From: a bacterium ADurb.Bin157
Lineage (GTDB): Bacteria; Muiribacteriota; Ozemobacteria; Ozemobacterales; Ozemobacteraceae
Direction: 5' to 3'
DNA length: 64,000 nucleotides
Assembly (NCBI GenBank): GCA_002070375.1
Contig: MWDD01000001.1
Coordinates: 17,425-81,424 of the forward strand
In this document: positions 1-64,000 of the stretch, one piece after another
Layout of the letters: each line of letters begins with the position of its first letter
How positions within the stretch are numbered: position 1 is the stretch's first letter
Notes under the pieces: model-generated
What the model saw: only the letters and a program-made list of their open reading frames with translations
Databases searched by the model: none
Told to the model about the DNA's origin: nothing
Position numbers and translations under genes: made by a program

Positions 1-28
1 TGACTTTTTTGTTTTTCGACATTAAAAC

Positions 29-409
29 TTACTTCATCATAGATTCAGGGACAATTTCAAGCCAATATCCATCAGGATCAACAATGAAATAAATGTTCAT
101 TTCGTGGTTTTCAAAACAAATACAGCCTAAATTTTCATGCAGTTTATGCGCAGCCTCAAAATCAGCGGTCGTAAAGGCTATGTGGAACTCATTTTCACCC
201 AAATTATAAGGCTCTTTTCTGTCTCTCAGCCATGTAAGCTCAAGCGTGTGCCCACCGCTTCCATCGCCCAAATACACCAAAATAAAACTCTTCTCCGCCC
301 CCTCTATTCTTTTAACTTCTTTTAAACCAAGAGCCTTACGATAAAAATCTAAACTCTTCTCCAAATCAAGCACGTTTATATTATTGTGATTAAACTTAAA
401 AGCTGTCAT
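29..409 (-). CDS. glyoxalase / VOC-family protein (lactoylglutathione lyase-like)
   Basis: 126 aa. Glyoxalase-I fold signature: HIAF..., paired His/Glu metal ligands, ...GYWLEIV C-terminus. Confidence 0.7.
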   Translation of the reverse strand: MTAFKFNHNNINVLDLEKSLDFYRKALGLKEVKRIEGAEKSFILVYLGDGSGGHTLELTWLRDRKEPYNLGENEFHIAFTTADFEAAHKLHENLGCICFENHEMNIYFIVDPDGYWLEIVPESMMK

Positions 410-420
410 TACATTTTCCT

Positions 421-2340
421 TTATTTATGATCTTTGCACGCAAAAACTTTATTCACGACAGCGCAGACATCGACCACTCTGATCTGGTGAAACTTAAGCA
501 TATCCGACAAACTTAATGCTGACTGTGAATAAGCTCTTGCCCCTATTCTAACGGGATTTTTAAACCCAAGCGCCCCAATAAAAGCCCCCAACCCTGTTTC
601 GCGCCGGTGGTCCTCTAAAGTAAACACATTGTTGTATTTTGCTATCAAGTTTTTCAAGACTTGATTTTCATCCGTGAATCGCTGAACTATAACCACATCT
701 AAAGCGATTCCAATGTCTTCCAGGGCTCTTTGCGACTTTAGCGCTGTTTTTGTCATGTGCGGCCCTGAAGTAAACAAAACTCCGCGTTTTACCGATTCTA
801 ATGCCGAAATGAATTTGCGACAGCCCGAATCTGCCAAAGGCGATGATATGCCTGTGTTGCAGGGCGTTCTGTGTAATCTGATATAAGTCGGTCTGCATTT
901 TCCGGTTTCGGAAAATTCCTTTCGCATCCGCTCAATAGCATAGGCCAGTAATGCTTCGGTGCTTTTTTCATCAACAGGCTCAACCATTTCAATATCACCT
1001 ATACATCGCATTAAACCAATATCATTTACCGCTTGATGGCTTTTACCGTCTGTAAAGTAATCTGCGCCCGAATAATGCGCCGCAAAAATAACAGGCACTT
1101 TTTCGGTCGCAACAGCAAAAATTTGATCAAGAGAACGCTTAAAGAAAGATGCATAAGTGTTAACAACGGCGATTTTGCCCGTCAAACCGATTCCTGCCGC
1201 AATTGAAGTCATATCTTGCTCGCTTATTCCGACTTCAATATATCTTTCATTAAAAAGACGCGCAACCTCGGTAAGTTTGCATGATTTTTCTAAATCTGCG
1301 TCTAATACAAAAATGTTCTTATCATTTGCATACTTAGCAAGAGCCGCCGTAAAAGCTTCGCCGGTAGACAAGTTTTTGTTATCGCTCTTATCATCGAACT
1401 CTTCTTGATTATCGCAGGTGTATTGTTCTTTGAATTCTTTAAACGATTGCCTCAAAGCTTTATGATCAATTTTGCCGACCAGCTCTTCAAGAATTTGTAA
1501 ATATTCGCCATCAGAAGGAATCTTACCATGCCACACACCCTCTCTTCTGGCGACATCTTTTGACATGGACGTTATTGAGCTGCCTGCGCCTTTAATGGTA
1601 TGAGCGATTATTATCGCCGGTGCGTTGCCGCTTAATACCTTTTCAATTGCACCTACAATTTCCTCAAAATTATGCCCGTCAATTTCATACACAACTAAGC
1701 CAATGCCCTCAAAGACCTTAACCCAATCAGCCGCATCTTTAATGTCTGCGGTGCAACTGTCAGACTGCAAATAATTTCTGTCTAATATGGGAACAACGCC
1801 GCGCGGGTTATGTTTTGCCAAAGTTAAAAGAGCCTCAAAGAGCTGCCCCTCCTGCATTTCGCCATCCCCCATCAGTGCAAAAACCGGCTTTATTTCTGTC
1901 GAATCAATATTGTTACTTAAAGCGTTGCCTATTGCCTTCGATAACCCCTGCCCCAGAGAACCGCTGTCAGAATCAACACCGGGAACAGACCTGTCACAAT
2001 GAGCGGGCAACCCGTCGAGTTGCTTATAAGTATTGAGCCTTTCAAGTTCGAAGCAACCCAACGCAGCCAAAATTGCATACTGCGCCATTGCTGCATGCCC
2101 CTTCGACATATGCAACGCACCTCTTTGGGTGCTTTCAATTGAAGGGTTAGGTATAAATCTGTGATAAATACTGCTCAAAATATCTATCCCGGAAAAACAA
2201 GCGCCTAACCAGCCATGAGAGGCAGACTTTAAGCCGGCAAGACAATTAATGCGATGGATATTCGCCAGTTTTTCTAATTGTCCAAAATCGTTAGAATCAA
2301 ACAAATCAATAATACTTTTATCAACAATAAATGTTTTCAT
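421..2340 (-). CDS. transketolase (single-chain, TPP-dependent)
   Basis: 639 aa. N-terminal TPP-binding motifs SKGHAAMAQYA and ALMGDGEMQEG. C-terminal pyrimidine-binding domain GISEQDMTSIAAG...NTYASF. Confidence 0.75.
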   Translation of the reverse strand: MKTFIVDKSIIDLFDSNDFGQLEKLANIHRINCLAGLKSASHGWLGACFSGIDILSSIYHRFIPNPSIESTQRGALHMSKGHAAMAQYAILAALGCFELERLNTYKQLDGLPAHCDRSVPGVDSDSGSLGQGLSKAIGNALSNNIDSTEIKPVFALMGDGEMQEGQLFEALLTLAKHNPRGVVPILDRNYLQSDSCTADIKDAADWVKVFEGIGLVVYEIDGHNFEEIVGAIEKVLSGNAPAIIIAHTIKGAGSSITSMSKDVARREGVWHGKIPSDGEYLQILEELVGKIDHKALRQSFKEFKEQYTCDNQEEFDDKSDNKNLSTGEAFTAALAKYANDKNIFVLDADLEKSCKLTEVARLFNERYIEVGISEQDMTSIAAGIGLTGKIAVVNTYASFFKRSLDQIFAVATEKVPVIFAAHYSGADYFTDGKSHQAVNDIGLMRCIGDIEMVEPVDEKSTEALLAYAIERMRKEFSETGKCRPTYIRLHRTPCNTGISSPLADSGCRKFISALESVKRGVLFTSGPHMTKTALKSQRALEDIGIALDVVIVQRFTDENQVLKNLIAKYNNVFTLEDHRRETGLGAFIGALGFKNPVRIGARAYSQSALSLSDMLKFHQIRVVDVCAVVNKVFACKDHK

Positions 2341-2341
2341 A

Positions 2342-3946
2342 CTAATCAGCCTGTGAATACCCTTCTACGTCTTTTTTTGCGTATTTGACTATAACATTGG
2401 CGGAAACAAGATTATTTAAAGCCTTTTTTAAATTTTTGTCTGATAGCTTGGTTTCCTTCTTTAATTCATCATAAGTTTTAAATGCTTCTCTGTCTAAAGC
2501 AGAATGTACCTTTTGATTGTTTTTGTTGCTCAAAAGTTTGATCATTTTATTGTGCAATGCCTTGCCCTCAGCAAGAGTAACAGTTTGAGGCTCGCCTTTT
2601 TTAGGGCCGTCCGCCATTTTTTTTGACATTTCTGAGTTCCAAAGATGCTCAAACTCTGCTTTGAAAGCATCGATGATCTTTTGATTGTGTTCGTAAAGAG
2701 CGTTGAAAAACATCACATTTTCAAAATTAAGAAACTCGCCGGAATTTGACCAATTGTAGCTTCCCACCGCCAATTCATTGTTGTTGACACACAAATTTTT
2801 GTGGTGCCAAAATAAACTTAAATAACTTATAAGACCTACTTTTTTCTTTTCCGAATCATAACCATAGGCATTTTTTCTGAATCGGTATCTGACTTGAATA
2901 TTAGAGATATTACGTTCCTTTGCCTGTTTTTCAAGCCAAGGCCCTAATTTGCCTTCTTTGGGGTCTTCGTCATTTAATTGCGCATGATCAAGTAAAAGCC
3001 TAAATTTGGCATTTGGATTTCTGGCGGCCGCAAGAAGAATGGCTTCCGCCAATTCGGTGCGTGTAAGGCTGAACATTCCAAGATCTAATGAACCTTCGGG
3101 CTTAACTCTGCCAATCATGCTAATAAGCTCTGAATCAATACGTGTTAGTTCTAATTCATTTTTGGGCTCTGAATTAAAGACAATTCCGGTATAACCCGGC
3201 ACAGGAGAAGCCTCTATATATTTTTCCGGGATCCATTCTCCGAATACAACCTCAGAGTATTCGTTCCAAAGTCTTGCAAACTCTTCTGCGAGCTGACGTG
3301 CCACTGCGGGTTGATTATCAAAAAACACTCTGTTTTCACCATATATTTGGTCTGAAGTAACGGAAATGTTTGCGCTCCCATTAAAACAACTGTGAGGAAC
3401 AGGATTATCGGGTGCATAAAAAATTCCGAATTTTTCATGCATCGTACCATAAATAACCGTTCCGTCATCTAAGGTCGCCTCTCGCTTGTTTCTTTTCATC
3501 GCTTTATCAGTAACCGCAGCAAGAGTGAAATCAAAGGGTTTGCCGTCTTCTTTTGCTTTTATTGCGCCCTTTTCAATTACATTAGCGATTTTATCGCGGC
3601 TTTCTTTGGCCCAAGAAGTCACACCGTCTAATAGCAACAGTACTTTTACGTTTTTATCTGATGCCGCCTTAATCATTGCATCAAGACATCCGTAATCGCT
3701 CATAGAATACATAGCTATTTTTGCGGTGCTGCCCGGTTCTAACTTGTCAAAAGCATATTTTATTGAATTCGACAAAGTCGCTTTTCTGGATATATTGTCT
3801 GAAAAAACTAGTTTTCTGGAATTATTAACGGGGCTAAAACCGCCCTTAGGGCCGAAATAAATATTAATATCATCGGCGTTGGCGGCATTTAAGCCGAGTA
3901 AAAAGACAAAAGCGACAACGAACCCTTTAAGCATTCTTTTAATCAA
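2342..3946 (-). CDS. secreted phospholipase-D-like (two HxK...GSxN modules) protein
   Basis: 534 aa with an N-terminal signal peptide. Two PLD-type motifs: MHEKFGIF...GSANIS and WHHKNLCV...GSYNWSNSG. The motif Asp is replaced by Tyr in the first motif and Asn in the second. Confidence 0.55.
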   Translation of the reverse strand: MIKRMLKGFVVAFVFLLGLNAANADDINIYFGPKGGFSPVNNSRKLVFSDNISRKATLSNSIKYAFDKLEPGSTAKIAMYSMSDYGCLDAMIKAASDKNVKVLLLLDGVTSWAKESRDKIANVIEKGAIKAKEDGKPFDFTLAAVTDKAMKRNKREATLDDGTVIYGTMHEKFGIFYAPDNPVPHSCFNGSANISVTSDQIYGENRVFFDNQPAVARQLAEEFARLWNEYSEVVFGEWIPEKYIEASPVPGYTGIVFNSEPKNELELTRIDSELISMIGRVKPEGSLDLGMFSLTRTELAEAILLAAARNPNAKFRLLLDHAQLNDEDPKEGKLGPWLEKQAKERNISNIQVRYRFRKNAYGYDSEKKKVGLISYLSLFWHHKNLCVNNNELAVGSYNWSNSGEFLNFENVMFFNALYEHNQKIIDAFKAEFEHLWNSEMSKKMADGPKKGEPQTVTLAEGKALHNKMIKLLSNKNNQKVHSALDREAFKTYDELKKETKLSDKNLKKALNNLVSANVIVKYAKKDVEGYSQAD

Positions 3947-4040
3947 TTATAATCTCCGTATTTCAGATTTTGACCTGTATTATTCTATCTGAAAACACCG
4001 AATTATAACAATCTATTTTTAAAAATATGCTTTTTAAATC

Positions 4041-5510
4041 TTATTTAAGCATCTTTTCAAGGAATTTTTTCGCAATAACAGGACTGCTCGTTACGCCCGG
4101 CCCGTTAAGACAACCGCCCTCACAGGTCATTACCTCTACAAATGCGGGTTCTTTAATAGTTTTATCCAAAACTCTTAACAATGACACAGTTTTATTGTTA
4201 ATGCCGTTAACCGGCTTGCTTACCGCTTTAACTCCACAAGAGGCTGCGCTTGCAATGACAGCATTCGCAACACCGCCCGACACGGCAAAGCCCCTTCCGA
4301 CAGAACTTGCTGACTTATCGGGTTCTTGCTCGTCACACTCAACAACATCAACACCGGCCGCTATAAATATCGAACCTAATTCCTCATAAGTCATAACGTT
4401 GTCGACATAAGTCGACTCGCGAGCTTCAAACCTCTTTGCCACACAAGGCCCTATAAACACACGGGTTGCACCGGGCCATTGATTTGAAACCCACTCGCCT
4501 GTGTATATCATAGGGCTAAGAGTGGTTGACACATAAGATTGTATTGAAGGAATATGCTTTTTAACAACCTGAACATACGCCGGGCAACATGACGATGTCA
4601 TAAAAGATTCTTTGTGCTCAAGGCGTTCTACAAATTCTTCTGTTTCTTTCTGAGCCGTAATATCTGCACCATAAGCGACTTCAACAACTTTATCAAAACC
4701 CATTTTTTTAAGAGCAGAAACTACTTTGCCGAAATCCGTATTAAATTGACCCGCAATAGATGGCGCAACCATAGCTACCGTGGTTTTACCCGGATCTTTT
4801 ATGTCTCTTAAAACATCAAACATCTCAGAACGCTCCATTATAGCCCCAAACGGGCATGCCAGCATGCACTTACCACAATAAACACATTTTTGCGGGTCTA
4901 TTTTTTCTTTGCCAAATTCATCTTTGCTAATCGCGTTAACAGGGCACGCTTCTTCGCAAGGTATCGGCTGATAAACAATTGCGTGATAAGGACAAACCTT
5001 TTCGCATATTCCGCAGCTCACACATAGATTTTCATCAATTATTGCATGTCCGCCTTCAAAGCGAATAGCTTTTTTGGGACAATTCATTATGCATGGCCTT
5101 GCCACACAACCCCTGCAAGCATTCGTCACTTGATATTTTGACCTTATACAAGCAGAACAAGCATCGTCTATAACAGTCAAAATACTTTCGTCAAATTTGT
5201 CTTCGCCCTTTTGCACGGCATCAGCAGCGTAGTCTTTTAATAATTTAACTTCGTCTGACTGACTCTCGCTTGCTGCGGCGAAGCCAAGAAGAACCTTAAC
5301 TCTGCTTCTAACAACGGCTCTGTCATGATGAATACAGCATCTTACCGATTCTGAGTTTTTCGGAGTCATTAAAACGGGAATAAGGTCTATGTTGTCTTGA
5401 ATAGTATCGTCTAGTATTAACTTTGCTAAACGAACCATAACTTGTCTTTTAATTATTGCTGCATTGTTTATGTAATTCATATATTTATCTGTGCTCTCGA
5501 ATGTAATCAA
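4041..5510 (-). CDS. [FeFe]-hydrogenase-like H-cluster domain protein (4Fe-4S dicluster plus H-domain, no PAS)
   Basis: 489 aa. Two CxxCxxCxxxCP ferredoxin motifs. H-cluster motifs TSSCCPAYV, FIGPCVAKRFE (Met to Gly) and EVMTCEGGCLNGPG. Confidence 0.75.
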   Translation of the reverse strand: MITFESTDKYMNYINNAAIIKRQVMVRLAKLILDDTIQDNIDLIPVLMTPKNSESVRCCIHHDRAVVRSRVKVLLGFAAASESQSDEVKLLKDYAADAVQKGEDKFDESILTVIDDACSACIRSKYQVTNACRGCVARPCIMNCPKKAIRFEGGHAIIDENLCVSCGICEKVCPYHAIVYQPIPCEEACPVNAISKDEFGKEKIDPQKCVYCGKCMLACPFGAIMERSEMFDVLRDIKDPGKTTVAMVAPSIAGQFNTDFGKVVSALKKMGFDKVVEVAYGADITAQKETEEFVERLEHKESFMTSSCCPAYVQVVKKHIPSIQSYVSTTLSPMIYTGEWVSNQWPGATRVFIGPCVAKRFEARESTYVDNVMTYEELGSIFIAAGVDVVECDEQEPDKSASSVGRGFAVSGGVANAVIASAASCGVKAVSKPVNGINNKTVSLLRVLDKTIKEPAFVEVMTCEGGCLNGPGVTSSPVIAKKFLEKMLK

Positions 5511-5733
5511 TAACTTTTGTCATACTTGCCGATTCCATAAGATAATCGTTAATTAAGACAAAAGGCGGTTTGGCATTAGGCTCATGACACTTTTGAAGAC
5601 AAGATGAACCCACAACCTCAACTTCATCTTTGATGTCAGCCGGCAAACAATCTTCCAAAACCATCATCTGCGCTCCGCCAAGAACATAACAGGTAGTGCC
5701 GGAACAAATAGAAACTTTGAATTTTTTACTCAC
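5485..5733 (-). CDS. thioredoxin-like [2Fe-2S] ferredoxin (NuoE/HydC-like)
   Basis: 82 aa. Cys pattern CSGTTC ... SSCLQKC, typical of NuoE-type 2Fe-2S proteins. Overlaps the downstream gene by 26 nt. Confidence 0.6.
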   Translation of the reverse strand: MSKKFKVSICSGTTCYVLGGAQMMVLEDCLPADIKDEVEVVGSSCLQKCHEPNAKPPFVLINDYLMESASMTKVIDYIREHR

Positions 5734-5748
5734 AACGGGCTCCTTAAA

Positions 5749-6954
5749 TTAAATATACTGAATGGTCGTTTCTTTATAATATTGCTCTTCAAGCTGTTTT
5801 GATATTTTCTTTATGACATTTCTTCTGATCTCTAAATCAACAGGCATATTTGGATCTTGGTGAAATTCATTGATTCTCGTACCTACAACGAAATTTATTA
5901 CATCGCTGTCAAGCATCAATTTTACTATCTTTGCTCCCGGGTCGTCTGTAAAGAAGTCAAGTTCGGTCTTATCTTCAAGATATTTTGCCGCTCTGCCGAT
6001 AGTTAAAATGCCTTCCGTTACCAAATCAGCGCCGTCCATTATTGATTCGGGAGGCAAATCAGCGGTTAGCTTGTCAAGCCTCACGTGAACCTTACGACCT
6101 GTTTCTCTTGAAATAATATTTGCGGTAGTGCCCCCGCATATTATTTTTTTACCGGGAAACTCCTCTACAAGCGATGCAAGCATTTTATCTTTTTGCCGAT
6201 CATATGGCGGGCCGGTCATTATTAACAAGCGTCTTGGATTTCTAAAATAAATTACACCGCAAGTAATATCATCTAAGGCTTTATGCGAATTATTTAACCA
6301 AGATTTCTCTACAATAGCCCTTGACAGATCATGAGCAGATATTTCAGGCTTTGAGGCAATTTTATCTAAAATAAATTTTCCGACCCTCTCAATGCCCCAT
6401 CCGAATGGAAGCTCTTTGCTGCCGATTCCGCTCTGACTGACACCGTCAGAAAACATTATAATGCGATCCCCAATTTTTGCGTCAAACCCCGACACATTTA
6501 TTTGCACAGGCTCTTTATCTGCTCTTAATACGTCTGCTTCTTGCTTTTGGGTATCCATAACAGAGCCATTTCTAGTAATCAAAACAGGTGGGTTATCATA
6601 CTCAACAATTCTGACTTCATTGTCAAAATCTATGTCAACCATCGAAAATGTACTGTAACTTATGTTTCTTTTAGAACATACAGGTAATGTTTCCATAATG
6701 CTCTTTGCAGCTTTGGCGGGATCTCTGAAGCTACCCATGTAGTTTAACCCCATAACAGAGGTTAAAGTGGCTAACACCCCTGCTTTAACTCCGCTTCCCA
6801 ATCCATCGGAAAGCACAGCCAACACCCGACTCTGTTCTTTAATTTTTTTAGACAAAAAAACATCGCCGCCAATTCGATTTTTTTCGCAGTATCTTTGGCA
6901 ATAATCAACTTCTATCGCACAATCAGATGTTTTCGGTGTGAACTCCATTATCAA
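5749..6954 (-). CDS. PP2C/SpoIIE-family serine phosphatase with C-terminal uncharacterised domain
   Basis: 401 aa. Has GGDVF, LSDGLGSG, MFSDGV and DDIT motifs of RsbU/SpoIIE PP2C phosphatases. Overlaps the upstream gene by 32 nt. Confidence 0.7.
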   Translation of the reverse strand: MIMEFTPKTSDCAIEVDYCQRYCEKNRIGGDVFLSKKIKEQSRVLAVLSDGLGSGVKAGVLATLTSVMGLNYMGSFRDPAKAAKSIMETLPVCSKRNISYSTFSMVDIDFDNEVRIVEYDNPPVLITRNGSVMDTQKQEADVLRADKEPVQINVSGFDAKIGDRIIMFSDGVSQSGIGSKELPFGWGIERVGKFILDKIASKPEISAHDLSRAIVEKSWLNNSHKALDDITCGVIYFRNPRRLLIMTGPPYDRQKDKMLASLVEEFPGKKIICGGTTANIISRETGRKVHVRLDKLTADLPPESIMDGADLVTEGILTIGRAAKYLEDKTELDFFTDDPGAKIVKLMLDSDVINFVVGTRINEFHQDPNMPVDLEIRRNVIKKISKQLEEQYYKETTIQYI

Positions 6955-8665
6955 CCTCCGCTGTTTCTTTAAAGGCCTCTAATACATTGTTCAAACGAAT
7001 TTCAGTTTCAGAAGCATTCTCTCCCAGCAAATAAGCTATCTTTTGAACAGTCTCCAAATTTAGTTTAATTACTTCTTCAACTCTTTTGACTACTTGCTCC
7101 CTTCTGACATGAGGCACTCTTATATCTTGAATTACAGCGCCGACTACCTGATTTCTTTCAATTGAAAAAACAGAAATATTTAATCTGTGATTGTTGTAAT
7201 CCATCTCGGAATCAACCAAATCTTCACCCGTCACCAAAACTTTTTGAAAAAGCTTATAGAACGGAACAATTTTATTCAGCATAGCACCTTCCAACCCCGG
7301 GGTTGCTTCAAAAATCATTTCTATTTCTGAGCCGAAAATAGAAGCAAAATGCTTGTTGCACTCAATAATTCGCATCGCAGAATCGGCAATTACAACTCCC
7401 GCAGGCATTGCCTTTATTAAAGCGTTTGCTTTTTTACTGGCTAATTTTCGCATATAAGAAGCGCACATGTTTTCCATCGCTTTTCCGTTTAAGAGAGCTA
7501 CTGCAAAATCTCGACACGAATCATAACCGCAACTGCCACAGTTCAACTCGTCTTTCAACGAGCTTTTACCAACCCTTTGCAAAGCGCTCCTGATCATCGG
7601 TTCAGAATAAACTCCCGAAATTATCGGCTTTATTTGAATTTCTGCACCAATGTTTATGCCATATAGGGGCTTGTCAAAATCAATCGTGTTTACAACATTG
7701 CTGTAAACATTATCCCGTTTAAGAACCGTAGACTCTTTATGTCTCATGCCGGGACCATTAACGCATCCTCCGCCACAAGCCAAAAGTTCGATAAAAATCT
7801 GTCTGTTTGGCGAAAATTTATCCAGATCTCCCATTGCCGCAATTATGGCTTTTATACCGGAAAAACACATAAACTCCACATTTTGCTTTTGCAAACGCCC
7901 CTTTATACCCGAAATCATTCCGCCGTCAATGGGATATAAACCCCCGTCTGAGGAATCAAAAGGATAAAATGTTTCTGAGCTGTCAGGATCTAATGCATAT
8001 GGATCAATATTTGACTCTTCAAACCACTTATGAAGATTTTCAAATGTCAAAGCAGCTAAAATATTTTCGTTAAATAAGTCAAATTCAATTTTCTTTGCAG
8101 CGCAAGGCCCAACAAAAGCAAATTGTGTATTAGGTGCCGATATGCTCGCTAAGTATTTAACATGAGCTGCCAGCGGTGAAACCAACGGCGTAAAGTACGC
8201 AACAAACTTTGGATAATACTTGTACATCATTTCAACTACTGTAGGACAAGCCGTCGAAAGAAATATTTTGTTATCTGAACTGTCAATCAAATCAGCTACC
8301 CCTTTTGAAACCATCTGAGCGCCGATAGCTGTTTCTGAAACTTGAGAAAAACCCAACTTTTTAATAGCTGATATAAGCTGCGATGAATGTAATTGAACAA
8401 ATTCAGCCCGCCACGAAGGAGCAACAGAAAGAATGACATTTCTTCCCATGTCTATAGCCTGTCGCACTTTTGCAACATCATTACGTATTTTTTTTGCGCC
8501 TGATGGACAAACCAAAACACATTTTCCGCAATGAATACACAGCTCATCAACAATACAAGCGCTGTTGTCTTCAATTTTTATTGCCTTAACAGGACACTCT
8601 CTGACGCATTTATAGCAATCTTGGCAATCTGCTTTTTTTGTGTATATAGGCTTTAACTCATTCAT
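6923..8665 (-). CDS. hydS: sensory [FeFe]-hydrogenase-like protein HydS (H-domain, extra Cys cluster, C-terminal PAS)
   Basis: 580 aa. N-terminal 2x[4Fe-4S] ferredoxin motifs. H-cluster motifs STACPTVV (proton-relay Cys to Ala), FVGPCAAKKIE (Met to Gly) and ELLACGGGCVNGPG. Then CGSCGYDSC and a PAS-like C-terminus. Confidence 0.75.
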   Translation of the reverse strand: MNELKPIYTKKADCQDCYKCVRECPVKAIKIEDNSACIVDELCIHCGKCVLVCPSGAKKIRNDVAKVRQAIDMGRNVILSVAPSWRAEFVQLHSSQLISAIKKLGFSQVSETAIGAQMVSKGVADLIDSSDNKIFLSTACPTVVEMMYKYYPKFVAYFTPLVSPLAAHVKYLASISAPNTQFAFVGPCAAKKIEFDLFNENILAALTFENLHKWFEESNIDPYALDPDSSETFYPFDSSDGGLYPIDGGMISGIKGRLQKQNVEFMCFSGIKAIIAAMGDLDKFSPNRQIFIELLACGGGCVNGPGMRHKESTVLKRDNVYSNVVNTIDFDKPLYGINIGAEIQIKPIISGVYSEPMIRSALQRVGKSSLKDELNCGSCGYDSCRDFAVALLNGKAMENMCASYMRKLASKKANALIKAMPAGVVIADSAMRIIECNKHFASIFGSEIEMIFEATPGLEGAMLNKIVPFYKLFQKVLVTGEDLVDSEMDYNNHRLNISVFSIERNQVVGAVIQDIRVPHVRREQVVKRVEEVIKLNLETVQKIAYLLGENASETEIRLNNVLEAFKETAEVDNGVHTENI

Positions 8666-8951
8666 GACCGCTCTCCGATTCTCCGATTGCCTGATTCAAC
8701 AACTCTGTAACCGACTGTGGCGGAACCTGCTCGTATATTTTTTCGTCAATTTTTATCACAGGAGCAGATTTGCATTTTTCTGAACACAAACAACCGCGAA
8801 ATTCAATATTTTCAGCTATTTTTCTGTTGTTCTTTAAGTATTCTGTAATTATTTCTACACTAAGTCTATTGCCCCTTGTAAAACAAGCACTGCCCATACA
8901 CAAAACTACTTCATGTTTTTTCTGAATTGTCGAATCGGAAATATTGCTCAT
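8658..8951 (-). CDS. thioredoxin-like [2Fe-2S] ferredoxin (NuoE-like)
   Basis: 97 aa. Cys pattern CMGSAC ... GCLCSEKC. GGAGG ribosome-binding site upstream. First gene of the cluster; overlaps hydS by 8 nt. Confidence 0.6.
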   Translation of the reverse strand: MSNISDSTIQKKHEVVLCMGSACFTRGNRLSVEIITEYLKNNRKIAENIEFRGCLCSEKCKSAPVIKIDEKIYEQVPPQSVTELLNQAIGESESGHE

Positions 8952-9001
8952 AAAAGCCTCCGGTTTATTATTTTAAAACCATCAAGATATATTATAAATG
9001 A

Positions 9002-9019
9002 TTGTGAAAAAATTCACAA
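9002..9019 (-). promoter_or_regulatory. Rex (redox-sensing repressor) operator TTGTGAA-AAAA-TTCACAA
   Basis: Perfect 18-bp match to the published Rex consensus TTGTGAAnnnnTTCACAA. Its left half serves as the -35 (TTGTGA), 17 nt from a TATAAT -10 at 8996..8991, about 45 nt upstream of the first ferredoxin ATG. Confidence 0.6.
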
Positions 9020-9032
9020 GCCTTTTGTTTTG

Positions 9033-9077
9033 ATAAAAAAAGCAGCATCAAAAAGATTATCTATTTTAATGCTGCTT
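9033..9077 (-). terminator. putative rho-independent terminator downstream of glgX
   Basis: Inverted repeat AAGCAGCAT/ATGCTGCTT with 9-bp arms, followed on the minus strand by a T7 run. Confidence 0.45.
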
Positions 9078-9091
9078 TCCGAATAAATATT

Positions 9092-11203
9092 TTACGGGTT
9101 TACTTTCTGACAACACCTAAAGAGCTTTAGAGAGCGACTTTTCAATTTTGTGCTTTGCCCCGAGAAAACCAATTCTTCGGCATTTGGATCAAAGGTTGAT
9201 ATCATCAACTCCCAATGCGCTTCGAATTTTGGCAAAATATACACTTTATCTTCACTTGATGCGTTTAACATAAGTAAAAGATTGTCATCATGAAGCGGGA
9301 CTCCGTTCTCATCAACATCGTCTACCCCGCTTCCTGCCAAAAACATGCTTAAACTTCTGGTATTATGACTCGACCAAGCTTGATCATCCATTTCAGTACC
9401 GTCAGGCTTATACCAAATAATATCCCTGACATTGCTTCCTCTTATTAATCTGCCCTGAAAAAACTTAGTTCTGTGCAACACAGGGTGATCTCGCCTAATC
9501 TTAATTACTTTTCTAGTAAACTGAAGCATTTTTTGACTTTCTTCATCAAGGTTCCAATCAAACCAGCTTATTTCGTTATCTTGACAATATGCGTTATTGT
9601 TACCCTTTTGCGTTCTTCTTATTTCGTCACCGCCGCACAACATTGGTGTTCCCTGCGAAAACATCAAAGTCGCCAAAAAGTTACGCATTTGTCTGTTTCT
9701 TAATTCTTTGATTCCCGGATTATTGGTTTCGCCTTCGACCCCATGATTCCATGACCTATTATCGTTGGTTCCGTCGCGGTTGCTTTCAAGATTGCTTTCG
9801 TTGTGCTTATCATTATATGAAACCAGGTCTCTTAACGTAAAACCGTCGTGAGCTGTAACAAAATTAATGCTCATATATGGCCTGCGGCCATCGTTCTCAT
9901 ATAAATCGCTGCTGCCGGTAAGACGATATCCCATTTCTCCGACACAACCGCCGTCACCTTTCCAGAATGAACGCATTACATCTCTGTATTTCGCATTCCA
10001 CTCCGCCCACAGCACAGGAAAATTTCCGACTTGATAGCCGCCCTCACCTACATCCCACGGTTCCGCAATCAATTTAACTTGGCTTATTGTCGGGTCTTGG
10101 TGAATAATAGTGAAAAAACTTGAGAGCTGATTCCAGTAATGCATTTCACGAGCCAAAGTCGAGCACAAATCAAACCTGAATCCGTCTACATGCATTTCTG
10201 TCACCCAGTATCTCAGTGAATCCATTATCAATTGCAATGTCTGAGGACTTACAACATTAATTGTATTGCCTGTTCCGGTATAATCCTTGTAATACCGTTT
10301 ATTATCTTTTTGCAGCCTATAATAGGTTAAATTATCTATACCCTTATACGACATTGTCGGCCCTTCATGATTTCCTTCGCAGGTATGGTTGTAAACAACA
10401 TCCAAAATCACTTCAAGCCCGGCTTTATGCAGTTTTTTTACCATTTCTTTAAATTCACGAACCGCTCCGCCCGGAGACTTATCTGAAGCATATCTTATTT
10501 CGGGACTAAAAAATGAAAGAGTGCTGTACCCCCAATAATTCTGCAAACCTTTATCATACAAGAATGGATCGTCAATATGCTGGTGCACAGGCAAAAGCTC
10601 AACTGTAGTAACCCCAAGATCTTTAAGATACTTAATAATTTCATCAGAAGCCAGCCCTGCATAAGTTCCCCGTATTTCATTGGGTATATGCGGACAATTT
10701 TTCGTTATTCCCTTTACGTGAACTTCATAAATAACCGAACGGTGAAACGAGTGTTTTGGCTTAACGTCGCCTTCCCAATCAAAATCAGAATCAATTACTA
10801 TTGACAATGGGGTTCCGGAAGCATAGCTCATTCCCTCTTCAAGGTCTTTATTGGGACTGAAAAGATTATAAGCGTGTATACCGTCTTTGTGACTTTCTAT
10901 TCCGCTAAGAGCCTTCGCATATGGGTCCATTAACAAAACACGCGGGTTAAATCTCAACCCGGCCTCAGGCTTATACTGCCCGTATACCCTGTATGCATAC
11001 ATTTGCCCGGGCTTAAGACCGGCAATATAAATATGCCATACAAATGCAGTTCTGTGGCGCAAAGGAATTCTTACCTCTGCCCGTTGATCATCAAAAAGAC
11101 ATAAATCTACTCCCTGAGCATGTTCACTGTATAAAGCAAAATTTACACCCTTGCCGTCATAGCTCGCGCCAAGCGGATAAGGAGTTCCGGGTTTAACCTG
11201 CAT
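9092..11203 (-). CDS. glgX: glycogen debranching enzyme GlgX (isoamylase, GH13)
   Basis: 703 aa. N-terminal [25 protein letters not shown] catalytic motif, EPWD, NHD. Confidence 0.9.
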
Positions 11204-11217
11204 ATTATCTCTTTTCT

Positions 11218-11496
11218 TTATTTTCGCTCTAAAATTTCAATCAAATGAAAACCAAACTGCGTCTTTATAGGCCCATAAACTTCATTTAAGTTCCCGCTAA
11301 AAACGACTTTATCAAATTCTTTTACCATCATACCGGGCCTAAATTCACCCAAGTCGCCGCCCTTTTTTCCGGAAGGACATTGCGAATGTTTTTCTGCCAA
11401 TGCCGCAAAATCTGCTCCGGCGTTAACCTGTTCAAGCAAATCTAGGCAGTCCTTTTTTTCTTTAACGAGTATGTGTCTCGCGCGTGCTGTTGTCAT
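11218..11496 (-). CDS. ppiC: parvulin-type peptidyl-prolyl cis-trans isomerase (PpiC-like)
   Basis: 92 aa. ARHILVK...[13 protein letters not shown]...GFHLIE parvulin signature. Confidence 0.8.
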
Positions 11497-11516
11497 ATTT
11501 ATTACCTCAGTTATAT

Positions 11517-12293
11517 TTATTTTTGTGCTACGGCCAAAATTGAATCGGATAATTCATTATTAAACGGAGTTCCGTTTAGTCCAAAAATATGTATTTCTTT
11601 GAATCCCGCTTTGTTCAGTAATCTTACAATCTGATCAGACGTGTATATCTGCATTTGCCAGTTTTCAGACCATTTTTCAGGTTTATGTGTTCCATCTTGA
11701 GAGCAAATCAAAGAAGATATCTCTATTTGCTTTTTTCTTTTATTAAGCGTGCAATTACGAACATGGCTTATCAAATGATCTTTAATTATCACTTCTTTGC
11801 TCATATGTGCATACTCTTCAAAAATTGAAGTTTTCATGGCCTCGTAGTTAAGTATGTCAAATACAAGCAACCCGCCGGCATTCAAATTATTTTTTGCATT
11901 TAACAAAAACTTTAAAAATGCCGCCCTGTTAAGGTGACCAATCGCATTAAACATACATATCGCAGCGTCGAATGTTCCATATTTTTCACGGCACATATCA
12001 CCGCAGCAAAAGGTTATGTTTTTTAATCTTTTTGACTTTTTTTGAGCAACTTTAACCATCTCGGGATTTAAATCGCTCGCAGTTAGTTTAAAACCGGCTT
12101 TCGCCAAACCTATTGTTTGCGCACCGGTTCCGCAAGCGAAATCTACAACCGTTTGAACACCATTGATGCCAAACAAATCAACCAAAAAAGAATTTGTGTT
12201 TTTCGATTCCGAAAACCCGGCCAGTTCAAAAAAATCGTAGTATTCTGCGTATCTTGTGTAATCAGGCTGATTCAACATGCTTATAAAACACAA
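11517..12293 (-). CDS. class I SAM-dependent methyltransferase
   Basis: 258 aa. [15 protein letters not shown]-binding motif I. Abuts the upstream esterase gene with no gap. Confidence 0.75.
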
Positions 12294-13022
12294 TCACAAT
12301 ATGTGCGGCAAAAAATATCTCATCATAATTTTCCACCACGGCCAGTCGTGATCAACATCAAAACCCCACAAATCAACCCAAGCAGGAATATTCTTCTGCT
12401 CAAAGATTTCTTTTATCTTTTTAGTGTCTTCGGGGTATTCCCAGGGGCCTTGCCCTGTGCAGACAATAATTTTGGTTCTTCTGATATGGTCAAGAAAACA
12501 ATTGTCGGTCAGACCGGGCAAATAGTCCAATGGAGAATTATAATATACATTGTTATCCCAATAATCGCCAACAATGCGCTTGAGGGTATAAACTCCACCC
12601 AATGCTATACAGGCATCAAAAATGTCGGGATGACGCAAAAGAAAATTGACTGAGTGATAAGCCCCCATACTATTACCTGTTAAAGCTATTTTTACATCGC
12701 TTTTGCAGTTATTTCTAATAAAAGGCACCACTTCATTTATAACATAAGAATTGTATGCTTCGTGTCTGAATACATTATCGCCCATGTTTCCGTCTTTTTT
12801 TAAAAAAGATTCGTTATCAAGACTGTCTATACAAAATATTTTAACTTTTCCGGCCTCGACTTGATCTTTAACAACATCAAGCATGCCAAAGTCTTCAAAT
12901 TCATTTACAGAGCCCCCGGCACAAGGGAAAACCAATAAAGGTCTCCCGTAATGCCCATAAAGTTTTAAACGCATTTCATGACCGATCGCGGGGCTGTGCC
13001 AAGAATGATACTCAGTATACAT
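12294..13022 (-). CDS. putative esterase (alpha/beta hydrolase, PF00756-like)
   Basis: 242 aa. GNSMGAY nucleophile elbow (GxSxG). Paralogous to the catalytic domain of the CBM20-esterase at 45985. Confidence 0.65.
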   Translation of the reverse strand: MYTEYHSWHSPAIGHEMRLKLYGHYGRPLLVFPCAGGSVNEFEDFGMLDVVKDQVEAGKVKIFCIDSLDNESFLKKDGNMGDNVFRHEAYNSYVINEVVPFIRNNCKSDVKIALTGNSMGAYHSVNFLLRHPDIFDACIALGGVYTLKRIVGDYWDNNVYYNSPLDYLPGLTDNCFLDHIRRTKIIVCTGQGPWEYPEDTKKIKEIFEQKNIPAWVDLWGFDVDHDWPWWKIMMRYFLPHIL

Positions 13023-13115
13023 CGATTATTCTCCGATTATTTTGATTCAGGTAAAGATTATACCATAACTTGTAGGTCTTCAAGAAATTTTATGGCAAAC
13101 TGCCTACCAAATTCG

Positions 13116-14489
13116 TTAATCCTTATTTTCTTGTTCATCCTTATTTTCTTGATCTTCCTCTTTATTTAAGTCGTTTTTCTTTTTGACGCTCATCTTGAAA
13201 CCAAGGGTAAGAAAAACAAAAGATACAATAATAAACAAAAATGCCAACATTGTCTTACTTATGCTTCTTTTTAAATAAATTACACCGTCACAAATCATTA
13301 TCACAACGTCATAAACGCTGTTAAAAAGGACCTTAAACAGCTTAGCGGCGGCCTCAATAATTTTAACGAAAAACATGTATATTTTTTCAAACCAAAGAGC
13401 CGCAGATTCAAGAATTTTTTCGATAGTCTGAACTAAAGAACCCCCAACATCTTTAACATCTTTAACAAAAAGCTCTAAGCTACCCGATATAAGATTGCCA
13501 AAACTTAAAACAACCGAGATTCCAAATACAGTCAAACCCACCTTATTTTTGCGAGTAAACCAAATCGCAGATGATAAAACAAATAAAAACACAGAATTGA
13601 TGAACTGGGCGCTAAAAGACACATGAGGTCTGAAAAATATTATTAAAAATGAAGTAATAAGAACTGTGTTATCAATTTTTTCCTCATATTTCTCAAACAA
13701 ATCGATCCACATGCTTTTACAAAAATACACACTGCACAGCACCCAAGGCAAGACAACTGTTTCTACAGGCACCTCAGGCATCATAATTCTATAAGAATCC
13801 ATTACATTCAGAAAAATTTGTATCGGCAAAAGAAAAAATACAAAAATCATGCCCCAACGCCATATTCGGGTTTCATCACCTAAATAGGGATTGTTTATTG
13901 TCTCATGAATCTCGGCTTTGCCCCAATTCTCAACAATGAACGGAACTTGTATCAACGCTGCAGCAAGCCAAATATAATAAATTATAGGTATTTCATACAC
14001 ATACTTAAAGTTTATTGAATCAAGAATTAAATAGGTTAGCTTTGGGGAAATCCATACCAATAAAAATGAAGATAACAAAAAAAGAATTCTGCTCTTATAA
14101 ACCTTAAGATTTAACACTTTAATTACCGCCACAAACTTAATAAGCGCAAGCAGAATATACAGTAAAGTAGCACCCCAACCGATTAAAGTACTTAATGAAG
14201 AAATTCTTACCTGATAAAAGGTTATATCACCCATTAAAATAAGTCCAAAAGCAAGCAGCATTTTGCCATGTTCATTCTGAATCTTGTTTTTCAACAGGTA
14301 AATTGCCATGCCAACAACAATTAGTTCATAAACATTTTGTATGGCAAATATACTTAAAATAGCACTGACAGAAACTTCGGACGGATTATCAATGGTCGTG
14401 CCCGCCAAATATAACCCTAATAGCATAAAAAGAACGCTGATCAGATATAATGGATTGTTTTTTTCTAACCACTCTTGTAATGTTTTCAT
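13116..14489 (-). CDS. polytopic membrane protein, unknown function, acidic repetitive C-terminus
   Basis: 457 aa, about 10 hydrophobic segments. C-terminal KEEDQENKDEQENKD repeat is encoded by the direct DNA repeat tccttattttcttg x2 at 13120-13160. Confidence 0.5.
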   Translation of the reverse strand: MKTLQEWLEKNNPLYLISVLFMLLGLYLAGTTIDNPSEVSVSAILSIFAIQNVYELIVVGMAIYLLKNKIQNEHGKMLLAFGLILMGDITFYQVRISSLSTLIGWGATLLYILLALIKFVAVIKVLNLKVYKSRILFLLSSFLLVWISPKLTYLILDSINFKYVYEIPIIYYIWLAAALIQVPFIVENWGKAEIHETINNPYLGDETRIWRWGMIFVFFLLPIQIFLNVMDSYRIMMPEVPVETVVLPWVLCSVYFCKSMWIDLFEKYEEKIDNTVLITSFLIIFFRPHVSFSAQFINSVFLFVLSSAIWFTRKNKVGLTVFGISVVLSFGNLISGSLELFVKDVKDVGGSLVQTIEKILESAALWFEKIYMFFVKIIEAAAKLFKVLFNSVYDVVIMICDGVIYLKRSISKTMLAFLFIIVSFVFLTLGFKMSVKKKNDLNKEEDQENKDEQENKD

Positions 14490-14634
14490 AATAATCTCCG
14501 CAAAAAAAATAATAAAAATAATGTATTATTATGAATCGCAATTATCTTGCCAAAAACCATATTAGCACCCAAACCCCGAAATAGTCTGCAAAAATTCATT
14601 TTAAGCGCGACTAATCTGTCTTAACGCGACAACA

Positions 14635-16515
14635 TTAGCGCAATGAAGACAAAAAGAGCTTAATTCTTGACACTATTCCATTGGTATCCAAGCCGACTAA
14701 TTTATTCAGTTCGCTTACTGAGGCGTGCTCGATAAAATTGTCAGGAATGCCGATTCGACAAACAGGAATATTTGCCCCAAAGTCTGCAATCTTTTCTGAA
14801 ACCATGCTGCCAAAACCACCCGCCAATACGTTATCTTCAACAGTAATAACCGGCATAGAATCATTGATTACATTTTTTAATTCGTTATCATCAAACGGTT
14901 TTACAAATCTTGGGTTTATGAGCTTTACGGAAATTCCTTCGTCAAAGAGAATTTTTGCCGCCTCAAAACTGTTTTTAATTGTATTACCCAATGCAAAAAC
15001 GGCTACATCTTTACCGTCAATTAATACTTCCGACTTGCCCTTAAATAAGGGTGAGTGATCTTTTTGATCTGTTATTTTCTCAAACACTTTACCTCTCGGA
15101 TACCTTATAATCACCGGCGAAAGGCTCTCGGAGGCATACTCAAGCATATCACGAAACTCTGACTCATCGCCGGGAGCAAGAATTTCAATTCCGGGTATTG
15201 TTCTAAAAACAGAAACATCAAAAACGCCATGGTGAGTTGAGCCGTCTTCCCCTACTAAACCGGCTCTGTCAAGACAAAATACAACCGGCAAATTCATAAG
15301 TGCGACATCATGAAAAACCTGATCATACGCCCGTTGCATAAAAGTGGAATATATTGCGACAAAAGGCTTCAATCCGGATTTTGCCATTCCGCCGGCCATT
15401 GTAACCGCATGTTGTTCAGCTATTCCGACATCAAAGAATCTGTTCGGGAATTCTTTTCCAAATGCTGTTAGGCCTGTCCCTTCTTCCATGGCAGCCGTAA
15501 TTGCAACTATCTTTTTATTTTTTCGGGCCATTTCGCAGATTTTATCGCCAAATACAGATGTAAAAGTTTTTTTGTTAAGTTCATCGGAACAGATTACATT
15601 GCCCGTGTCAATTTCAAATGGGCCGACTCCGTGGAATTTATTAGAGTGGCACTCTGCCGGTTCGTATCCTTTTCCTTTTTGAGTAAGCACATGAACTATA
15701 GCCGGGCCGTTTCGATCTTTGGCTCTTTGAAGAGCTCTTTCCAAAACATCAAAATCATAGCCGTTTACAGGGCCAAAGTATTTAAAGCCCAATTCTTCGA
15801 AAAGCATACCGGGCGTAAGTAAATACTTAAAGCTTCCTTCTATTCGGCTCAATATATTATATAAACGGGTTCCAAAACCGGGAATTTGCTTAAGAACGTA
15901 AGCTAAATAATCCTTGGGGGTTGTAAACGCCGGCTCTAAGCGCAGCCGGTGCAAATACATGGCAACAGCACCGACATTTGCCGAAATCGACATCTCATTG
16001 TCATTTAATATTACAACTAAATTGCTCTTTTTATGACCGGCGTAATTTAGCGCTTCAAAGGCCATTCCCCCGGTTAAAGCCCCATCTCCTATGACTGCAA
16101 CGGTTTTTCCGGGCAAATTTAATGTCTCACGGGCAATTTGAATGCCTTGTGCCGCTGAAATTGAAGTTGAACTATGCCCCGTATTAAAAACGTCAAATTT
16201 ACTTTCCGATATCTTGGGAAACCCGCTTATGCCGTCTTTTTTTCTTAAAGTATCAAATACTGCATTGCGACCGGTAATTATTTTATGAGTATAAGACTGA
16301 TGACCTACGTCCCAGACTATATTGTCGGTAGGAGCATGAAAAACACGATGTATTGCGAGAGTTAACTCAATAACACCAAGATTACTGGCTAAATGGCCAC
16401 CGTTTTTAGAAACCACATCAATAATTCTCTTACGAATTTCATCGCTTAAAATTTTAAGCTCTTCGAGAGAAAGATTTTTTAAATCATGTGGTGAATTTAT
16501 ATTTTCGAGTAACAT
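14635..16515 (-). CDS. dxs: 1-deoxy-D-xylulose-5-phosphate synthase
   Basis: 626 aa. GGHLASNLGVIELT...DVGHQSY, GDGALTGGMAFEALN (TPP motif), full-length match to DXS architecture. Confidence 0.9.
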   Translation of the reverse strand: MLLENINSPHDLKNLSLEELKILSDEIRKRIIDVVSKNGGHLASNLGVIELTLAIHRVFHAPTDNIVWDVGHQSYTHKIITGRNAVFDTLRKKDGISGFPKISESKFDVFNTGHSSTSISAAQGIQIARETLNLPGKTVAVIGDGALTGGMAFEALNYAGHKKSNLVVILNDNEMSISANVGAVAMYLHRLRLEPAFTTPKDYLAYVLKQIPGFGTRLYNILSRIEGSFKYLLTPGMLFEELGFKYFGPVNGYDFDVLERALQRAKDRNGPAIVHVLTQKGKGYEPAECHSNKFHGVGPFEIDTGNVICSDELNKKTFTSVFGDKICEMARKNKKIVAITAAMEEGTGLTAFGKEFPNRFFDVGIAEQHAVTMAGGMAKSGLKPFVAIYSTFMQRAYDQVFHDVALMNLPVVFCLDRAGLVGEDGSTHHGVFDVSVFRTIPGIEILAPGDESEFRDMLEYASESLSPVIIRYPRGKVFEKITDQKDHSPLFKGKSEVLIDGKDVAVFALGNTIKNSFEAAKILFDEGISVKLINPRFVKPFDDNELKNVINDSMPVITVEDNVLAGGFGSMVSEKIADFGANIPVCRIGIPDNFIEHASVSELNKLVGLDTNGIVSRIKLFLSSLR

Positions 16516-16550
16516 GGTAGGCTAGGATTATATCACATAAAAAATTAAAA

Positions 16551-17741
16551 TCAAATTTTTGATGGGTCTTTTTCAAGATACTTATCGGCTGTAAAATCAA
16601 TCAAAAAAGCCCCTATCGGCGCCGTAACAACTATTGAAAGCACCGCCATCGCTAACACAGAGCTCCCGCATCGCAAACCCATTGCCGACGGAACACCTCC
16701 TATCGCTGCTTGTACTGTAGCCTTTGGAATCTCCGCAAACATACAAAATATTTTCTCTTTAAGGTTTAAGGGAGTTTTCACAAGACACAAAAACATGCCA
16801 AATAGTCTGAATATCAAACCAATCATCAACAGTAAAAGCATCATAAATCCCGAAGCAATAATCTGCTTAAAATCGACAAACGCACCAACAAGAACAAACA
16901 AAAGTATTTCTGCAAACACCCACATTTTACCGAATTTTAAAGAGATGCGCCCCGCTAAAACGGGGTAAAATTCGTATATTGCTATCGCCAAACCCATTAC
17001 AGCCAATAAACCTGACATCGGCAAGGATCCTTCGAGCGCTGACTCCAGAGTAACCATAAAAAAAGACAACGAAAGAATAATAACTACTTTTACAGTATCT
17101 CGCATATGAAAAGCTTTAAAAAACCTTACCAAAGTATAACCTAGAATAATTCCAAGAATAATACCCGTAACTATCGAAACCGGAATTTTAGACAAACTAC
17201 CGAGTCCGAATTCACCGCCGCTTGCCAGAGAGAGCATAGAAGTAAAAACCACTATAACAAAAACATCGTCGGCAGATGAGCCCGCTATAAGCATTTGAGG
17301 AATTCTGCGATTTGTGCCGCGACCCTCTTCAATAAGACGTGTCATTTTAGGAATTACGACCGCCGGCGAAACAGCAGCAATTACAGCACCCATTATGCCT
17401 GCCTCTATAAGGTTTATCCCTAATAAATAAGGAGCAAAAATCAGGTAAGAAGCAATCTCAAACAAAGCCGGCAAAAAGCTCATTAAAATGGCAGGACGAC
17501 CAACTTTTTTCAAATCTTGTATATCAAGCGAAAGACCCGCTTTGGTAAGAATGATGATTAAGGCAATTTTACGTAAATCATCAGAAATAAGCAGAATATT
17601 CACATCTAATAAGTTCAAAACATGAGGTCCTAATAAACCACCGCTTAAAAGCATACCGATTATATACGGTAACCCGATTCTTGAAAGCAAATACCCTGCA
17701 ATTAAACCGCTAATCATTATCAAAGCAACGCTCAAAAGCAT
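16551..17741 (-). CDS. cation:proton antiporter (CPA1/NhaP-type Na+/H+ exchanger)
   Basis: 396 aa, 11-12 TM helices, Kef/NhaP-like N-terminus. AAGGAG ribosome-binding site. Immediately downstream of the fluoride riboswitch. Confidence 0.7.
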   Translation of the reverse strand: MLLSVALIMISGLIAGYLLSRIGLPYIIGMLLSGGLLGPHVLNLLDVNILLISDDLRKIALIIILTKAGLSLDIQDLKKVGRPAILMSFLPALFEIASYLIFAPYLLGINLIEAGIMGAVIAAVSPAVVIPKMTRLIEEGRGTNRRIPQMLIAGSSADDVFVIVVFTSMLSLASGGEFGLGSLSKIPVSIVTGIILGIILGYTLVRFFKAFHMRDTVKVVIILSLSFFMVTLESALEGSLPMSGLLAVMGLAIAIYEFYPVLAGRISLKFGKMWVFAEILLFVLVGAFVDFKQIIASGFMMLLLLMIGLIFRLFGMFLCLVKTPLNLKEKIFCMFAEIPKATVQAAIGGVPSAMGLRCGSSVLAMAVLSIVVTAPIGAFLIDFTADKYLEKDPSKI

Positions 17742-17761
17742 ATAAGCTCCTTATCTATTGC

Positions 17762-17852
17762 TAAAAAAAACTGATGACTTCTGCATAATACAGAAGTCAT
17801 CAGCTGTTATTAGCGGTTTAGGCAAGCCAAGGGAGCACTTCATTCCCTTAAA
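17762..17852 (-). promoter_or_regulatory. fluoride riboswitch (crcB RNA motif) with expression-platform intrinsic terminator
   Basis: Minus-strand RNA reads AAGGGAAUGAAGUGCUCCCUUGGCUUGCCUAAACCGCUAAUAACAGCUGAUGACUUCUG. P1 stem GGGA/UCCC; loop GAAGU is complementary to the 3' ACUUC (pseudoknot); AAACCGC junction; small P3 stem; conserved CUGAUGAcuUCU tail. The tail forms the 5' arm of a perfect 13-bp hairpin (CUGAUGACUUCUG/CAGAAGUCAUCAG) followed by U8. Confidence 0.7.
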
Positions 17853-18054
17853 GTGAGACTATCATAACCGCATAAACAAGTCAATTTTTTTACCTGAAAC
17901 GAAATTTTTAAAGAAAACAAAAATAACAATAGAAATATAAATGAAACACAACAAAATGGTATAAAATATAACAAAGCAAAATGAAAAAAATCAAATGAGA
18001 GAAAATCCTCAAAAGCAAAGGATACAAAATTAAATAAAAAACCCATTAAAAAGT

Positions 18055-18072
18055 TTGTGAAAAATTTCACTT
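18055..18072 (+). promoter_or_regulatory. Rex-like operator 1 upstream of adhE (TTGTGAA-AAAT-TTCACTT)
   Basis: 16 of 18 match to TTGTGAAnnnnTTCACAA, about 105 nt upstream of the adhE ATG. Confidence 0.5.
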
Positions 18073-18087
18073 GCATTGTTAAAAAGT

Positions 18088-18105
18088 TTGTGATATATTT
18101 CACAT
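18088..18105 (+). promoter_or_regulatory. Rex-like operator 2 upstream of adhE (TTGTGAT-ATAT-TTCACAT)
   Basis: Near-consensus palindrome 7 nt upstream of a TATAAA -10-like hexamer at 18113-18118. Confidence 0.5.
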
Positions 18106-18174
18106 AATTAAGTATAAATGTTTTAAATTTTTTGTTTTGCTTCCACATATCTGAACTTCAGAAAGGATCATAAA

Positions 18175-20760
18175 ATGACGGTTAACAATCTTGAAACATT
18201 AAAAAGCACAATCGAAAAAGTTCGCGCGGCACAGAAAATTTTTTCAAATTATTCACAAGAACAGGTTGATGAAATATTTCGACAAGCCGCTATGGCTGCC
18301 AACAATAACAGAATTAAACTTGCTAAAGCCGCTTATGAAGAAACAGGTATGGGAATTGTTGAAGATAAAGTTATAAAAAATCACTTTGCTTCAGAATATA
18401 TTTATAATCAATACAAAGACGATAAAACCTGTGGGGTAATCGAATACGACAAATCATTCGGCATTACTAAAATAGCCGAGCCGATAGGTGTAATTGCCGC
18501 TGTCGTCCCAACAACAAACCCGACATCCACTGCAATCTTTAAAGCGTTATTAACTTTAAAAACCCGAAACGGGATCATTTTTTCTCCTCATCCAAGAGCG
18601 AAAAACTGCACAATCGAAGCCGCCCGAATAGTATATCAGGCAGCTCTTAAAGCCGGAGCGCCCGAGAACATAATTGCCTGGATAGATGAGCCAAGTGTTG
18701 AACTGTCTCAAAGTGTGATGCGCGAAACGGATTTAACTTTAGCAACGGGCGGTCCGGGAATGGTAAAAGCAGCTTATTCATCAGGCAAACCGGCTATCGG
18801 AGTCGGAGCCGGTAATACACCGGCAATAATTGATGAAACAGCACACATTAAAATGGCTGTAAACTCAATTTTACTTTCAAAAAGTTTTGATAATGGAGTC
18901 ATTTGCGCATCTGAACAATCGGTAATCGTTTTAGATGAAATATATGATTCCGTCAGAGACGAATTCATTGCCAGAGGAGCATATGTTTTAAAAGAAGATG
19001 AAATTGACTCTGTAAGACAAATAATTTTAATCAATGGAAAACTTAACGCAAACATCGTTGGGCAGAGTGCTGCGAAAATAGCAGAAATGGCAGGGATACA
19101 AGTTTCCCAAGATACTAAAATTTTAATTGGAGAAGTGGACTCAGTCGAATTGTCTGAACCTTTTGCACACGAGAAACTTTCCCCTGTGCTTGCTATGTAT
19201 AGAGCTCAATCTTTTGATGAAGCCGTAAATATGGCTGAAACTTTGGTTGAGCATGGCGGGTTTGGGCACACATCTGTTCTTTACACCGACCAAAACACCT
19301 CTAAAGATCGAATAGCACAGTTTAGCGCAAGAATGAAAACAGGGCGCGTAATTTTGAATATGCCTTCTTCACAAGGTGCTATCGGCGACATTTACAATTT
19401 CAAACTGGCTCCTTCGTTAACATTAGGGTGCGGATCGTGGGGAGGAAACAGTATTTCTGAGAATGTGGGGGTTAAACATTTGCTCAATATAAAGACGGTA
19501 GCAGAAAGAAGAGAAAATATGTTGTGGTTCAGAGTGCCTGAAAGAGTATATTTCAAATACGGGTGCTTAAGCATTGCCATTGATGAATTAAAGGATTTGG
19601 GCAAGAAACGTGCTTTCATTGTAACCGACAAATTCTTATTCGATAAAGGATTTGTAGATAAAATTACGCATGTTTTAGAAAGCAACGGAATAGATATTAA
19701 AATTTTCACGGGAGTTGAACCTGACCCGACTTTAGCTGTTGCAAGACGAGGTGTCCAGGAAATGATTTCATTTGAGCCTGACACAATAATTGCATTAGGT
19801 GGCGGCTCACCCATGGATGCTGCGAAAATTATGTGGGTAATGTATGAACATCCTGAAGTAAGATTTGAAGATTTGGCAATGCGATTTATGGATATCAGAA
19901 AACGTGTTTATAAGTTTCCGACGTTAGGTAAAAAAGCCATGATGGTTGCTATACCGACTTCAGCCGGTACCGGTTCTGAAGTAACCCCATTTGCGGTTAT
20001 AACCGATGAAACAACCGGTGTCAAATACCCATTAGCAGATTATGAGCTGACTCCTGATATGGCTATTATAGATGCAGAGCTTATGTCAGATATGCCAAAA
20101 GGTCTTACAGCAGCGTCAGGCATAGATGCTTTGGTTCATGCCATTGAAGCTTACGTATCTGTTTTGGCATCTGAGTTTTCAAACGGAATGGCTCTTGAAG
20201 CCATTAGGCTTGTTTTTAAATATTTACCTCAGGCTTATTCAGAAGGCAGTGCAAACTTCAAAGCGCGAGAAAAAATGGCACATGCTGCGTCAATGGCCGG
20301 AATGGCGTTTGCGAATGCATTCTTAGGAGTCTGCCACTCCATGGCTCATAAACTGGGTGCTCATCATCACCTTCCACACGGGCTGGCAAATGCACTTTTA
20401 ATAAATGAAGTTATTAAGTTTAACGCTGTTGACAACCCGCGCAAACAAACAGCATTCCCTCAATACAAATATCCGAATGCACAATGGAGATATGCAAGAA
20501 TAGCTGATTATTTAAGACTTGGTGGAAACACCGATGAAGAAAAAGTAGACCTCTTAATCGAAGCTATTAATAAATTAAAAAATGTGGTTAATATACCATC
20601 AAGCATCAAAGATGCAGGAATTTCTGAAGTTAAATTCTTTGCCGGGTTAGATGAAATGAGTGAAGAAGCATTTGACGATCAATGCACCGGGGCAAACCCC
20701 AGATATCCGCTGATAAGCGAAATCAAACAAATGTATATAAATGCATTTGAAGGTAAATAG
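18175..20760 (+). CDS. adhE: bifunctional acetaldehyde-CoA / alcohol dehydrogenase AdhE
   Basis: 861 aa. N-terminal aldehyde dehydrogenase domain and C-terminal Fe-ADH domain (GGGSPMDAAK, HxxxH metal site). GAAAGGA ribosome-binding site. Confidence 0.95.
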   Translation: MTVNNLETLKSTIEKVRAAQKIFSNYSQEQVDEIFRQAAMAANNNRIKLAKAAYEETGMGIVEDKVIKNHFASEYIYNQYKDDKTCGVIEYDKSFGITKIAEPIGVIAAVVPTTNPTSTAIFKALLTLKTRNGIIFSPHPRAKNCTIEAARIVYQAALKAGAPENIIAWIDEPSVELSQSVMRETDLTLATGGPGMVKAAYSSGKPAIGVGAGNTPAIIDETAHIKMAVNSILLSKSFDNGVICASEQSVIVLDEIYDSVRDEFIARGAYVLKEDEIDSVRQIILINGKLNANIVGQSAAKIAEMAGIQVSQDTKILIGEVDSVELSEPFAHEKLSPVLAMYRAQSFDEAVNMAETLVEHGGFGHTSVLYTDQNTSKDRIAQFSARMKTGRVILNMPSSQGAIGDIYNFKLAPSLTLGCGSWGGNSISENVGVKHLLNIKTVAERRENMLWFRVPERVYFKYGCLSIAIDELKDLGKKRAFIVTDKFLFDKGFVDKITHVLESNGIDIKIFTGVEPDPTLAVARRGVQEMISFEPDTIIALGGGSPMDAAKIMWVMYEHPEVRFEDLAMRFMDIRKRVYKFPTLGKKAMMVAIPTSAGTGSEVTPFAVITDETTGVKYPLADYELTPDMAIIDAELMSDMPKGLTAASGIDALVHAIEAYVSVLASEFSNGMALEAIRLVFKYLPQAYSEGSANFKAREKMAHAASMAGMAFANAFLGVCHSMAHKLGAHHHLPHGLANALLINEVIKFNAVDNPRKQTAFPQYKYPNAQWRYARIADYLRLGGNTDEEKVDLLIEAINKLKNVVNIPSSIKDAGISEVKFFAGLDEMSEEAFDDQCTGANPRYPLISEIKQMYINAFEGK

Positions 20761-20787
20761 CTTTCATTCGAGCTCCTCTCTAATTTT

Positions 20788-21468
20788 TCATCGGTCGGAC
20801 TCACTTTCGAGACCGGCCGATTTTTTATCTAATATCATATTTATCTTGCTGTATATGCCATTAATTTCATCGATTGCTTCATGCCCCGAGCATCTGCGAA
20901 ATTTGTCGCCCGTTAAATTTGCATTTAATACGGCGTTTATCTCTTCATAAGGATAAATTATGTCTTTTAGGAAAACTCTTTTATAATACATTCCCAAGAA
21001 AAACATTCCGGCGGCCCAAAATACGACAAACCACGAACCGGCAACAGCAAACTTTTTACTTACTTTGTCAGCTGTATTAATCGCCTTTCTGTTTATCTCT
21101 GATAATGAACTGATTTTTTCTACCGTTTTCTCTAAAGCTTCGATATCACCGTTCAAAGCATATTTATAGTAGACTCTTATTTGTTCAATCAACTCACCCT
21201 CATTTTCCTCAGTTATATTTTCAGAAGCCATTTCTAAAAGTTTTTCAAAATCATTGCTTGTGTTATTATTTTCATCTTTGAAATTGCTAACTTTAATCAG
21301 CAGAACAAACATTTTTTCGCAAATTCCAATAGAGCGGTCATTTTTATGTATTATATTTTGAACGGCAGGCGCCATTCTTGAAAGAGACCAAATGCAAGCG
21401 ATAGCCATGAGCAAATTTAAAAAAATGAAAAATGTCATTCTGATTCTTACGGTCTGAGCAATAACCAT
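20788..21468 (-). CDS. two-TM membrane protein of unknown function, co-transcribed with ktrAB
   Basis: 226 aa. TM at about 10-30 and about 137-160 with a roughly 105-aa loop between. Start codon is 1 nt after the ktrA stop. Confidence 0.5.
   Translation of the reverse strand: MVIAQTVRIRMTFFIFLNLLMAIACIWSLSRMAPAVQNIIHKNDRSIGICEKMFVLLIKVSNFKDENNNTSNDFEKLLEMASENITEENEGELIEQIRVYYKYALNGDIEALEKTVEKISSLSEINRKAINTADKVSKKFAVAGSWFVVFWAAGMFFLGMYYKRVFLKDIIYPYEEINAVLNANLTGDKFRRCSGHEAIDEINGIYSKINMILDKKSAGLESESDR
20790..20826 (+). terminator. rho-independent terminator downstream of adhE (likely bidirectional)
   Basis: ATCGGTCGG-N14-CCGGCCGAT hairpin followed by TTTTTT. Overlaps the 3' end of the convergent membrane-protein ORF. 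Confidence 0.6.
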
Positions 21469-21469
21469 C

Positions 21470-22129
21470 TCAAACTCCCTTTAACAATTTTCTTATTGAA
21501 GCCTCATTTGATACGATGACAATACTTTCGTTTTCTTTCAATGGAACATTCGGTAAGGGCTGTATAATTTTGTTGTTACTTTTATCTCTGATTCCGGCAA
21601 CAATTACGCCAAACTTTTTGGGCAACTCCAACTCAATGAGAGTTTTTCCAATCATTGAAGGCTGAACGCTTATTTCAGTAATACTGAGATCCTCAGATAT
21701 ATTTGTGTCAGCAATTACATCGCTATATAAGAGCTTATTTGCAAATTTAACCCCAAATTCTTGTTCAGGGTTTATAATCTGATGGGCCCCCACTAATTTC
21801 AATATTCTCTGGTGCATTGTAGTATTGGCTCTGGCAACAACTTTTTTTGAACCCATTTGCCTAAGTAATGCCGTGCAAATAATCGATGATTCTCGGGATT
21901 CTTCACCAATTGCACAGACCGAAATATCTCTTTTCCCGGGTGCAAGTTCAGCCAATTCAAGTTCATCTGTTGCATCAGCCCAAATAGCCTCTGTCGCGAA
22001 CTTTGCCGCTTCTTCAACCAAAGCCTTTTTATTGTCAACCGCAAGCACCTCTGCTTTATTTGCAGCCAGAGAACGCGCAAGTGACATTCCAAAATGCCCA
22101 AGGCCTATCACAATAATCTGTTGAGTCAT
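21470..22129 (-). CDS. ktrA: K+ uptake system NAD-binding subunit KtrA/TrkA (RCK_N + RCK_C)
   Basis: 219 aa. IIGLGHFG Rossmann motif and TrkA-C domain. Confidence 0.85.
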   Translation of the reverse strand: MTQQIIVIGLGHFGMSLARSLAANKAEVLAVDNKKALVEEAAKFATEAIWADATDELELAELAPGKRDISVCAIGEESRESSIICTALLRQMGSKKVVARANTTMHQRILKLVGAHQIINPEQEFGVKFANKLLYSDVIADTNISEDLSITEISVQPSMIGKTLIELELPKKFGVIVAGIRDKSNNKIIQPLPNVPLKENESIVIVSNEASIRKLLKGV

Positions 22130-22138
22130 ATTTCCCCC

Positions 22139-23593
22139 TCAGCTGAGCAAAATTTTTGCTTCAAGATGATTTATTCGAGTTGATTGTCTATTATTGCTTA
22201 ACAACATAAAAAGAGTCAGAGGTCCGACCCTACCTGAATACATAATGAACGCCACTATAATTTTTCCGAGAGAATCCAGTTGTGACGTTCCGCCAATCGA
22301 AAGACCAACAGTAGCAATAGCCGATATTACTTCAAAAATTATCGCCTTAAGACTAATATCTTGAGTCACCTCAAGCATAAAAACTCCCGCAAAAACCATG
22401 ATTAGGCCGGCAAAAACTATTGTAACTGCCTTGTAAACTATTTCATACCCGATTTTTCTGTTTTGTAAAATTATGTTTGAACGGCCTGTAATATTCGCCC
22501 AAAATGTTAAAAACAACAATGCAAGTGTTGTTGTTTTTATTCCCCCTGCCGTACCTCCGGGGTTGCCTCCTACAAACATAGCAAATAACATTATTAAGTA
22601 AGTAATACTCGAGATCCCTGAAAAATCTACAGAGTTAAAGCCGGCTGTTCGGAGCGTTACGGATTGGAATATTGCGTTGTGAAATTTATCGGCCACAGAA
22701 AGGTATTCCATGGATTTTTCCCACTCAAAAACAAGTATAAAAAATGCGCAACCGAAAATCAACACAAGGGTGGTCACAATCGGCAACCAATGCATTAGCT
22801 CTATTTTTTTACCCATTATCCATTTTGGAATTATTAAAGTTGTAGCAGGCGCAAGGCCGCCCAATACAATCAGTATGGCAACAGTATAAAGCACACAAGG
22901 GGAAGTTTGAAAACTAATAAGACTGTCATACTGCAAAGAAAAACCCGCATTACAAAAAGCAGAAACTGCCGTAAACAATCCACGCCAGATAGCGTCTTTA
23001 TATTTTAAACCCGAATCAATGAAAAGCAACGATAAAACAATAGCACCGATACCTTCAATCAGTATTGTTGTCTTCAATATCAAGCTTAATGAGCATAAAA
23101 TATCCTTATGATTTGTTTCTGTAAGGTTTTTTAATAAAACTTCCTCTTTTAAGCTAAACCTGTAACCTACTATTGCCAAAGCAACTGTTGTGATTGTCAT
23201 AATCCCAAGACCGCCGAGCTGTATGAGCAATAATATAAAAAATTGTCCGTAACTTGTAAAAACGCTAGGCGTATCCAGTGTTATCAACCCTGTCACACAA
23301 GAGGCGCTAACGGCTGTAAACAGTGCATCAGAAAAAGTTATGCCGTTATAAGTAGCAATCGGCGACAAGAGCAGCAAAGTGCCCATAAGTCCAAGTAAAA
23401 AAAAGGTTGAAAGGATAACAAAAGCAGGGTTTCCGACAAACAAAAACAATAAATTTTTATTTATATGTTTATGATATTTAATGCTTTTATAAAGTCTGCG
23501 AAAACCTAATTTTCTGTCTTTACTTATAAAATATAACCAAAACACAGTAACAATAACCAACAATACAAAAATCGGATAATCTAATATATTCAT
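22139..23593 (-). CDS. ktrB: K+ transporter membrane subunit (TrkH/KtrB family)
   Basis: 484 aa, polytopic. Repeated GLS/GLT selectivity-filter-like segments typical of TrkH/KtrB. Confidence 0.8.
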   Translation of the reverse strand: MNILDYPIFVLLVIVTVFWLYFISKDRKLGFRRLYKSIKYHKHINKNLLFLFVGNPAFVILSTFFLLGLMGTLLLLSPIATYNGITFSDALFTAVSASCVTGLITLDTPSVFTSYGQFFILLLIQLGGLGIMTITTVALAIVGYRFSLKEEVLLKNLTETNHKDILCSLSLILKTTILIEGIGAIVLSLLFIDSGLKYKDAIWRGLFTAVSAFCNAGFSLQYDSLISFQTSPCVLYTVAILIVLGGLAPATTLIIPKWIMGKKIELMHWLPIVTTLVLIFGCAFFILVFEWEKSMEYLSVADKFHNAIFQSVTLRTAGFNSVDFSGISSITYLIMLFAMFVGGNPGGTAGGIKTTTLALLFLTFWANITGRSNIILQNRKIGYEIVYKAVTIVFAGLIMVFAGVFMLEVTQDISLKAIIFEVISAIATVGLSIGGTSQLDSLGKIIVAFIMYSGRVGPLTLFMLLSNNRQSTRINHLEAKILLS

Positions 23594-24318
23594 CTTTTTA
23601 GGTGTAAAGATATTTGGTCTTTGAATTTTGTTACTCCGCCATTGGCGGGATGTCTGACCTTATTATGCTCTATACCGGCTTTAGTCAGGCATAAAGAAGC
23701 TTTTTCGCCCACAGCGATTATTTTTTGCGGAGAAAACATATCAATAATTTTAAGAAGAATCGGCAACCCTGCACTTAGCTCAAACTCGGTCGGAGTTCGG
23801 TTTGAAAGCAAGCCTTTGGCATCAGAATAGGGATGCCAAGGAAAAGCATTCCATATCAAGAATGTATATGGAGATATACCGGAGTTAAGCAAATGCTGCC
23901 AAACCACCGTTGCCGTAGGCTCATTAAACCCGTCTTTTTTGATTTCGCACTTACTTGTTCTGCAAGGCATCATATTTTTAAACACATGCTCAGGGAGTAT
24001 TCCTTTGTGTGAAAGAGACCCAAGCAACATGCGTTCGGAAGTCATAGCAATTCCGCTGAAATGACCGCCTTGGTATCCCAAGGCTTCGCCAACCAGCAAG
24101 ATTTCAACTTTATCAATTCTTTCAGACAAATAAGTCTTAAGTTGATGTTGTCTGATTTCATAAGAATTTGAGTAATCGTCATTTTCTAAATCATTTTGCC
24201 ACCAAGGATTAAAAACGTTATCCGTGGGTGTATCACGTAACAAATCAATAAAATCATCCATATTGTATACGAGCTTTTTCATAGGGCAAATACTAATACA
24301 AAATAAGCAAAAAAACAA
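23590..24318 (-). CDS. uracil-DNA glycosylase superfamily protein (family 4/5-like)
   Basis: 242 aa. LLVGEALGYQGG motif (GEAPG-like) and C-terminal HPANGG motif. 4-nt ATGA overlap with the ktrB start. Start codon uncertain (an internal Met at 24282 is possible). Confidence 0.55.
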   Translation of the reverse strand: MFFCLFCISICPMKKLVYNMDDFIDLLRDTPTDNVFNPWWQNDLENDDYSNSYEIRQHQLKTYLSERIDKVEILLVGEALGYQGGHFSGIAMTSERMLLGSLSHKGILPEHVFKNMMPCRTSKCEIKKDGFNEPTATVVWQHLLNSGISPYTFLIWNAFPWHPYSDAKGLLSNRTPTEFELSAGLPILLKIIDMFSPQKIIAVGEKASLCLTKAGIEHNKVRHPANGGVTKFKDQISLHLKR

Positions 24319-24395
24319 AACTAATTTTTTGTTGGCATTTTGCCGATATTACAAGTGAATAATATGCTTCAAAGAAAAACAAATAGGAGCAGGGC

Positions 24396-25472
24396 ATGCA
24401 GGTAAACAAATATTTCACAAACATATTTATCATTTTAACATTATTCCTGTCATTTAACACTTATAACACTTGTTATGCACAGGCTTCAGTCAGAATTAAA
24501 GATATTTCGGCCCTAAGCGGCAACCGAGAATATCAGATTATAGGCTATGGACTTGTTACCGGGTTAAACGGAACCGGAGACAAGAGCGAAATGAGCCTCG
24601 AAATGATAAAAGGCATGTTTCGTAATTTAGGGATGGAATTATCTGATTCTCAAGTTGCATCAAAAAACTCCGCAGCCGTAATAGTGACTTCAATGTTGCC
24701 GGGCTATGGAAGGCCCGGCGAATTTATAGACGTAACAATAAGTTCTATCGGCGACGCTAAAAGCTTACAAGGCGGCGTCTTATTGCCAACCATGCTTAAA
24801 GCTAACGACGGAAACATTTATGCGGTCGCACAAGGTGCGGTATCTGTAGGTGGATTTGAAAGCGGCTCAAGCGGCTCTGCCAAAGGGGTCCAAAAAAATC
24901 ATTTAACAGTAGGCTACATTTCGAAAGGAGCGACTGTTGAAAGAGGAGTTGACGACAAGTTTGCAAAATCAGGTAAATTCAGTATTTTGCTTCAAGAGAA
25001 AGATTTAATTCTTTCCAGAAAAGTTAAAGAGGCTATTGATCAACGCTACGGAATGGGCTGGGCCGCTATAACCAACCCGGGCCAAATAGAAGTCACAATT
25101 CCTAGGGGGTTATCTGACGACCCGGTTAGTTTTGCCGCAAACATCGAAAACCTTACACTAAAAATTGAAGAACCAAACAGAGTTGTAATTAATGAGCGTA
25201 CCGGAACTGTAATAGTTGGAAACAATGTTAGAATAAGTAAGACAGCGATATCACATAACGGGATAAAAATTGCGGTCGGAGATGATAACAAACAAAACGG
25301 AGACAAAAAGAATGCCGTCCAAGGCACTTTGATTGGAGTTGAAGCCGAAACGACTGTTGACGATCTGGTTACAGCTCTAAATGCTGTCGGAGCGACCCCT
25401 AAGGACTTAATTGCTATTTTTCAGGCTCTGAACGCCGCAGGAGCTCTGCACGGGGAACTGAAGCTCATGTAA
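24396..25472 (+). CDS. flgI: flagellar P-ring protein FlgI
   Basis: 358 aa. Signal peptide then RIKDISALSGNREYQIIGYGLVTGLNGTGD, a canonical FlgI N-terminus. Confidence 0.9.
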   Translation: MQVNKYFTNIFIILTLFLSFNTYNTCYAQASVRIKDISALSGNREYQIIGYGLVTGLNGTGDKSEMSLEMIKGMFRNLGMELSDSQVASKNSAAVIVTSMLPGYGRPGEFIDVTISSIGDAKSLQGGVLLPTMLKANDGNIYAVAQGAVSVGGFESGSSGSAKGVQKNHLTVGYISKGATVERGVDDKFAKSGKFSILLQEKDLILSRKVKEAIDQRYGMGWAAITNPGQIEVTIPRGLSDDPVSFAANIENLTLKIEEPNRVVINERTGTVIVGNNVRISKTAISHNGIKIAVGDDNKQNGDKKNAVQGTLIGVEAETTVDDLVTALNAVGATPKDLIAIFQALNAAGALHGELKLM

Positions 25473-25492
25473 AATAGCCGACAACGACTCTG

Positions 25493-25858
25493 TCAACCGC
25501 CCCAAGTTGATTCAGAACATCCGTGAATACTACATTCAACCTTTATTCCATCGTCGTCCCAGGTTGCTTTTTCAATAAACCTAAAAACCCCCGCAGAAGG
25601 ACAAATAGGTACCCTTTCATTGCTAAGCAGATATTTTAGATCTTCTACATTTTTTGGATGCGTCTTCTGTTCTATTGCATAAAGGTCAGCAGTTCTGGAA
25701 AGAAGAGCACTAAACTCAAAGCATTTGGTTTGTTTTGCCCTATCGCGCGATTGCTTGAATGAAGGCATTGCCATGGCAGCCAGAATACCGATGATTGCAA
25801 TAACTATCATTATTTCGATCAGAGTGAAACCGAGTTTATAAAATCTTTTGTTTTTCAT
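25493..25858 (-). CDS. prepilin-type N-terminal cleavage/methylation domain protein (type IV pilin/pseudopilin)
   Basis: 121 aa. GFTLIEIMIVIAIIGILAAMAMP class III signal sequence. Confidence 0.75.
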   Translation of the reverse strand: MKNKRFYKLGFTLIEIMIVIAIIGILAAMAMPSFKQSRDRAKQTKCFEFSALLSRTADLYAIEQKTHPKNVEDLKYLLSNERVPICPSAGVFRFIEKATWDDDGIKVECSIHGCSESTWGG

Positions 25859-25974
25859 AAGAAGATTTTACCATAAAAAAAATCTTTTGCAAATAAAAAA
25901 GAAGAAATAGTGGTTTAATAAAAAACATTTTGCAAATTACAGATTTTTAGATTAAACTGTAAAAAGAAAAAGAT

Positions 25975-26898
25975 ATGGTGCAAAAAATGACAAATAAAAA
26001 AATATTTCTGTGTGTTGTTATTCTTTTAACCGCTACCCTTACAGGTTGTGTACCCGATAAATTTCAATTTGAGAAAGAAATTTGTGAATCGGGTTCTAAT
26101 AGTGGACAATTACTCGGCGGAACCGACATTGATCTGACAAAAGAAGGGTTCATTGTAGTTGCTGATTCCGGGAATAAGCGCTTTCAAGTAATTAGCCCCG
26201 AAGGAACACCTGTATTAACCGGCGGTGACGATAAAAGCGTGCACGAAAACTACAAACTGGGAAGTTTAACCGGAATAGGTGTAGACAAAGTCACAAACGA
26301 TATTTGGGTTTGTGACCAAAGAGAAAACAAAATAATCAGATTTGACAGCAACGGCAAGCCTAATCTAAGAGTGACAAAAAATGTAAGGCGCCCAATGGAT
26401 GTTGCCATAGGCAAAGATGGCTCGGCTTACGTCATAATGTCGAAGAAATCTACTATTTTTAAATACGACAAAAACGGCAAGTTTCTTGAAGCAATTGGCG
26501 GAACAGGTAAAGGCTCCATGATTTACCCAACCACAATTACTGTTTCAAATGATTTTATATACATCACCGACTACGCCGGAAAGCGAATTCTAAAACTGGA
26601 CATTATGGGTGAGTTTATCGCCGAATTTTGCTCAAAAGGCGAACAGGAACCTCTAATGGGGCCTTCTTGCCTTCATACTGACAATGATGGCAATATGTAT
26701 GTATTAGACCTCGGAGAAATCCCCATAGTGATCTTGTCTCCCGACGGAAAACTAATTTCTAAGATCGGAGAATTTGGAGAAGGAAAAGGGCAGTTTTTGT
26801 ATCCTACCGGTATTTTGGCTAATTCAAACGAAGACATTTATGTGTTGGACAACACAAAAAACACTATTTTGAACTTTAAAAAGAAACCGGATAAATAA
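25975..26898 (+). CDS. NHL-repeat lipoprotein
   Basis: 307 aa. Lipobox LTGC, six NHL-type blades (e.g. FIVVADSGNKRFQVI). Confidence 0.7.
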   Translation: MVQKMTNKKIFLCVVILLTATLTGCVPDKFQFEKEICESGSNSGQLLGGTDIDLTKEGFIVVADSGNKRFQVISPEGTPVLTGGDDKSVHENYKLGSLTGIGVDKVTNDIWVCDQRENKIIRFDSNGKPNLRVTKNVRRPMDVAIGKDGSAYVIMSKKSTIFKYDKNGKFLEAIGGTGKGSMIYPTTITVSNDFIYITDYAGKRILKLDIMGEFIAEFCSKGEQEPLMGPSCLHTDNDGNMYVLDLGEIPIVILSPDGKLISKIGEFGEGKGQFLYPTGILANSNEDIYVLDNTKNTILNFKKKPDK

Positions 26899-26904
26899 CT
26901 TTTC

Positions 26905-27933
26905 TTGTTTGGCGTGAAGACATTTAAATACTTTCTGATTCTTTTATTTGCAGCTTATATCGGCTTATTGAGTTTTACTTTAAGCGCATATTTTTGGATA
27001 AAAGAAATGTCTGAACCGGTTAATTCGGGACAAAAGCATGAAGTCTTGATTGAATCGGGAGCAAACACAAGAAAAATAGCTTCGCTTCTTAAAAATAAAA
27101 ATACAATCAAAAGCGCCTTGCTCTTTAGAATTTACATTAAATTTTTATCAGTGGACAACCGGCTCAGGCCGGGATTATATGCATTCAGCGGCAAAGAAAC
27201 CATTAACGAAGTTATACAGCTTCTCTTGCGCGGCAACGAAAAAACTATCTCTGTAACTGTTCCGGAAGGCGTAACCAATAAAAGAATAGCCTCAATAATG
27301 CATGATTCCGAAATTTGCAGCATCAATGATTTTATTGAAGCAACAATGAACCCATCAATAACCGGTCGAGTTTTCTCGAGCTGGGAATACATTCCCGAAA
27401 TGGAAGGCCTTCTTTTTCCTGACACCTATTATTTTCGAAAAAACACTCCGGCTGAAGTAGTTGTTGAACGCATGCTACGCATGACTAAGCACCAAATCGA
27501 CAAAATTTTTACCAAACCTCTTCCCGGGGGCTTAAGTCAATATGAGGGATGCATTCTCGCTTCAATAATAGAAGAAGAGGCCGCCCTAGACAAAGAACGC
27601 GATTTGATAGCTTCGGTATTCTATAACAGATTAGCTAAAAATCAAAAGCTTGAGTCTTGCGCAACTGTACTATATGCGTTAGGTGGTCACAAAAGCCGAA
27701 TCCTTTACGAAGATTTAAAAGTTAAATCTCCATATAATACATACCTAAATACAGGATTGCCTCCGACTCCCATATCAAATTTCGGAACTTCCGCACTACA
27801 GGCCGTAGCAAATCCTGCCAAAACAGACTACTTATATTTTGTTTCTGATAATGCGCGAGGGCACCTTTTTTCTAAAACTATAAATGAGCACAATAAAAAT
27901 CGTCATCTCTATTTTAAAAAAAGGAAAAACTGA
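26905..27933 (+). CDS. mltG: endolytic murein transglycosylase MltG (YceG family)
   Basis: 342 aa. N-terminal TM, LRPGLYAF, EEEAALDKERDLIASVFYNRL, SPYNTYLNTGLPPTPI. TTG start. Confidence 0.8.
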   Translation: MFGVKTFKYFLILLFAAYIGLLSFTLSAYFWIKEMSEPVNSGQKHEVLIESGANTRKIASLLKNKNTIKSALLFRIYIKFLSVDNRLRPGLYAFSGKETINEVIQLLLRGNEKTISVTVPEGVTNKRIASIMHDSEICSINDFIEATMNPSITGRVFSSWEYIPEMEGLLFPDTYYFRKNTPAEVVVERMLRMTKHQIDKIFTKPLPGGLSQYEGCILASIIEEEAALDKERDLIASVFYNRLAKNQKLESCATVLYALGGHKSRILYEDLKVKSPYNTYLNTGLPPTPISNFGTSALQAVANPAKTDYLYFVSDNARGHLFSKTINEHNKNRHLYFKKRKN

Positions 27934-27934
27934 C

Positions 27935-28756
27935 TTGAAAAAAAAAACAATTTTACTTTACACCTTATTTTTTCTTATTATTAACTACGAATTATGTGCA
28001 TCGAACAATAGAATAATAACCTTGGCTCCCTCTCAAACAGAATTAGTTTATGCAATGGGCTTGGGCGAACAAATTGTTGGCGTATCTGATTACAGTGATT
28101 ACCCTAAAGATGCCTTAAATAAAACGAAAATAGGAGACATTGAGTTAAAAGTTGAACTGATCCTTTCGTTATCACCGACAATAATTATTGATGTTAATTC
28201 AATGCGAAAAAGTTACGAGCCACTTTTTAGACGATTAAATTTAAACTACGTAAATTATAACATTTCCGAAATGGAAGACATAGCTTCAATGGCCCTTGAG
28301 ATTGGTAAATGCCTCAAAGAAGAAGAGAAGGCCAATAAATTCGCCTCGAAATGGTTAAGTGAAGTGCAAGCATTAAACTTGAAAAAACCGGAAGTTCCCT
28401 TTACTTTTTACGCAGAAATTTGGGGAACCCCCATGCAGGCTGCAGGCAATAAAAGCTTCATCAGCAAAATCATTGAACGATCCGGCGGAAAAAACATCTT
28501 TAACAGCAAAATTGAATATCCCGTAATTAACAAGGAGTCTGTAGTCAGCCTTAATCCAAACGTTGTTTTTCTTTTTTATCCTATAAAAGAAGAGGAAATT
28601 CTTAACGTAAAAAACAGACCTGCCTGGAAACACATCTCTGCAAGCAAAAACAATAACATCTATGCGCTTGATCAAGATCTTTTTGTAAGACCCGGCCCAA
28701 GAAACTTAGACGGTTTAAAAATAATCAATAAAATATTAAATAAGGCTATTAAATGA
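27935..28756 (+). CDS. ABC-transporter periplasmic binding protein, BtuF/FhuD-like (cobalamin or siderophore binding)
   Basis: IITLAPSQTELVYAMGLGEQIVGVSDYSDYP is the cluster-A-II BtuF motif. Likely TTG start at 27935 directly after the mltG stop with an AGGA ribosome-binding site. The ORF track's 27884 start would overlap mltG by 50 nt. Confidence 0.65.
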   Translation: MKKKTILLYTLFFLIINYELCASNNRIITLAPSQTELVYAMGLGEQIVGVSDYSDYPKDALNKTKIGDIELKVELILSLSPTIIIDVNSMRKSYEPLFRRLNLNYVNYNISEMEDIASMALEIGKCLKEEEKANKFASKWLSEVQALNLKKPEVPFTFYAEIWGTPMQAAGNKSFISKIIERSGGKNIFNSKIEYPVINKESVVSLNPNVVFLFYPIKEEEILNVKNRPAWKHISASKNNNIYALDQDLFVRPGPRNLDGLKIINKILNKAIK

Positions 28757-29943
28757 CCAAAACAATGCTACTCATCTTCTGTTTAATATCTTCTCTTGCA
28801 ACCGCTCAGCATAGCGCGGACAAGATGTGGGTCAAACTTGAAACAGCTTCTCAAACGGCTAACTTTTATATAAACATTCCGGAAAACGGCTGTGTCTCAC
28901 TTTCAACCATTTCACAGGGCAAAAAAAGCAATGATATAATTTGGGGCCCAAGACTAATGAATAAAGGGCTTTTCAAACTGCCGATCCCTGCTTCGGCAAT
29001 TATTGGGAAAAAAGGAATTGTCGAATTATTCACCGTAGAACTTACTGCAGCAAAAGAAACAGGTTCAAGAGGGAATGGAGAGCGACAGTTCAACTCACCT
29101 ATGGGCATTGACTATGACCGCACAAGAAATGAGTTGCTGGTTGCCGACACCGGTAACGACAGGATTATCAGACTCACACAAGATGGCAGATACCTGGGAA
29201 AACACGGGGGATTCGGAGTCTCTTTCGGAGACAAAAGCGAAGAGAGGGAAGATAGTCTTGATACCCCGTATGACGTTGCAACAGGGGGGTTTTCAAACTT
29301 TTACGTTTCTGATCAAAACAACAAGCGCATATGTGTTTTTGATTCTTACCGGACATACAAAGGAAAATTTTACCCTACAGACGCTCAAAGGCGGAATTCT
29401 CTTAACCGTCCGAAAGGTATTAAAGTCGACTACGAAAATAATATTTGGATAGTTGACGGTAGGTCAGACAAGATTATCAAAATTGCTCCAAATGGCGATA
29501 AACTACTTGAGCTTGGGGGATTCGGAAGAGGAAAACAACAACTTCGTTCTCCGAATCAGATTGATGTTGGTCCCAGCGGTGAAATTTTTGTAGCCGACAC
29601 AGGAAAATCTCGTATAGTCGTTTTTGACAGATTTGGTTCATTTTTAAGAGAAATAACAAATATTTTTAAACAACCAACAGCCGTAGCAATAGACCCGGAC
29701 GGCTTATTGGTAGTCTGTGATGCAAGCAAAAAGGATATTTCGCTTATAACTCCTCTTGGGGTTTTATTATCGAACTTAAGCACCGACTCAACCGGCAGTA
29801 AGTTAAAAACTCCGGCAGATTTGGCCTGCAATAACGATTATGTCTTTTGTGTCGATTCGGGCAATCACCGTCTTTTACATATTAAACGCAAAAAACTTAC
29901 AACAATCGTATCTTGGCAATGTGCAGACTCTGTGATAGAATAA
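28753..29943 (+). CDS. NHL-repeat secreted protein
   Basis: 396 aa. Signal peptide, six NHL blades (e.g. LVADTGNDRIIRL, FVADTGKSRIVVF). ATGA overlap with the preceding gene. Confidence 0.7.
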   Translation: MTKTMLLIFCLISSLATAQHSADKMWVKLETASQTANFYINIPENGCVSLSTISQGKKSNDIIWGPRLMNKGLFKLPIPASAIIGKKGIVELFTVELTAAKETGSRGNGERQFNSPMGIDYDRTRNELLVADTGNDRIIRLTQDGRYLGKHGGFGVSFGDKSEEREDSLDTPYDVATGGFSNFYVSDQNNKRICVFDSYRTYKGKFYPTDAQRRNSLNRPKGIKVDYENNIWIVDGRSDKIIKIAPNGDKLLELGGFGRGKQQLRSPNQIDVGPSGEIFVADTGKSRIVVFDRFGSFLREITNIFKQPTAVAIDPDGLLVVCDASKKDISLITPLGVLLSNLSTDSTGSKLKTPADLACNNDYVFCVDSGNHRLLHIKRKKLTTIVSWQCADSVIE

Positions 29944-29990
29944 CAAAATATAATCGCGGTTTTCCCGTGAAGTAACAGGAGCTAATACAA

Positions 29991-30968
29991 TTGAAATTTA
30001 GACGAATAAAACTACCGGTTTTTTTGCTTATAGCAATATGTTTATTATCTTTTCAAACCGGTTGCCGTAAAAAAAGAGCAGAAAGACCTAAAAAACCTGC
30101 AGCAAGATTATCGGAATCAACAAAAAACATAAAAATCGAAGATTTGTTGCCTAAAAATAATGTTGTAACAGGAAAACTAAAACGTGAAATTCCTGAAAAG
30201 GTAATGAATGAGTATATGTACGGCACTTTGGCAGGCCAATATGGAAAAGTTGACACAGCTGAAGAATATCTTCTCAAAACCATAAAAATGGAACCCTTGT
30301 TCGTTGACGCTCACCATAATTTGGGCCTGGCGTATTACAAACAAGGCCGTATTGACGAAGCGGTTAAATGTTGGCGAAAAACCCTAGAATTAGCCCCAAA
30401 TTATGCTGAAGCCTATTATAATCTGTCTATTTTTATGATGGCGCTGGGCAGAACCGATGATGCAATTAAATTGTTGGATGTATGCACGCAATATGAACCG
30501 TTTCACTTAAAGGCAAGATACGCCCTTGGCACGATAGCTAAGAAGAGCGGCCAAAACAAAGAAGCCATCAAGCATTTCAGAGCATACCAAAACAAAGATA
30601 AAGGTGATCCCAGGGTTTTGATAGCGCTTGGCGAACTATATTTACTTGAGGGACAAGAAGACGCTTCTTTAAAAGAGTTTGAATCTGCCGCAAGAATCGA
30701 CGAAAAAAACGGAAAAGTTCAATACCAGCTTGGAGTGGCATACCACAAGCGCGGATTGCTAGATCATGCTATTATTAATTACAAACGAGCCAGCGAACTA
30801 TTGCCCAACAATGTCGACCCATACATTAATCTTGGCGATATTTACGCAAGCAGAGGTGAATATGCATCAGCACTCGCATCATATAACACCGCTTTATCAA
30901 TCGACCCGACAAATGCATATGCATCCCGAAGGGCAAAGCAAGCTGAAAATCGTTTATTGGAACAGTAA
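29991..30968 (+). CDS. TPR-repeat lipoprotein
   Basis: 325 aa. Lipobox FQTGC. Multiple TPR units (AYYNLSIFMMALGRTDDAIKL, ...). TTG start with AGGAG ribosome-binding site. Confidence 0.7.
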   Translation: MKFRRIKLPVFLLIAICLLSFQTGCRKKRAERPKKPAARLSESTKNIKIEDLLPKNNVVTGKLKREIPEKVMNEYMYGTLAGQYGKVDTAEEYLLKTIKMEPLFVDAHHNLGLAYYKQGRIDEAVKCWRKTLELAPNYAEAYYNLSIFMMALGRTDDAIKLLDVCTQYEPFHLKARYALGTIAKKSGQNKEAIKHFRAYQNKDKGDPRVLIALGELYLLEGQEDASLKEFESAARIDEKNGKVQYQLGVAYHKRGLLDHAIINYKRASELLPNNVDPYINLGDIYASRGEYASALASYNTALSIDPTNAYASRRAKQAENRLLEQ

Positions 30969-30970
30969 TT

Positions 30971-31228
30971 TTGTCTATCGATTCAAACAACACAGTAAAT
31001 TCATCTGAACTTAAAGCAATTGATAAAACTAAGCTTGAAATTTTGGCAAGCAGACTTGGCATAAGTTTTAATGAAGCAAAAAAATTGCAGGCCGACCTAA
31101 GAATCAACCTCGCAAAAACTCTGGGAATTACTGCATCTGCAGTCTTCCCTGACATAGAACCGGCAGGACGAGAACTTAATTTAGCTTTCGTCATAAATAA
31201 ACAGAATCTGCCACGCAAAAAACAATAA
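30971..31228 (+). CDS. small hypothetical protein (85 aa) preceding the radical-SAM gene
   Basis: TTG start 2 nt after the TPR stop. Its stop overlaps the radical-SAM ATG (TAATG). Helical, non-repetitive sequence. Confidence 0.4.
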   Translation: MSIDSNNTVNSSELKAIDKTKLEILASRLGISFNEAKKLQADLRINLAKTLGITASAVFPDIEPAGRELNLAFVINKQNLPRKKQ

Positions 31229-32934
31229 TGACAAATATAATTGACCACCTTTCACATTGGGAACTTCTAAACATTGAAAAACCGGCTCGCTATTTGGGTG
31301 GAGAAGCAAATCAAGCACAAAGCAAAACTGATCCTGCGCTGAAAGTAGCGTTGGTTTTTCCTGATCTTTATGAATTGGGAATGTCTAATCTAGCCATAAA
31401 AATATTCTATGAATCTCTAAATAATACAGAAAACATAATGGCTGAAAGAGTGTTTTCTCCATGGATCGATTTTGAAGCCTTGCTCAGAAAAAAGGATTTA
31501 CCGATTTATTCGCTTGAAACGGGAAGACCTTTATATGAATTTGATGTTATTTTCATTTCTTTTCCTTATGAAATGACCTTTACCAACGTATTAAACATAC
31601 TTGATCTTGGCAAAGTGGAATTATGTACAAAAAACAGAACAAACTGGCCAATAGTAATAGGCGGAGGTCCATCAGCCTCAAATCCCTTACCGATGGCAAA
31701 GTTTATGGACGGTATTTTTATCGGCGACGGTGAAGAGAGCATTTTAGAAATTTGCAATAAACTGATTGAATTCAAAAAACAGAATTTGTCGCTTAAAGAA
31801 GTCAGAATGGCTCTTGCGGAAATAGAAGGGCTTTGGGTGCCCGAGTTTCCAAGAAATGTTCGGCGAAGAATTTTTAAAGGATTTGCAAATTCAGCACCGC
31901 CTTTAAAGCCTGTCATACCTAATGTTCAAGCTATTCACAACCGTGCGCCCATCGAAATATTCAGGGGCTGTATTAACGGATGCAGATTTTGTAACGCGGG
32001 TTATTATTACAGACCCAAAAGAGAGCGTTCCAGCGAATCTCTTATTAAATATGCCCACCAACTCCTCGAAAACACCGGTGAGGAATCTCTTGGACTACTC
32101 TCTCTTTCAACCTCTGATTATTCTGAACTCTCATGCTTAATTGAAGGACTTGACAGGGATAAGCTGTATCCTGAGCAAACTGTTTCTATTCCGTCAATGA
32201 GAATGACTGATAACACTATTAAACTGCTTAATTCTTCTTCCAGAATAAGAAAGGGCGGCTTAACTTTCGCACCCGAGGCAGGAACGCAAAAATTAAGAAA
32301 TATAATCAATAAAAACATAACCGAAGAAGACATAATTCATGTAATGAAAACTACGGGCGGCTCTGAGTATAGAACGGTCAAGCTCTATCTGATGATGGGC
32401 TTACCCTTTGAAACAGACGAAGACATTAGCGGAATTGTTAATTTGGTTGAGAAATTAGATAATATTGGGCGGACCTGCAGCCCGAAAAAGCAAATAACCG
32501 TTAGTCTTTCCGGGTTTGTTCCGAAGGCGTTTACTCCGTTTCAGTGGTCCCGACAGAACACAATCGAAGAGCTTAAAAACAAGCGTTTTGCCGTGTGTAA
32601 AGGGCTTGAACGCAGGCGAGTTCAAATTTCATGGCGAGATGAATATTTATGCTTACTGGAAGCCGTCCTTTCAAGAGGAGACGAACAAGTCGGAGACTTA
32701 GTTTTGGCCGCTTTCAGAAACGGATGTAAGTTTGACGGCTGGCACGAGTGTTTTTCTAAATCAGGTTGGGAAAAAGCTTTTGAAGACACGCAAATCCAAA
32801 CAAGTAAATATACATCTGAGCTTTCTATTAATAGCCCCCTACCCTGGGATTTCATTGACTTCAGAACTCCCAAAGCATTTTACCGGGAAGAATATCTAAA
32901 AGCAGCTCAAATAGCCGGAGTAACACCCGAATGA
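31228..32934 (+). CDS. B12-binding-domain radical SAM protein (TIGR03960-like, uncharacterised)
   Basis: 568 aa. N-terminal cobalamin-binding-like domain, CINGCRFCNAGYYY CxxxCxxC radical-SAM motif. Conserved neighbour of DUF2344 and RNase G. Confidence 0.75.
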   Translation: MTNIIDHLSHWELLNIEKPARYLGGEANQAQSKTDPALKVALVFPDLYELGMSNLAIKIFYESLNNTENIMAERVFSPWIDFEALLRKKDLPIYSLETGRPLYEFDVIFISFPYEMTFTNVLNILDLGKVELCTKNRTNWPIVIGGGPSASNPLPMAKFMDGIFIGDGEESILEICNKLIEFKKQNLSLKEVRMALAEIEGLWVPEFPRNVRRRIFKGFANSAPPLKPVIPNVQAIHNRAPIEIFRGCINGCRFCNAGYYYRPKRERSSESLIKYAHQLLENTGEESLGLLSLSTSDYSELSCLIEGLDRDKLYPEQTVSIPSMRMTDNTIKLLNSSSRIRKGGLTFAPEAGTQKLRNIINKNITEEDIIHVMKTTGGSEYRTVKLYLMMGLPFETDEDISGIVNLVEKLDNIGRTCSPKKQITVSLSGFVPKAFTPFQWSRQNTIEELKNKRFAVCKGLERRRVQISWRDEYLCLLEAVLSRGDEQVGDLVLAAFRNGCKFDGWHECFSKSGWEKAFEDTQIQTSKYTSELSINSPLPWDFIDFRTPKAFYREEYLKAAQIAGVTPE

Positions 32935-33587
32935 CAACCGAAAACATCGAAATTAAAGTAAAAATTGAATATACAAAAACCTCACAGTCAAGATATGTGT
33001 CTCACTTGGACAACATCGATGTAATTACTAAAGCCTTAAGACGCCTTCAGTTGCCTTATGCCGTAAGCCAAGGCTGTCATATCCGCCCCAAACTTTCTTT
33101 TGCACCGCCTTTACCTCTTGGGCATGCCAGTTATTGTGAATATTTGATAATAACGCTAGAGAAAGAAATCGAACCTGAAAAGCTAAAGACAGATCTAACC
33201 GATCAATTACCCGAAGGAATGACAGTTACTAATGTTATTCAACCCTGGATAGAAAAGAAAAGCAAAAACATTGGAGAAAGACTTGAATACTTGCTTCACT
33301 TCAGAGATCTAGCAACAGCACAAATTGCCAAGGAATATTTAAGCGATCCCGAATCATCATTTGAAGGGCATCATAAAGGGAAGACAAAAAAATATAAATT
33401 AGGCAAAGCCGTAAGTAAAATATCGCTGTCCGCATCAGAGGGAAAAAACCTTCTGGCAGTAGAATTTGAGCAGGGCATTGAGGGTATACCTTCTGTATCT
33501 AAGATTATTACTGCGCTTGCAGAAGCATTAGATAAAGACAAAGACAGCTTGTATTTAATTGAGCGCATATCGCTTACAGAACTTTAA
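32931..33587 (+). CDS. radical-SAM-linked protein (DUF2344/TIGR03936-like)
   Basis: 218 aa. 4-nt overlap with the radical-SAM gene. Family assigned from gene context and size. Confidence 0.5.
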   Translation: MTTENIEIKVKIEYTKTSQSRYVSHLDNIDVITKALRRLQLPYAVSQGCHIRPKLSFAPPLPLGHASYCEYLIITLEKEIEPEKLKTDLTDQLPEGMTVTNVIQPWIEKKSKNIGERLEYLLHFRDLATAQIAKEYLSDPESSFEGHHKGKTKKYKLGKAVSKISLSASEGKNLLAVEFEQGIEGIPSVSKIITALAEALDKDKDSLYLIERISLTEL

Positions 33588-33602
33588 AAAATAGGAAAAC
33601 AG

Positions 33603-35183
33603 ATGAGCCGAAAAATTTTATTAAACGTTGGACCTTATGAATCACGTGCAGCCATTATAGAGGATGGAAAACTTTGTGAATTGATGTATGAAATTGAAGA
33701 CGACGAGAAAATCGTGGGTTGTATATATAAAGGGCGTGTTGCAAACGTTGTAAGCGGAACCCAAAGTGCTTTCGTTGACATTGGCATACACAAAGATGCC
33801 TATTTAACTTTAACCGGCGTAGAAAACGATTTTGACATGGATTTGCAAGATATCTTCAAAAGTCCGATACAAGATTTGCTAAAAGTTGGGCAAGATGTGA
33901 TTCTTCAGATTTTAAAAGAACCCACACCGACTAAAGGGCCCAGATCTACGATGACCATATCGCTTCCCGGCAAATATTTGGTTTATATGCCGAAACTAGA
34001 CCACATCGGAGTATCTAAGAAAATATTTCAAGATAAAGAACGAGAAAGACTTAGGGGCATCGGACGCCGTATTTTGCCCAAAGGTAGCGGATTAGTTTTC
34101 AGAACAGCGGCCGAAGGTTTAGAAGAGAATATATTAAAGCGAGATTTAGATCTTCTGTTGAAAATGTGGAAAAGAGTTGAGGAAAAAATAGCTTCTTCAC
34201 CCCCAAAAACAATGTTACACCGCGACATTCCCTTGCCGATGAAAGTTGCAAGAGACTTTTTCACCGATGATGTCGAAGAAATGATCATAGACTCAGAAGA
34301 AGCTTATAAAAGCATTGTCGAGGACTGTGAATTCTTAACTCCGATGCAAAGAGCTTCGCTAGAACTTTATAAAGATAAAACACCATTGTTTGAAAAATAT
34401 GGTATCGAAAAAGAAATTGAAAAGGCTTTTTCAAGAAAAATTTGGCTTGATTCCGGAAGTTATATATTTATAGATAAGACTGAAGCCATGTACTGCATTG
34501 ATGTTAACAGCGGACGTTTTTCCGGTGGAAACGGTCTAGAAGAAACTGTTTTCAAAGTAAATATGGAAGCAGCCAAAGAGATTGCCAAACAAATCCGGTT
34601 AAGAAATTTAGCCGGAATGATCATTATAGATTTTATTGATATGGAATCAAATTCCCACAGGAATCAAGTTTTAAGAGCACTTAAAGAAGGTTTTAAAGGA
34701 GACAAGAATAAACCACATATCCTTGACTTTTCCGAACTTGGCCTCATTCAGATGACCCGAAGACGCACTTCTTCAAGTCTTGACGAATTGCGAAAAACGC
34801 AATGTCCTTGTTGCAAAGGAACAGGCAAAACCTTGTCTGTAAGGACTATAGCCAACACCTTAAAAACTGATTTAATAAAAGAATCTGAAAGATATCAAAC
34901 GGCAGAAATTACGGTACAATTACACAAGTCAGTTCTTGATGTTTTTAAGGCTCACTCAAACAAAGAACTCAAGGACATTGAGTCTGTAATAAAACGCAAG
35001 CTGATCTTTAAACCCAAAGAAGATTTGGATATTGAATATTATAAAATTGAACCTTCTTTGAATACAGAACCGATTGATACTGATGTTACAGAAATGCCAA
35101 ATTCCGCTGTTCCCACTAATAGAACAAATAAAAAACGAAGATTCAAATACAAGAAAAACCGTAATTCAATCCCAGAGAGTTAA
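33603..35183 (+). CDS. rng: ribonuclease G/E family endoribonuclease
   Basis: 526 aa. S1 domain, DNase-I-like catalytic core (DVNSGRF), Zn-link CPCCKGTG, basic C-terminus. Confidence 0.85.
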   Translation: MSRKILLNVGPYESRAAIIEDGKLCELMYEIEDDEKIVGCIYKGRVANVVSGTQSAFVDIGIHKDAYLTLTGVENDFDMDLQDIFKSPIQDLLKVGQDVILQILKEPTPTKGPRSTMTISLPGKYLVYMPKLDHIGVSKKIFQDKERERLRGIGRRILPKGSGLVFRTAAEGLEENILKRDLDLLLKMWKRVEEKIASSPPKTMLHRDIPLPMKVARDFFTDDVEEMIIDSEEAYKSIVEDCEFLTPMQRASLELYKDKTPLFEKYGIEKEIEKAFSRKIWLDSGSYIFIDKTEAMYCIDVNSGRFSGGNGLEETVFKVNMEAAKEIAKQIRLRNLAGMIIIDFIDMESNSHRNQVLRALKEGFKGDKNKPHILDFSELGLIQMTRRRTSSSLDELRKTQCPCCKGTGKTLSVRTIANTLKTDLIKESERYQTAEITVQLHKSVLDVFKAHSNKELKDIESVIKRKLIFKPKEDLDIEYYKIEPSLNTEPIDTDVTEMPNSAVPTNRTNKKRRFKYKKNRNSIPES

Positions 35184-35186
35184 AAC

Positions 35187-35894
35187 ATGAAGCTTTTATT
35201 TCGTTCTTTACTGCTATGTTTCTTTATTTCTGCATCTTCCATCATTTACTGCGCAGAAATTAAATATTCATTTAAACCCGGAATCACCTACACATATAAA
35301 TACACATTTGAATCATCTTCATCTGTAACTTCATTGGGTAATGTGAAAACCAATGTGCAAAAGCCGATTTATAATACTTTTACGATTAAAACAATTGCGT
35401 TTCAAGATAACGCATTTGTTCTGGATATCGAACATAACAAATCAACCTACAGAAGGTATATTAAACCAAATGGGGAAATAAAGGGCGCTGTTTCAGAAAC
35501 CGGCACAGAGCTTCCCGTGTTTCTGTCTTTCCCTGACACAGACTGGAAAATCGGCGAATCACACCAAATAACCAAAAGCGTTAAGATCAAAAATACTGAT
35601 TTTACAACTGTTTGGAATATTTTATTGAGGTCTGTCAATAACGATACAGGATTAGCAGAAATTGCATTTACGGCAACCCTTCCCTTGCCTCAAGACCAAT
35701 TAAGAAGAAAAACTTTTTCCTTAAACGGAACAGTAATTTTTAATGTGTTTGAAGGTGTTGTATATCGTGCAGACTGGGTTTCAAAGTATAGTTTAGATTT
35801 TTACAATAAAGAAATTGCAGTCATTCGTAATATGTGGAAATTTGAAAATGAACTTCGTCATTCCCTAATAATGGAAAACCTGGAGGAATACTGA
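35187..35894 (+). CDS. secreted hypothetical protein
   Basis: 235 aa, signal peptide MKLLFRSLLLCFFISASSIIYCAE. Confidence 0.5.
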   Translation: MKLLFRSLLLCFFISASSIIYCAEIKYSFKPGITYTYKYTFESSSSVTSLGNVKTNVQKPIYNTFTIKTIAFQDNAFVLDIEHNKSTYRRYIKPNGEIKGAVSETGTELPVFLSFPDTDWKIGESHQITKSVKIKNTDFTTVWNILLRSVNNDTGLAEIAFTATLPLPQDQLRRKTFSLNGTVIFNVFEGVVYRADWVSKYSLDFYNKEIAVIRNMWKFENELRHSLIMENLEEY

Positions 35895-36697
35895 TGAAAA
35901 AGCACATGTTGGTCGTCATCTTCACTTTTTTTGCTTCAGTTTCCTATTCGCAAGTAATGTTTGATATCACCACTCCCTTTAAACTGTGGCTCTTAAATAA
36001 CGAAGCGCGAGTTTTTTCATCATTAAACCTAGACCAGAAGCTAATATGGGAAATGTCTCTTCCATTTTCTTTCATCCCTACCATAAGAACGGAAAACACA
36101 GGTGCCGAAGAAGAACTATGGAATACTCACCGCAAATATTACAGATTGTTAGACGATATACAAAGCATTTACACAATGACAAAACGCTTTGGGAATGGCA
36201 GATTATCTGTTTTAACAAAGCAGGCACGCCCTGAAATATGGTCAGTATCTATGTTTAATTTTTTTATGCCACTGATTCAAAACTCAACTTCTGCTCGCTA
36301 CAGGGAAAACTGGCATCTTACCCTGCTAAAGGCCTTAAGACTCGACGCGGAAAGAGATTACAACTTAAACCAAAGACTTCATAATTCCACATCAAAGCTT
36401 TCAAGCGAAGAATACAGACTACTGAAATCATATTTTTCAAATTTTTCGGCATTATATCCGGGAAACACAAAAATTAAACTGTTACAAGCATTTTTAGAGA
36501 GAAGTAATCGGAATTCGACCCCAATTGGGGCAGGTATACAAGACCTTTTAAAACCAACCCAAACAATTACTACAGACGATGTTGAAGACAACGCGCTTGC
36601 CGAACTTGAAAAAATAGCCGGAATGGGTGAATCAGAGGCAACGGGGACATTTGAAGACACGCCACAGCCCGAAGACGATATGTTCAATATCTGGTAA
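35894..36697 (+). CDS. secreted hypothetical protein
   Basis: 267 aa, signal peptide. 1-nt overlap with the previous gene. Confidence 0.5.
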   Translation: MKKHMLVVIFTFFASVSYSQVMFDITTPFKLWLLNNEARVFSSLNLDQKLIWEMSLPFSFIPTIRTENTGAEEELWNTHRKYYRLLDDIQSIYTMTKRFGNGRLSVLTKQARPEIWSVSMFNFFMPLIQNSTSARYRENWHLTLLKALRLDAERDYNLNQRLHNSTSKLSSEEYRLLKSYFSNFSALYPGNTKIKLLQAFLERSNRNSTPIGAGIQDLLKPTQTITTDDVEDNALAELEKIAGMGESEATGTFEDTPQPEDDMFNIW

Positions 36698-36712
36698 ATT
36701 TATTATCGGTTA

Positions 36713-37732
36713 TTATCGGTTATAGTAGTCTTGTAATCTGGGTGAAGAATTTTTTCTCAGTTTTCTGAGAGCTTTTTCTTCAACCTGTCGAACTCTTTCG
36801 CGCGTTACTCCCATTATTCTGCCGATTTCTTCGAGAGATCTGGGAATACCGTCATCAAGACCAAATCTTAATTTGATGACTGTTTGTTCTTTTTCGGTCA
36901 AGGATAACAAAACTCTTGAAATCTGCTCGTGCAACAACGAGTCGATTACTGCTTCTTCAGGGCTCACAGCATCATCATTTGAAATATAATCTTCAAGAGA
37001 AGAATCTTCTTTGTTCCCAACAGAAACATCAAGCGAAACGGGTTCTTGAGTGAGTCTGACAACTTCTTCTATTCTTTCAAGCGGAAGATCCATTAAAGCA
37101 GAAAGCTCTTCAGAGGAAGGTTCTCTGCCATGCTCCTGCAAAAAGCCTCTGATATGCCTTTTAACCTTATTCACTATTTCCATGACATGAACAGGGATTC
37201 TGATAACGCGTGACTGTTCCGCTAAAGCTCTTGTTATTGCCTGTCTTATCCACCAGGTTGAGTAAGTTGAAAACCTATAGCCCATTGTGTAATCAAACTT
37301 TTCAATTGAACGCATTAATCCAAGATTTCCTTCTTGGATAAGGTCCAAAAAAAGCAAGCCTCTATTTGTGTATTTTTTGGCTATACTGACTACAAGTCTC
37401 AGATTTGCGGTAACCAAGGCATCTCTTGCTTCTTGGTCGCCTTCAAGAATTCTTTTTGCGAAAGCACATTCTTGGTCGTGAGAAACCAAATCAACTTTAG
37501 TAAGTTGCTGAAGATAAAGTTTAACAGTATCATCAAAAATAGACTCTTCCTTTTTCTTTTCTCTTTCATCTTGAAAGTCTATTACATCGTCATGATGCTC
37601 ATTATGATGTTCTTCAGTATCAGTTTTTGCAGGTTTAACAGATTTTGGCACAGATTTATTCAAATTTTCTTTGCCCTTAACTGCTTGTCCGTTCACAGCC
37701 TTAGCCATTTTCCTGCTCCTCTTCGCCGGCAA
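36713..37732 (-). CDS. rpoD: RNA polymerase sigma-70 family primary-like sigma factor
   Basis: Region 2 ([37 protein letters not shown]) and region 4 ([16 protein letters not shown]). Lys-rich N-terminus. Start may be the ATG at 37708, which has a GAGGAG ribosome-binding site and overlaps the accA stop as ATGGCTAA. Confidence 0.85.
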
Positions 37733-38678
37733 ACTTTCCTATTCGGCGAAACCTGTTGTAGCGTTCTTCAATTAAATTATCGGCACTTACGGCAATTAAC
37801 GTAGGCAAATATTTCAAAATAGTTTTTTTAATTTCCTCTGCCGCTTTTTTGTGATCTCTATGAGCTCCACCCAGCGGTTCATTCAGAATTTCATCAATTA
37901 TTCCGGCTTTCAAAAGATCTGTCGACTTAAACTTAAGTGCAGATGCGGCTTCTTTTGCTTTATTTGGATCATTCCACAATATTGCAGCACACCCTTCGGC
38001 TGATATTACCGAATAAATAGAAAATTCAAACATAAAAACTTTATCGCCGACTCCAAGTGCCAATGCACCCCCGCTTCCGCCTTCACCGGTTATGAAACAG
38101 ATAATCGGAACTCTTAAAGCAGACATTTCAGCTAAGTTTTTTGCAATTGCCTCGCTTTGTCCTCTTTCTTCAGCTCCGATTCCCGGGAATGCTCCGGGGG
38201 TGTCAATAAATGTAACAACCGGCATATTAAATTGTTCGGCAAAACGCATAAGTCTGAGAGCTTTTCTGTAGCCTTCGGGATGGGGCATACCAAAATTTCT
38301 GTAAATATTGGTTTGGGTGTCACATCCTTTTTGATGACCGATAATCATTACACTGCGCCCGTCAATTAGTCCGATTCCTCCGACTATTGCAGGATCGTCT
38401 CCGAATAATCTGTCACCATGCATTTCAACGAAATCATCACCGCAGATATGCTTAACGTATTCAAGTGTCGAAGGACGATCAATATGCCTTGCAAGCTTGG
38501 CGACCTGCCAAGATTCAAGATTGTTGTAAATCTCTTTTTTTAAAGGCTCAATTTTAGAGCTTAAAAGAGCGATTTCTTCAGTTAGATCGACATGGCCCGC
38601 ATCAGAAATTACTTTAAGGTCTTCGATTCTCTTTTCAATTTCGATGATCGGTTTTTCAAAATCAAGTTCTAATGCCAT
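37701..38678 (-). CDS. accA: acetyl-CoA carboxylase carboxyltransferase alpha subunit
   Basis: 325 aa. [11 protein letters not shown], GGSGGALA motifs. Confidence 0.9.
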
Positions 38679-38684
38679 TTAATA

Positions 38685-39554
38685 TTACCTGCCATTATTC
38701 AGAATGTGCAAAATTTTAGCGATCTGCTTTTTTAAAGTTCTTCTATGAACTATGCAATCAAGCATCCCGTGTTCTAACAAGAACTTTGATTTTTGAAAAC
38801 CCTCGGGAAGTTTTTGTCTGATTGTCTGTTCTATAACACGAGGCCCTGCAAAGCAAATTAAAGCTCCCGGCTCAGCAATGTTAAAATCACCCAAGCTTGC
38901 AAAGCTGGCCGAAACACCACCGGTAGTCGGATCTGTAAGAATAGATATGAAAGGCACTTTTGCTGCATTTAATTTTTTAACGGCAGCCGAAGTTTTCGCC
39001 ATTTGCATCAATGAGAAAATTCCTTCTTGCATTCTTGCTCCACCGCTGGTAGCAACAATTACAACCGGAGTTTTTTCAGAAGCCCCTCTTTCGAGGGCTT
39101 CTGCAAGCTTTTCTCCAACCACAGAGCCCATACTTCCGCCCATAAACTCAAAATTCATTACTCCTAAAATTGCTTTTATCCCGTCAATTTGGACATATCC
39201 GGTCATTGCCGCATCAAAAGCGTCTGTTTTTTCTATTGCTTCTGCAATTCGTTGCGGATATTCTTTTGAGTCAACAAATTTTAACGGATCAGCAGATTTC
39301 AATTCTTGATTGAATTCAACAAAAGAATTGTCGTCTGACAAAAGAGCTACTCTGTCCCAGACAGGCATTCTCATGTGATAGTCGCATTTTACACAAAGGA
39401 AAAGATTCCGAACTAAGTCTTTGGTAAGGATTGTTTCACCGCACCCCGGACATTTTTTCCATAAATCAGGAGTTTTTTGTGAAGGTGCTTCTTGCTTAGG
39501 CTGATCTTCCTGCGACTTAGCGGTCTTTGAACGTAACTTATCAAACCAACCCAT
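38685..39554 (-). CDS. accD: acetyl-CoA carboxylase carboxyltransferase beta subunit
   Basis: 289 aa. N-terminal Zn ribbon CPGCGE...CVKCDYH, carboxyltransferase fold. Confidence 0.9.
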   Translation of the reverse strand: MGWFDKLRSKTAKSQEDQPKQEAPSQKTPDLWKKCPGCGETILTKDLVRNLFLCVKCDYHMRMPVWDRVALLSDDNSFVEFNQELKSADPLKFVDSKEYPQRIAEAIEKTDAFDAAMTGYVQIDGIKAILGVMNFEFMGGSMGSVVGEKLAEALERGASEKTPVVIVATSGGARMQEGIFSLMQMAKTSAAVKKLNAAKVPFISILTDPTTGGVSASFASLGDFNIAEPGALICFAGPRVIEQTIRQKLPEGFQKSKFLLEHGMLDCIVHRRTLKKQIAKILHILNNGR

Positions 39555-39631
39555 GCATTCGCCCCTTAATAATTAAAAATTTGTATTTCATTTCTACGTT
39601 TATACCAGAATGAATCAACTTTTTCAACAGC

Positions 39632-39657
39632 AAAAAAAATCCCCTGCCGTAGCAGGG
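39632..39657 (-). terminator. rho-independent terminator after the Ca-ATPase gene
   Basis: CCCTGC-cgta-GCAGGG hairpin followed on the minus strand by U8. Confidence 0.6.
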
Positions 39658-39670
39658 TATTTTATGATTT

Positions 39671-42646
39671 TTATTCAAACGGCGAGCTTTCAAACAAATC
39701 TTCTTTCTGAGGCGTAGCAAAAAGCCATCTAAATAGCTCGCCCACCCACAAAACCAGAGAAGTTCCAAATATAATTGAGAGCCACGTCTGCAAATCAAGA
39801 GGTTCTGTTCTGAACATTTTTCCTCCAAAATGAACGATCAAAAACTGCCCAATAATAATTGCAAAGAATATTAATACGAAACTCTTATTTGAGATAACAT
39901 CTTTAATCGTGGTCTTATTTAATCCTAGGGCACGTGCATTAAACAGATTCCAGACTTGAAGCATGACAAATATTGTAAAGAAAATCGTAAGCTCTTTGTC
40001 AGATATCATCCCGTCCGAACTCATGAAAAATTTAAGTATGCCGACTAATAAGAGATAGAATGATAAACCCACCCCGAAAATATGCTTATACATCGGCTTG
40101 GTAACTATAAAATCATCAGGCTGCCTTGGTTTTCTTGCCATTACTTTCCAATGAGGAGGTTCTGTAGCAAGAGCAAGAGCAGCAAATGTATCCATTATTA
40201 AATTTACCCAGAGCATTTGAACCACAGTAAGAGGCATTTTAATACCTATAAAAGGCCCTGTAAGTGCAATTGCAAGAGCCACCACATTTATTGTCAGCTG
40301 AAACATAACAAATCTTTGTATGTTGTCATAGAGAGAACGGCCCCACATGATACCCTTAACAACGCTTGGAAATGAGTCATCCAACAAAATAATATCACTT
40401 GCTTCTTTTGCCACAGAAGTGCCCGTTTTACCCATTGAAAGGCCAACATTAGCGTGATTTAGAGCCGGCGCGTCATTTGTTCCGTCACCGGTTACAGCAA
40501 CCACATTTTTCGATTTCTGCAAAAGCTTAACAAGCCTAAGTTTATCATTTGGCCTTGCTCTTGACATTATTTTAATTTTATCGGCCACGATCAGTGCTTC
40601 TTCGTCAGAGAGACTCTGAAAGTCCCTTCCCGTAATATGAACTTCGTCTTTGTTATCAACAGTATCAATCAACCCGCTTTGCCTTGAAATTTCCCAAGCC
40701 GTATTGGAGTTATCTCCGGTTATGACCTTCACTTTTACGCCTGCATTTCTGCATACAGAAAGCGCTATCGGCACATCCGGTCTAATCGGATCTGCAATCG
40801 CAACGAACCCTAACCAAACCAAACCATTTGCAACATCTTTTATTTCGCTTCCCGCAACCGCTTCTAAGTTTGTTTTAAAAGCATAACCAAGAGTTCTCAT
40901 CCCCCTATCTTGCTGCGATTTCAACTCTTTGATTATGTCAGGCATAACAGACGAAATGGTTTGCAGACCGGTTTTTGTCAATACTTCGGTGCATCGTTCA
41001 AGTATTATTTCAGGGGCGCCTTTTACATATAATATGTTTTCTTTTCCTGCATCTGAAACTCCGAAAGTGCCCATCATCTTTCTTTCAGTCGAAAAAGTCC
41101 ATTGTTTTTTAATATCAAAAGACTCTCGTTTTGTCGCATAATCAATACCATTGTCTTTCAGCCAAATAAGGGTCGCCGCCTCGGTCGGGTTTCCTATCGG
41201 CGAAAACACGCCCTCTTTTACAGCAATATTAGCAGTGCTGTTTACAGCAATTGCCTCTATAATTAACTTTTCGGCGTCATTAAGCTTATCTGCACTCAAT
41301 TCAGCATCTTTAAGAACGTGAAAGTGAACAGAACTCATCAACATTTTATTTTGTGTGAGCGTCCCCGTTTTATCTGAACAAATAACAGTTGCCGCACCAA
41401 TAGTTTCACACGCGTGCATTCGCCTAACCAGATTATTTGCTGCTGTCATTTTTCTCATGCTGTATGCCAAACTTAGAGTAACGCTCATGGGCAAGCCTTC
41501 AGGAACAGCGACAACAATGATTGTAACCGCTATCATAAAAAACTGTAAAAACTCTTTTGCACCTTCAAGCGTCATCCATAAACTCGGATCTGTTGGCAAA
41601 ATCTTAGTCAAAACCCCTAGCCCTAAAGCTAAACCACAAAACACCAAACCGACCAACATTGTTTTTAACCAAGAGGCGATCCCCGCTTCTTCGGTTATCT
41701 TAGGCAATTTTATTTCCCTTCCCATGAATTCAAAGGCATCCGCTACAATAGGCATCCAAACCTTTGAAAGCATTATCATGCCGCCGATAAAAACAATTAT
41801 GGAAAAAATCCATTGATAGGTTTCAAGAATCAATTCTTTTGTAAAATAATCGCGAGCTATAAGAGAAGTGAAAGTAAGAAAAGCTACAAAAAAACCCACA
41901 ACCCCAATAAGCTTGCTTAATTTATCAAGCTGTATATTCAAGGGGGTTTCTTCGCCACTTTCTTCGCCGGCCGACCTAGCGGCTTTTCCTATTTCGGTTT
42001 TGTCTCCGACAGCCGTTACTTGCATTGTTCCGTGACCGTCGCTTATAAGAGTGCTTCTTAATAAAACATTCATAGGATAAGCATGCCCCGTGTCGCTCTT
42101 GTAACCTTCTGTCCCCTCGGGAAATTTTTCAACCGGAAGCGACTCCCCTGTTAATTTAGCTTCATCGACCTGCAAAGACACAGATGACAATAAAATACCG
42201 TCAGCCGGGATTTCTTCTCCGGGTTCCAACATTACTATATCGCCCACAACCAAATCTTTTAAGGGAACCGCCGCAAAGACATTGTCTCTTATTACGTTTA
42301 CTTCAGCTTCATCTGACACTTTATTAAGGATATCAAATTCTTTGGCTGCCTTATATTCATTTATAAATGCCAATATAGTTGCCAAAAGAATTGCAATTAT
42401 TATTCCGATCCCCTCAAAAAATTCTTTACTCACAAAACCTACGCCTACTGCAATAACAGCTGCAATCATTAAAATTCTTATGATCGGATCATCAAATTTT
42501 TCCAACAACAACTTCCACCAAGGTTCTCTTTCGGCAGGAGTAAGAATATTAGAACCATATTTCTCACGGCTTTCAAGCACCTGTTGCTCAGTCAAGCCCC
42601 TAAAAACATGACGGTCCCGGGGCAATTTTTCAGGTTGATTTAACAT
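39671..42646 (-). CDS. calcium-translocating P-type ATPase (P2A/P2B)
   Basis: 991 aa. DKTGTLT phosphorylation motif, TGDN, GDGTNDAPAL, 10 TM helices. Confidence 0.9.
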   Translation of the reverse strand: MLNQPEKLPRDRHVFRGLTEQQVLESREKYGSNILTPAEREPWWKLLLEKFDDPIIRILMIAAVIAVGVGFVSKEFFEGIGIIIAILLATILAFINEYKAAKEFDILNKVSDEAEVNVIRDNVFAAVPLKDLVVGDIVMLEPGEEIPADGILLSSVSLQVDEAKLTGESLPVEKFPEGTEGYKSDTGHAYPMNVLLRSTLISDGHGTMQVTAVGDKTEIGKAARSAGEESGEETPLNIQLDKLSKLIGVVGFFVAFLTFTSLIARDYFTKELILETYQWIFSIIVFIGGMIMLSKVWMPIVADAFEFMGREIKLPKITEEAGIASWLKTMLVGLVFCGLALGLGVLTKILPTDPSLWMTLEGAKEFLQFFMIAVTIIVVAVPEGLPMSVTLSLAYSMRKMTAANNLVRRMHACETIGAATVICSDKTGTLTQNKMLMSSVHFHVLKDAELSADKLNDAEKLIIEAIAVNSTANIAVKEGVFSPIGNPTEAATLIWLKDNGIDYATKRESFDIKKQWTFSTERKMMGTFGVSDAGKENILYVKGAPEIILERCTEVLTKTGLQTISSVMPDIIKELKSQQDRGMRTLGYAFKTNLEAVAGSEIKDVANGLVWLGFVAIADPIRPDVPIALSVCRNAGVKVKVITGDNSNTAWEISRQSGLIDTVDNKDEVHITGRDFQSLSDEEALIVADKIKIMSRARPNDKLRLVKLLQKSKNVVAVTGDGTNDAPALNHANVGLSMGKTGTSVAKEASDIILLDDSFPSVVKGIMWGRSLYDNIQRFVMFQLTINVVALAIALTGPFIGIKMPLTVVQMLWVNLIMDTFAALALATEPPHWKVMARKPRQPDDFIVTKPMYKHIFGVGLSFYLLLVGILKFFMSSDGMISDKELTIFFTIFVMLQVWNLFNARALGLNKTTIKDVISNKSFVLIFFAIIIGQFLIVHFGGKMFRTEPLDLQTWLSIIFGTSLVLWVGELFRWLFATPQKEDLFESSPFE

Positions 42647-42940
42647 ATAAAGCGACTCCTCAAAAAACAGTTTGATTATTTTCGCCGATTATACAGTTTA
42701 AGAGTTTAACAAGCAAGATAAATATTAGCAAAACACTGACTAACAAAGGAGTTCAAGAACAGAAAAAACAAAGCAATTTTTTTGCCAATTTATAAAGCTC
42801 CCCTTAATTTAGGCTTTACAGAAAAAAAACTATGACAAAAATGACACACCCAAAGACAATATTGTCGCACTTCAGAATATACATTGAAAAAACAACTCTG
42901 AAATAGTAGACTTAAGCCAATCAATCATTAAGGAAAAATT

Positions 42941-43705
42941 ATGGTTCAACGCAAACCCCGCTATCTGAAATACATGAACACGATTCAAACCGAGTCTGTA
43001 TTAAAAGAAAACGCACCCTTATTCATACCGATAGGCACATTAGAAGCACACGGCCGACACTTACCCATATCTACCGATACAATTTGCGCAGAAAAAATCG
43101 CAGAAAAACTTTGTATTGAAGTCGGCGGCGTAATCGCTCCGCCCATTGAATACGGGCTTACTAATGTTTTTCTTCAAACAGCCCCCGGCAGCTTTTTTCC
43201 GGAAGATGTTTTTAAAAGTTACGTTGAGCACATTGTAAGAAATTTTAGAAAGCATGGTTTCAAAACAATAATAATTGTAAATGGTCATGGCGGCAACAGA
43301 GACTCGCTAAAACAAATAATTCGAACCATCCCCCGCGAAGAAGCAATAGCGCTTTCAGTCATTAATTGGTGGATTTTGGCTGAAAAGTATGTTGAAAGAG
43401 TTTATGGGTGCAAACCGGGAGGGCATGCGGCGGTAGAAGAAACTGCAGCTATGTTAAACTTTTACCCCACCTTGGTGAGCCCGGCAAAGTATTCGCCAAA
43501 TATAGATGATTATGTTCCGGAAGAATCTCTTTGGATGTATCCTCCGCCCGGCGAAGTATTATTGCAAGAAGAAGGCGAAGGCCGCCCCTCTTTTGATTCA
43601 GACAAAGCAGAAATGTTTATGTCTCTGGTCATTTCAGACTTAAGCACTAAAATTAAGCGCTGGCTTAATTCTTTCAACAGAATAAAAGGGAGCTTGAGAC
43701 CATAA
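42941..43705 (+). CDS. creatininase-family amidohydrolase
   Basis: 254 aa. GTLEAHGRHLP...NGHGGN metal-binding signature. Confidence 0.75.
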   Translation: MVQRKPRYLKYMNTIQTESVLKENAPLFIPIGTLEAHGRHLPISTDTICAEKIAEKLCIEVGGVIAPPIEYGLTNVFLQTAPGSFFPEDVFKSYVEHIVRNFRKHGFKTIIIVNGHGGNRDSLKQIIRTIPREEAIALSVINWWILAEKYVERVYGCKPGGHAAVEETAAMLNFYPTLVSPAKYSPNIDDYVPEESLWMYPPPGEVLLQEEGEGRPSFDSDKAEMFMSLVISDLSTKIKRWLNSFNRIKGSLRP

Positions 43706-43926
43706 TGGAAGAACCATCAACCCTGTCTCTTATTGCAAAATATAGTATAGACATTTTTTTGGCTGCAGTATTTTTTTATATTTTGTTTTTTTGCAAACCG
43801 GACCCCAAAAACGCCCCAAAAAGCAATCCCGATGAAGAAGAGCCAAACGAACTTGAAAAAAGACTAATGAGCGACTCTGAAGATGAGGACGACGACAATG
43901 CCGATATAGATGACGGCTTACAATAA
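43705..43926 (+). CDS. small membrane protein with acidic C-terminus (73 aa)
   Basis: TAATG overlap with the creatininase gene. One TM helix then a D/E-rich tail. Confidence 0.4.
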   Translation: MEEPSTLSLIAKYSIDIFLAAVFFYILFFCKPDPKNAPKSNPDEEEPNELEKRLMSDSEDEDDDNADIDDGLQ

Positions 43927-44027
43927 ATAAAAAACCCTCTTGCACTTTTGCGCATTTCCTGCTTAAATAAGCAAGAAAATAAGCATTCTGACTATCTACT
44001 TAAATTTTGAAAAGGAGTTTTCAGACT

Positions 44028-45980
44028 ATGGTTACCACCACACACGAATTTAAAACGGAAGCAAGACAATTATTGGATCTTATGATCCATTCTGTCTATT
44101 CCCAAAAAGAGATTTTTTTAAGAGAGCTGATTTCAAACGCCTCAGACGCTCTTGATAAATTAAAATTTGAGGCTTTGACCAATGATACCTACAGCTCTTT
44201 GACCGATGATTTGCACATTCGAATATCACCGGACACCACAGCTCAGACAATAACAATCAGCGACAACGGCATCGGCATGACCCACAATGAAATTGTTGAT
44301 TATATAGGCACCATAGCGAAGTCCGGCACAGGTGAATTTATCAAAAGCCTTAATGAAGCCAAAGATAAAAAAGGAATGTCTTCAGATCTTATTGGACAAT
44401 TCGGCGTCGGTTTTTACTCCGCATTTATGGTTGCGAACAAAGTAGAACTTACCAGCCGCAAAGCCGGCAGCAATGAAGCTTGGACCTGGTCTTCTGCAGC
44501 AGAAGGCAATTATACTATGTCCGAAGCCACCAGAGAGACAAATGGCACCACTGTCACTTTGCATCTTAAACCGAAAGCCGAAAATGATGAGACCCACGAA
44601 GATTTCACTCAAGAATGGACTATCAAACAAATAGTAAAAAAATATTCTGATTTTGTCGGTTATCCTATTAAAATGCAAATAACCAGAACTGAGGTTGAAC
44701 GCGACGAAAAAGGAAATCGCAAAGAAGGGGCAGAAGAAAAAACTATAATTGAAGATGAAGTTTTGAATTCAATGAAAGCAATTTGGCTTCGCCCTGAAAA
44801 AGAAGTCACCGAAGAAGAATACAAAGACTTTTACCGTCACATCAGTCACGACTGGAATCCGCCTCTTAAATGGATTAACTTCAAGGCAGAAGGCACTACC
44901 AACGAATTCACTTCTCTTCTCTACATTCCGGAAAAACCGGGGTTCGACATGTTTATGCCTGAAAAGAAGCATGGCATAAGTCTTTATGTTAAGCGCGTGT
45001 TTATCATGAATGACTGTGAAGAGCTGATTCCGGATTATCTGCGCTTTGTCAAAGGAGTTGTAGACTCAGAAGATCTTTCGCTCAATATTTCTCGTGAAAT
45101 ATTACAAAAAGACAGACAGATCCAAACAATTCGTAAGACAGTAATCCGAAAAGTATTAGATACCTTCAAAAAACTTTTAAAAGAAGACAAAAATAAATAT
45201 GTCGAATTCTGGAAAAATTTTGGTTCGATTATTAAAGAAGGCTTATTCAAAGAAACAAGTAACAGTGATAAAATCTTTGAATGCGCATTATTCAAAACTA
45301 CCGCTTCTCCAAGCGAATATTTTACCCTTGACGAATATATTGAACGCATGAAACCTGGACAAGAAAAAATTTATTTCTTGAGCGGGGAATCAAGGGAAGC
45401 AATTGAAAACAGCCCGCACATTGAGGCTTTCAGAGACAAAGGATATGAAGTTATTCTTTTAACTGATCCTGTTGATGAAGTGTGGCCGCAATACACAAAT
45501 GAATATAAAGGTAAAAAAATTAAAACGTCTGCCGGCTCTGCCAACGAACTCGGTTCAGAAGAAGAAAGACAAAAGACCACCGAAACATTAAAGAAAAAAG
45601 AAGAAGAATGGAAACAGCTTCTCGAGCTTATCAAAAACAAATTAGAAAAGCACGTAAAAGCTGTTAAGCTTTCTAGTGGCATGAGTACTTCCGCAGCCTG
45701 TCTGGTTAGCGGAGAAGGCGAAATGACACCGCACCTAGAAGCATTGCTCAGAGCATCCGGCAAAGACGTACCTGCTGTTAAGCGCACTTTGGAATTAAAC
45801 CCGACTCATCCGTTAATGAGCAAAATGTATGACGCTTTCACTCGAGATCCTAAGAGTCCTCAGATTGAAGAATATTCTGAGTTACTTTACGGACAGGCTC
45901 TTTTAGCCGAGGGCGGTCAGTTACCTGACCCTGCCGGCTTTAATCGAAAAATTGCAGAGCTTATGGCAGGTGCTCTATAA
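44028..45980 (+). CDS. htpG: molecular chaperone HtpG (Hsp90)
   Basis: EIFLRELISNASDALDK N-terminal ATPase motif. AAAGGAG ribosome-binding site 10 nt before the ATG at 44028. The ORF track's 44007 start is a TTG inside the ribosome-binding site. Confidence 0.9.
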   Translation: MVTTTHEFKTEARQLLDLMIHSVYSQKEIFLRELISNASDALDKLKFEALTNDTYSSLTDDLHIRISPDTTAQTITISDNGIGMTHNEIVDYIGTIAKSGTGEFIKSLNEAKDKKGMSSDLIGQFGVGFYSAFMVANKVELTSRKAGSNEAWTWSSAAEGNYTMSEATRETNGTTVTLHLKPKAENDETHEDFTQEWTIKQIVKKYSDFVGYPIKMQITRTEVERDEKGNRKEGAEEKTIIEDEVLNSMKAIWLRPEKEVTEEEYKDFYRHISHDWNPPLKWINFKAEGTTNEFTSLLYIPEKPGFDMFMPEKKHGISLYVKRVFIMNDCEELIPDYLRFVKGVVDSEDLSLNISREILQKDRQIQTIRKTVIRKVLDTFKKLLKEDKNKYVEFWKNFGSIIKEGLFKETSNSDKIFECALFKTTASPSEYFTLDEYIERMKPGQEKIYFLSGESREAIENSPHIEAFRDKGYEVILLTDPVDEVWPQYTNEYKGKKIKTSAGSANELGSEEERQKTTETLKKKEEEWKQLLELIKNKLEKHVKAVKLSSGMSTSAACLVSGEGEMTPHLEALLRASGKDVPAVKRTLELNPTHPLMSKMYDAFTRDPKSPQIEEYSELLYGQALLAEGGQLPDPAGFNRKIAELMAGAL

Positions 45981-45984
45981 CATA

Positions 45985-47115
45985 ATGGCAAAAAGATCAT
46001 ATCGCCGACATAACGGCATTTGCACTATCAAACTATTAGTCACACTCAAAACCAAAATGCCTAAAGGCGATTCTTTGTACATTACCGGCAATCTTCTTGA
46101 GCTAGGCGACTGGGAGCCGACGGGCAAACAATTACACCTTTGCGAAGACGGAACTTACAGCATTGAGTTTAACGCCCGCAAAGGGACTATTATCGAGTGT
46201 AAGCTCACCCGCGGCACCTGGAAAAGTCAGGGAATATACATTAACAACGGCAAACCGCCCGACAATTATGTAATAAAGGCCGATAAAGACAAAATCGTCA
46301 AAGTATCGATTTTGGACTGGCTCGACAAGAGAGTTATGGTAAGTGATCCCGTCAAAGGCAAGTTACTTGCCTTTGACAGGTTTACCTGCAAAGGCCTCAA
46401 ATATAAGCGCGGAATCGAAGTATGGCTTCCCGAGACTTATTCAGAAGCGCACCAGCCCTATTCTGTAATCTACACACATGACGGTCAAAATCTTTTCGAA
46501 CCCGGCAACGCTTTTGCCGGCATGGACTGGAAAGTTGACGAAACCGTAACAAAACTGTTAAATGAGGGAAAGATCAAAAATTGCATAGTTGTCGGGATTC
46601 CGAATTCGCCCGATCGTATGAAAGAGCTGAATCTCGAAACGACTTTAGGCAAGAGCTACGCTCAGTTCATAATAGAAGAAGTAATGCCTTTTGTGGAAAC
46701 AAAATTTAACGTATCTCGCAATTTTTCCGATTCGTTCATAATGGGCTCATCAATGGGAGGGCTCATGGCTTTTCAGATGGGCTTTACTTTTCCCCATAAG
46801 TTTGGCGGTGCCGCTTGCCTTTCATCTGCTTTCCAAAGCAAGTTCAGCAAAATAATAGAACAAGTTAAACATAGCGACCATCTTCCTCAAGGCTTACGTG
46901 TTTACATTGACACAGGTGAATACGAGAAAGAAATCAACGAGCGGGAAGACATCTGCGAGTGCTACTACAAAATGATGGAAATCCTTGTAAAGAGGGGTTT
47001 TAAAGAAGGTGAAAACCTTATGGGGTATTTTGATGAAAAGGCAACCCACACCGAGTCGGCATGGGCTATGCGTCTTAAAATTCCTCTGATGTTTTTACTG
47101 GGCAAAATCAAATAA
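45985..47115 (+). CDS. CBM20 (starch-binding) domain fused to PF00756-type esterase
   Basis: N-terminus LYITGNLLELGDWEP...GTW matches CBM20. C-terminus HDGQNLFEPG...GSSMGG matches the esterase. Likely ATG at 45985. Confidence 0.65.
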   Translation: MAKRSYRRHNGICTIKLLVTLKTKMPKGDSLYITGNLLELGDWEPTGKQLHLCEDGTYSIEFNARKGTIIECKLTRGTWKSQGIYINNGKPPDNYVIKADKDKIVKVSILDWLDKRVMVSDPVKGKLLAFDRFTCKGLKYKRGIEVWLPETYSEAHQPYSVIYTHDGQNLFEPGNAFAGMDWKVDETVTKLLNEGKIKNCIVVGIPNSPDRMKELNLETTLGKSYAQFIIEEVMPFVETKFNVSRNFSDSFIMGSSMGGLMAFQMGFTFPHKFGGAACLSSAFQSKFSKIIEQVKHSDHLPQGLRVYIDTGEYEKEINEREDICECYYKMMEILVKRGFKEGENLMGYFDEKATHTESAWAMRLKIPLMFLLGKIK

Positions 47116-47124
47116 GGCAATATA

Positions 47125-49716
47125 TTAAAGCCTTGCATCTATAATCGTTTTTAGTTTACCGGTACGACTGTTTCGGGTTATTTTTCCAGGTTTGTACCAT
47201 TCAATAGCAACAGTCATCCAGCCTTCATGCAAAGACTCGGCGATCTTATAAGACTCGTTTTTGAGTGCCTCTAACACAGCAACGTCAGAAACGGGTTTTT
47301 CAGCTTCAAGTCTGAGACAAAGCCGGTCTTTGCCTTCAAAGGTCTGAGCTTCAATCTGGAAAGACTGGCTGACAGGCAGCTTAGCAAGCCCTGCAGCCAC
47401 ATCAGCGGGCATAAGATTTATGCCCCCGATTACGATGAGTTCATCACATCGGCCCAGCAACTCAAACGATTTGCCTTTAAACCCGCACTTGCATGGTTCC
47501 GAGACAATCCATCGCCCCATGTCTCCGGTTTTATACCTAATTACAGGCATCAGTGTTTTATTCAAATTAGTTACAACTATTTCGCCCGCCTCATTAATTT
47601 CAGCCTGTTTACCGGTAATCGGCGAAATTATTTCACAGTAGCAATACTGGTCCAATACGTGGTGAATTGTGCCTGAAAGATGTTCGCACTGCCAACCTAC
47701 CGGCCCTGTATCAACGCAAGCATAGCCGGCAGAACGAATAATTTTTGCCCCTACAGTTTCTTTTAAAAACTTGCAGGTTTCAGGTCTTAGATGTTCACCG
47801 CCATATAATATTTTTTCGATCTTTATGTCCGATTTAAGTCGTTTAATTTCTTCCGCAAGTTTAATAATTATTGAAGGAAGCCCAACTACAGCATTCACAT
47901 CAAAAATTTTCAAATATTTCAAAGTGTTGCTTAAGTCAGAAGAACCGCCTACCGGCAAATTTAAGCATCCGAGATTCTCTAATGCTCTTCCGGCAACGTT
48001 AAAGCTTGTCCACAGATTGCCCGCAATAAACAAATTGGCAACTCTGTCAAATTTTGATAAACCGGCATTTCTGTAGATATCAGTCAGTAAATCTGTTACA
48101 TATTTGTATTCATCATTTGAATAGAAAGAAAATTTTGGGTTTCCGGTGGTTCCGCCCGAAGCGTATACATAAGCGTCAATTGGCTCTCTTGTTAATATAT
48201 CATTAGATTCGGGGGGTGAATTTTTGTAAAAGGTTTCTCTGTCAAGCAAAGGGAGTTTTTCAAAATTTTCAAATCCGCACCCGCCGGCCTTTTCAATAAT
48301 TGAGTTGTAATAAACAGAAGAATTAATTTGTGAAAGCAACTTTTCCACTCTGCTTTCGGGGGTATCTCTGTATTCAAGGGCAACCATATCTACTAAGCGT
48401 CTAAGCATAAATTCGCCCTCGTGAGGCGCTCCGTCGTGTCCTTCACTCATTCCGCCAATTTCGGTTACTCTTTTTGCTCCCAGTTCAAACAATTCGTCTT
48501 CAAGCCGAGCAAAACACTCAGGATATGCGCAAACACCTACTGTTTGCAAATATGATGACAAAGGCTTAACTTGAACAATTAAATCTTCTATCGAAGAAAT
48601 TCTTTTAATAAACAAAGTTCTGTTAAGGCATGAGACTTTAAACACGGGGTCATATTCAAGCACAAGCGTAAAACTGAAATCTTCCGGGCACTCAAGCCTT
48701 CCTTCGCCTTTAGCCTGCGACATTGTAGCCAGCTCGCGAACTTTTCTGATTTCTACTTTTTCATCGAAAGTTAAATTTCCCGCCGGCAAATCTTCGCTAA
48801 GCTTCAATAGCTCATCATAAAGATATTCCATCAACAAATGCGACGTTTTAATATCTTTGTCTAAAACATACACAACATGGGGCGAAGAGCAAGCCTGTTG
48901 ATCCCAGCGTGCCACATCCAATGCCAGTGAAGCGGCAATCTGAGGGGCAGTCGAAACCTTAATCTTTCGCCCTTCAATTACAGCAAAAGAAAATCTCGGG
49001 CCGTTTTCAACCAGCCTTGCAGCATCTCCCAATCTTGATTTAAGCGATTTCAAGGCCTCATACCCGCCCCAGAAAACAATAGTTGCAGGGGAATTAAGTA
49101 TCGGGTTCTCTATGCTTTCATCGCCGCCCTTCCACGAAATCGCCGCCTGATTGGGCCAAATAATACCGGCCGGGTCGTGCTCTTTTATGCTTTCTATGAA
49201 CAAAACAGGAAAAACCGTGTCTACACGAGACATTTTAAGAATATTTACATTTTTTGTGATTATACCTGATACAAGGCTATCCACAGCTCCGACAAAAACA
49301 TTGCCGGCAGTAAGATGCACTAAAACCCCACGGCTCTTGGCTTTGAGCTTGTAGCCCAAATGAGGCTGTTCTTCGCCCTCGTCAAATAATCGCAAAGAAT
49401 TAAACTCACCTTTAAGGCGTTTTTCCAGATTTTTTCTTGCGCAAATTTGACTTACCACATCAAACCCGGCGTCAGTCATTTCGGGGCTGAAATCTGTAAG
49501 TTTGGGCATAACCTCGGCCGCTTCAACCCTTAAGTGATAATTCGGATCTGCCCAAGCCGCAGAAACATTATCAAGAATATCAAGAATGCAGTCTATATCG
49601 GGGGTCGCCGCAATAGCAGCTCTCTCAAATGCTTCAGAAAGTATATCGGATATATTTTCTGAAGAAACAAATTCAGATTTGACAAATTTTCCAAAAACAC
49701 AGCATTTATTTTTCAT
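47125..49716 (-). CDS. fusion protein: LuxC-like acyl-CoA/acyl-protein reductase (N-terminal) plus PaaK/LuxE-like adenylate-forming domain (C-terminal)
   Basis: 863 aa. N-terminal aldehyde-dehydrogenase-like LuxC fold (about 1-450). C-terminal ASGGTTGNPKF adenylation motif and a PaaK-like body. Confidence 0.65.
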   Translation of the reverse strand: MKNKCCVFGKFVKSEFVSSENISDILSEAFERAAIAATPDIDCILDILDNVSAAWADPNYHLRVEAAEVMPKLTDFSPEMTDAGFDVVSQICARKNLEKRLKGEFNSLRLFDEGEEQPHLGYKLKAKSRGVLVHLTAGNVFVGAVDSLVSGIITKNVNILKMSRVDTVFPVLFIESIKEHDPAGIIWPNQAAISWKGGDESIENPILNSPATIVFWGGYEALKSLKSRLGDAARLVENGPRFSFAVIEGRKIKVSTAPQIAASLALDVARWDQQACSSPHVVYVLDKDIKTSHLLMEYLYDELLKLSEDLPAGNLTFDEKVEIRKVRELATMSQAKGEGRLECPEDFSFTLVLEYDPVFKVSCLNRTLFIKRISSIEDLIVQVKPLSSYLQTVGVCAYPECFARLEDELFELGAKRVTEIGGMSEGHDGAPHEGEFMLRRLVDMVALEYRDTPESRVEKLLSQINSSVYYNSIIEKAGGCGFENFEKLPLLDRETFYKNSPPESNDILTREPIDAYVYASGGTTGNPKFSFYSNDEYKYVTDLLTDIYRNAGLSKFDRVANLFIAGNLWTSFNVAGRALENLGCLNLPVGGSSDLSNTLKYLKIFDVNAVVGLPSIIIKLAEEIKRLKSDIKIEKILYGGEHLRPETCKFLKETVGAKIIRSAGYACVDTGPVGWQCEHLSGTIHHVLDQYCYCEIISPITGKQAEINEAGEIVVTNLNKTLMPVIRYKTGDMGRWIVSEPCKCGFKGKSFELLGRCDELIVIGGINLMPADVAAGLAKLPVSQSFQIEAQTFEGKDRLCLRLEAEKPVSDVAVLEALKNESYKIAESLHEGWMTVAIEWYKPGKITRNSRTGKLKTIIDARL

Positions 49717-49730
49717 ATAAGATTTCCCGC

Positions 49731-50858
49731 TTACTTTAGCAAATCAAGGGCATTAATAGCGCAGCCTTTATGTTTGGCCAAGCCCGCACGCCCAACTATT
49801 CTGAATGTTTTACCCGGTCTTTTGCATGGGCAGTTATCCTCGATAACCGCTTTATCGGTTGTCAGCAAAGAAATTGACGGGTAGGAAGACAAATAGGGTG
49901 TCATAAGATAAAGCAGCCCCTCTTCGCCGTCTTTAACCGGTTGCAATGTTTCGGGGTCAACAGCCATAGCCCTAGAGTAAATAGGAACATGAAGCCTGCC
50001 ATGTTCGCAGTCGACATACGGAATACCATGTTCGACCATTCCAAACAAATCTCTCAAGTTTTCACCGGGAATATTCAGAATTTTATTGATTCTCTTTTTG
50101 AAAACATCTTTTGTTACTTCAAGATTCTTATGCATTTTCCAACCGCCGCCGGTAATAATGAAAGAATCGCGGTTGAAATTCAGATTAATCCCTCTTTTTT
50201 CGAGCCAATCGCATACTTGCCACAAGTAAGCGGGGAAACCGAGAATTCTGACCGGTTCGGGTCTTTGCGAAAAATCTATAAGTTTTTTTGCGGTAGCTTC
50301 GAGATCGAAACTAAAATCATTCAATTTTTTATTCCATTTTATTGCATAAAAGACAGTTCTGTGAGCAGTCAAATCGGTTAGTAATTTATCGGAAAAAGCT
50401 GTTCCAACACTTTTAGCGTATTTGGGGTCATATGTAAAACACAAGTAGTTAACCTTTTGAGAATGATTTACCATACCGAGAGACGAAAAAATATTTTCTA
50501 CAATTTTTAAGATTCTTTTGTATGATCTGGCATCAAGTATTATAGAACTTTTTCGGCCTCCTGTGCCTGAAGATGTGAGTTCGAGTTTTACTTGCTTATC
50601 GGGAACAGAAGCCAGCTTAAACTCTTTAAAAACTGTCACGAGCAATGGCGGAATCTGTTCGGGCAAATAGTCGCTTTTAAAATCTATCAAGCCCGACAGG
50701 TTTAAAAAAGATTTAAATTCAGGACATTTAGAAACATGCCACCTTAAAGCTTCGTTCATAGCTTTATTAAACAATTCTTCGGTTTGTGGTGTATGATCGA
50801 ATGCCCGGGTAATATCGAAAAGTTTGCCGCAATTTTCAAAAGGTTTACCTTCAGCCAA
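49731..50858 (-). CDS. LuxE-family acyl-protein synthetase
   Basis: 375 aa. LTSSGTGG motif. Size and architecture of luciferase-operon LuxE. Confidence 0.65.
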   Translation of the reverse strand: MAEGKPFENCGKLFDITRAFDHTPQTEELFNKAMNEALRWHVSKCPEFKSFLNLSGLIDFKSDYLPEQIPPLLVTVFKEFKLASVPDKQVKLELTSSGTGGRKSSIILDARSYKRILKIVENIFSSLGMVNHSQKVNYLCFTYDPKYAKSVGTAFSDKLLTDLTAHRTVFYAIKWNKKLNDFSFDLEATAKKLIDFSQRPEPVRILGFPAYLWQVCDWLEKRGINLNFNRDSFIITGGGWKMHKNLEVTKDVFKKRINKILNIPGENLRDLFGMVEHGIPYVDCEHGRLHVPIYSRAMAVDPETLQPVKDGEEGLLYLMTPYLSSYPSISLLTTDKAVIEDNCPCKRPGKTFRIVGRAGLAKHKGCAINALDLLK

Positions 50859-52035
50859 GTCTCCACTCCTCGTCGAAATCAGGCTGGCAGCGGACTAGCA
50901 AATCATACCAGCATTTCATAAAAGCATCTAAAAATCTACGATTATTATCTACTAAGTTCATATCCATAAAATCAAGTTTCTCGAAAGACCTTGAAAATAT
51001 AAGATAATCCTCGCGCAACCCTTCGTCGTTCATTCTCATGCCGGGGAAATACGCGCAAGGCAAAAACTTAGCGTCTAAAGCAAGTCTTTGTCTTTCGGGA
51101 AGAAACGCACTAACCAGCATTTCAATGTATCTCATTCCTGATTTGGCGGCTTCTTCACAAAACCACATTAAGGTTTTTCTTAAATTTTTCCCTGAGAACC
51201 TGTAGCCCAGTATAACTCCGTTACCGTCTAAGGGATTAAAGTTTACAAAAAAATCAGCCGAATTGTCCTTTGCCGAATAAAGCATATTAGGGTCGGTAAA
51301 GGGAAAAAATACTCTTTGCATCATATCTTTGTTTTGATATTCATAAAATTTATCGGTTACGGCTTTTATATCGCTGCAAACATCAAAACATATAGGTCGG
51401 CCCATTTTTCGAGGGTCTTTTGATTCAAGCTCAATAATTTCGGGATCTTCAAGATTTAAATCAGTTTGCACAATTTTGTAAAAATCAAGCATTTGAGGAA
51501 TCAATTTAGGTGTTTTTCTTCGGAATTCAAGACATTTTGGGCCAAAATAGACCTCTAACCCGTGTGTTTCGAACGATTCCACTTTTCTGACGTTAGGGAA
51601 AATACCGGTCGATTTAAAATTTAAATGTTCAAGCACCATTTGCGGTGCAAAGCTGACGGTTCTGGTTGTGGCATAAATAGCATCGCAGGTTCTTGTTTTT
51701 TCGGTGAGTTTTTCAAGGCTGTCCTTTACCATCACCCGCATCACATCTTGCCCTCGAAATTCACTGAGCACAACAGCAGCGTAAGACTTGCCAAGTTTAT
51801 TGACCGGGTCTATCGCAAAAATAACGGAGCCAATAAGCCTGTCACCTATTTTTGCCACAGTCCAAAAGTAGCCGGGATCTTCAACTTTAGCCGCAACAAC
51901 TTCAGGGTCAGCTACTTCCGGTAGGGTATATTTTCCTTTATAGACTTCGATATAAAGGTTAATTATCGCATCAACATCTTCAATTGAAGCAGTAGAGAAA
52001 CGCACAATTCTATTGTCTTTAAGAATCAGTTGCAA
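50851..52035 (-). CDS. tandem GNAT-fold acyltransferase
   Basis: 394 aa. N-terminal GNAT core (IGSVIFAIDPV...) and a second GNAT-like half. TTG start. 8-nt overlap with luxE. Confidence 0.55.
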   Translation of the reverse strand: MQLILKDNRIVRFSTASIEDVDAIINLYIEVYKGKYTLPEVADPEVVAAKVEDPGYFWTVAKIGDRLIGSVIFAIDPVNKLGKSYAAVVLSEFRGQDVMRVMVKDSLEKLTEKTRTCDAIYATTRTVSFAPQMVLEHLNFKSTGIFPNVRKVESFETHGLEVYFGPKCLEFRRKTPKLIPQMLDFYKIVQTDLNLEDPEIIELESKDPRKMGRPICFDVCSDIKAVTDKFYEYQNKDMMQRVFFPFTDPNMLYSAKDNSADFFVNFNPLDGNGVILGYRFSGKNLRKTLMWFCEEAAKSGMRYIEMLVSAFLPERQRLALDAKFLPCAYFPGMRMNDEGLREDYLIFSRSFEKLDFMDMNLVDNNRRFLDAFMKCWYDLLVRCQPDFDEEWRLG

Positions 52036-52111
52036 ATATTATTTACCTTAACTGAAATATTCCGCACACATTACCTGAATATAACAAACACCGTCATAAA
52101 TATCAATAGAC

Positions 52112-52142
52112 AAAAACGCCGCCTTAGTTTAATTAAGGCGGC
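52112..52142 (-). terminator. rho-independent terminator after the hsp20 pair
   Basis: GCCGCCTTA-N7-TAAGGCGGC hairpin followed on the minus strand by U5. Confidence 0.6.
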
Positions 52143-52163
52143 ATTTAAGTTAATCAGATCTAA

Positions 52164-52565
52164 TCAGTGAATCTTTACGCTTATCATTCGGGGCTGCGTT
52201 TCTTTTGCAAAGGGCAAGAACACCTTCAACACGCCATTATTAAGCTCGGCATTGATGTTTTCCTGATCGACCGATTCTGCCAATTCAAATTGTCTGAAAT
52301 AATTTGAGGGCTCATATTCTCTCATCAAAAAACCGGTATCAAGATCAGGAGTAATGTGCCCCTCGATTGTCAATATGTTTTTATCTACTGACAACTTCAA
52401 ACCCTCTTTATCTACCCCCGGCAAGTCCGCAACAAGCTTCAACCCGTTTTCTTCTTCATAAATATCTGTTAATGGGGTTATAAATGAATCCGGTTCTCTT
52501 GTAACCTCGCGTTTAACCATCTGAGTTTCGTTATTTTTTGTATTAGGTATAGTTTTTTCAGCCAT
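52164..52565 (-). CDS. Hsp20/alpha-crystallin small heat-shock protein
   Basis: 133 aa. Alpha-crystallin domain, ...GVLKVFLPF C-terminus. AAGGAG ribosome-binding site. Confidence 0.85.
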   Translation of the reverse strand: MAEKTIPNTKNNETQMVKREVTREPDSFITPLTDIYEEENGLKLVADLPGVDKEGLKLSVDKNILTIEGHITPDLDTGFLMREYEPSNYFRQFELAESVDQENINAELNNGVLKVFLPFAKETQPRMISVKIH

Positions 52566-52603
52566 GACTTTTATCTCCTTTTCGTTTTTATTCAGGTCTC
52601 GCC

Positions 52604-53050
52604 TCAGTTAACTTTAATTGAAATTTGCTTCGGTTTCGCTTCTTCTGCCTTAGGCATTGTAATTTTCAAAATGCCGTTAACATATTCGGCTTCGACCTTT
52701 TCCGGTTCGATTGGCACAGGAAGCTCTATCGTTCTCACAAATTTACCCGCAGAGCGTTCGCTTCTGTGGATCTTTTCTTCGGGAATATCCAATTTGATTT
52801 TTTCACCGCTGATTGTGAGCTTGTCACGCAGGGCAGAAACTTTCAGATTTTCAACATCAATACCGGGCGCAAGCGCTTCAACAGTAATTTTTTCATCATC
52901 GGCAGACACATTCATCATGGGAAAATGCCTTCTGGATATTCCCGGCAAAAACGCATTTCTCGGATAGTTTTCCCAGGCATTCAACCGCGCGAGTTCACCA
53001 ATTTGACTTTGCAATTGTTCCATTTCTTTGAAAAAGTTCCATATAGACAT
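52604..53050 (-). CDS. Hsp20/alpha-crystallin small heat-shock protein
   Basis: Alpha-crystallin domain, GILKITMPK. Start set at the ATG at 53050, which has an AGGAGG ribosome-binding site 7 nt upstream. The ORF track's 53071 GTG start lies inside the ribosome-binding site. Confidence 0.85.
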   Translation of the reverse strand: MSIWNFFKEMEQLQSQIGELARLNAWENYPRNAFLPGISRRHFPMMNVSADDEKITVEALAPGIDVENLKVSALRDKLTISGEKIKLDIPEEKIHRSERSAGKFVRTIELPVPIEPEKVEAEYVNGILKITMPKAEEAKPKQISIKVN

Positions 53051-53118
53051 ATCTATTCCTCCTTTGACCACCCTTTCGAGGGCGTATTCAAATTAAATTT
53101 CATTCACGCAAATATATA

Positions 53119-53135
53119 TTGCAAACACCGTGCCA
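53119..53135 (-). promoter_or_regulatory. sigma-54 (RpoN) -24/-12 promoter TGGCACG-GTGT-TTGCA upstream of hsp20
   Basis: Exact match to the TGGCACG-N4-TTGCW consensus, about 70 nt upstream of the hsp20 ATG. Confidence 0.6.
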
Positions 53136-53251
53136 ACTTTTAAAACTCGCTTCCAATGCGGATTTAAGATTATTTAATGGAATGGCGCAACGCAGTCTGC
53201 AACGATGCGCTACGTTGCAACAAGACGTCTGTCGGTGGTATAATCCCGTAA

Positions 53252-54469
53252 ATGAAAAAATACGACACAATTGTAATAGGTGCGGGTCCCTCAGGCATTA
53301 TGGCAGCGATCACCGCAACAAAGAACAACAAAAAATGTTTACTGATTGAACGCAACAGTTACGTCGGCGCAAAAATTTTAGCCAGCGGCGGCGGACGATG
53401 CAACTTAAGCAACACATTACCGACCGAAGCTTTCGTAAGTATGTTTAGCCGCGAAGGCAAGTTCATGTTAAGCAGCTTAAAAACATTCGGAAGCAAAGAA
53501 TTAACGGAATTTCTGGCCTCTGTCGGCGTTAAATGCCACGCTCCCGACGGGTTCAGGATTTTTCCCACAACCCACGATTCTAAAACCGTTGTAAACGCTT
53601 TAACCCAAGAGTTACAGCGTTTGAACACCGACATTCTTATGTCTCATCGGGTTACTGAAATAAACAACCGTAACGGCAGCTGGGAAATAGATAACGCTTA
53701 TTTTTGCAACAAACTGATTATTGCCACCGGCGGTCTTGGTTTTATGCACTTGGGGACCGAAGGCGACGGCTACAAATTCGCGACCGCAACCGGGCACAAA
53801 ATTACGAAGCTTTTTCCGGCAATGCTGCCGATTGAGACAAAAGAAACCTGGGTTAAAAACTGCCGCGCGGACACTATCGGCAAAGCGGTCGTTCAGATTA
53901 ACCTGCCAAAACACTGCAATAAAAAGGCTGTCGGAGATTTAATTTTCACATCGACAGGCATCAGGGGGCCTGTCGTATTAGATTTTGCGCGAGAAATAAC
54001 GCCTTTAATCGATGAATACGGCGAGGTTCCTTTGCTGATCAATTTGGTTGGCGGGCTGAACGAAGAACAAATAAGAGCTAAAATTAAAAGTTTGCCGCAA
54101 AACAAAATTTCCCTGCCGCTGCCCGAGATGTTAAACACATTGGTGCCGGAACCGCTTTGCGTAGAATTATGCAAATTAGTCGGGATCGATTTTTCTTGCA
54201 CTATCAGTAAAGTTGAAAAGATAAAAAGAGACAAACTGATAAAATTACTCGCAAAGACCCCTCTTACCGCAATAAGCTGCGGAGGGTTCAAAGAAGCCAT
54301 GGTTACGAGGGGCGGAGTGAGTCTTAAAGACATCAATTGCCAAACCTTAGAAAGCAAAATAAGTAAAAATTTATATTTTTGCGGCGAGGTATTAGACCTA
54401 GACGGGCCGTGCGGGGGATATAACCTTCAATGGGCATTCACGAGCGGATTTATAGCAGGATCAAATTAA
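53252..54469 (+). CDS. HI0933/YhiN-family FAD-dependent oxidoreductase
   Basis: 405 aa. IVIGAGPSGIMAA dinucleotide-binding motif, GGGRCN. Consensus -35/-10 (TTGCAA-18-TATAAT) ends 7 nt before the ATG, so the mRNA is probably leaderless. Confidence 0.75.
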   Translation: MKKYDTIVIGAGPSGIMAAITATKNNKKCLLIERNSYVGAKILASGGGRCNLSNTLPTEAFVSMFSREGKFMLSSLKTFGSKELTEFLASVGVKCHAPDGFRIFPTTHDSKTVVNALTQELQRLNTDILMSHRVTEINNRNGSWEIDNAYFCNKLIIATGGLGFMHLGTEGDGYKFATATGHKITKLFPAMLPIETKETWVKNCRADTIGKAVVQINLPKHCNKKAVGDLIFTSTGIRGPVVLDFAREITPLIDEYGEVPLLINLVGGLNEEQIRAKIKSLPQNKISLPLPEMLNTLVPEPLCVELCKLVGIDFSCTISKVEKIKRDKLIKLLAKTPLTAISCGGFKEAMVTRGGVSLKDINCQTLESKISKNLYFCGEVLDLDGPCGGYNLQWAFTSGFIAGSN

Positions 54470-54540
54470 TTTTTTTAGGGTATTGTACTTAAAAAAAACC
54501 TGTGGTAGGATTGCCCTATCAAAATTCGAGGTTAGAGATT

Positions 54541-55458
54541 TTGCTTATATCTACGCTTGTTGACGACTTTTTAACCGTCATAGAAAAAGAAAAAAGAATG
54601 TCTGAGCACACCGTTCGCGCTTACAGGAATGATTTAACCGTATTTTGCGACTGGTTGGCAGAAAATGGCATTTTTGATGCTATTGAGCTCGACAGCTTGA
54701 GTCACGCAAAAATCAGATCATACTGGGCAAAGCGCCGCACCGAAGGGCTTTGCGCATTAAGTATGAGGCGCGGGCAGTCGGCTTTACGCGGTTTCTTTAA
54801 ATACGCGATGCGCAGAAAAGAAATAACCAAAAATGCAGCTGAGACTATGGAATCGCCGAAAACACGCAGAGGCCTGCCAAAAGCGCTAAGCGAAAACATC
54901 ACGGAGACCTTTTTAAACGCACCGGACAAGTCGACTTTAATGGGGCTAAGAGACAGAGCAATACTTGAAACAATTTATGGCAGCGGATTGCGCGTGTCGG
55001 AAGCATCAAATTTAACCTATGACAACGTTGATTTTTCAAATCAAATTGCGCGAATTACCGGAAAAGGAAACAAAACCAGATTAGCACCCATGACCCCGTC
55101 GTCTTGCGAGGCTATAAGATCATATTTAGAGGCAAGAAACAATAAATTGCCTGAACTTAAAGATGTAAAACACATTTTTTTAAATAAAGCAGGAACCCAA
55201 TTAAGCACGAGAAGCATCGGAAGAATGATAAACAAATACACGTTGCAAAGCGCTTTAATGCTTCATGTAACGCCGCATCAGTTCAGACACAGCTTTGCGA
55301 CGCATCTGCTGAATAACGGAGCGGACATAAGAGCGGTTCAAGAAATGCTTGGACACGCGAATCTTTCAACTACACAAATATACACGCAAATCAGCAAAGA
55401 AAAGCTGATGCAAACGTATCAGCTTTGCCACCCGCGGTCGGGGCATAAAGATTTATGA
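54541..55458 (+). CDS. site-specific tyrosine recombinase XerC/XerD family
   Basis: R...HxxR...Y catalytic residues (RHSFATHLL, GHANLSTTQIYT). TTG at 54541 with a GAGGT ribosome-binding site preferred over the GTG at 54502. Confidence 0.8.
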   Translation: MLISTLVDDFLTVIEKEKRMSEHTVRAYRNDLTVFCDWLAENGIFDAIELDSLSHAKIRSYWAKRRTEGLCALSMRRGQSALRGFFKYAMRRKEITKNAAETMESPKTRRGLPKALSENITETFLNAPDKSTLMGLRDRAILETIYGSGLRVSEASNLTYDNVDFSNQIARITGKGNKTRLAPMTPSSCEAIRSYLEARNNKLPELKDVKHIFLNKAGTQLSTRSIGRMINKYTLQSALMLHVTPHQFRHSFATHLLNNGADIRAVQEMLGHANLSTTQIYTQISKEKLMQTYQLCHPRSGHKDL

Positions 55459-55528
55459 TAAAAAGACTAAATAAATGTTGCCAATGTTCCGATTGATATT
55501 GAAGAAACTAAAAAACGGGGGCAAAAAA

Positions 55529-55951
55529 ATGTTTGAACGAGTAACCAACACAACAACTTTACAGCTTTTACAAAAGGGCTTGGATGTGTCTTCAAAGAGA
55601 CAGTCTGTTATATCGAACAACATTGCAAACGTAAATACTCCCGGCTACAAGAGACAATTTGTTACTTTTGAAGAAGAAATGGCAAAAGTCATCGACGGAG
55701 TTTCAGACTTGCGCGGACTTCGCAGCGACGTTAGGCATTTCCCTATAAATGATATTTCGCACAAGGCTTGTGAGCCTGTAACAGTCACTGACAAAGGGCG
55801 CATCATGCGCAATGACAAGAATAATGTAGACATAGACATGGAAATGGGAGATCTGGCAAAAAACACTATGAGTTACCAAATATTTGCCAACAGAATTTCA
55901 GGAATGTTCGCACAGCTAAACGATGTAATTGTCAGAGGAGGTAAAGCATAA
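55529..55951 (+). CDS. flgB: flagellar basal-body rod protein FlgB
   Basis: SNNIANVNTPGYKR rod N-terminal motif. ATG at 55529 preferred (141 aa) over the track's 55475. Confidence 0.85.
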   Translation: MFERVTNTTTLQLLQKGLDVSSKRQSVISNNIANVNTPGYKRQFVTFEEEMAKVIDGVSDLRGLRSDVRHFPINDISHKACEPVTVTDKGRIMRNDKNNVDIDMEMGDLAKNTMSYQIFANRISGMFAQLNDVIVRGGKA

Positions 55952-56391
55952 TGGGTATATTTAATTCGATTAATATCTCTGCTACAGGTTTGAGCGCTGA
56001 GCGCCTCAGAATGGACGTTATCTCTAATAACATAGCGAATGTGAATACAACCAGAACAGAAGACGGCGGGCCTTTCAGAAGGCAGATGGTTATTTTTCAG
56101 TCGATCGAAGACCCAAAAAAATTGCCGATGGGCAAACAACCCCAGGAACCTTCTTCGGGGCGCGGCGTGCGCGTTAAATCCATAATGGAAGATATGAGTC
56201 CGTTTAAGATGGAATATGACCCCGAAAACCCTGATGCGGACGCAGATGGATATGTGAGAAAGCCAAATGTAACCATAGTGCACGAAATGGTTGATATGAT
56301 AACCTGCACCAGAGCGTATGAAGCAAACGTTACTTGTATAAATTCAGCCAAAGATATAACTTCTGCGGCACTCAGCATAAGCAAAAATTAA
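55951..56391 (+). CDS. flgC: flagellar basal-body rod protein FlgC
   Basis: 146 aa. SNNIANVNTTR, C-terminal TRAYEAN motif. TAATG coupling with flgB. Confidence 0.9.
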   Translation: MGIFNSINISATGLSAERLRMDVISNNIANVNTTRTEDGGPFRRQMVIFQSIEDPKKLPMGKQPQEPSSGRGVRVKSIMEDMSPFKMEYDPENPDADADGYVRKPNVTIVHEMVDMITCTRAYEANVTCINSAKDITSAALSISKN

Positions 56392-56437
56392 TATAATATA
56401 AATAAATAGGGAAAATTAGGGTATTAGGAGTAAACAA

Positions 56438-56734
56438 ATGAGAATTAATGAAGGTTTCTTACATGGCGCGGACTGCAAGCCGCAAAAATCGCAGGTCAAC
56501 TCAAAAGAGCAATGGAATTCATTTTTAGACACACTACAAACGGCTATTGAAGAGGTTGACAATCTTGGCAAGGCATCAGAAAAAATGACGCAGGATGCGG
56601 TTTTGGGTCGGGTAGAAAACCTTCACGATGTAATGATTGCAGCGGAAAAAGCAAAAACTGCCATGAATTTAACGTTAGAAGTGCGTGGTAAAGCCCTTGA
56701 AGCGTATAAAGAAATTATGCGCCTTAATTTTTAA
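56438..56734 (+). CDS. fliE: flagellar hook-basal body protein FliE
   Basis: 98 aa, position and size. C-terminal LEVRGKALEAYKEIMRL. Confidence 0.8.
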   Translation: MRINEGFLHGADCKPQKSQVNSKEQWNSFLDTLQTAIEEVDNLGKASEKMTQDAVLGRVENLHDVMIAAEKAKTAMNLTLEVRGKALEAYKEIMRLNF

Positions 56735-56831
56735 AAATTAGGTCTTTACATAAAACATAATACGTACTATAAATAAGTCGTGCACTAAAAAAAACAAATA
56801 ATGTGCATGTCAACTAACGGGAGCAATAGGT

Positions 56832-58733
56832 ATGGCGGACTTTTTACGGCAACTATGGGAGCCTATCTCGAAATTATCTCGGGGCAAACAGATCGGTTTA
56901 GGCAGTATCATTCTTTTGGTATTTATCGGGGTTTCAACAGCCTCTATGTGGAGCACCCAAAAGACTTATATTCCACTATTTGAAGAAAAGCTTAAACTTG
57001 AGGATGCAAGCAAAATCATTACTCAATTAAAAGCGAGCGGCATCTCACATAAATTAGGCGACAGCCCTGTTGATATTTTAGTTCCGATTGAAGACAAAGC
57101 TTTGGTATTATTGAATTTAGCCGAGAACAAAAACTTACCTCTTGCCAAACCGGGTTGGACACAACTGATAGACAGCAGAACACTTTTTTCGGGAACAACA
57201 GACAAAGAATTCGACTTAAACTACATACGCGGTCTTCAAGCATCATTAGAAGAAGCTCTAAAGAGAATGGGGCCCATTAAAGATGCAACCGTAAATATTG
57301 TTAAACCCAAAAAAGAGTTATTTAAAGACGAGCAAGCTGAGCCTACAGCAAGCATTTTGTTAGAGCTGGATCCTTTAAAAACGATCACTCCCGAAAACAT
57401 TCGCGCAATCAGAGACTGGGTTTGCTCAGCGGTTGAAGGCTTAGAGCCCGAAAACGTAAGAATAGCGGATTTTGAAGCTCATGATTTAACGCGCCTCATC
57501 GAAGAAGAAGACGCCATGACCTTAGACAAAGCGCAAACCACACAGATGCGCGTTACCCGTGACAGAGAGAAACACTTGGGCAGCAAGCTTACAAAAATGC
57601 TCAGTAAAATGTTTGGCGGGCAAGATAAAGTAATAGTAAGCATCAGCTTGGACATGGATTTTGACCAAAAAGAAGCTGTCAGTGACGTAGTTATACCATT
57701 AGAGGGAACTACAAAGGGTATTTTGATATCTCAAAAAACCGAACAGGAAGAATATAAAGGCACTGACACAATTAAAGATGGTGAGCCCGGCTTAAACTCG
57801 AACCTTCAGCCCGGCGCTCCGTCATACCCCGGCAATGAAGGGGCAGGCAACAACGAATATAAGCGAAGCGGCAATATAGAGAATTACGAAATAACGAAAT
57901 CTAAAGAGAAGTTTATAAAAGAACAGGGCTCAATAAGAAGACTGACTGCTTCTGTTGTAATAAACGACGACCCTGACAAGCTAAAAACTATTGAAGACCA
58001 AATAACCAGTGTTGCCCAAAACGCAATTGGCTATAACAAAGACAGGGGCGACAAACTTACTTTAATGGTAATGAAATTCAAAAACGAAAGCGCGCTGGCA
58101 GCAGTCTCTGCGGCAAAAAACAAGAGAGAGCAGGAGAAAAAGATGTTCATGATCGTTGTTGGTTTATTCATGGCGATCCCGACTTTTATAGGCATAATAT
58201 ATATATTTGTAAGAACCTCAAGAGTCAGGGCTATTGCACGTGAAGAAGCACGTCTCAAAGAAGTGGCCCTCGAGGCAGAAAAACACAGAAAAATTAGAGA
58301 AGACGAAATTAAGCGCCAAATGCAAGCCCAATGGAAAGAATGGGAACTCAGATACGAAGACATCAAGAATTTCTTTCCTGAAATCACTGACTTTAACGAA
58401 AAGAAAAATAGGGTTCAAAATCTTCGTCTCGAAGCTTATAAGTTTGCAAAAGAAAATGATTCTTACCCCTTTGACTTCGAAGAAATGCGTCCTGAGGAGC
58501 AATTCACATACAGAAAAGCTTTCGACAGCAAAAATGACGGCACAATTGACAAGCATATTGAGCGTCTCGAAGCTCTCATTCAAGAACGAAATAAAGCTCG
58601 CGAAGAGGAGCTTAAAGATCTTAACAGAGAAGCTAACGCTCGCGAACAGCTTGAAGCACGAATCCGAGACCTTGTTGTTACTAAGCAGGAAGATGCTGTT
58701 CAAGTCATGCGCCTATGGCTTGGCAAAAGCTAA
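56832..58733 (+). CDS. fliF: flagellar MS-ring protein FliF
   Basis: 633 aa. TM1 at about residue 25, TM2 at about 440-460. Extended K/E-rich coiled-coil C-terminus. Confidence 0.9.
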   Translation: MADFLRQLWEPISKLSRGKQIGLGSIILLVFIGVSTASMWSTQKTYIPLFEEKLKLEDASKIITQLKASGISHKLGDSPVDILVPIEDKALVLLNLAENKNLPLAKPGWTQLIDSRTLFSGTTDKEFDLNYIRGLQASLEEALKRMGPIKDATVNIVKPKKELFKDEQAEPTASILLELDPLKTITPENIRAIRDWVCSAVEGLEPENVRIADFEAHDLTRLIEEEDAMTLDKAQTTQMRVTRDREKHLGSKLTKMLSKMFGGQDKVIVSISLDMDFDQKEAVSDVVIPLEGTTKGILISQKTEQEEYKGTDTIKDGEPGLNSNLQPGAPSYPGNEGAGNNEYKRSGNIENYEITKSKEKFIKEQGSIRRLTASVVINDDPDKLKTIEDQITSVAQNAIGYNKDRGDKLTLMVMKFKNESALAAVSAAKNKREQEKKMFMIVVGLFMAIPTFIGIIYIFVRTSRVRAIAREEARLKEVALEAEKHRKIREDEIKRQMQAQWKEWELRYEDIKNFFPEITDFNEKKNRVQNLRLEAYKFAKENDSYPFDFEEMRPEEQFTYRKAFDSKNDGTIDKHIERLEALIQERNKAREEELKDLNREANAREQLEARIRDLVVTKQEDAVQVMRLWLGKS

Positions 58734-58749
58734 TTAAGGAGAAATGTGA

Positions 58750-59796
58750 ATGCCTCCGGAACCATTAATAAATTTACCTGAAGGTGAAATAGGTAACCTT
58801 CAAATATCAGGCAAAACAAAAGCAGCAATTTTGCTTGTATTTCTGGGACCAGAAACCAGCGGCGGAATCTTAAATTCTCTGACAGACGCTGAAATAGAAG
58901 TTTTGACTATAGAAATAGCCAAACAAAGAAAAATTTCCAGCGATGAAAAACTTCAGGTTTTGCTTGAATTCGAGCAAATGATGATGGCCCGAAAGTTTTA
59001 TTCCGAGGGTGGTCTTGATTACGCAAAGTCTCTGTTGGAACAAACAATAGGACCCGGCAAAACTCTCGAAATACTCAACAAAATGGGGACGACCTTGCAG
59101 GTTCAGCCATTTGAAGCAGCCAGGACAGCAGATCCGACGCAGCTTGCATCCTTAATACAAAACGAGCATCCACAACTGATCGCAATGATACTCGCTTATT
59201 TACAGGCTGACAAATCGGCAATTATTCTTCAGTCTATGGCTCAAGAAAGCCAGGTTGAAATAGCGAAAAGATTGGCTTTAATGGACAGAACCAGCCCGGA
59301 AGTAAGCCGGGAAGTTGAAAACTATCTTGAAGAATGCTTGTCTTCGATTATTGGACAAGATTTCACTCAAATTGGCGGTATAGATTCTCTTATCGGCATA
59401 TTAAATACGGTTGAGCGCTCAACTGAAAAGAACATCATTGAAACCATGGAAGTTCAAGAGCCTGCTCTTGCCGAAGAAATCAAAAAACGCCTGTTTGTAT
59501 TCGAAGATGTTGTTCTTATTGATGATCGCGGCATACAAGCACTATTTAAAGAAATCGATCAGAAAGATCTTTCTATTGCTCTTAAGGGTGTAACAGACGA
59601 AGTTAAAGACAAATTCTATCGAAACATGTCAAAACGCGCCGCAGAAATGTTAAAAGAAGAAATGACTTTTATGGGTCCGGTGAGAATGCGCGATGTAGAT
59701 CAGGCTCAGCAGCGTATTGTTGCCATAGTTAAGAAACTTGAAGCAAATGGAGACCTTGTTATAGCAAGACCCGGCGAGGAGGAATTAGTTGGCTAA
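58750..59796 (+). CDS. fliG: flagellar motor switch protein FliG
   Basis: 348 aa. EHPQ motif (NEHPQLIAMIL), C-terminal torque helix (RAAEMLKEEM). Confidence 0.9.
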   Translation: MPPEPLINLPEGEIGNLQISGKTKAAILLVFLGPETSGGILNSLTDAEIEVLTIEIAKQRKISSDEKLQVLLEFEQMMMARKFYSEGGLDYAKSLLEQTIGPGKTLEILNKMGTTLQVQPFEAARTADPTQLASLIQNEHPQLIAMILAYLQADKSAIILQSMAQESQVEIAKRLALMDRTSPEVSREVENYLEECLSSIIGQDFTQIGGIDSLIGILNTVERSTEKNIIETMEVQEPALAEEIKKRLFVFEDVVLIDDRGIQALFKEIDQKDLSIALKGVTDEVKDKFYRNMSKRAAEMLKEEMTFMGPVRMRDVDQAQQRIVAIVKKLEANGDLVIARPGEEELVG

Positions 59797-60238
59797 TTTT
59801 AATCATCAGGTACCAAATAAAAATCTTACGGGATTAGAAATACTCGCGAATATCATGCAGCATTGCACACCTCAAACGAATCGCAATATCATGAGCGGAC
59901 TTCAAGCTTCTATGCCTGATATCGTTAGCAAATTGCGCCAAAAAATAATAACTTTTGAAGATCTGGCTTACGCTGATTCAAGAGGAATTCAGAAGCTTAT
60001 TAAGATGGTTAACATGAGAGACTTGGCAATAGCTGTAGTAGGCTGCTCCGAGGCTCTGGTCAAAAATATAGCTCAAAATTTATCTCAAAATCGCATGGCA
60101 GATTTCAAATCAGAAATTACCCTTGTAGGTCAGGTATCTCAAAATAACGTTTACGAAGCCAGAGACCGGATAATGAGCATAGTTCTTGAACTTATTGAAA
60201 GCAGAGATTTATTTATCAATCGTCCCGGAAGCGACTAA
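59789..60238 (+). CDS. FliG C-terminal-domain-like (MgtE_N-like) paralog, 149 aa
   Basis: Aligns to FliG residues about 230-348 (FEDxxxxDxRGIQxL...DLxIA...RIxxIVxxL...RPG). 8-nt overlap with the fliG stop. Confidence 0.6.
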   Translation: MANFNHQVPNKNLTGLEILANIMQHCTPQTNRNIMSGLQASMPDIVSKLRQKIITFEDLAYADSRGIQKLIKMVNMRDLAIAVVGCSEALVKNIAQNLSQNRMADFKSEITLVGQVSQNNVYEARDRIMSIVLELIESRDLFINRPGSD

Positions 60239-60256
60239 AAAGGCTAAGGTAAAATA

Positions 60257-61369
60257 ATGGGAAGAATTCTTAAAGCACACCAAATCAGAATAGACACCGA
60301 ACACCCGGTTTTTATATCTAACAATAAAACAACTGAGGCTCCCGCAGAAAAAAGAATTGTCACAGAATATGATGACGGGTTTGCTGATGAGGTGTTCAAA
60401 GCTCTGTCGCCTGAACGATTAGCCGGCTCAGGTGAAAAAATGGTCTCAAAAAACAAACCCAAAAACAATGAGGATGCAGAAACAGCAGCCCCCCCAAAAA
60501 AGCCTGACTCTGCACTTTCCGCAGACGCAAAAAAAACAAGATCCTTTGCTGCGCTTGAAGCAATAAGAGTTAAAGAACTCGAAATTGAGGCACTTAAACA
60601 GGAACTTCAAAACTGGGAATCAGAATTACAAGCAAAAGAAAAAGAACTTTCGGCAAAGGAAAAAGAAATAAGCGAAACACTTATAAAACGACGCCAAGAA
60701 ATTGAAGCCGAAGCGTCGAACACTCTTAAACTGGCAAAAGAGGCGGCTTCCTCAATTACACAATCTGCGCAAGCAGAGGCAGAGGCGATAAGAAAAACCG
60801 CACGTGCCGAAGAAACGGCAATAAGAGAAAAAGCTTATAATGAAGGTCATAAAGAAGGTTACGCGGTCGGCGAGTCAAAAGGCATATCAGCCGGCGAACA
60901 ATCCGCAGTCCAAGAAATTAACTTTGACTGGCAAAATCTGATGAAAGAATCGGAAATGCTCGTGAAAGAGCTTCAAACAAGCAGAATGGGCATATTAAAA
61001 TCATCAGAAGAGGAAATGTTAAAGCTTGTTGTCGCTTTCGCCAAAACAGTTATAAAAACAGAGCCTTTGATACAGCCGGAAATAGTGTTAAAAAACTTAG
61101 ACGCGGCGATTAACAAAATTTCCGAAACAGATAAAATCATTCTCAGAGTCAACCTGCGAGACAAAAATATGTGTGAAGACCACAAGAACAAATTCTTGTC
61201 TAAGTTGGCTTCGATATCCGAGCTTTCAATAGTTGAAGATAACAGCCTCTCTCCCGGCGGCATTAAAATTGAAACCGAAGCAGGCACAATAGATGCAACC
61301 GTCGACTCGCAAGCGAAGGAACTTGAAAAAGCATTGCTTGAAAAATATAACCGCAACAACCAAAGCTGA
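60257..61369 (+). CDS. fliH: flagellar assembly protein FliH
   Basis: 370 aa. Coiled-coil E/K-rich N-terminus, FliH C-terminal domain. Precedes fliI. Confidence 0.8.
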   Translation: MGRILKAHQIRIDTEHPVFISNNKTTEAPAEKRIVTEYDDGFADEVFKALSPERLAGSGEKMVSKNKPKNNEDAETAAPPKKPDSALSADAKKTRSFAALEAIRVKELEIEALKQELQNWESELQAKEKELSAKEKEISETLIKRRQEIEAEASNTLKLAKEAASSITQSAQAEAEAIRKTARAEETAIREKAYNEGHKEGYAVGESKGISAGEQSAVQEINFDWQNLMKESEMLVKELQTSRMGILKSSEEEMLKLVVAFAKTVIKTEPLIQPEIVLKNLDAAINKISETDKIILRVNLRDKNMCEDHKNKFLSKLASISELSIVEDNSLSPGGIKIETEAGTIDATVDSQAKELEKALLEKYNRNNQS

Positions 61370-61372
61370 TAA

Positions 61373-62686
61373 ATGAACGAAAATAATTTTTTTAACAAAT
61401 ATTTCCGGACCTTAGAAAATACGGAGACAATAAAAGCCAACGGGCGTGTCACGCAAGTTGTAGGTTTGCTGATTGAAGCGACCGGTCCTCAAAACCCTGT
61501 CGGCGATGTTTGCAATATTATGACAGCCGGCGGGCCGCTCCCATGCGAAATTGTCGGCTTCAGACGCAACAGCGTTTTACTCATGCCATTGCTTCACACC
61601 GAAGGCATACGACAAGGCTGTGCCGTAGTTCCCACAGGAACACCTCTGACGGCACCTGCCGGGGACGCGCTTCTCGGGCGTCTCATAGACGGTCTTGGAA
61701 ACCCTATAGACGACAAAGGCGATTTGCCCGACAATTTAAAGCGCGTGCCGATTAATAACACCCCGCCGAACCCGATGACCAGAAAAAGAATTTTATCCCC
61801 AATCGAAACCGGAATAAAAGTTATAGACGGGCTTCTTACAATAGGCGCCGGTCAAAGAATGGGAATTTTTGCAGGCTCGGGCGTAGGCAAGAGCACCCTG
61901 ATGGGCATGATATGCAGATCATCAAAAGCAGACATAAATGTTATTTCTCTTGTCGGAGAACGCGGACGCGAAGTTAAGGATTTTTTGGAAAAAGATCTTG
62001 GCCCGGAAGGCTTGAAACGTTCTGTTATAGTTGTGGCCACCTCTGATCAACCGGCCTTAGTAAGAGTTAAAGCCGCCTTCACCGCGACAGCTATTGCAGA
62101 ACATTTCCGAGACCAAGACAAGAATGTAATGCTGATGATGGACTCAGTAACAAGGTTTGCAATGGCACAAAGAGAAATTGGACTTGCCGTGGGCGAACCA
62201 CCTACAACAAGAGGTTTCCCGCCATCTGTTTTCGCCATGCTGCCAAAGCTTCTTGAGCGAGCGGGTACGGCCAGGAGAGGTTCAATAACAGGAATTTATA
62301 CTGTCTTGGTAGATGGGGGAGATATGGATGAGCCTATCACCGACGCTGTTCGCGGCATACTTGACGGCCATCTTCTGCTAAGCAGACAGCTTGCCACCCA
62401 AAACATTTTTCCTGCAGTCGATATTTTGGGAAGCATATCCCGACTTATGCCTGAGATTGCCGAAAAAGAGCACTTTAATGCGGCGGGAAAACTCAGAAAC
62501 ATTTATTCAACATACAACAAAAACGCGGATGCGATAAGTTTGGGAGCCTACAAAGCCGGCTCTGACCCAAAAATTGACGAAGCCATAAAAAAACAACCTC
62601 TGATTGAGAACTTTATAAAACAGCCCATAATCGAAGGAATTCCCTTTGATCACAGTATAGCAGAAATAAAAAAAATAGTAGGTTAG
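61373..62686 (+). CDS. fliI: flagellum-specific ATP synthase FliI
   Basis: 437 aa. Walker A GSGVGKST, Walker B LLMMDSVTR. Confidence 0.95.
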   Translation: MNENNFFNKYFRTLENTETIKANGRVTQVVGLLIEATGPQNPVGDVCNIMTAGGPLPCEIVGFRRNSVLLMPLLHTEGIRQGCAVVPTGTPLTAPAGDALLGRLIDGLGNPIDDKGDLPDNLKRVPINNTPPNPMTRKRILSPIETGIKVIDGLLTIGAGQRMGIFAGSGVGKSTLMGMICRSSKADINVISLVGERGREVKDFLEKDLGPEGLKRSVIVVATSDQPALVRVKAAFTATAIAEHFRDQDKNVMLMMDSVTRFAMAQREIGLAVGEPPTTRGFPPSVFAMLPKLLERAGTARRGSITGIYTVLVDGGDMDEPITDAVRGILDGHLLLSRQLATQNIFPAVDILGSISRLMPEIAEKEHFNAAGKLRNIYSTYNKNADAISLGAYKAGSDPKIDEAIKKQPLIENFIKQPIIEGIPFDHSIAEIKKIVG

Positions 62687-62694
62687 CTTATTAA

Positions 62695-63138
62695 ATGGTA
62701 TTCAAATTCAGATTTCAACAATTACTGGACATATCTTTATTTGAAGAAGATGAAATCAAAAATAGACTTACGGCAAAAAATGCGCAAATAGCTGAGATCA
62801 CAGCAAAGATTAACAAATATGAAGAGGATTACGAGCGCAATATTGCCGAGAGAGCAGAAGAAATGAGTAAAGGTCATTTTGAAAAGTTTCAAATGTATGA
62901 GCCTTACCTAAATGTTATTTTAAAATCTAAATTATTTTTTGAAAACGAGCTTGAAGTTCAAGAGCGACAAAAACAAAAAATAATGACGGAACTATTAGAA
63001 AAACAGAAAACCAGAAAAACATATGAGATATTAAGAGAAAGAGATTTTGAAAACTTTAGGAAAGAAATGTTTAAGCGAGAGCAGAAGGTTTTAGATGAAT
63101 TCGGGAAAAAATCGATTTTAACCTTAGATGACGAATAA
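62695..63138 (+). CDS. fliJ: flagellar export chaperone FliJ
   Basis: 147 aa coiled-coil directly after fliI. Confidence 0.7.
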   Translation: MVFKFRFQQLLDISLFEEDEIKNRLTAKNAQIAEITAKINKYEEDYERNIAERAEEMSKGHFEKFQMYEPYLNVILKSKLFFENELEVQERQKQKIMTELLEKQKTRKTYEILRERDFENFRKEMFKREQKVLDEFGKKSILTLDDE

Positions 63139-63176
63139 TAGTTAAACAAGCTAAATAACACAATAAGGAATAAATA

Positions 63177-64000
63177 ATGGCGGAAAAAGGGATAAAAGAA
63201 AATCAGACCTTAAATAATGAAGAAAAACAGACACAAAACTTTGCCGAAGAAATTTTAGCAAAAGACAAACCTAAGGAAAAAAGACCGCCTTCGGCTGTTT
63301 TTGCACTCTTGAGCAATATCATGTTCGCTCTGTTATTGGGTATGCTCGCCATAACTTCAATATTAACATTATTCGTTATTGATTTTTTAGATATCTACAC
63401 CTTTCGATACAAAATACCTGAACACTTGAGAAAATCATGGCCTCTTTCTTCTTATTATGACTTTGTTCAAAGACATCAGTTGCCCGAAGAGCAGAAATAT
63501 CATGAAATGATGCTTGAAATGCAATCCAAACTTAACAAAGCTTTGGTTCAAACAAACAAAGATCTTTCCGAAAGAGCACAGCAACTTGAAACTTCGTATA
63601 AAGCACTCGTAAAAACCCAAAAAGAAATACATTCTGCCGAAATGGAGAAACTGCGAAAAAACCAAGAAAAATACGAAACAGAAAAGAAAAAGCTCGAAGA
63701 GGAAAAAGCTGCTTTTTCTATAAAACAACAAAAAAATGAAGAGTTGGCAAAGCGTTTAGCATCTGAAACAGCAAACGTTGAATCAAGCCTAATAAGATTT
63801 ATGGAAAATCAAAACAGATTAGACCAAATTTGCAGCATTGCAGCGCAAATGGATCCAAAATCATTGGCAAAAATATTTGACGAACTTCCCGATGATAAGT
63901 TGATATATGACATAATGGGTGGGTTGGAGCCTTCGCAATCAGGTAAAATATTGGGTGCAATGGATTCGGAAAAGGCCAGCAAAGTCATGAGAATAGGGAA
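63177..64000 (+). CDS. flagellar-operon protein with TM helix, coiled coil and MgtE_N-like domain (YlxF/FlbB-like); 3' end beyond window
   Basis: Absent from the ORF track because no stop codon falls inside the window. Open frame from the ATG at 63177 to the window edge. AAGGAA ribosome-binding site. C-terminal LAKIFDELPDDKLIYDIMGGLEPSQSGKILGAM. Confidence 0.6.
   Translation, partial: MAEKGIKENQTLNNEEKQTQNFAEEILAKDKPKEKRPPSAVFALLSNIMFALLLGMLAITSILTLFVIDFLDIYTFRYKIPEHLRKSWPLSSYYDFVQRHQLPEEQKYHEMMLEMQSKLNKALVQTNKDLSERAQQLETSYKALVKTQKEIHSAEMEKLRKNQEKYETEKKKLEEEKAAFSIKQQKNEELAKRLASETANVESSLIRFMENQNRLDQICSIAAQMDPKSLAKIFDELPDDKLIYDIMGGLEPSQSGKILGAMDSEKASKVMRIG

Follow-up and report, generated by a model that had tools for sequence, protein, structure and literature searches.

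What a bacterium without luciferase does with LuxC- and LuxE-type enzymes is the question raised by three co-directional minus-strand genes in the window, a 64,000-nt stretch of DNA from an uncultured Riflebacteria genome. In the order of transcription, these encode a GNAT protein (50851–52035, 394 aa) and a stand-alone LuxE-type acyl-protein synthetase (49731–50858, 375 aa), each an open reading frame with a TTG start, and a fusion of a LuxC-type reductase domain with a downstream PaaK-like domain (47125–49716, 863 aa). A sequence-only reading had described the genes as overlapping; three minus-strand genes were indeed found, at exactly the coordinates given there, but overlap is limited to the GNAT and LuxE genes, which share 8 nt (TTGGCTGA), whereas LuxE and the fusion are separated by a gap of 14 nt. 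The three genes are real, as many Riflebacteria assemblies contain orthologues of 47–92% identity and an 863-aa protein that is 99% identical; no exact match to the window fusion itself was found in the assembly index.

Upstream of the GNAT gene, an intrinsic-terminator-like hairpin of the preceding hsp20 gene (52114–52146, minus strand; 13-bp stem with 6 G-C pairs, then a T run) is directly followed by the promoter that had been proposed for the cluster, a sigma-70-like TTGATA-17-TATATT site with a TG extension (52078–52106, minus strand), which ends 43 nt before the start codon of the GNAT gene. By consensus match alone (10/12) this site is the best promoter candidate in the region, across which promoter-like sites were not enriched (19 observed vs 13.8 ± 3.8 expected). 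Based on the 8-nt overlap, the 14-nt gap and the 5′ promoter and terminator, the three genes are assigned to one operon. Searches of positions 46800–53400 against Rfam (E ≤ 0.1) returned no riboswitch or leader, and with PADLOC none of the three proteins matched a defence system.

All three proteins pass their Pfam thresholds, and the domain assignments of the sequence-only reading were borne out. The second gene product matches LuxE at 168.8 bits (cut-off 24.9) and carries the P-loop motif TSSGTGG at residues 95–101; its K241, R357 and C366 align with K238, R355 and C364 of P. phosphoreum LuxE (PDB 7xc6_E), by which C366 (codon 49761–49763, minus strand) would be the self-acylation cysteine. 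In the fusion, a LuxC-type thioester reductase domain (48391–49608, minus strand, residues 37–442; Pfam LuxC 263.9 bits, cut-off 21) precedes a PaaK-like adenylate-forming ligase domain (47131–48357, minus strand, residues ~454–862), which matches AMP-binding (32.1 bits, cut-off 29.9), AMP-binding_C_2 (28.1 bits, cut-off 25) and the PaaK structure 4r1l (E 5e-31). C276, within WDQQACSSP, aligns with the catalytic Cys296 of P. phosphoreum LuxC (PDB 7xc6_A) and is invariant across an alignment of 13 diverse fusions. The previously noted GGTTGNPKF lies within SGGTTGNPKF (residues 520–529), residues 520–528 of which (SGGTTGNPK) make up the ligase P-loop; the C-terminal subdomain of the ligase holds the TGK lysine K854 (A10 Lys), and the ligase invariant residues are kept in the alignment of diverse fusions. 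As judged from these alignments, the catalytic residues of the predicted LuxC (Cys), LuxE (Lys, Arg and C-terminal Cys) and ligase (P-loop and A10 Lys) are intact.

The description of the first protein as a tandem GNAT stood at the level of the fold but not of the sequence. Pfam Acetyltransf_1 matched the N-terminal half alone (25.1 bits, cut-off 20.7), which bears the family signature VYxGxYTLPxVxxP at residues 31–44, and hhalign found no significant similarity between the two halves. In an AlphaFold2 model of the 394-aa protein (pLDDT 90.4, pTM 0.87), however, both halves show the beta1-alpha-beta2-4-alpha3-beta5-alpha4-beta6-7 order of strands and helices, which delimits an N-terminal GNAT domain (residues ~1–165, nt 51541–52035, minus strand) and a second GNAT-fold domain (residues ~215–355, nt 50971–51393, minus strand) followed by a C-terminal helix. 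Foldseek returned GNAT matches, among them the tandem GNATs 2wpw, 3ddd and 2i00. The presence of two GNAT folds in one chain is thus supported by structure prediction.

We compared the locus with the LuxC–LuxE fatty acid reductase of bioluminescence (PDB 7xc6), for which the roles of the catalytic residues of P. phosphoreum LuxE and LuxC have been described: the acyl group is adenylated, forms a thioester with the C-terminal Cys of LuxE itself, passes to the LuxC Cys and is reduced by NADPH to the aldehyde (PMC9157457). All key relay residues align with those of the window proteins, and the general scheme put forward earlier, activation, reduction and acyl transfer ending in an aldehyde, appears correct. 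In contrast to lux systems, the window LuxC is fused to a ligase, a GNAT is added, and luxAB and luxD are missing, none having been found in the ~10 kb flanking the operon on each side, in agreement with the sequence-only reading. The window proteins are 28–29% identical to bioluminescence LuxC and LuxE and fall far short of the NCBIfam equivalog cut-offs (LuxC, 119.5 vs 750; LuxE, 144 vs 550).

The further claim that no characterised system has this architecture was contradicted by the leup operon. Secondary descriptions citing Li et al. (2020, Angew Chem 59:17872) present leup as leupA–D plus an MFS transporter, occurring in Klebsiella oxytoca/michiganensis, Photorhabdus and Xenorhabdus, and attribute leupeptin production to it. 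According to a 2026 preprint, the K. oxytoca operon consists of an MFS transporter, a LuxE/PaaK-family protein, an acyl-CoA reductase, a member of the phenylacetate-CoA-ligase family and a GNAT, and within the literature searched this Klebsiella preprint alone ties leupeptin to LuxC/LuxE/PaaK-type enzymes; the per-gene leup roles used here follow such secondary text and the gene order. The Klebsiella locus has precisely this gene order, MFS (419 aa), LuxE (375 aa), fusion (801 aa), PaaK-like ligase (444 aa) and GNAT (305 aa), and its “acyl-CoA reductase” is the 801-aa LuxC + AMP-binding fusion.

The window operon shares with leup a LuxE-type synthetase, a LuxC domain that lies N-terminal to a PaaK-like ligase in one fusion, and a GNAT belonging to the same subfamily (window GNAT family vs Klebsiella GNAT by hhalign: 95% probability, E 2e-8, with the subfamily signature common to both), all in a tightly packed single operon without luciferase and with the Cys, Lys and P-loop catalytic residues kept. 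It differs in gene order (GNAT-LuxE-fusion, vs LuxE-fusion-ligase-GNAT in Klebsiella), in its longer, two-domain GNAT (394 vs 305 aa) and in lacking the stand-alone PaaK-like ligase and the MFS exporter of leup; neither was found in the window or within ±10 kb of >30 Riflebacteria loci, the ligase having been sought by tblastn. Identities to the Klebsiella proteins are low (22–33%). Since the enzyme set, including the fused reductase-ligase, is that of the Klebsiella leup operon, the window operon is not a wholly new system.

A cluster on plasmid p1 of Streptomyces sp. W1SF4 (NZ_CP034351.1) comprises an AMP-binding protein, an MFS protein, a 381-aa GNAT, LuxE and an 846-aa fusion, and for this cluster we located no product characterisation. 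It has the GNAT-LuxE-fusion order of the window, and homology between its GNAT and that of the window extends across the full length (BLASTP 23% identity, E 6e-27), but it has the additional upstream AMP-binding ligase and MFS transporter and is far nearer to Klebsiella leup (LuxE 53%, fusion 40%, ligase 41% identical) than to the window. Over full-length alignments, the window LuxE is 33% identical to that of Klebsiella and 37% to the leup-type LuxE of Streptomyces, and the window fusion is 25–27% identical to the leup-type fusions of both (27% for Streptomyces). Pairwise scores favour leup over lux for LuxE (211–254 bits against leup-type LuxE, 141 bits against luminescence LuxE), whereas the LuxC domain is no closer to leup (22% identity to Klebsiella, 26% to Streptomyces) than to luminescence LuxC. 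Neighbour-joining domain trees placed the window clade apart from the leup clade, with support of 14–72% at the deep nodes, on which orthology with leup, a single origin of the fusion and the leup counterpart of the window's ligase domain would depend. Because leup and the Streptomyces cluster share its architecture, the window operon belongs to a known pathway type at the architecture level, and there through distant relatives alone (22–37% identity); as predicted from its proteins, it is a distant, trimmed-down relative of leup.

Relatives of the fusion occur in 335 species-representative genomes spread over many phyla, mostly anaerobic and uncultured; they come in at least three gene arrangements, a three-gene and a six-gene form among them. 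Across 27 loci from several phyla, the triad genes are the sole set conserved together, and neighbour clustering of 30 three-gene loci revealed no further conserved partner. TPR proteins, DivIVA/YGGT, a GIY-YIG protein, a cyclase and an M50B peptidase recur as neighbours; they are confined to particular lineages and for the most part lie on the opposite strand or are unrelated. The nearest fusion relatives outside Riflebacteria (35–41% identity) belong to uncharacterised six-gene clusters of Hippea alviniae, Desulfofustis limnaeus, Rhodopseudomonas palustris JSC-3b, Bacteroidales, Geobacter and others. As in the window, LuxE is always adjacent to the fusion there and a GNAT of related type is present; unlike in the window, this GNAT bears an N-terminal HATPase_c_2 domain, and an MFS_3 exporter and two more PaaK-like proteins (one of 430 aa, the other divergent and of 450 aa) are added. 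An exporter was found in the six-gene form and in one three-gene locus, from Wallbacteria (L039).

Taken together, we incline, somewhat more than not, to the view that the operon encodes a ribosome- and NRPS-independent pathway of the leup type, the most likely product of which would be a small N-acylated amino-acid or dipeptide aldehyde; substrates, step order and product are all deduced from the comparisons above. In this scheme, the GNAT would N-acylate the alpha-amine of an amino acid with acetyl-CoA or another acyl-CoA, and the fused PaaK-like domain would adenylate a carboxylate and then either couple the N-acyl amino acid with another amino acid, following leup-like logic, or supply the acyl-CoA donor of the GNAT. 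LuxE would adenylate the terminal carboxylate and hold it as a thioester on Cys366, from which the acyl group would move to Cys276 of the LuxC domain for NAD(P)H reduction to the aldehyde. Because the operon has one ligase fewer than leup and no exporter, a compound shorter than the tripeptide leupeptin is to be expected, which may act within the cell or exit by another route. Several observations run against a leup-type assignment: the low identity to leup proteins (22–37%), with a LuxC domain no closer to leup than to luminescence LuxC, the separate window and leup clades in trees with 14–72% support at the deep nodes, the missing second ligase and MFS exporter in the window and the Riflebacteria loci, and the phylum-wide occurrence of the triad in a housekeeping context, unusual for an accessory natural-product cluster.

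The fatty aldehyde or N-acyl signalling lipid envisaged by the sequence-only reading keeps some chance, but the evidence favours an N-acyl amino or peptide aldehyde over it. As a lux-like fatty-acid reductase, LuxE and LuxC would turn a fatty acid into a fatty aldehyde, from which a lipid, wax, alkane or signal would be made, with the PaaK-like domain and GNAT making or attaching an N-acyl group. The LuxC domain, whose similarity to P. phosphoreum LuxC (28%, 133 bits) equals that to any leup counterpart, and the complete set of acyl-relay residues agree with this, as do the unfused LuxE–LuxC pairs with FabG/SDR neighbours in non-luminous bacteria and those beside fatty-acid synthesis genes in flagellin glycosylation islands. 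We nevertheless consider it rather unlikely: neither a LuxD-type acyl-ACP thioesterase nor an ACP, FabG or other lipid gene lies in or near the operon, the invariable link of a second adenylating domain and an amine acyltransferase to LuxE/LuxC would be left unexplained, the window LuxE is nearer to leup than to lux, and the sole characterised system that has precisely these modules produces a peptide aldehyde. The island-borne LuxC/LuxE homologues, known from Aeromonas and Enterobacteriaceae, could instead suggest a system that modifies flagellin glycans or another cell-surface or protein target. The window encodes HtpG, an esterase, two Hsp20 proteins, an HI0933-like flavoprotein, XerC, AccA/AccD, a P-type ATPase, a creatininase-family protein and flagellar proteins, the flagellar genes continuing with fliF, fliG, fliH and fliI, and in many of the >30 Riflebacteria genomes that keep the triad it divergently adjoins xerC-(hslVU)-flgB-flgC. 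However, xerC-hslVU-flgBC is an old housekeeping synteny also known from Bacillus, triad transcription points away from the flagellar operon, and no pse/neu, maf or glycosyltransferase genes lie nearby; in UBP16, Wallbacteria, Elusimicrobia and Xenobia, moreover, the triad has unrelated neighbours such as yggT-divIVA and TPR proteins. A flagellar or surface role is accordingly the least probable alternative, a very improbable one.

The position of the triad, which was found in all recovered Riflebacteria loci whose flanks were long enough and mostly at the same chromosomal place, also bears on a primary-metabolic bypass to an N-acetyl amino-acid semialdehyde, which would parallel ArgA/ArgB/ArgC with adenylation and thioester reduction in place of the kinase/phosphate route. 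Such a bypass would account for both the phylum-wide conservation and the absence of an exporter; no transporter is linked to the triad, and one Riflebacteria MAG carries, besides the triad, a separate exporter-linked LuxE/fusion cluster (type A locus L073), which suggests a distinct role for the triad. Yet the second adenylating domain would again have no explanation, the triad shows no linkage to amino-acid biosynthesis genes, and we know of no precedent, so that a semialdehyde bypass has in our estimate a slim chance.

Returning to the leup-type pathway, a more specific version of it is possible, if put forward tentatively. The triad may represent a minimal, ancient form of leupeptin logic, one that became fixed in the Riflebacteria core genome and occurs here and there in other deep-branching anaerobic phyla. 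It would make a short aldehyde not seen before, of the N-acyl amino or dipeptide type, or a pyrazinone formed from such an aldehyde, for regulation or signalling within the cell, for instance to control its own proteases, rather than as a secreted weapon. If so, the six-gene and exporter-linked clusters of several hundred species would constitute a family of NRPS-independent peptide-aldehyde pathways that is as yet untapped. Protease inhibitors in wide use include the leupeptin-type peptide aldehydes, which in Klebsiella are further described as precursors of pyrazinone signals. The leup operon is described as narrowly distributed, whereas the leup-like enzyme logic, including the unusual LuxC-ligase fusion, extends to the 335 species-representative genomes, which offers a concrete, testable source of new inhibitors or signals among small aldehydes. 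As regards the window, the comparison mainly lowers the claim of novelty, from a new kind of system to a variant of a known pathway type, and it corrects database names such as “long-chain-fatty-acyl-CoA reductase” and the GO term “bioluminescence” borne by the proteins concerned.

The three minus-strand genes comprise a GNAT-like gene (52035..50851, 394 aa), a LuxE-like gene (50858..49731, 375 aa) and a fusion gene joining a LuxC reductase domain to a PaaK-like ligase domain (49716..47125, 863 aa), and these co-directional ORFs matched exactly those called in the sequence-only reading. That reading had described all three as overlapping, which is correct for GNAT and LuxE, sharing 8 nt (TTGGCTGA), whereas a 14-nt gap separates LuxE from the fusion. 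The Pfam search recovered LuxC (263.9 bits), LuxE (168.8 bits) and AMP-binding with AMP-binding_C_2, as expected from the first assignment, and Acetyltransf_1 scored above threshold on the N-terminal half of the GNAT; the NCBIfam equivalog cut-offs for luminescence LuxC, luminescence LuxE and PaaK were missed by a wide margin. Judging from sequence, the LuxC and LuxE proteins belong to the families of the luminescence enzymes without being their orthologues. Catalytic residues were then placed by alignment to the cryo-EM LuxC-LuxE complex of P. phosphoreum (PDB 7xc6), with roles taken from PMC9157457. The catalytic Cys296 of LuxC aligned with Cys276 of the fusion, within WDQQACSSP, and K238, R355 and C364 of the reference LuxE, the last of which carries the acyl thioester (PMC9157457), aligned with K241, R357 and C366 of the window LuxE. 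The PaaK-like domain retains the P-loop SGGTTGNPK (520-528) and the C-terminal TGK lysine K854, both invariant among 13 fusions from different phyla. This residue conservation supports a putative relay, in which a LuxE adenylate would pass through a LuxE-Cys366 thioester to a LuxC-Cys276 thioester and leave as the aldehyde.

Upstream of the triad, a terminator with a 13-bp stem closes the second hsp20 gene, and the promoter proposed directly behind it (TTGATA-17-TATATT, with a TG extension) was the best sigma-70-like site of the region, a candidate by consensus match. Genes within about 10 kb on either side encode HtpG, a CBM20-esterase, two Hsp20 proteins, an HI0933-like flavoprotein, XerC, flagellar proteins, AccA/AccD, a P-type ATPase, a creatininase-family protein and a sigma-70 factor; neither luxAB nor luxD was among them, as had been noted before. 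Rfam search of the triad region and PADLOC on its proteins gave no match. The putative esterase gene (45952-47115, plus strand; PF00756, 83.6 bits; a weak N-terminal CBM_20, 22.1 bits, slightly below cut-off) converges with the fusion gene, from which 9 nt separate it, with its listed TTG start overlapping the htpG end. A connection with the triad operon is improbable, since elsewhere the esterase gene adjoins the triad only in a 92%-identical relative (L006).

The window derives from Candidatus Riflebacteria (Rifleibacteriota), and the fusion is 99% identical to a database entry, with orthologues of 47-92% identity in many Riflebacteria/Ozemobacteraceae assemblies. A genome-neighbourhood survey by tblastn (84 loci) found the GNAT-LuxE-fusion triad in every Riflebacteria locus with sufficient flank, in many of them divergent from an adjoining xerC-(hslVU)-flgB-flgC, like in the window, and it looks like a core trait of this uncultured phylum. 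At 54502-55951 of the window, flgB directly follows xerC; hslV-hslU, which lie between the two in Ca. Ozemobacter (L001) and several other Riflebacteria, have been lost or moved in the window's lineage and in L018. The triad also occurs in Wallbacteria, UBP16, Xenobia and Elusimicrobia, among others, and only GNAT, LuxE and the fusion were conserved together in the 27 triad loci outside Riflebacteria. Among genomes scanned at one per species, 335 encoded a relative of the fusion.

By searching plasmids with the window fusion (tblastn), full-length relatives were found on IncF plasmids of Salmonella and megaplasmids of Streptomyces, and the Salmonella protein, used as the next query, identified the "acyl-CoA reductase" of K. 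michiganensis as an 801-aa LuxC and AMP-binding fusion. Its locus is ordered MFS - LuxE - fusion - PaaK-like - GNAT, the five components of the leupeptin operon leup in sequence. The leup operon of K. oxytoca (NC_016612.1) consists of five adjacent genes, listed as an MFS transporter, a LuxE/PaaK-family protein, an acyl-CoA reductase, a member of the phenylacetate-CoA-ligase family, and a GNAT (2026 preprint), and the pathway is known to make N-acetyl-Leu-Leu-argininal. Based on this match in order, a leupeptin-making pathway also has the reductase-ligase fusion, its LuxE partner and the GNAT. The general chemistry proposed earlier was reasonable, but the architecture, then thought to be without any characterised counterpart, has its precedent in leup.

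A cluster on plasmid p1 of Streptomyces sp. W1SF4 (L086:2070-10871) is clearly leup-related by sequence, being 40-53% identical to Klebsiella leup, with its genes ordered as in the window, GNAT(381 aa)-LuxE-fusion. It comprises an AMP-binding ligase, an MFS protein, the two-domain GNAT, LuxE and a fusion of 846 aa that carries the annotation "acyl-CoA reductase, GO bioluminescence"; directly downstream, the opposite strand encodes a caspase-family peptidase. As Streptomyces are classical leupeptin producers, the cluster may represent an actinomycete way of making leupeptin-like compounds. Another leup-type operon (L085:5719-11477; LuxE, an 802-aa fusion 66% identical to the K. michiganensis protein, PaaK-like ligase and GNAT) resides on Salmonella enterica plasmid CP054717.1 and also on CP053580.1, both conjugative IncF plasmids, which suggests that the pathway is mobile among Enterobacteriaceae.

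The window cluster is best read as a remote and pared-down version of the leupeptin-type pathway, and by its alignments the triad is not close to leup. The window LuxE scored 211-254 bits (33-37% identity) against leup LuxE and 141 bits against luminescence LuxE, while its LuxC domain was 22%, 26% and 28% identical to those of Klebsiella leup, the Streptomyces cluster and P. phosphoreum, respectively. The ligase domain was about 30% identical to both the fused and the stand-alone leup ligases. The GNAT matched that of Streptomyces over its full length (23% identity, E 6e-27), and its N-terminal domain matched the Klebsiella GNAT with 95% hhalign probability and a common VYxxxYxxPxxxxP signature. 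Neighbour-joining strongly supported four clades (leup; Riflebacteria plus a six-gene type; a second Riflebacteria type; unfused LuxC), and the trees, in which deep nodes do not resolve, are compatible with the fusion having arisen once. The ligase tree placed the fused and stand-alone leup ligases in one group (85% support), which would fit a duplication within the leup lineage, absent from that of the window.

From the module set and product structure of leup, its GNAT would perform N-acetylation, its two ligases would form two amide bonds, and LuxE with LuxC would reduce the terminal carboxylate at the expense of ATP and NADPH, a module count that fits leupeptin. With one ligase fewer, the window triad would most economically yield an N-acyl dipeptide aldehyde; alternatively, the ligase domain could supply an acyl-CoA donor to the GNAT, giving an N-acyl amino aldehyde. 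We therefore somewhat favour a leupeptin-type pathway making an N-acyl amino or dipeptide aldehyde, with substrates and product both predicted. A lux-like route to a fatty aldehyde or lipid is compatible with the LuxC similarity, but seems unlikely given that lipid genes are absent nearby and that the obligatory ligase and GNAT would go unexplained. The extra ligase likewise argues against a semialdehyde bypass of primary metabolism, an improbable reading even though it would account for the phylum-wide, exporter-less, housekeeping context. The adjoining flagellar genes are the sole basis for a role in flagellin or surface modification, which is very unlikely, as this position is absent outside Riflebacteria and glycosylation genes are absent nearby. 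The chief value of the cluster lies in the breadth and diversity of the leupeptin-type pathway family and in a clear way of reaching its products by experiment.

Two further arrangements of the fusion were found. The first has six genes, encoding a HATPase_c_2-GNAT (475-499 aa, with an anti-sigma-kinase-like domain), an MFS_3 exporter, a divergent PaaK-like protein of 450 aa, another PaaK-like protein of 430 aa, LuxE and the fusion, which amounts to four adenylating units; the order is permuted among lineages and the gene set retained. Hosts include Hippea alviniae (L003:1554-10700), Desulfofustis limnaeus (L004:1397-10697), Rhodopseudomonas palustris JSC-3b (L051), Bacteroidales, Geobacter and others (further loci L048, L052, L054, L055, L057, L060, L062, L063, L066, L069, L077 and L082). 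We found no characterisation of this cluster, and its occurrence in cultured strains makes it testable. The other arrangement, exporter-linked (L092:742-9312 and L093:3045-12995, with fusions P0113/P0118), comprises a 474-494-aa protein without assigned family, LuxE, a more divergent fusion, an MFS_3 exporter and a 371-379-aa protein likewise unassigned, and L093 additionally encodes an AMP-binding protein. L092 and the triad locus L073 belong to the same Riflebacteria MAG (JADFXM01), so that two systems coexist in one genome.

Distinct from the fused type, another luciferase-less LuxCE class is formed by unfused LuxE-like and LuxC pairs on plasmids of non-luminous Priestia megaterium (L089:2727-5260) and Pantoea (L090:2730-6122), whose LuxC proteins cluster with luminescence LuxC in the LuxC tree (100% support). 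Their LuxE-like members are annotated "long-chain fatty acid--CoA ligase", and both pairs adjoin an SDR/FabG-type reductase, the Priestia pair also an ABC transporter.

Follow-up and report, generated by a model that had tools for sequence, protein, structure and literature searches.

The region of 201 bp that separates hsp20A from a divergent flavoprotein gene (53051..53251, minus-strand reading) in the window, i.e., the whole 64-kb stretch of DNA that was analysed, includes a sigma-54 -24/-12 element and, upstream of it, a cluster of palindromes. Comparison with the equivalent regions of other genomes confirmed the observation that this intergenic region holds what its nucleotide sequence predicts to be a classic enhancer-dependent sigma-54 promoter. 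It is likely that this promoter drives the hsp20A-hsp20B operon, that an enhancer-binding protein (EBP) acts at the palindromes, and that the best candidate for the activator is a member of a family with a PAS-AAA+-HTH architecture. We infer that rpoN is present, that the EBP binds the palindromes, where the transcript starts, which EBP this genome uses and what signal induces the operon.

The hsp20 operon and its intergenic region

The genes located downstream of the element had been described as an hsp20 pair when only the nucleotide sequence was considered, and comparison with Pfam supports this description. Both hsp20A and hsp20B code for HSP20/alpha-crystallin proteins, with PF00011 scores of 71.9 and 62.9 bits, respectively, well above the gathering threshold of 20.8. 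The operon consists of these two genes and ends at an intrinsic terminator that begins 18 nt past the hsp20B stop codon. Other neighbours in the window are GNAT-like, LuxE-like and LuxC-like genes and a gene for a XerC-like recombinase. The HSP20A amino acid sequence shares 51-74% identity with its counterparts in Candidatus Riflebacteria (Rifleibacteriota) MAGs. The NCBI assembly GCA_028686675.1 belongs to the same species as the window. The features of the region are as follows.

53252-54469, plus strand: HI0933-like flavoprotein gene, divergent from hsp20A
53209..53218, minus strand: candidate distal UAS site, GCAACGTAGC, an ACGT-centred 10-bp palindrome with 0 mismatches to GCNACGTNGC; starts at -83 from TGGCAC
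53199..53208, minus strand: candidate proximal UAS site, GCATCGTTGC, one mismatch to GCNACGTNGC; starts at -73 from TGGCAC
53187..53196, minus strand: degenerate third site, ACTGCGTTGC, two mismatches, holds the half-site CGTTGC; starts at -61 from TGGCAC
53136..53145, minus strand: A/T tract, TTTTAAAAGT, abuts the -24 element on its upstream side
53120..53135, minus strand: predicted sigma-54 -24/-12 promoter, TGGCACGGTGTTTGCA, exact TGGCACG-GTGT-TTGCA
53051..53109, minus strand: predicted 5' leader of about 59 nt, its start placed by sigma-54 geometry (about 11-12 nt past the -12 element)
53069..53084, minus strand: hairpin CGCCCU-CGAA-AGGGUG (CCCUcgaaAGGG) in the leader, 5 nt upstream of AGGAGG
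53058..53063, minus strand: ribosome-binding site AGGAGG, in the leader
52604..53050, minus strand: hsp20A, 148-aa HSP20/alpha-crystallin (Pfam PF00011, E = 5e-20), ATG at 53050
52164..52565, minus strand: hsp20B, second cistron, 133-aa HSP20 (Pfam PF00011, E = 3.4e-17)
52114..52146, minus strand: strong intrinsic terminator at the end of the two-gene operon, with a stem of 13 pairs and then a run of T

The sigma-54 -24/-12 element

The TGGCACGGTGTTTGCA element has the GG/GC dinucleotide spacing of the consensus YTGGCACG-N4-TTGCW and agrees with it at 0 mismatches. It is the sole zero-mismatch match to TGGCACG-N4-TTGCW in the 64-kb window, and an exact match was found in 8 of 1000 dinucleotide-preserving shuffles of the window (0.8%). 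The sequence-only reading had therefore recognized an element that is both exact and unique in the window, with the single correction that it ends at 53120, the coordinate 53119 given for it being one base too far. The element is intergenic and has the same orientation as hsp20A, with 70 nt between the GC of the -12 and the ATG. The same reading had placed it about 57 nt from the start codon, in close agreement with the computed leader of about 59 nt. A simple sigma-70 scan of the minus strand of the intergenic region detected no sigma-70-like promoter. The A/T tract next to the -24 element is conserved, and its consensus in an anchored profile of 42 loci is TTTtnaaAgT. Even when two mismatches were allowed, no stretch between the enhancer and the promoter matched the IHF consensus WATCAANNNNTTR.

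A comparison set of 43 loci, nearly all from Riflebacteria/Ozemobacteraceae, was obtained by scanning a genome collection with aligned hsp20A sequences; the counts of promoters and sites out of 43 refer to 42 other species, mostly Riflebacteria, plus the window. All 43 hsp20A upstream regions keep TGGCAY-N5-(T/A)T(G/T)N at a distance of 60-100 nt from the start codon. Both the GG and the TTGC of the -12 element are nearly invariant, and the 4-5 nt between the two elements are free to vary (GGTGT, GGGGG, ACCCC, GCTGC and others). A functional sigma-54 promoter would be expected to show just this nearly invariant -24/-12 element around a free spacer, whereas recent common descent would not. The proposal that the element acts as a sigma-54 promoter thus gained considerable weight from the comparison.

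The upstream palindromes

The hexamer GCAACG is found at 53218..53213 and its complement CGTTGC at 53204..53199 and 53192..53187 (minus-strand reading), so that three half-sites are located 52-83 nt upstream of TGGCACGGTGTTTGCA. There are only 23 GCAACG/CGTTGC hexamers in the whole window, and three of them fell within 32 bp in 4 of 1000 dinucleotide-preserving shuffles (0.4%). These letters had originally been read as an inverted repeat, GCAACG-N8-CGTTGC, accompanied by an extra half-site. The letters are correct, and the inverted repeat extends beyond six of them (TGCAACG-N8-CGTTGCA, 53219..53198). The units, on the other hand, had to be redefined as the ACGT-centred 10-bp palindromes GCAACGTAGC and GCATCGTTGC plus a degenerate third site. 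Since 38 of the 43 loci have ACGT-centred palindromes at fixed positions, GCAACG-N8-CGTTGC is better read as two adjacent palindromes followed by the third site.

At least one GCNACGTNGC site (with one mismatch or none) is present in these 38 loci, and at least two sites are present in 31 of the 43. Measured from the T of TGGCA, the starts of the sites accumulate at -73/-74 (31 loci), -84/-85 (20 loci) and -61/-62 (4 loci); besides the window, the loci L006, L007, L014 and L047 have a third site at -61/-62. The palindrome occurs among the species as GCGACGTCGC, GCAACGTTGC or GCTACGT(T/A)GC, and as GAAACGTTTC in one of them, and the Ozemobacteraceae loci carry exactly GCGACGTCGC. The sites in the window are degenerate when compared to GCGACGTCGC or GCAACGTTGC, and its two main sites are 10 bp apart as opposed to 11 bp in most relatives. 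The three sites in the window recur with a period of about 10-12 bp, close to one helical turn. A bacterial EBP enhancer is expected to include two or more dyad sites about 70-150 bp upstream of the start, with conserved distance and helical phase, and this is the arrangement found here. Both the fixed positions of the sites across loci and the EBP gene that adjoins the same palindrome in other phyla (see below) favour the suggestion, already made from the repeats in the window, that they are the target of an enhancer-binding protein.

The genetic context of the elements was also compared. The hsp20B gene comes after hsp20A in 40 of 42 loci, and the remaining two contigs stop short of it. In the stretch from -4 to +5 kb around hsp20, no other species has any of the remaining neighbours found in the window (the flavoprotein, GNAT-like, LuxE/LuxC-like and XerC-like genes). 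At one locus (L007), the enhancer, the promoter and both hsp20 genes are tandemly duplicated as one unit. The -24/-12 element and the palindromes travel with the hsp20 pair. As all other species have different genes on the flanks, both elements are to be assigned to this pair instead of the flavoprotein gene.

Search for the activator and hsp20-linked EBPs in other phyla

Motif scans and a family HMM applied to all six-frame ORFs detected neither an EBP gene nor rpoN in the window. The search was extended to the 10 kb beyond either window end, where metabolic, flagellar and fatty-acid genes were found and, again, no EBP or rpoN. Therefore, the activator in this organism is a presumed one. Across about 0.7 Mb of Riflebacteria loci, no EBP or RpoN-box protein was encoded within 10 kb of hsp20, save at L046. 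A search for Riflebacteria EBPs with a PAS-domain profile returned two short proteins only. The activator in this phylum could then belong to another EBP family.

L046 is the most distant relative, with an hsp20A product that is 45% identical to that of the window. At this locus, GCGACGTCGC-type sites are located upstream of a TGGCACGACCTTTGT element, and a gene for a 509-aa EBP is found 2.5 kb downstream of the hsp20 pair. Homologues of this EBP, with 94-98% length coverage and 43-76% identity, are encoded in many phyla, and its N-terminal domain is common to 109 of the 120 proteins tested. This domain of about 125 residues has no Pfam or NCBIfam match. The 131 N-terminal residues were modelled as a PAS fold (pLDDT 85.9), and the top neighbours in a structure search were the PAS domains of ThkA, HTR-like, FixL and LOV proteins. 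The domain is accompanied by a Sigma54_activat AAA+ domain with the GAFTGA or GSFTGA motif and by a Fis-type HTH (HTH_8) with the conserved helix LG(V/I)H(R/K)ATLYR. The protein scored below every NCBIfam equivalog cut-off, and hence it has no curated name there. Judging by the modelled fold and the domain matches, the EBP is a member of a predicted PAS-AAA+-HTH family without a curated name.

Two genomic contexts were sampled among the EBP homologues, and the link to hsp20 was present in both. In Desulfuromonas sp. AOP6 (AP022810.1, EBP gene within 2730970-2744412), the EBP gene comes first, and after it come two TGCGACGTCGCA palindromes, TGGCACGTCCCTTGA, hsp20A, hsp20B and clpB. In a second lineage, the EBP gene is located 4 kb from TGCGACGTCGCA-TGCGACG, which is followed by TGGCACATCCCTTGC, an hsp20 pair and dnaK. 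The contexts of P0126 and P0122 include an EBP-thioredoxin pair and provided no link to Riflebacteria.

A metagenome scan that used DNA only, with the pattern GCGACGTCGCA-N55-85-TGGCAY-N5-TTGM, gave at least 120 matching stretches, of which 80 loci were analysed. Forty-one of these 80 lie inside long reading frames, mostly in GC-rich DNA, and are chance matches. Among the matches listed, about 27 of the approximately 39 non-coding loci precede hsp20, clpB or dnaK: most are found before hsp20A-hsp20B, often followed by clpB, one directly before clpB and one before dnaK. At about 12 of these listed loci, the gene immediately upstream has the same orientation and codes for a homologue of the EBP. 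The window HSP20A shares 42-45% identity (119-137 bits) with the module HSP20A proteins, and the window HSP20B shares 38-41% identity with the module HSP20B proteins across phyla. Within the window, HSP20A and HSP20B share 32% identity (58 bits). As the A-A and B-B identities exceed the A-B identity, each of the two window genes is the orthologue of its counterpart in the modules. The distance from the proximal palindrome to TGGCA in the EBP-linked modules (about 60-72 nt) is similar to that found in Riflebacteria, and the core of the palindrome is common to both. Desulfuromonas-like modules have an atypical TTGA as their -12 element. Of the components of the module, orthologous hsp20A-hsp20B genes, a GCNACGTNGC enhancer and a sigma-54 promoter were all found in the window; no EBP gene adjoins the operon, within 10 kb, in the window or in the Riflebacteria loci, so that the gene would have to be located elsewhere in the genome if this phylum relies on the same regulator. 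The metagenome scan shows that a module composed of a predicted EBP and an hsp20 pair is widespread.

These findings led us to propose, tentatively and with somewhat more doubt than conviction, that there may be a regulon for heat or protein-folding stress that spans several phyla, in which a dedicated PAS-AAA+-HTH EBP acting on GCGACGTCGC-type palindromes would activate hsp20A-hsp20B, with or without clpB or dnaK, from sigma-54 promoters, and in which the Riflebacteria regulator gene would have become separated from the operon. Another explanation, which we regard as unlikely but as deserving more attention than the others considered, keeps the sigma-54 promoter and assigns it to a different Riflebacteria EBP, for example an NtrC-type response regulator whose ACGT-centred sites were reached by convergence or inherited. 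It would account for the fact that no member of the PAS-EBP family is found near any Riflebacteria hsp20 operon, and also for the form of the sites, which in Riflebacteria is GC(A/T)ACGT(T/A)GC with 10-11 bp spacing as compared to the wider-spaced TGCGACGTCGCA in other phyla. However, orthologous hsp20A and hsp20B genes, the palindrome core and a similar distance of the proximal site are shared with the EBP-linked modules, and the palindrome of the Ozemobacteraceae loci is exactly GCGACGTCGC.

Other readings of the intergenic region

The palindromes could in principle be the operator of a repressor or the site of a regulator of the divergent flavoprotein gene. A sigma-70-like sequence oriented toward that gene, TTGCAA-18-TATAAT (53215..53244, 10/12 matches), overlaps the distal palindrome. 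Nonetheless, the flavoprotein gene adjoins hsp20 in none of the 42 other species (0/42), and in them the palindromes are still found at a fixed distance from the sigma-54 element. A pattern of palindromes that extends through the phylum is not explained by a sigma-70 overlap that occurs in one species. In addition, the sites are located 60-95 nt upstream of the -24, too distant to block the polymerase, and the palindromes adjoin the EBP gene in other phyla. A role as operator is thus highly improbable, and an operator for the flavoprotein gene in particular was ruled out by its being a neighbour of hsp20 in this species only.

A different kind of control had been suggested for the leader, in which the CCCUcgaaAGGG hairpin would act as a thermosensor of hsp20A translation on top of the transcriptional control. 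The hairpin does exist (53084..53069), close to the AGGAGG as described, but the rest of the suggestion did not hold. RNA thermometers of the ROSE or fourU type enclose the Shine-Dalgarno (SD) sequence or the start codon in a conserved, marginally stable hairpin, and no such structure was found here. The minimum free energy of the leader, -12.9 kcal/mol, equals the mean of the shuffles (z = -0.08), and in the centroid structure the AGGAGG is essentially unpaired and the hairpin does not pair with it. In an alignment of 12 orthologous leaders, the hairpin falls within some 16 nt that are inserted in this lineage and absent from the other species, and RNAalifold predicted no common pairs among these 12 leaders. 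The pairing of the SD sequence across 42 leaders is inconsistent, with a median probability of being unpaired of 0.56, and an Rfam scan of the region gave no family match. Taken together, the leader fold, the consensus fold of 12 species, the SD accessibility in 42 leaders and the Rfam scan gave no support to an RNA thermometer, which we consider very unlikely to contribute to the control of this operon.

That both the -24/-12 match and the cluster of repeats arose by coincidence and have no function has practically no probability left: the window is indeed not enriched in sigma-54 matches with two mismatches (10, against 8.2 expected from shuffles), but shuffles rarely contain the exact match (0.8%) or the cluster of half-sites (0.4%), and the joint presence of both features in the correct orientation, at a position conserved across the phylum, makes this reading untenable on the comparative data.

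Discussion

Taking the predicted sigma-54 promoter and its palindromic enhancer as the preferred reading, the following sequence of events can be proposed. The sigma-54 RNA polymerase would bind at 53135..53120 and wait there as a closed complex. Dimers of the EBP would attach to the adjacent palindromes (53218..53199) and to the degenerate third site (53196..53187), so that the bound sites, recurring every 10-12 bp, would be centred about 80-105 bp upstream of the presumed start (~53109). The EBP would then form an active AAA+ ring, reach the polymerase by DNA looping and open the promoter with ATP. The resulting bicistronic hsp20A-hsp20B mRNA would run to the intrinsic terminator. The likeliest activator would be a Riflebacteria member of the PAS-AAA+(GAFTGA)-HTH family encoded outside the window. 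The signal would probably be heat or protein-folding stress, as suggested by the products of the genes under control, which are small heat-shock proteins, ClpB and DnaK.

Bacterial heat-shock control is usually attributed to sigma-32, to the repressors HrcA, HspR and CtsR, and to RNA thermometers. Since transcription from a sigma-54 promoter requires its activator, an hsp20 operon that relied solely on such a promoter would be tightly off until the dedicated ATPase activator is triggered. Two known systems offer points of comparison. The psp operon, an example of the stress regulons under single-component bEBPs, is a sigma-54 stress operon with palindromic enhancers located about 80-130 bp upstream, and its activator, PspF, is an AAA+ protein with a C-terminal HTH. 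PspF lacks an N-terminal sensor domain, and PspA keeps it inactive. The likeness to the operon in the window consists in a sigma-54 stress operon with palindromic enhancer sites for an AAA+-HTH activator. In contrast to PspF, the hsp20-linked EBPs have an N-terminal PAS domain, and their scores against the PspF model TIGR02974 (273-301 bits) are far below its cut-off of 443.55. Furthermore, PspF uses IHF, while the window has no match to an IHF site. The second system is HsfA/HsfB of Myxococcus xanthus, in which a sigma-54-dependent activator switches on the heat-shock gene lonD. HsfA, a response regulator that is phosphorylated, differs from the hsp20-linked EBPs in having a receiver domain instead of a PAS domain, and its target is a protease gene instead of operons of the hsp20-clpB type.

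There are precedents for the participation of sigma-54 in the expression of small heat-shock genes. The E. coli ibpB gene has a sigma-54 promoter (Kuczynska-Wisnik et al. 2001), which served as a ChIP positive control in PMC2831329. The resemblance lies in the use of a sigma-54 promoter by a gene of the HSP20 family. According to the passages of PMC2831329 that deal with ibpB, the E. coli site is a weak one, TGGTAA-N5-TTGC, located inside the ibpAB operon, where it supplements the main sigma-32 promoter, and those passages mention no dedicated activator or enhancer. The element in the window, in contrast, agrees with the sigma-54 consensus, is the only promoter-like site on its strand, precedes the whole operon and has a conserved enhancer array. 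A survey published in 2025 predicted sigma-54 promoters before chaperone genes in Planctomycetota and Bacteroidota, with the predictions enriched upstream of GroEL/ES, DnaK/J, GrpE and IbpA-type genes outside Proteobacteria (PMC12316311). In its portions that concern these genes, the survey scored promoters alone, named no enhancer motif or EBP and made no mention of Riflebacteria. Relative to what those portions report, the analysis of the window defines the motif and the geometry of an enhancer and proposes a family of EBPs as candidates. In view of ibpB, of the predictions for Planctomycetota and Bacteroidota as given in these sources, and of the widespread module, the statement that sigma-54 control of small heat-shock genes is uncommon, made when the window was first read, was overstated and is only partly right.

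The reconstruction of delta-proteobacterial regulons by Rodionov in 2004 described heat shock as controlled by sigma-32 and CIRCE only (PMC545781), and the Desulfovibrio sigma-54 regulome includes no hsp20 regulon (PMC4641369). In Geobacter, chaperone genes are up when RpoN is over-expressed, and no promoter elements were detected for them (PMC2725144); the atypical TTGA -12 element of the related modules may explain why these promoters went undetected. Neither the GCGACGTCGC enhancer nor a PAS-EBP dedicated to hsp20 or clpB turned up in a search of mainly non-subscription literature, which provides weak evidence of absence.

As a type of system, the enhancer-dependent sigma-54 promoter is an ordinary one. 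The regulon adds a member to this known type, and it points to a widespread and apparently unnamed EBP-hsp20 cassette. The window provides a clean example, conserved throughout the phylum, in an uncultured lineage. Elsewhere, the cassette recurs as a PAS-EBP, a palindromic enhancer, a sigma-54 promoter, hsp20A, hsp20B and often clpB. It offers parts that can be tested, namely a DNA motif, a family of candidate regulators that has no curated name, and a cultured host, Desulfuromonas sp. AOP6. If the proposed regulon is real, it would represent a form of positive heat-shock control distinct from sigma-32, HrcA/CIRCE, HspR/HAIR, CtsR and RNA thermometers, and the PAS domain or a chaperone partner would be the stress sensor.

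The hsp20 operon and its neighbors

The most distal enhancer palindrome of the hsp20 operon (53209..53218) overlaps the -35 hexamer of a second, putative promoter, which would serve a divergent gene for an HI0933-like flavoprotein.

53215-53244, plus strand, TTGCAA-18-TATAAT, a sigma-70-like promoter that matches at 10 of 12 positions and carries a TG extension

The ATG of the flavoprotein gene (53252) lies just 7 nt past the end of this promoter, so the transcript is predicted to be near-leaderless. Because of the overlap at the -35 hexamer, an activator bound at the distal hsp20 site could influence the divergent gene in the window species.

A three-gene cluster begins directly past the hsp20 terminator.

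47125-52035, minus strand, cluster comprising genes for:
a GNAT-domain protein of 394 aa
a LuxE-like acyl-protein synthetase
an 863-aa LuxC-like acyl-CoA reductase carrying a fused AMP-binding domain

Contigs of the same species carry hsp20B followed by genes matching the cluster in size and order, and the GNAT and LuxE-like genes were next to hsp20 in no other Riflebacteria species examined.

Two weaker sigma-54-like elements in the window keep the GG-N10-GC spacing; both are intergenic and oriented as their respective downstream genes.

14537-14552, minus strand, TGGCAAGATAATTGCG, 48 nt upstream of the ATG of a 457-aa ORF (13116-14489, minus strand) that had no Pfam match
42772-42787, minus strand, TGGCAAAAAAATTGCT, 126 nt upstream of the gene for a P-type cation ATPase (39671-42646, minus strand)

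Since sigma-54 matches with two mismatches were not enriched in the window over shuffled sequences, both are considered putative promoters.

Variation of the module in other genomes

One Riflebacteria species (L007, 9845-13055) has two tandem copies of the entire module, from the enhancer and sigma-54 promoter through hsp20A and hsp20B. Between the copies lies a third, longer Hsp20-like gene (11165-11890, minus strand), whose 241-aa product seems to begin with a hydrophobic leader at its N-terminus.

One clade of the PAS-AAA+-HTH enhancer-binding protein (EBP) family has a small thioredoxin gene immediately 3' of, and overlapping, the EBP gene (L046, 3911-5748; L178, 2993-4841; L179, 8001-9904). 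The arrangement suggests that redox could be an input or an output of this EBP.

In Desulfuromonas-like lineages, the hsp20-clpB modules linked to an EBP have the promoter TGGCAY-N5-TTGA(A/T), with TTGA rather than TTGC at -12 (L049, 7590-7605; also L061, L072, L075, L082, L083, L088, L115, L127 and L133). In a study of the Geobacter RpoN regulon, chaperone genes were up on RpoN over-expression and no promoter was found for them (PMC2725144); the -12 variant could be the reason why none was found.

Among the matches listed for the palindrome-plus-promoter pattern, L054, L094, L097, L100 and L106 have it before a different small heat-shock gene, encoding a protein of ~196 aa that has a long extension at its N-terminus (MKLDLSQWNPFKFFRK...). 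Additional, divergent hsp20 genes lie upstream at these loci, and therefore the motif may control several small-heat-shock loci in these genomes.

Follow-up and report, generated by a model that had tools for sequence, protein, structure and literature searches.

The window analyzed here is a stretch of 64,000 nt from the bacterium ADurb.Bin157 (contig MWDD01000001.1), on which all features are numbered, and it contains an early flagellar operon block in which an additional gene is situated between fliG and fliH (Table 1). The preliminary description of this DNA had reported at this site an ORF of 149 aa that overlaps fliG by 8 nt, and its length, its coordinates and the overlap all proved exact when the sequence was reread. 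Specifically, the fliG stop codon (TAA, 59794–59796) lies within the 5′ end of the downstream gene, referred to below as the paralog, such that 8 nt are shared by the two. The 64-kb window holds no motA, motB, fliM or fliN gene, and a scan of the operon interior for promoter- or terminator-like signals returned none above the shuffled expectation. A PADLOC search likewise gave no match.

Table 1. Early flagellar genes of the window and the parts of the FliG_C paralog, in window coordinates
Feature	Position	Strand	Remarks
flgB	55475–55951	+	early flagellar operon block
flgC	55951–56391	+	early flagellar operon block
fliE	56438–56734	+	early flagellar operon block
fliF	56832–58733	+	Pfam assignment
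fliG	58750–59796	+	348 aa, complete; Pfam FliG_N, FliG_M and FliG_C matched
Shine–Dalgarno sequence GAGGAGG	59776–59782	+	inside the final fliG codons; 6 nt 5′ of TTG
FliG_C paralog gene	59789–60238	+	149 aa, TTG start; ARM_C and C-terminal domain only
ARM_C (FliG_CN) helical hairpin of paralog	59828–59944	+	residues 14–52; counterpart of Salmonella FliG 198–233
MFXF-hinge counterpart of paralog (IITF)	59945–59956	+	residues 53–56; last Phe only invariant
FliG_CC helical bundle of paralog	59957–60235	+	residues 57–149; pLDDT 93–96 over most
Torque-helix counterpart of paralog, NLSQNRMADFKSEI	60077–60118	+	residues 97–110; aligned to FliG NMSKRAAEMLKEEM
fliH	60257–61369	+	370 aa; Pfam FliH E = 7e-26; 18 nt 3′ of the paralog stop codon
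fliI	61373–62686	+	early flagellar operon block
fliJ	62695–63138	+	early flagellar operon block

The FliG protein of the window possesses its N, M and C domains, its match to the FliG_C profile extends to the last position (108 of 108), and it scores 386 bits against TIGR00207 (cut-off 226.7). Because FliG itself is complete at 348 aa, the paralog ORF is no frameshifted fliG tail, the artifact that the preliminary description had named as one of the outcomes that would undo its claim. The junction between the two genes, GAGGAGGAnnTnAnTTGGCTAR, is identical, TTG included, in all 20 loci compared, and in each of these same loci fliG ends 7 nt beyond the start of the paralog. A variant junction is seen at locus L028, where the TTG start is kept. 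In a more distant lineage (L027), a spacer of 70 nt separates fliG from the paralog, which there has an ATG and a Shine–Dalgarno sequence of its own, and this arrangement rules out an obligatory FliG–paralog fusion. On this sequence evidence, the paralog is a real gene that is translated separately. The overlap with fliG is, moreover, the classic layout of translational coupling, from which we infer coupling itself; ribosomes ending fliG could reinitiate at the conserved TTG of the paralog. Since this TTG is placed for reinitiation after fliG, the paralog would be made along with FliG, in an early basal-body operon.

In terms of homology, the paralog matches the Pfam family FliG_C (PF01706) with an E-value of 7.5e-22 and 78.1 bits (cut-off 23.3) over profile positions 3–105 of 108, and this is its sole significant Pfam match. 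The profile search thereby supports the earlier alignment of the ORF with the FliG C-terminal domain. Residues 12–149 align without gaps to residues 207–344 of the window FliG (BLASTP; 30% identity over 138 residues, E = 2e-24), and the paralog-family profile and T. maritima FliG (1LKV) can be aligned ungapped along 137 residues (E = 2e-28), a similarity that is far beyond chance. The further suggestion that the protein is MgtE_N-like found no such backing, as the paralog gave no match to Pfam MgtE_N (PF03448) at E ≤ 1; for the window FliG, the match to MgtE_N was sub-threshold only. Against the FliG equivalog model TIGR00207, the paralog scores 72.9 bits over model positions 197–332 only, far under the cut-off of 226.7, and it is thus not FliG proper. 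Neither the FliG_N nor the FliG_M Pfam domain was matched in the paralog, and a protein without the N and M domains would be expected to bind neither FliF nor, via the EHPQR motif, FliM. The exact protein is deposited as NCBI OQB50947.1 (bacterium ADurb.Bin157) and is present on 57 contigs. Its label, 'Flagellar motor switch protein FliG', is an over-annotation, and with paralogs of this family widely labeled in the same way, a database error is corrected.

An AlphaFold2 model of the paralog, built from the family alignment, has a mean pLDDT of 86.8 and contains nine helices, with residues 1–7 alone disordered; helices 15–23, 28–41 and 43–52 lie in the ARM_C hairpin. When this model was compared with the PDB by Foldseek, the significant matches were all FliG, with a probability of 1.00 to 16 FliG chains, and the C-terminal bundle superposed on FliG chains at an rmsd of 1.1–1.7 Å. 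The corresponding values are 1.7 Å over 97 columns for 1qc7_A and 1.3 Å for 8ucs_H, which is FliG_C bound to MotAB. The fold recovered in the model is that of an ARM_C hairpin together with a helical bundle. Following the domain limits given for Salmonella C-ring structures (PMC11302681, PMC11087270), the paralog comprises the ARM_C hairpin (198–233) and FliG_C (234–331), starting at the position of the Gly–Gly linker, where T14–G15 of the paralog is aligned with G209–G210 of the window FliG. Salmonella FliG in the clockwise state fits the model better (TM 0.72–0.76, rmsd ~3 Å) than FliG in the counter-clockwise state (TM 0.60, rmsd 9–12 Å), a clockwise-like superposition that we regard as a property of the prediction and as no evidence on function.

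With respect to distribution, a word-indexed protein search returned 20 proteins of 137–159 aa, all of which are FliG_C-only. An exhaustive profile search covering 1.84 billion representative proteins yielded about a dozen clusters of complete 146–155-aa proteins at 133–240 bits, plus a few shorter fragments, with full-length FliGs ranking lower (at most 108 bits). By the paralog-family profile, FliGs of Rifleibacteriota score 100–110 bits, FliGs from other phyla 108 bits at the most and T. maritima FliG 102 bits, a spread that singles out no FliG lineage as the source of the duplication. A scan of GTDB species representatives placed the paralog in 19 genomes, 11 of which are titled Riflebacteria, Rifleibacterium, Rifleibacteriota or Ozemobacter(aceae) and 6 'uncultured bacterium'; 2 of the 19 are evidently mis-binned MAGs. 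Candidatus Rifleibacteriota is an uncultured candidate phylum, and its members that host the paralog are known here from metagenome-assembled genomes alone; the habitat of ADurb.Bin157 is the anaerobic digester.

The gene order fliF-fliG-X-fliH(-fliI-fliJ), where X is the paralog gene, was found in 26 of 26 loci with flanks read, from Rifleibacteriota and related metagenomic contigs (L001–L004, L005–L023, L024 and L027–L031). Across the loci, identity to the window FliG falls from 90% to 64%, and lineages with a FliG of only 62–72% identity are included. The preliminary description had called the operon position unusual and had proposed a look at related flagellar operons; the same arrangement recurs in every such locus read, and a paralog between fliG and fliH was found only in operons of the Rifleibacteriota type. 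Three stand-alone FliG_C proteins of other lineages (P0042, P0091 and P0169) sit outside flagellar operons, so that location between fliG and fliH seems peculiar to the Rifleibacteriota-type clade.

Evolutionary constraint on the paralog was gauged from dN/dS (Nei–Gojobori method) in 39 unsaturated genome pairs. The median ratio is 0.11 for the paralog, as against 0.013 for FliG_C and 0.041 for the N and M domains of FliG, and individual values for the paralog fall between 0.01 and 0.24 in all 39 pairs except one; relative to the most divergent lineage (L024), the ratio is 0.49. The median dN of the paralog is 0.233 versus 0.034 for FliG_C, an approximately 7-fold faster rate of non-synonymous change, and the mean pairwise identities are 66% and 92%, respectively. 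The paralog is clearly under purifying selection across Rifleibacteriota, and hence functional, while being far less constrained than its parent domain. In at least 36 distinct sequences, with identities down to ~36%, its frame stays intact across 137 residues without an indel. The allele of the window is 3 residues shorter, from a stop codon, than its 152-aa cluster relatives (for example P0001, 99% identical). Conservation within the family peaks in the ARM_C hairpin (EILANIMRHC..KTNRNI), above all in its first helix and loop (EILANIMRHC), with FEDLAYAD just past the hinge coming next. Mirror-tree covariation with operon proteins gave the highest partial r for the N-terminal extension of FliH (0.86) and for FliG_N (0.83), values that are unspecific, as the background protein FliI also reaches 0.73, the pairs are non-independent and fast-evolving parts saturate together.

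The preliminary description had further stated that the paralog lacks the charged torque-helix residues of FliG. This holds to the extent that four of the five stator-contact charges are replaced in the window protein, but the alignment behind the statement was mis-registered, and D105, K107 and E109 are in fact kept. The segment quoted there, ALVKNIAQNLSQNRM, is mostly the helix that precedes the torque helix; it is NLSQNRMADFKSEI that corresponds to the FliG torque helix NMSKRAAEMLKEEM, and FliG RAAEMLKEEM aligns with NRMADFKSEI of the paralog. This counterpart is among the better conserved segments of the family, with N97, S99, D105, E109 and I110 invariant and K107 present in at least 90% of sequences (alignment A1). 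D105 is specific to the family, the same position in FliG being occupied by a hydrophobic residue.

The stator-contact positions, which we take from established knowledge to be K264, R281, D288, D289 and R297 in E. coli numbering, were mapped via gapless motifs. All five charges are present in 20 of 20 cognate FliG orthologues. The window protein carries Val, Asn, Ser, Glu and Ser, respectively, at these sites. Across 36 paralogs, the K264 position is Lys or Arg in 22 and R281 is kept in 22; the D288 and D289 positions are Asp or Glu in 13 and 35, respectively, and R297 is kept in 21. A majority of the family retains three or four of the five charges, and the loss of four is thus a trait of the subclade of the window (with P0001–P0005 and L004), not of the family as a whole. 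In the hinge, the last Phe of MFXF is found in 36 of 36 paralogs, whose first two positions vary (I/V/L/M, then L/M/I/V/F/R); FliG has L/M-F-V-F in 20 of 20. The first Gly of the Gly–Gly linker is replaced in paralogs by Thr, Ser or others. Among the positions that FliGs conserve in every phylum but that are relaxed in the paralog are this first linker Gly, MFXF positions 1–2, R281, D288 and the PVR(297) motif, and, as mapped here, these would be the positions of the switching hinge and the stator contacts. The two proteins also differ in charge: the acidic FliG_C averages pI 5.0 with a net charge of −5.4 in these genomes, as against pI 9.2 and +3.5 for the basic paralog (pI 7.8 and +1 for the window protein).

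Building from these observations, we tentatively propose that the paralog is a rotor-associated accessory subunit or modulator that generates no torque and is putatively docked on FliG, a reading that is possible while falling short of probable. In FliG, the ARM_C hairpin stacks by domain swapping on the middle-domain core of the neighboring FliG (PMC11302681, PMC11087270). ARM_C would accordingly be a half-domain whose sole known role is this stacking together with contact to FliM. Since the paralog retains and conserves ARM_C, it would most probably dock on FliG, and the docking site would be the membrane-proximal rim of the C-ring. Once docked, the paralog could serve as a structural or modulatory, non-torque subunit, comparable to FliN, which duplicates the C-terminal domain of FliM in a gene of its own and assembles together with FliM, and the net positive charge of the paralog, opposite to that of the acidic FliG_C, would favor packing against or between FliG_C domains. 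A role as a second torque generator is unlikely, as constraint is relaxed exactly at the stator-contact charges and the switching hinge. Natural proteins in which two to four FliG_C domains are arrayed in tandem behind FliG_M may be taken as an independent precedent for a second ARM_C+CC module beside a FliG_MC unit.

The main difficulty for docking on FliG is the closed 34-mer ring, in which each middle-domain core is filled by the ARM_C of a neighbor, such that there is no obvious free site. Against the non-torque aspect of our proposal stand the conservation of D105, K107 and E109 and the retention of R281, K264 and R297 by most members, which stator binding would fit as well. Given the loss of four of the five charges in the subclade of the window, the family may also be functionally non-uniform. 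The ideas voiced at the outset, that the paralog caps the C-ring, modulates it or assists in its assembly, are reasonable ones.

A closed FliG ring without a vacant middle-domain core makes an assembly chaperone or cap a serious rival to docking in the finished motor, although we consider it unlikely. The free ARM_C would here transiently fill the middle-domain core of unassembled FliG, thereby blocking premature head-to-tail polymerization or priming the open conformation, until a neighboring FliG displaced the paralog on FliF; the paralog would then be absent from the finished motor. The identical architecture and the translational-coupling layout fit this role equally well, and the relaxed stator-contact residues and a weak TTG start, which sub-stoichiometric amounts would suit, are in line with it. 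The evolutionary rate of the paralog also resembles that of the export chaperone-like FliJ (mean protein distances of 0.57 and 0.58, respectively), unlike that of structural core proteins (0.12–0.38). However, FliG elsewhere is not known to need such a factor and can satisfy its own ARM_M intramolecularly, and the whole C-terminal bundle, along with the conserved charged face of the torque-helix counterpart, would be superfluous in a chaperone. A two-component upper C-ring in Rifleibacteriota motors, in which a stoichiometric basic paralog alternates with or stacks on acidic FliG_C to give a pair like FliM/FliN, is conceivable by analogy and rather improbable; if true, the stator-contact sites would be altered in spacing, number or geometry, which would amount to a new rotor architecture. 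The conserved charges noted above lead to yet another reading, that of a stator-binding module whose torque-helix counterpart inserts between MotA subunits and recruits or parks stators or brakes torque competitively. This reading draws on the well-conserved helix NMSQRxLxDLKxEI, on the charges kept at the D289 (35/36), R281 (22/36), K264 (22/36) and R297 (21/36) positions, on the superposition with MotAB-bound FliG_C (8ucs_H, rmsd 1.3 Å) and on the binding of isolated FliG_C to MotA5B2 (PMC11302681). It is nonetheless decidedly improbable: the subclade of the window has replaced four of the five charges, D288 is gone in most members, a decoy produced constitutively along with FliG would defeat itself, and the ARM_C hairpin, the most conserved part of the protein, is not needed by a pure stator binder.

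The faster non-synonymous change of the paralog relative to FliG_C (median dN 0.233 versus 0.034), its loss of canonical functional residues and the 3 residues by which the window allele falls short of its 152-aa relatives are what might be expected of a decaying, functionless remnant of a partial tandem fliG duplication. The intact, indel-free frame (137 residues, at least 36 sequences), the dN/dS of 0.01–0.24 in all pairs but one, the conservation of start codon and Shine–Dalgarno sequence and the confident AlphaFold2 fold speak against such decay and make it most improbable. Hardly any credence attaches to reading the ORF as fliG continued after a frameshift, or to FliG–X as an obligatory fusion made by +1 frameshifting. 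The ORF does lie in the +1 frame of fliG with a Shine–Dalgarno-like element upstream, an arrangement that is superficially prfB-like, but FliG matches the FliG_C profile through to its end, the 6 nt between the Shine–Dalgarno sequence and TTG correspond to the spacing of an initiation site, the GGC before the stop codon is a poor +1 slip site, and the genes of L027 are 70 nt apart with a separate Shine–Dalgarno sequence and ATG. Both the functionless remnant and the frameshift product are effectively excluded, and the probability remaining beyond the readings named here falls to something that we have not considered.

To our knowledge, FliG universally receives the torque and performs the switching in bacterial flagellar motors, and the lineage-specific motor additions known to us are mostly periplasmic or stator-associated, with additions at the FliG layer being rare. 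In the literature, we found no description of a FliG_C gene between fliG and fliH, nothing on the flagella of Rifleibacteriota and no images of their motors. A copy of only the stator-facing half of FliG, present phylum-wide and co-translated with it, suggests a rotor subunit not seen before or a factor devoted to FliG assembly, and the paralog may thus mark an unrecognized extra part of the flagellar motor. Alternatively, it may be a natural dissection of FliG that shows what the ARM_C+C module is capable of on its own.

Among known systems, the closest in structure is the C-terminal region of FliG itself (1LKV/1QC7; Salmonella 8UMX), with which the paralog has in common the fold, the two modules, a 137-residue ungapped alignment, the last Phe of MFXF, the NMS motif, the D289-equivalent acid and core residues. 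In contrast to FliG, it is without N and M domains, is net positive rather than negative, keeps the stator and hinge residues only in part and evolves about 7 times faster. Orphan FliG_C proteins (P0042, P0091 and P0169) and multi-FliG_C proteins (P0029, P0031, P0033, P0034, P0037, P0062, P0107 and P0116) from metagenomes resemble the paralog in carrying ARM_C+CC outside a canonical FliG, but they score 100–160 bits with the generic FliG_C model versus 45–80 bits with the paralog-family model, and the contexts read are not flagellar operons; these proteins are independent inventions. Long proteins with two FliG_C domains were considered as FliG–X fusions and rejected, both copies being canonical FliG_C in unrelated architectures.

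Small cytoplasmic proteins that act at the FliG–MotA interface are represented by the PilZ proteins YcgR and MotI and by the EpsE clutch. The paralog differs from these in having neither a PilZ nor a glycosyltransferase domain, FliG_C being its sole significant Pfam match, and YcgR, MotI and EpsE are conditionally expressed or ligand-controlled and not co-translated with fliG. As in spirochetes with FliG1 and FliG2, an extra FliG-derived protein occurs here in a motile lineage. FliG-1 and FliG-2 of T. pallidum share ~30% identity, and each of the two binds FliF (PMC1943423). Whereas the spirochete proteins come from separate loci and have the full length and all three domains of FliG, the paralog is a C-terminal fragment encoded between fliG and fliH; at 149 aa and lacking FliG_N, it is not a second full-length FliG of the spirochete type. 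An unstudied paralog, 'FliG C-terminal domain-containing', also appears in a Leptospira transcriptome table (PMC13066512) and is, together with the spirochete FliG1/FliG2 pairs, the nearest case that we found documented.

The arrangement at this locus is paralleled by FliM/FliN and SctQ/SctQ-C, where a short copy of the C-terminal domain of the preceding C-ring protein is encoded in a common operon. In SctQ and in Thermotoga FliM, the C-terminal copy arises by internal translation (PMC4832279). The fold of FliN and SctQ-C is SpoA, as opposed to the ARM/helical fold of the paralog, and co-assembly, which we infer here, has been demonstrated there. The paralog nonetheless has the hallmarks of a copy of the FliN/SctQ-C type, with 30% identity to FliG 207–344, an overlap with fliG and a constant position in the operon.

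The AF2 model of the window paralog (mf94832badb1f, residues 14-149) places the ARM_C hairpin relative to the C-terminal bundle as in clockwise-state Salmonella FliG. Specifically, superposition on the clockwise-state structures 8wiw_3, 8umx_B and 8vib_G gave TM scores of 0.72-0.76 (rmsd 2.7-3.2 Å), whereas the fit to counter-clockwise-state chains was far worse (TM 0.60, rmsd 9-12 Å). At its C-terminal end, the window allele terminates as RPGSD-TAA (stop at 60236-60238), while P0001, a relative with 99% identity, instead reads RPGSDYKG. A Tyr codon has therefore become a stop in the window, with the loss of three residues. Several cluster members besides P0001 are also 152 aa in length, and public assemblies commonly contain either version, the one of 149 aa as well as the one of 152 aa.

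Stand-alone or multiplied FliG_C modules were also observed elsewhere. Orphan FliG_C genes encoding 147-161 aa occur in other lineages, distant from flagellar genes; one adjoins a dCache sensor, with a guanylate-cyclase-domain gene nearby, and another follows a gene for an AMP-binding enzyme. Some unrelated metagenomic proteins carry two, three or four tandem copies of FliG_C after FliG_M, and these are independent multiplications of the module. Among the multi-FliG_C proteins, P0033 (996 aa) has a FliM domain and five DUF4116 repeats preceding its FliG_M/FliG_C part, and P0062 (1699 aa) contains TPR repeats together with a weak MotA_ExbB match. The metagenomic collection also holds a natural FliF–FliG fusion (P0043, 774 aa; YscJ_FliF, FliF_C, FliG_M and FliG_C).

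Features in and around the flagellar operon, with related loci (L) and metagenomic proteins (P)
Feature	Location	Strand	Remarks
htpG	window 44007-45980
LuxC/LuxE-like pair	window 47125-50858	-
Unassigned 394-aa ORF	window 50851-52035
Upstream region of flgB	window 54502-55458 and 52164-54469		XerC/XerD-type recombinase, HI0933-like flavoprotein and Hsp20 genes
fliF	window 56832-58733		counterparts in L001-L004, L024, L028
fliH	window 60257-61369		370 aa; Pfam FliH domain at residues 228-355 only
Gene 3' of fliJ	window 63174 to window end	+	membrane-anchored coiled-coil protein
Counterparts of the post-fliJ gene	L004:7695-8594; L001:9931-10845
Orphan FliG_C genes (147-161 aa)	L025:6001-6477; L026:4727-5170; L033:812-1297
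Multi-FliG_C proteins			P0029, P0031 (locus L032), P0034, P0037, P0052, P0139, P0116, P0107, P0033, P0062

With respect to the operon borders, the recombinase gene lies immediately 5' of flgB in both the window and the related locus L028, and is replaced at this position by hslV-hslU in four others (L001, L002, L003 and L024). The flavoprotein and Hsp20 genes are found further upstream in the window. There too, an 863-aa fusion of a LuxC-like acyl-CoA reductase with an AMP-binding domain is encoded beside a LuxE-like acyl-protein synthetase (375 aa). At the opposite end, the post-fliJ product is probably a YlxF/FlbB/MotE-like flagellar protein, and its C-terminus gave sub-threshold matches to both MgtE_N and FliG_M (E ~3e-4). 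An extra gene of 118-123 aa, which returned no Pfam match, separates fliJ from the coiled-coil gene in L004, L002 and L028, and is absent from the window.

Within the operon, the N-terminal region of FliH is the quickest-evolving part (mean distance 0.80), its first ~130-150 residues being coiled-coil and low-complexity in character. FliF is 631-633 aa long in the nine loci having gene calls, with a second transmembrane segment at approximately residues 437-459 and ~170 residues beyond it. This tail is cytoplasmic, strongly charged and coiled-coil-like, and represents a possible additional docking site at the MS-ring/C-ring junction. Salmonella FliF is 560 aa in length, and the cytoplasmic tail of the FliF described here is ~80 residues longer than that of its Salmonella counterpart.
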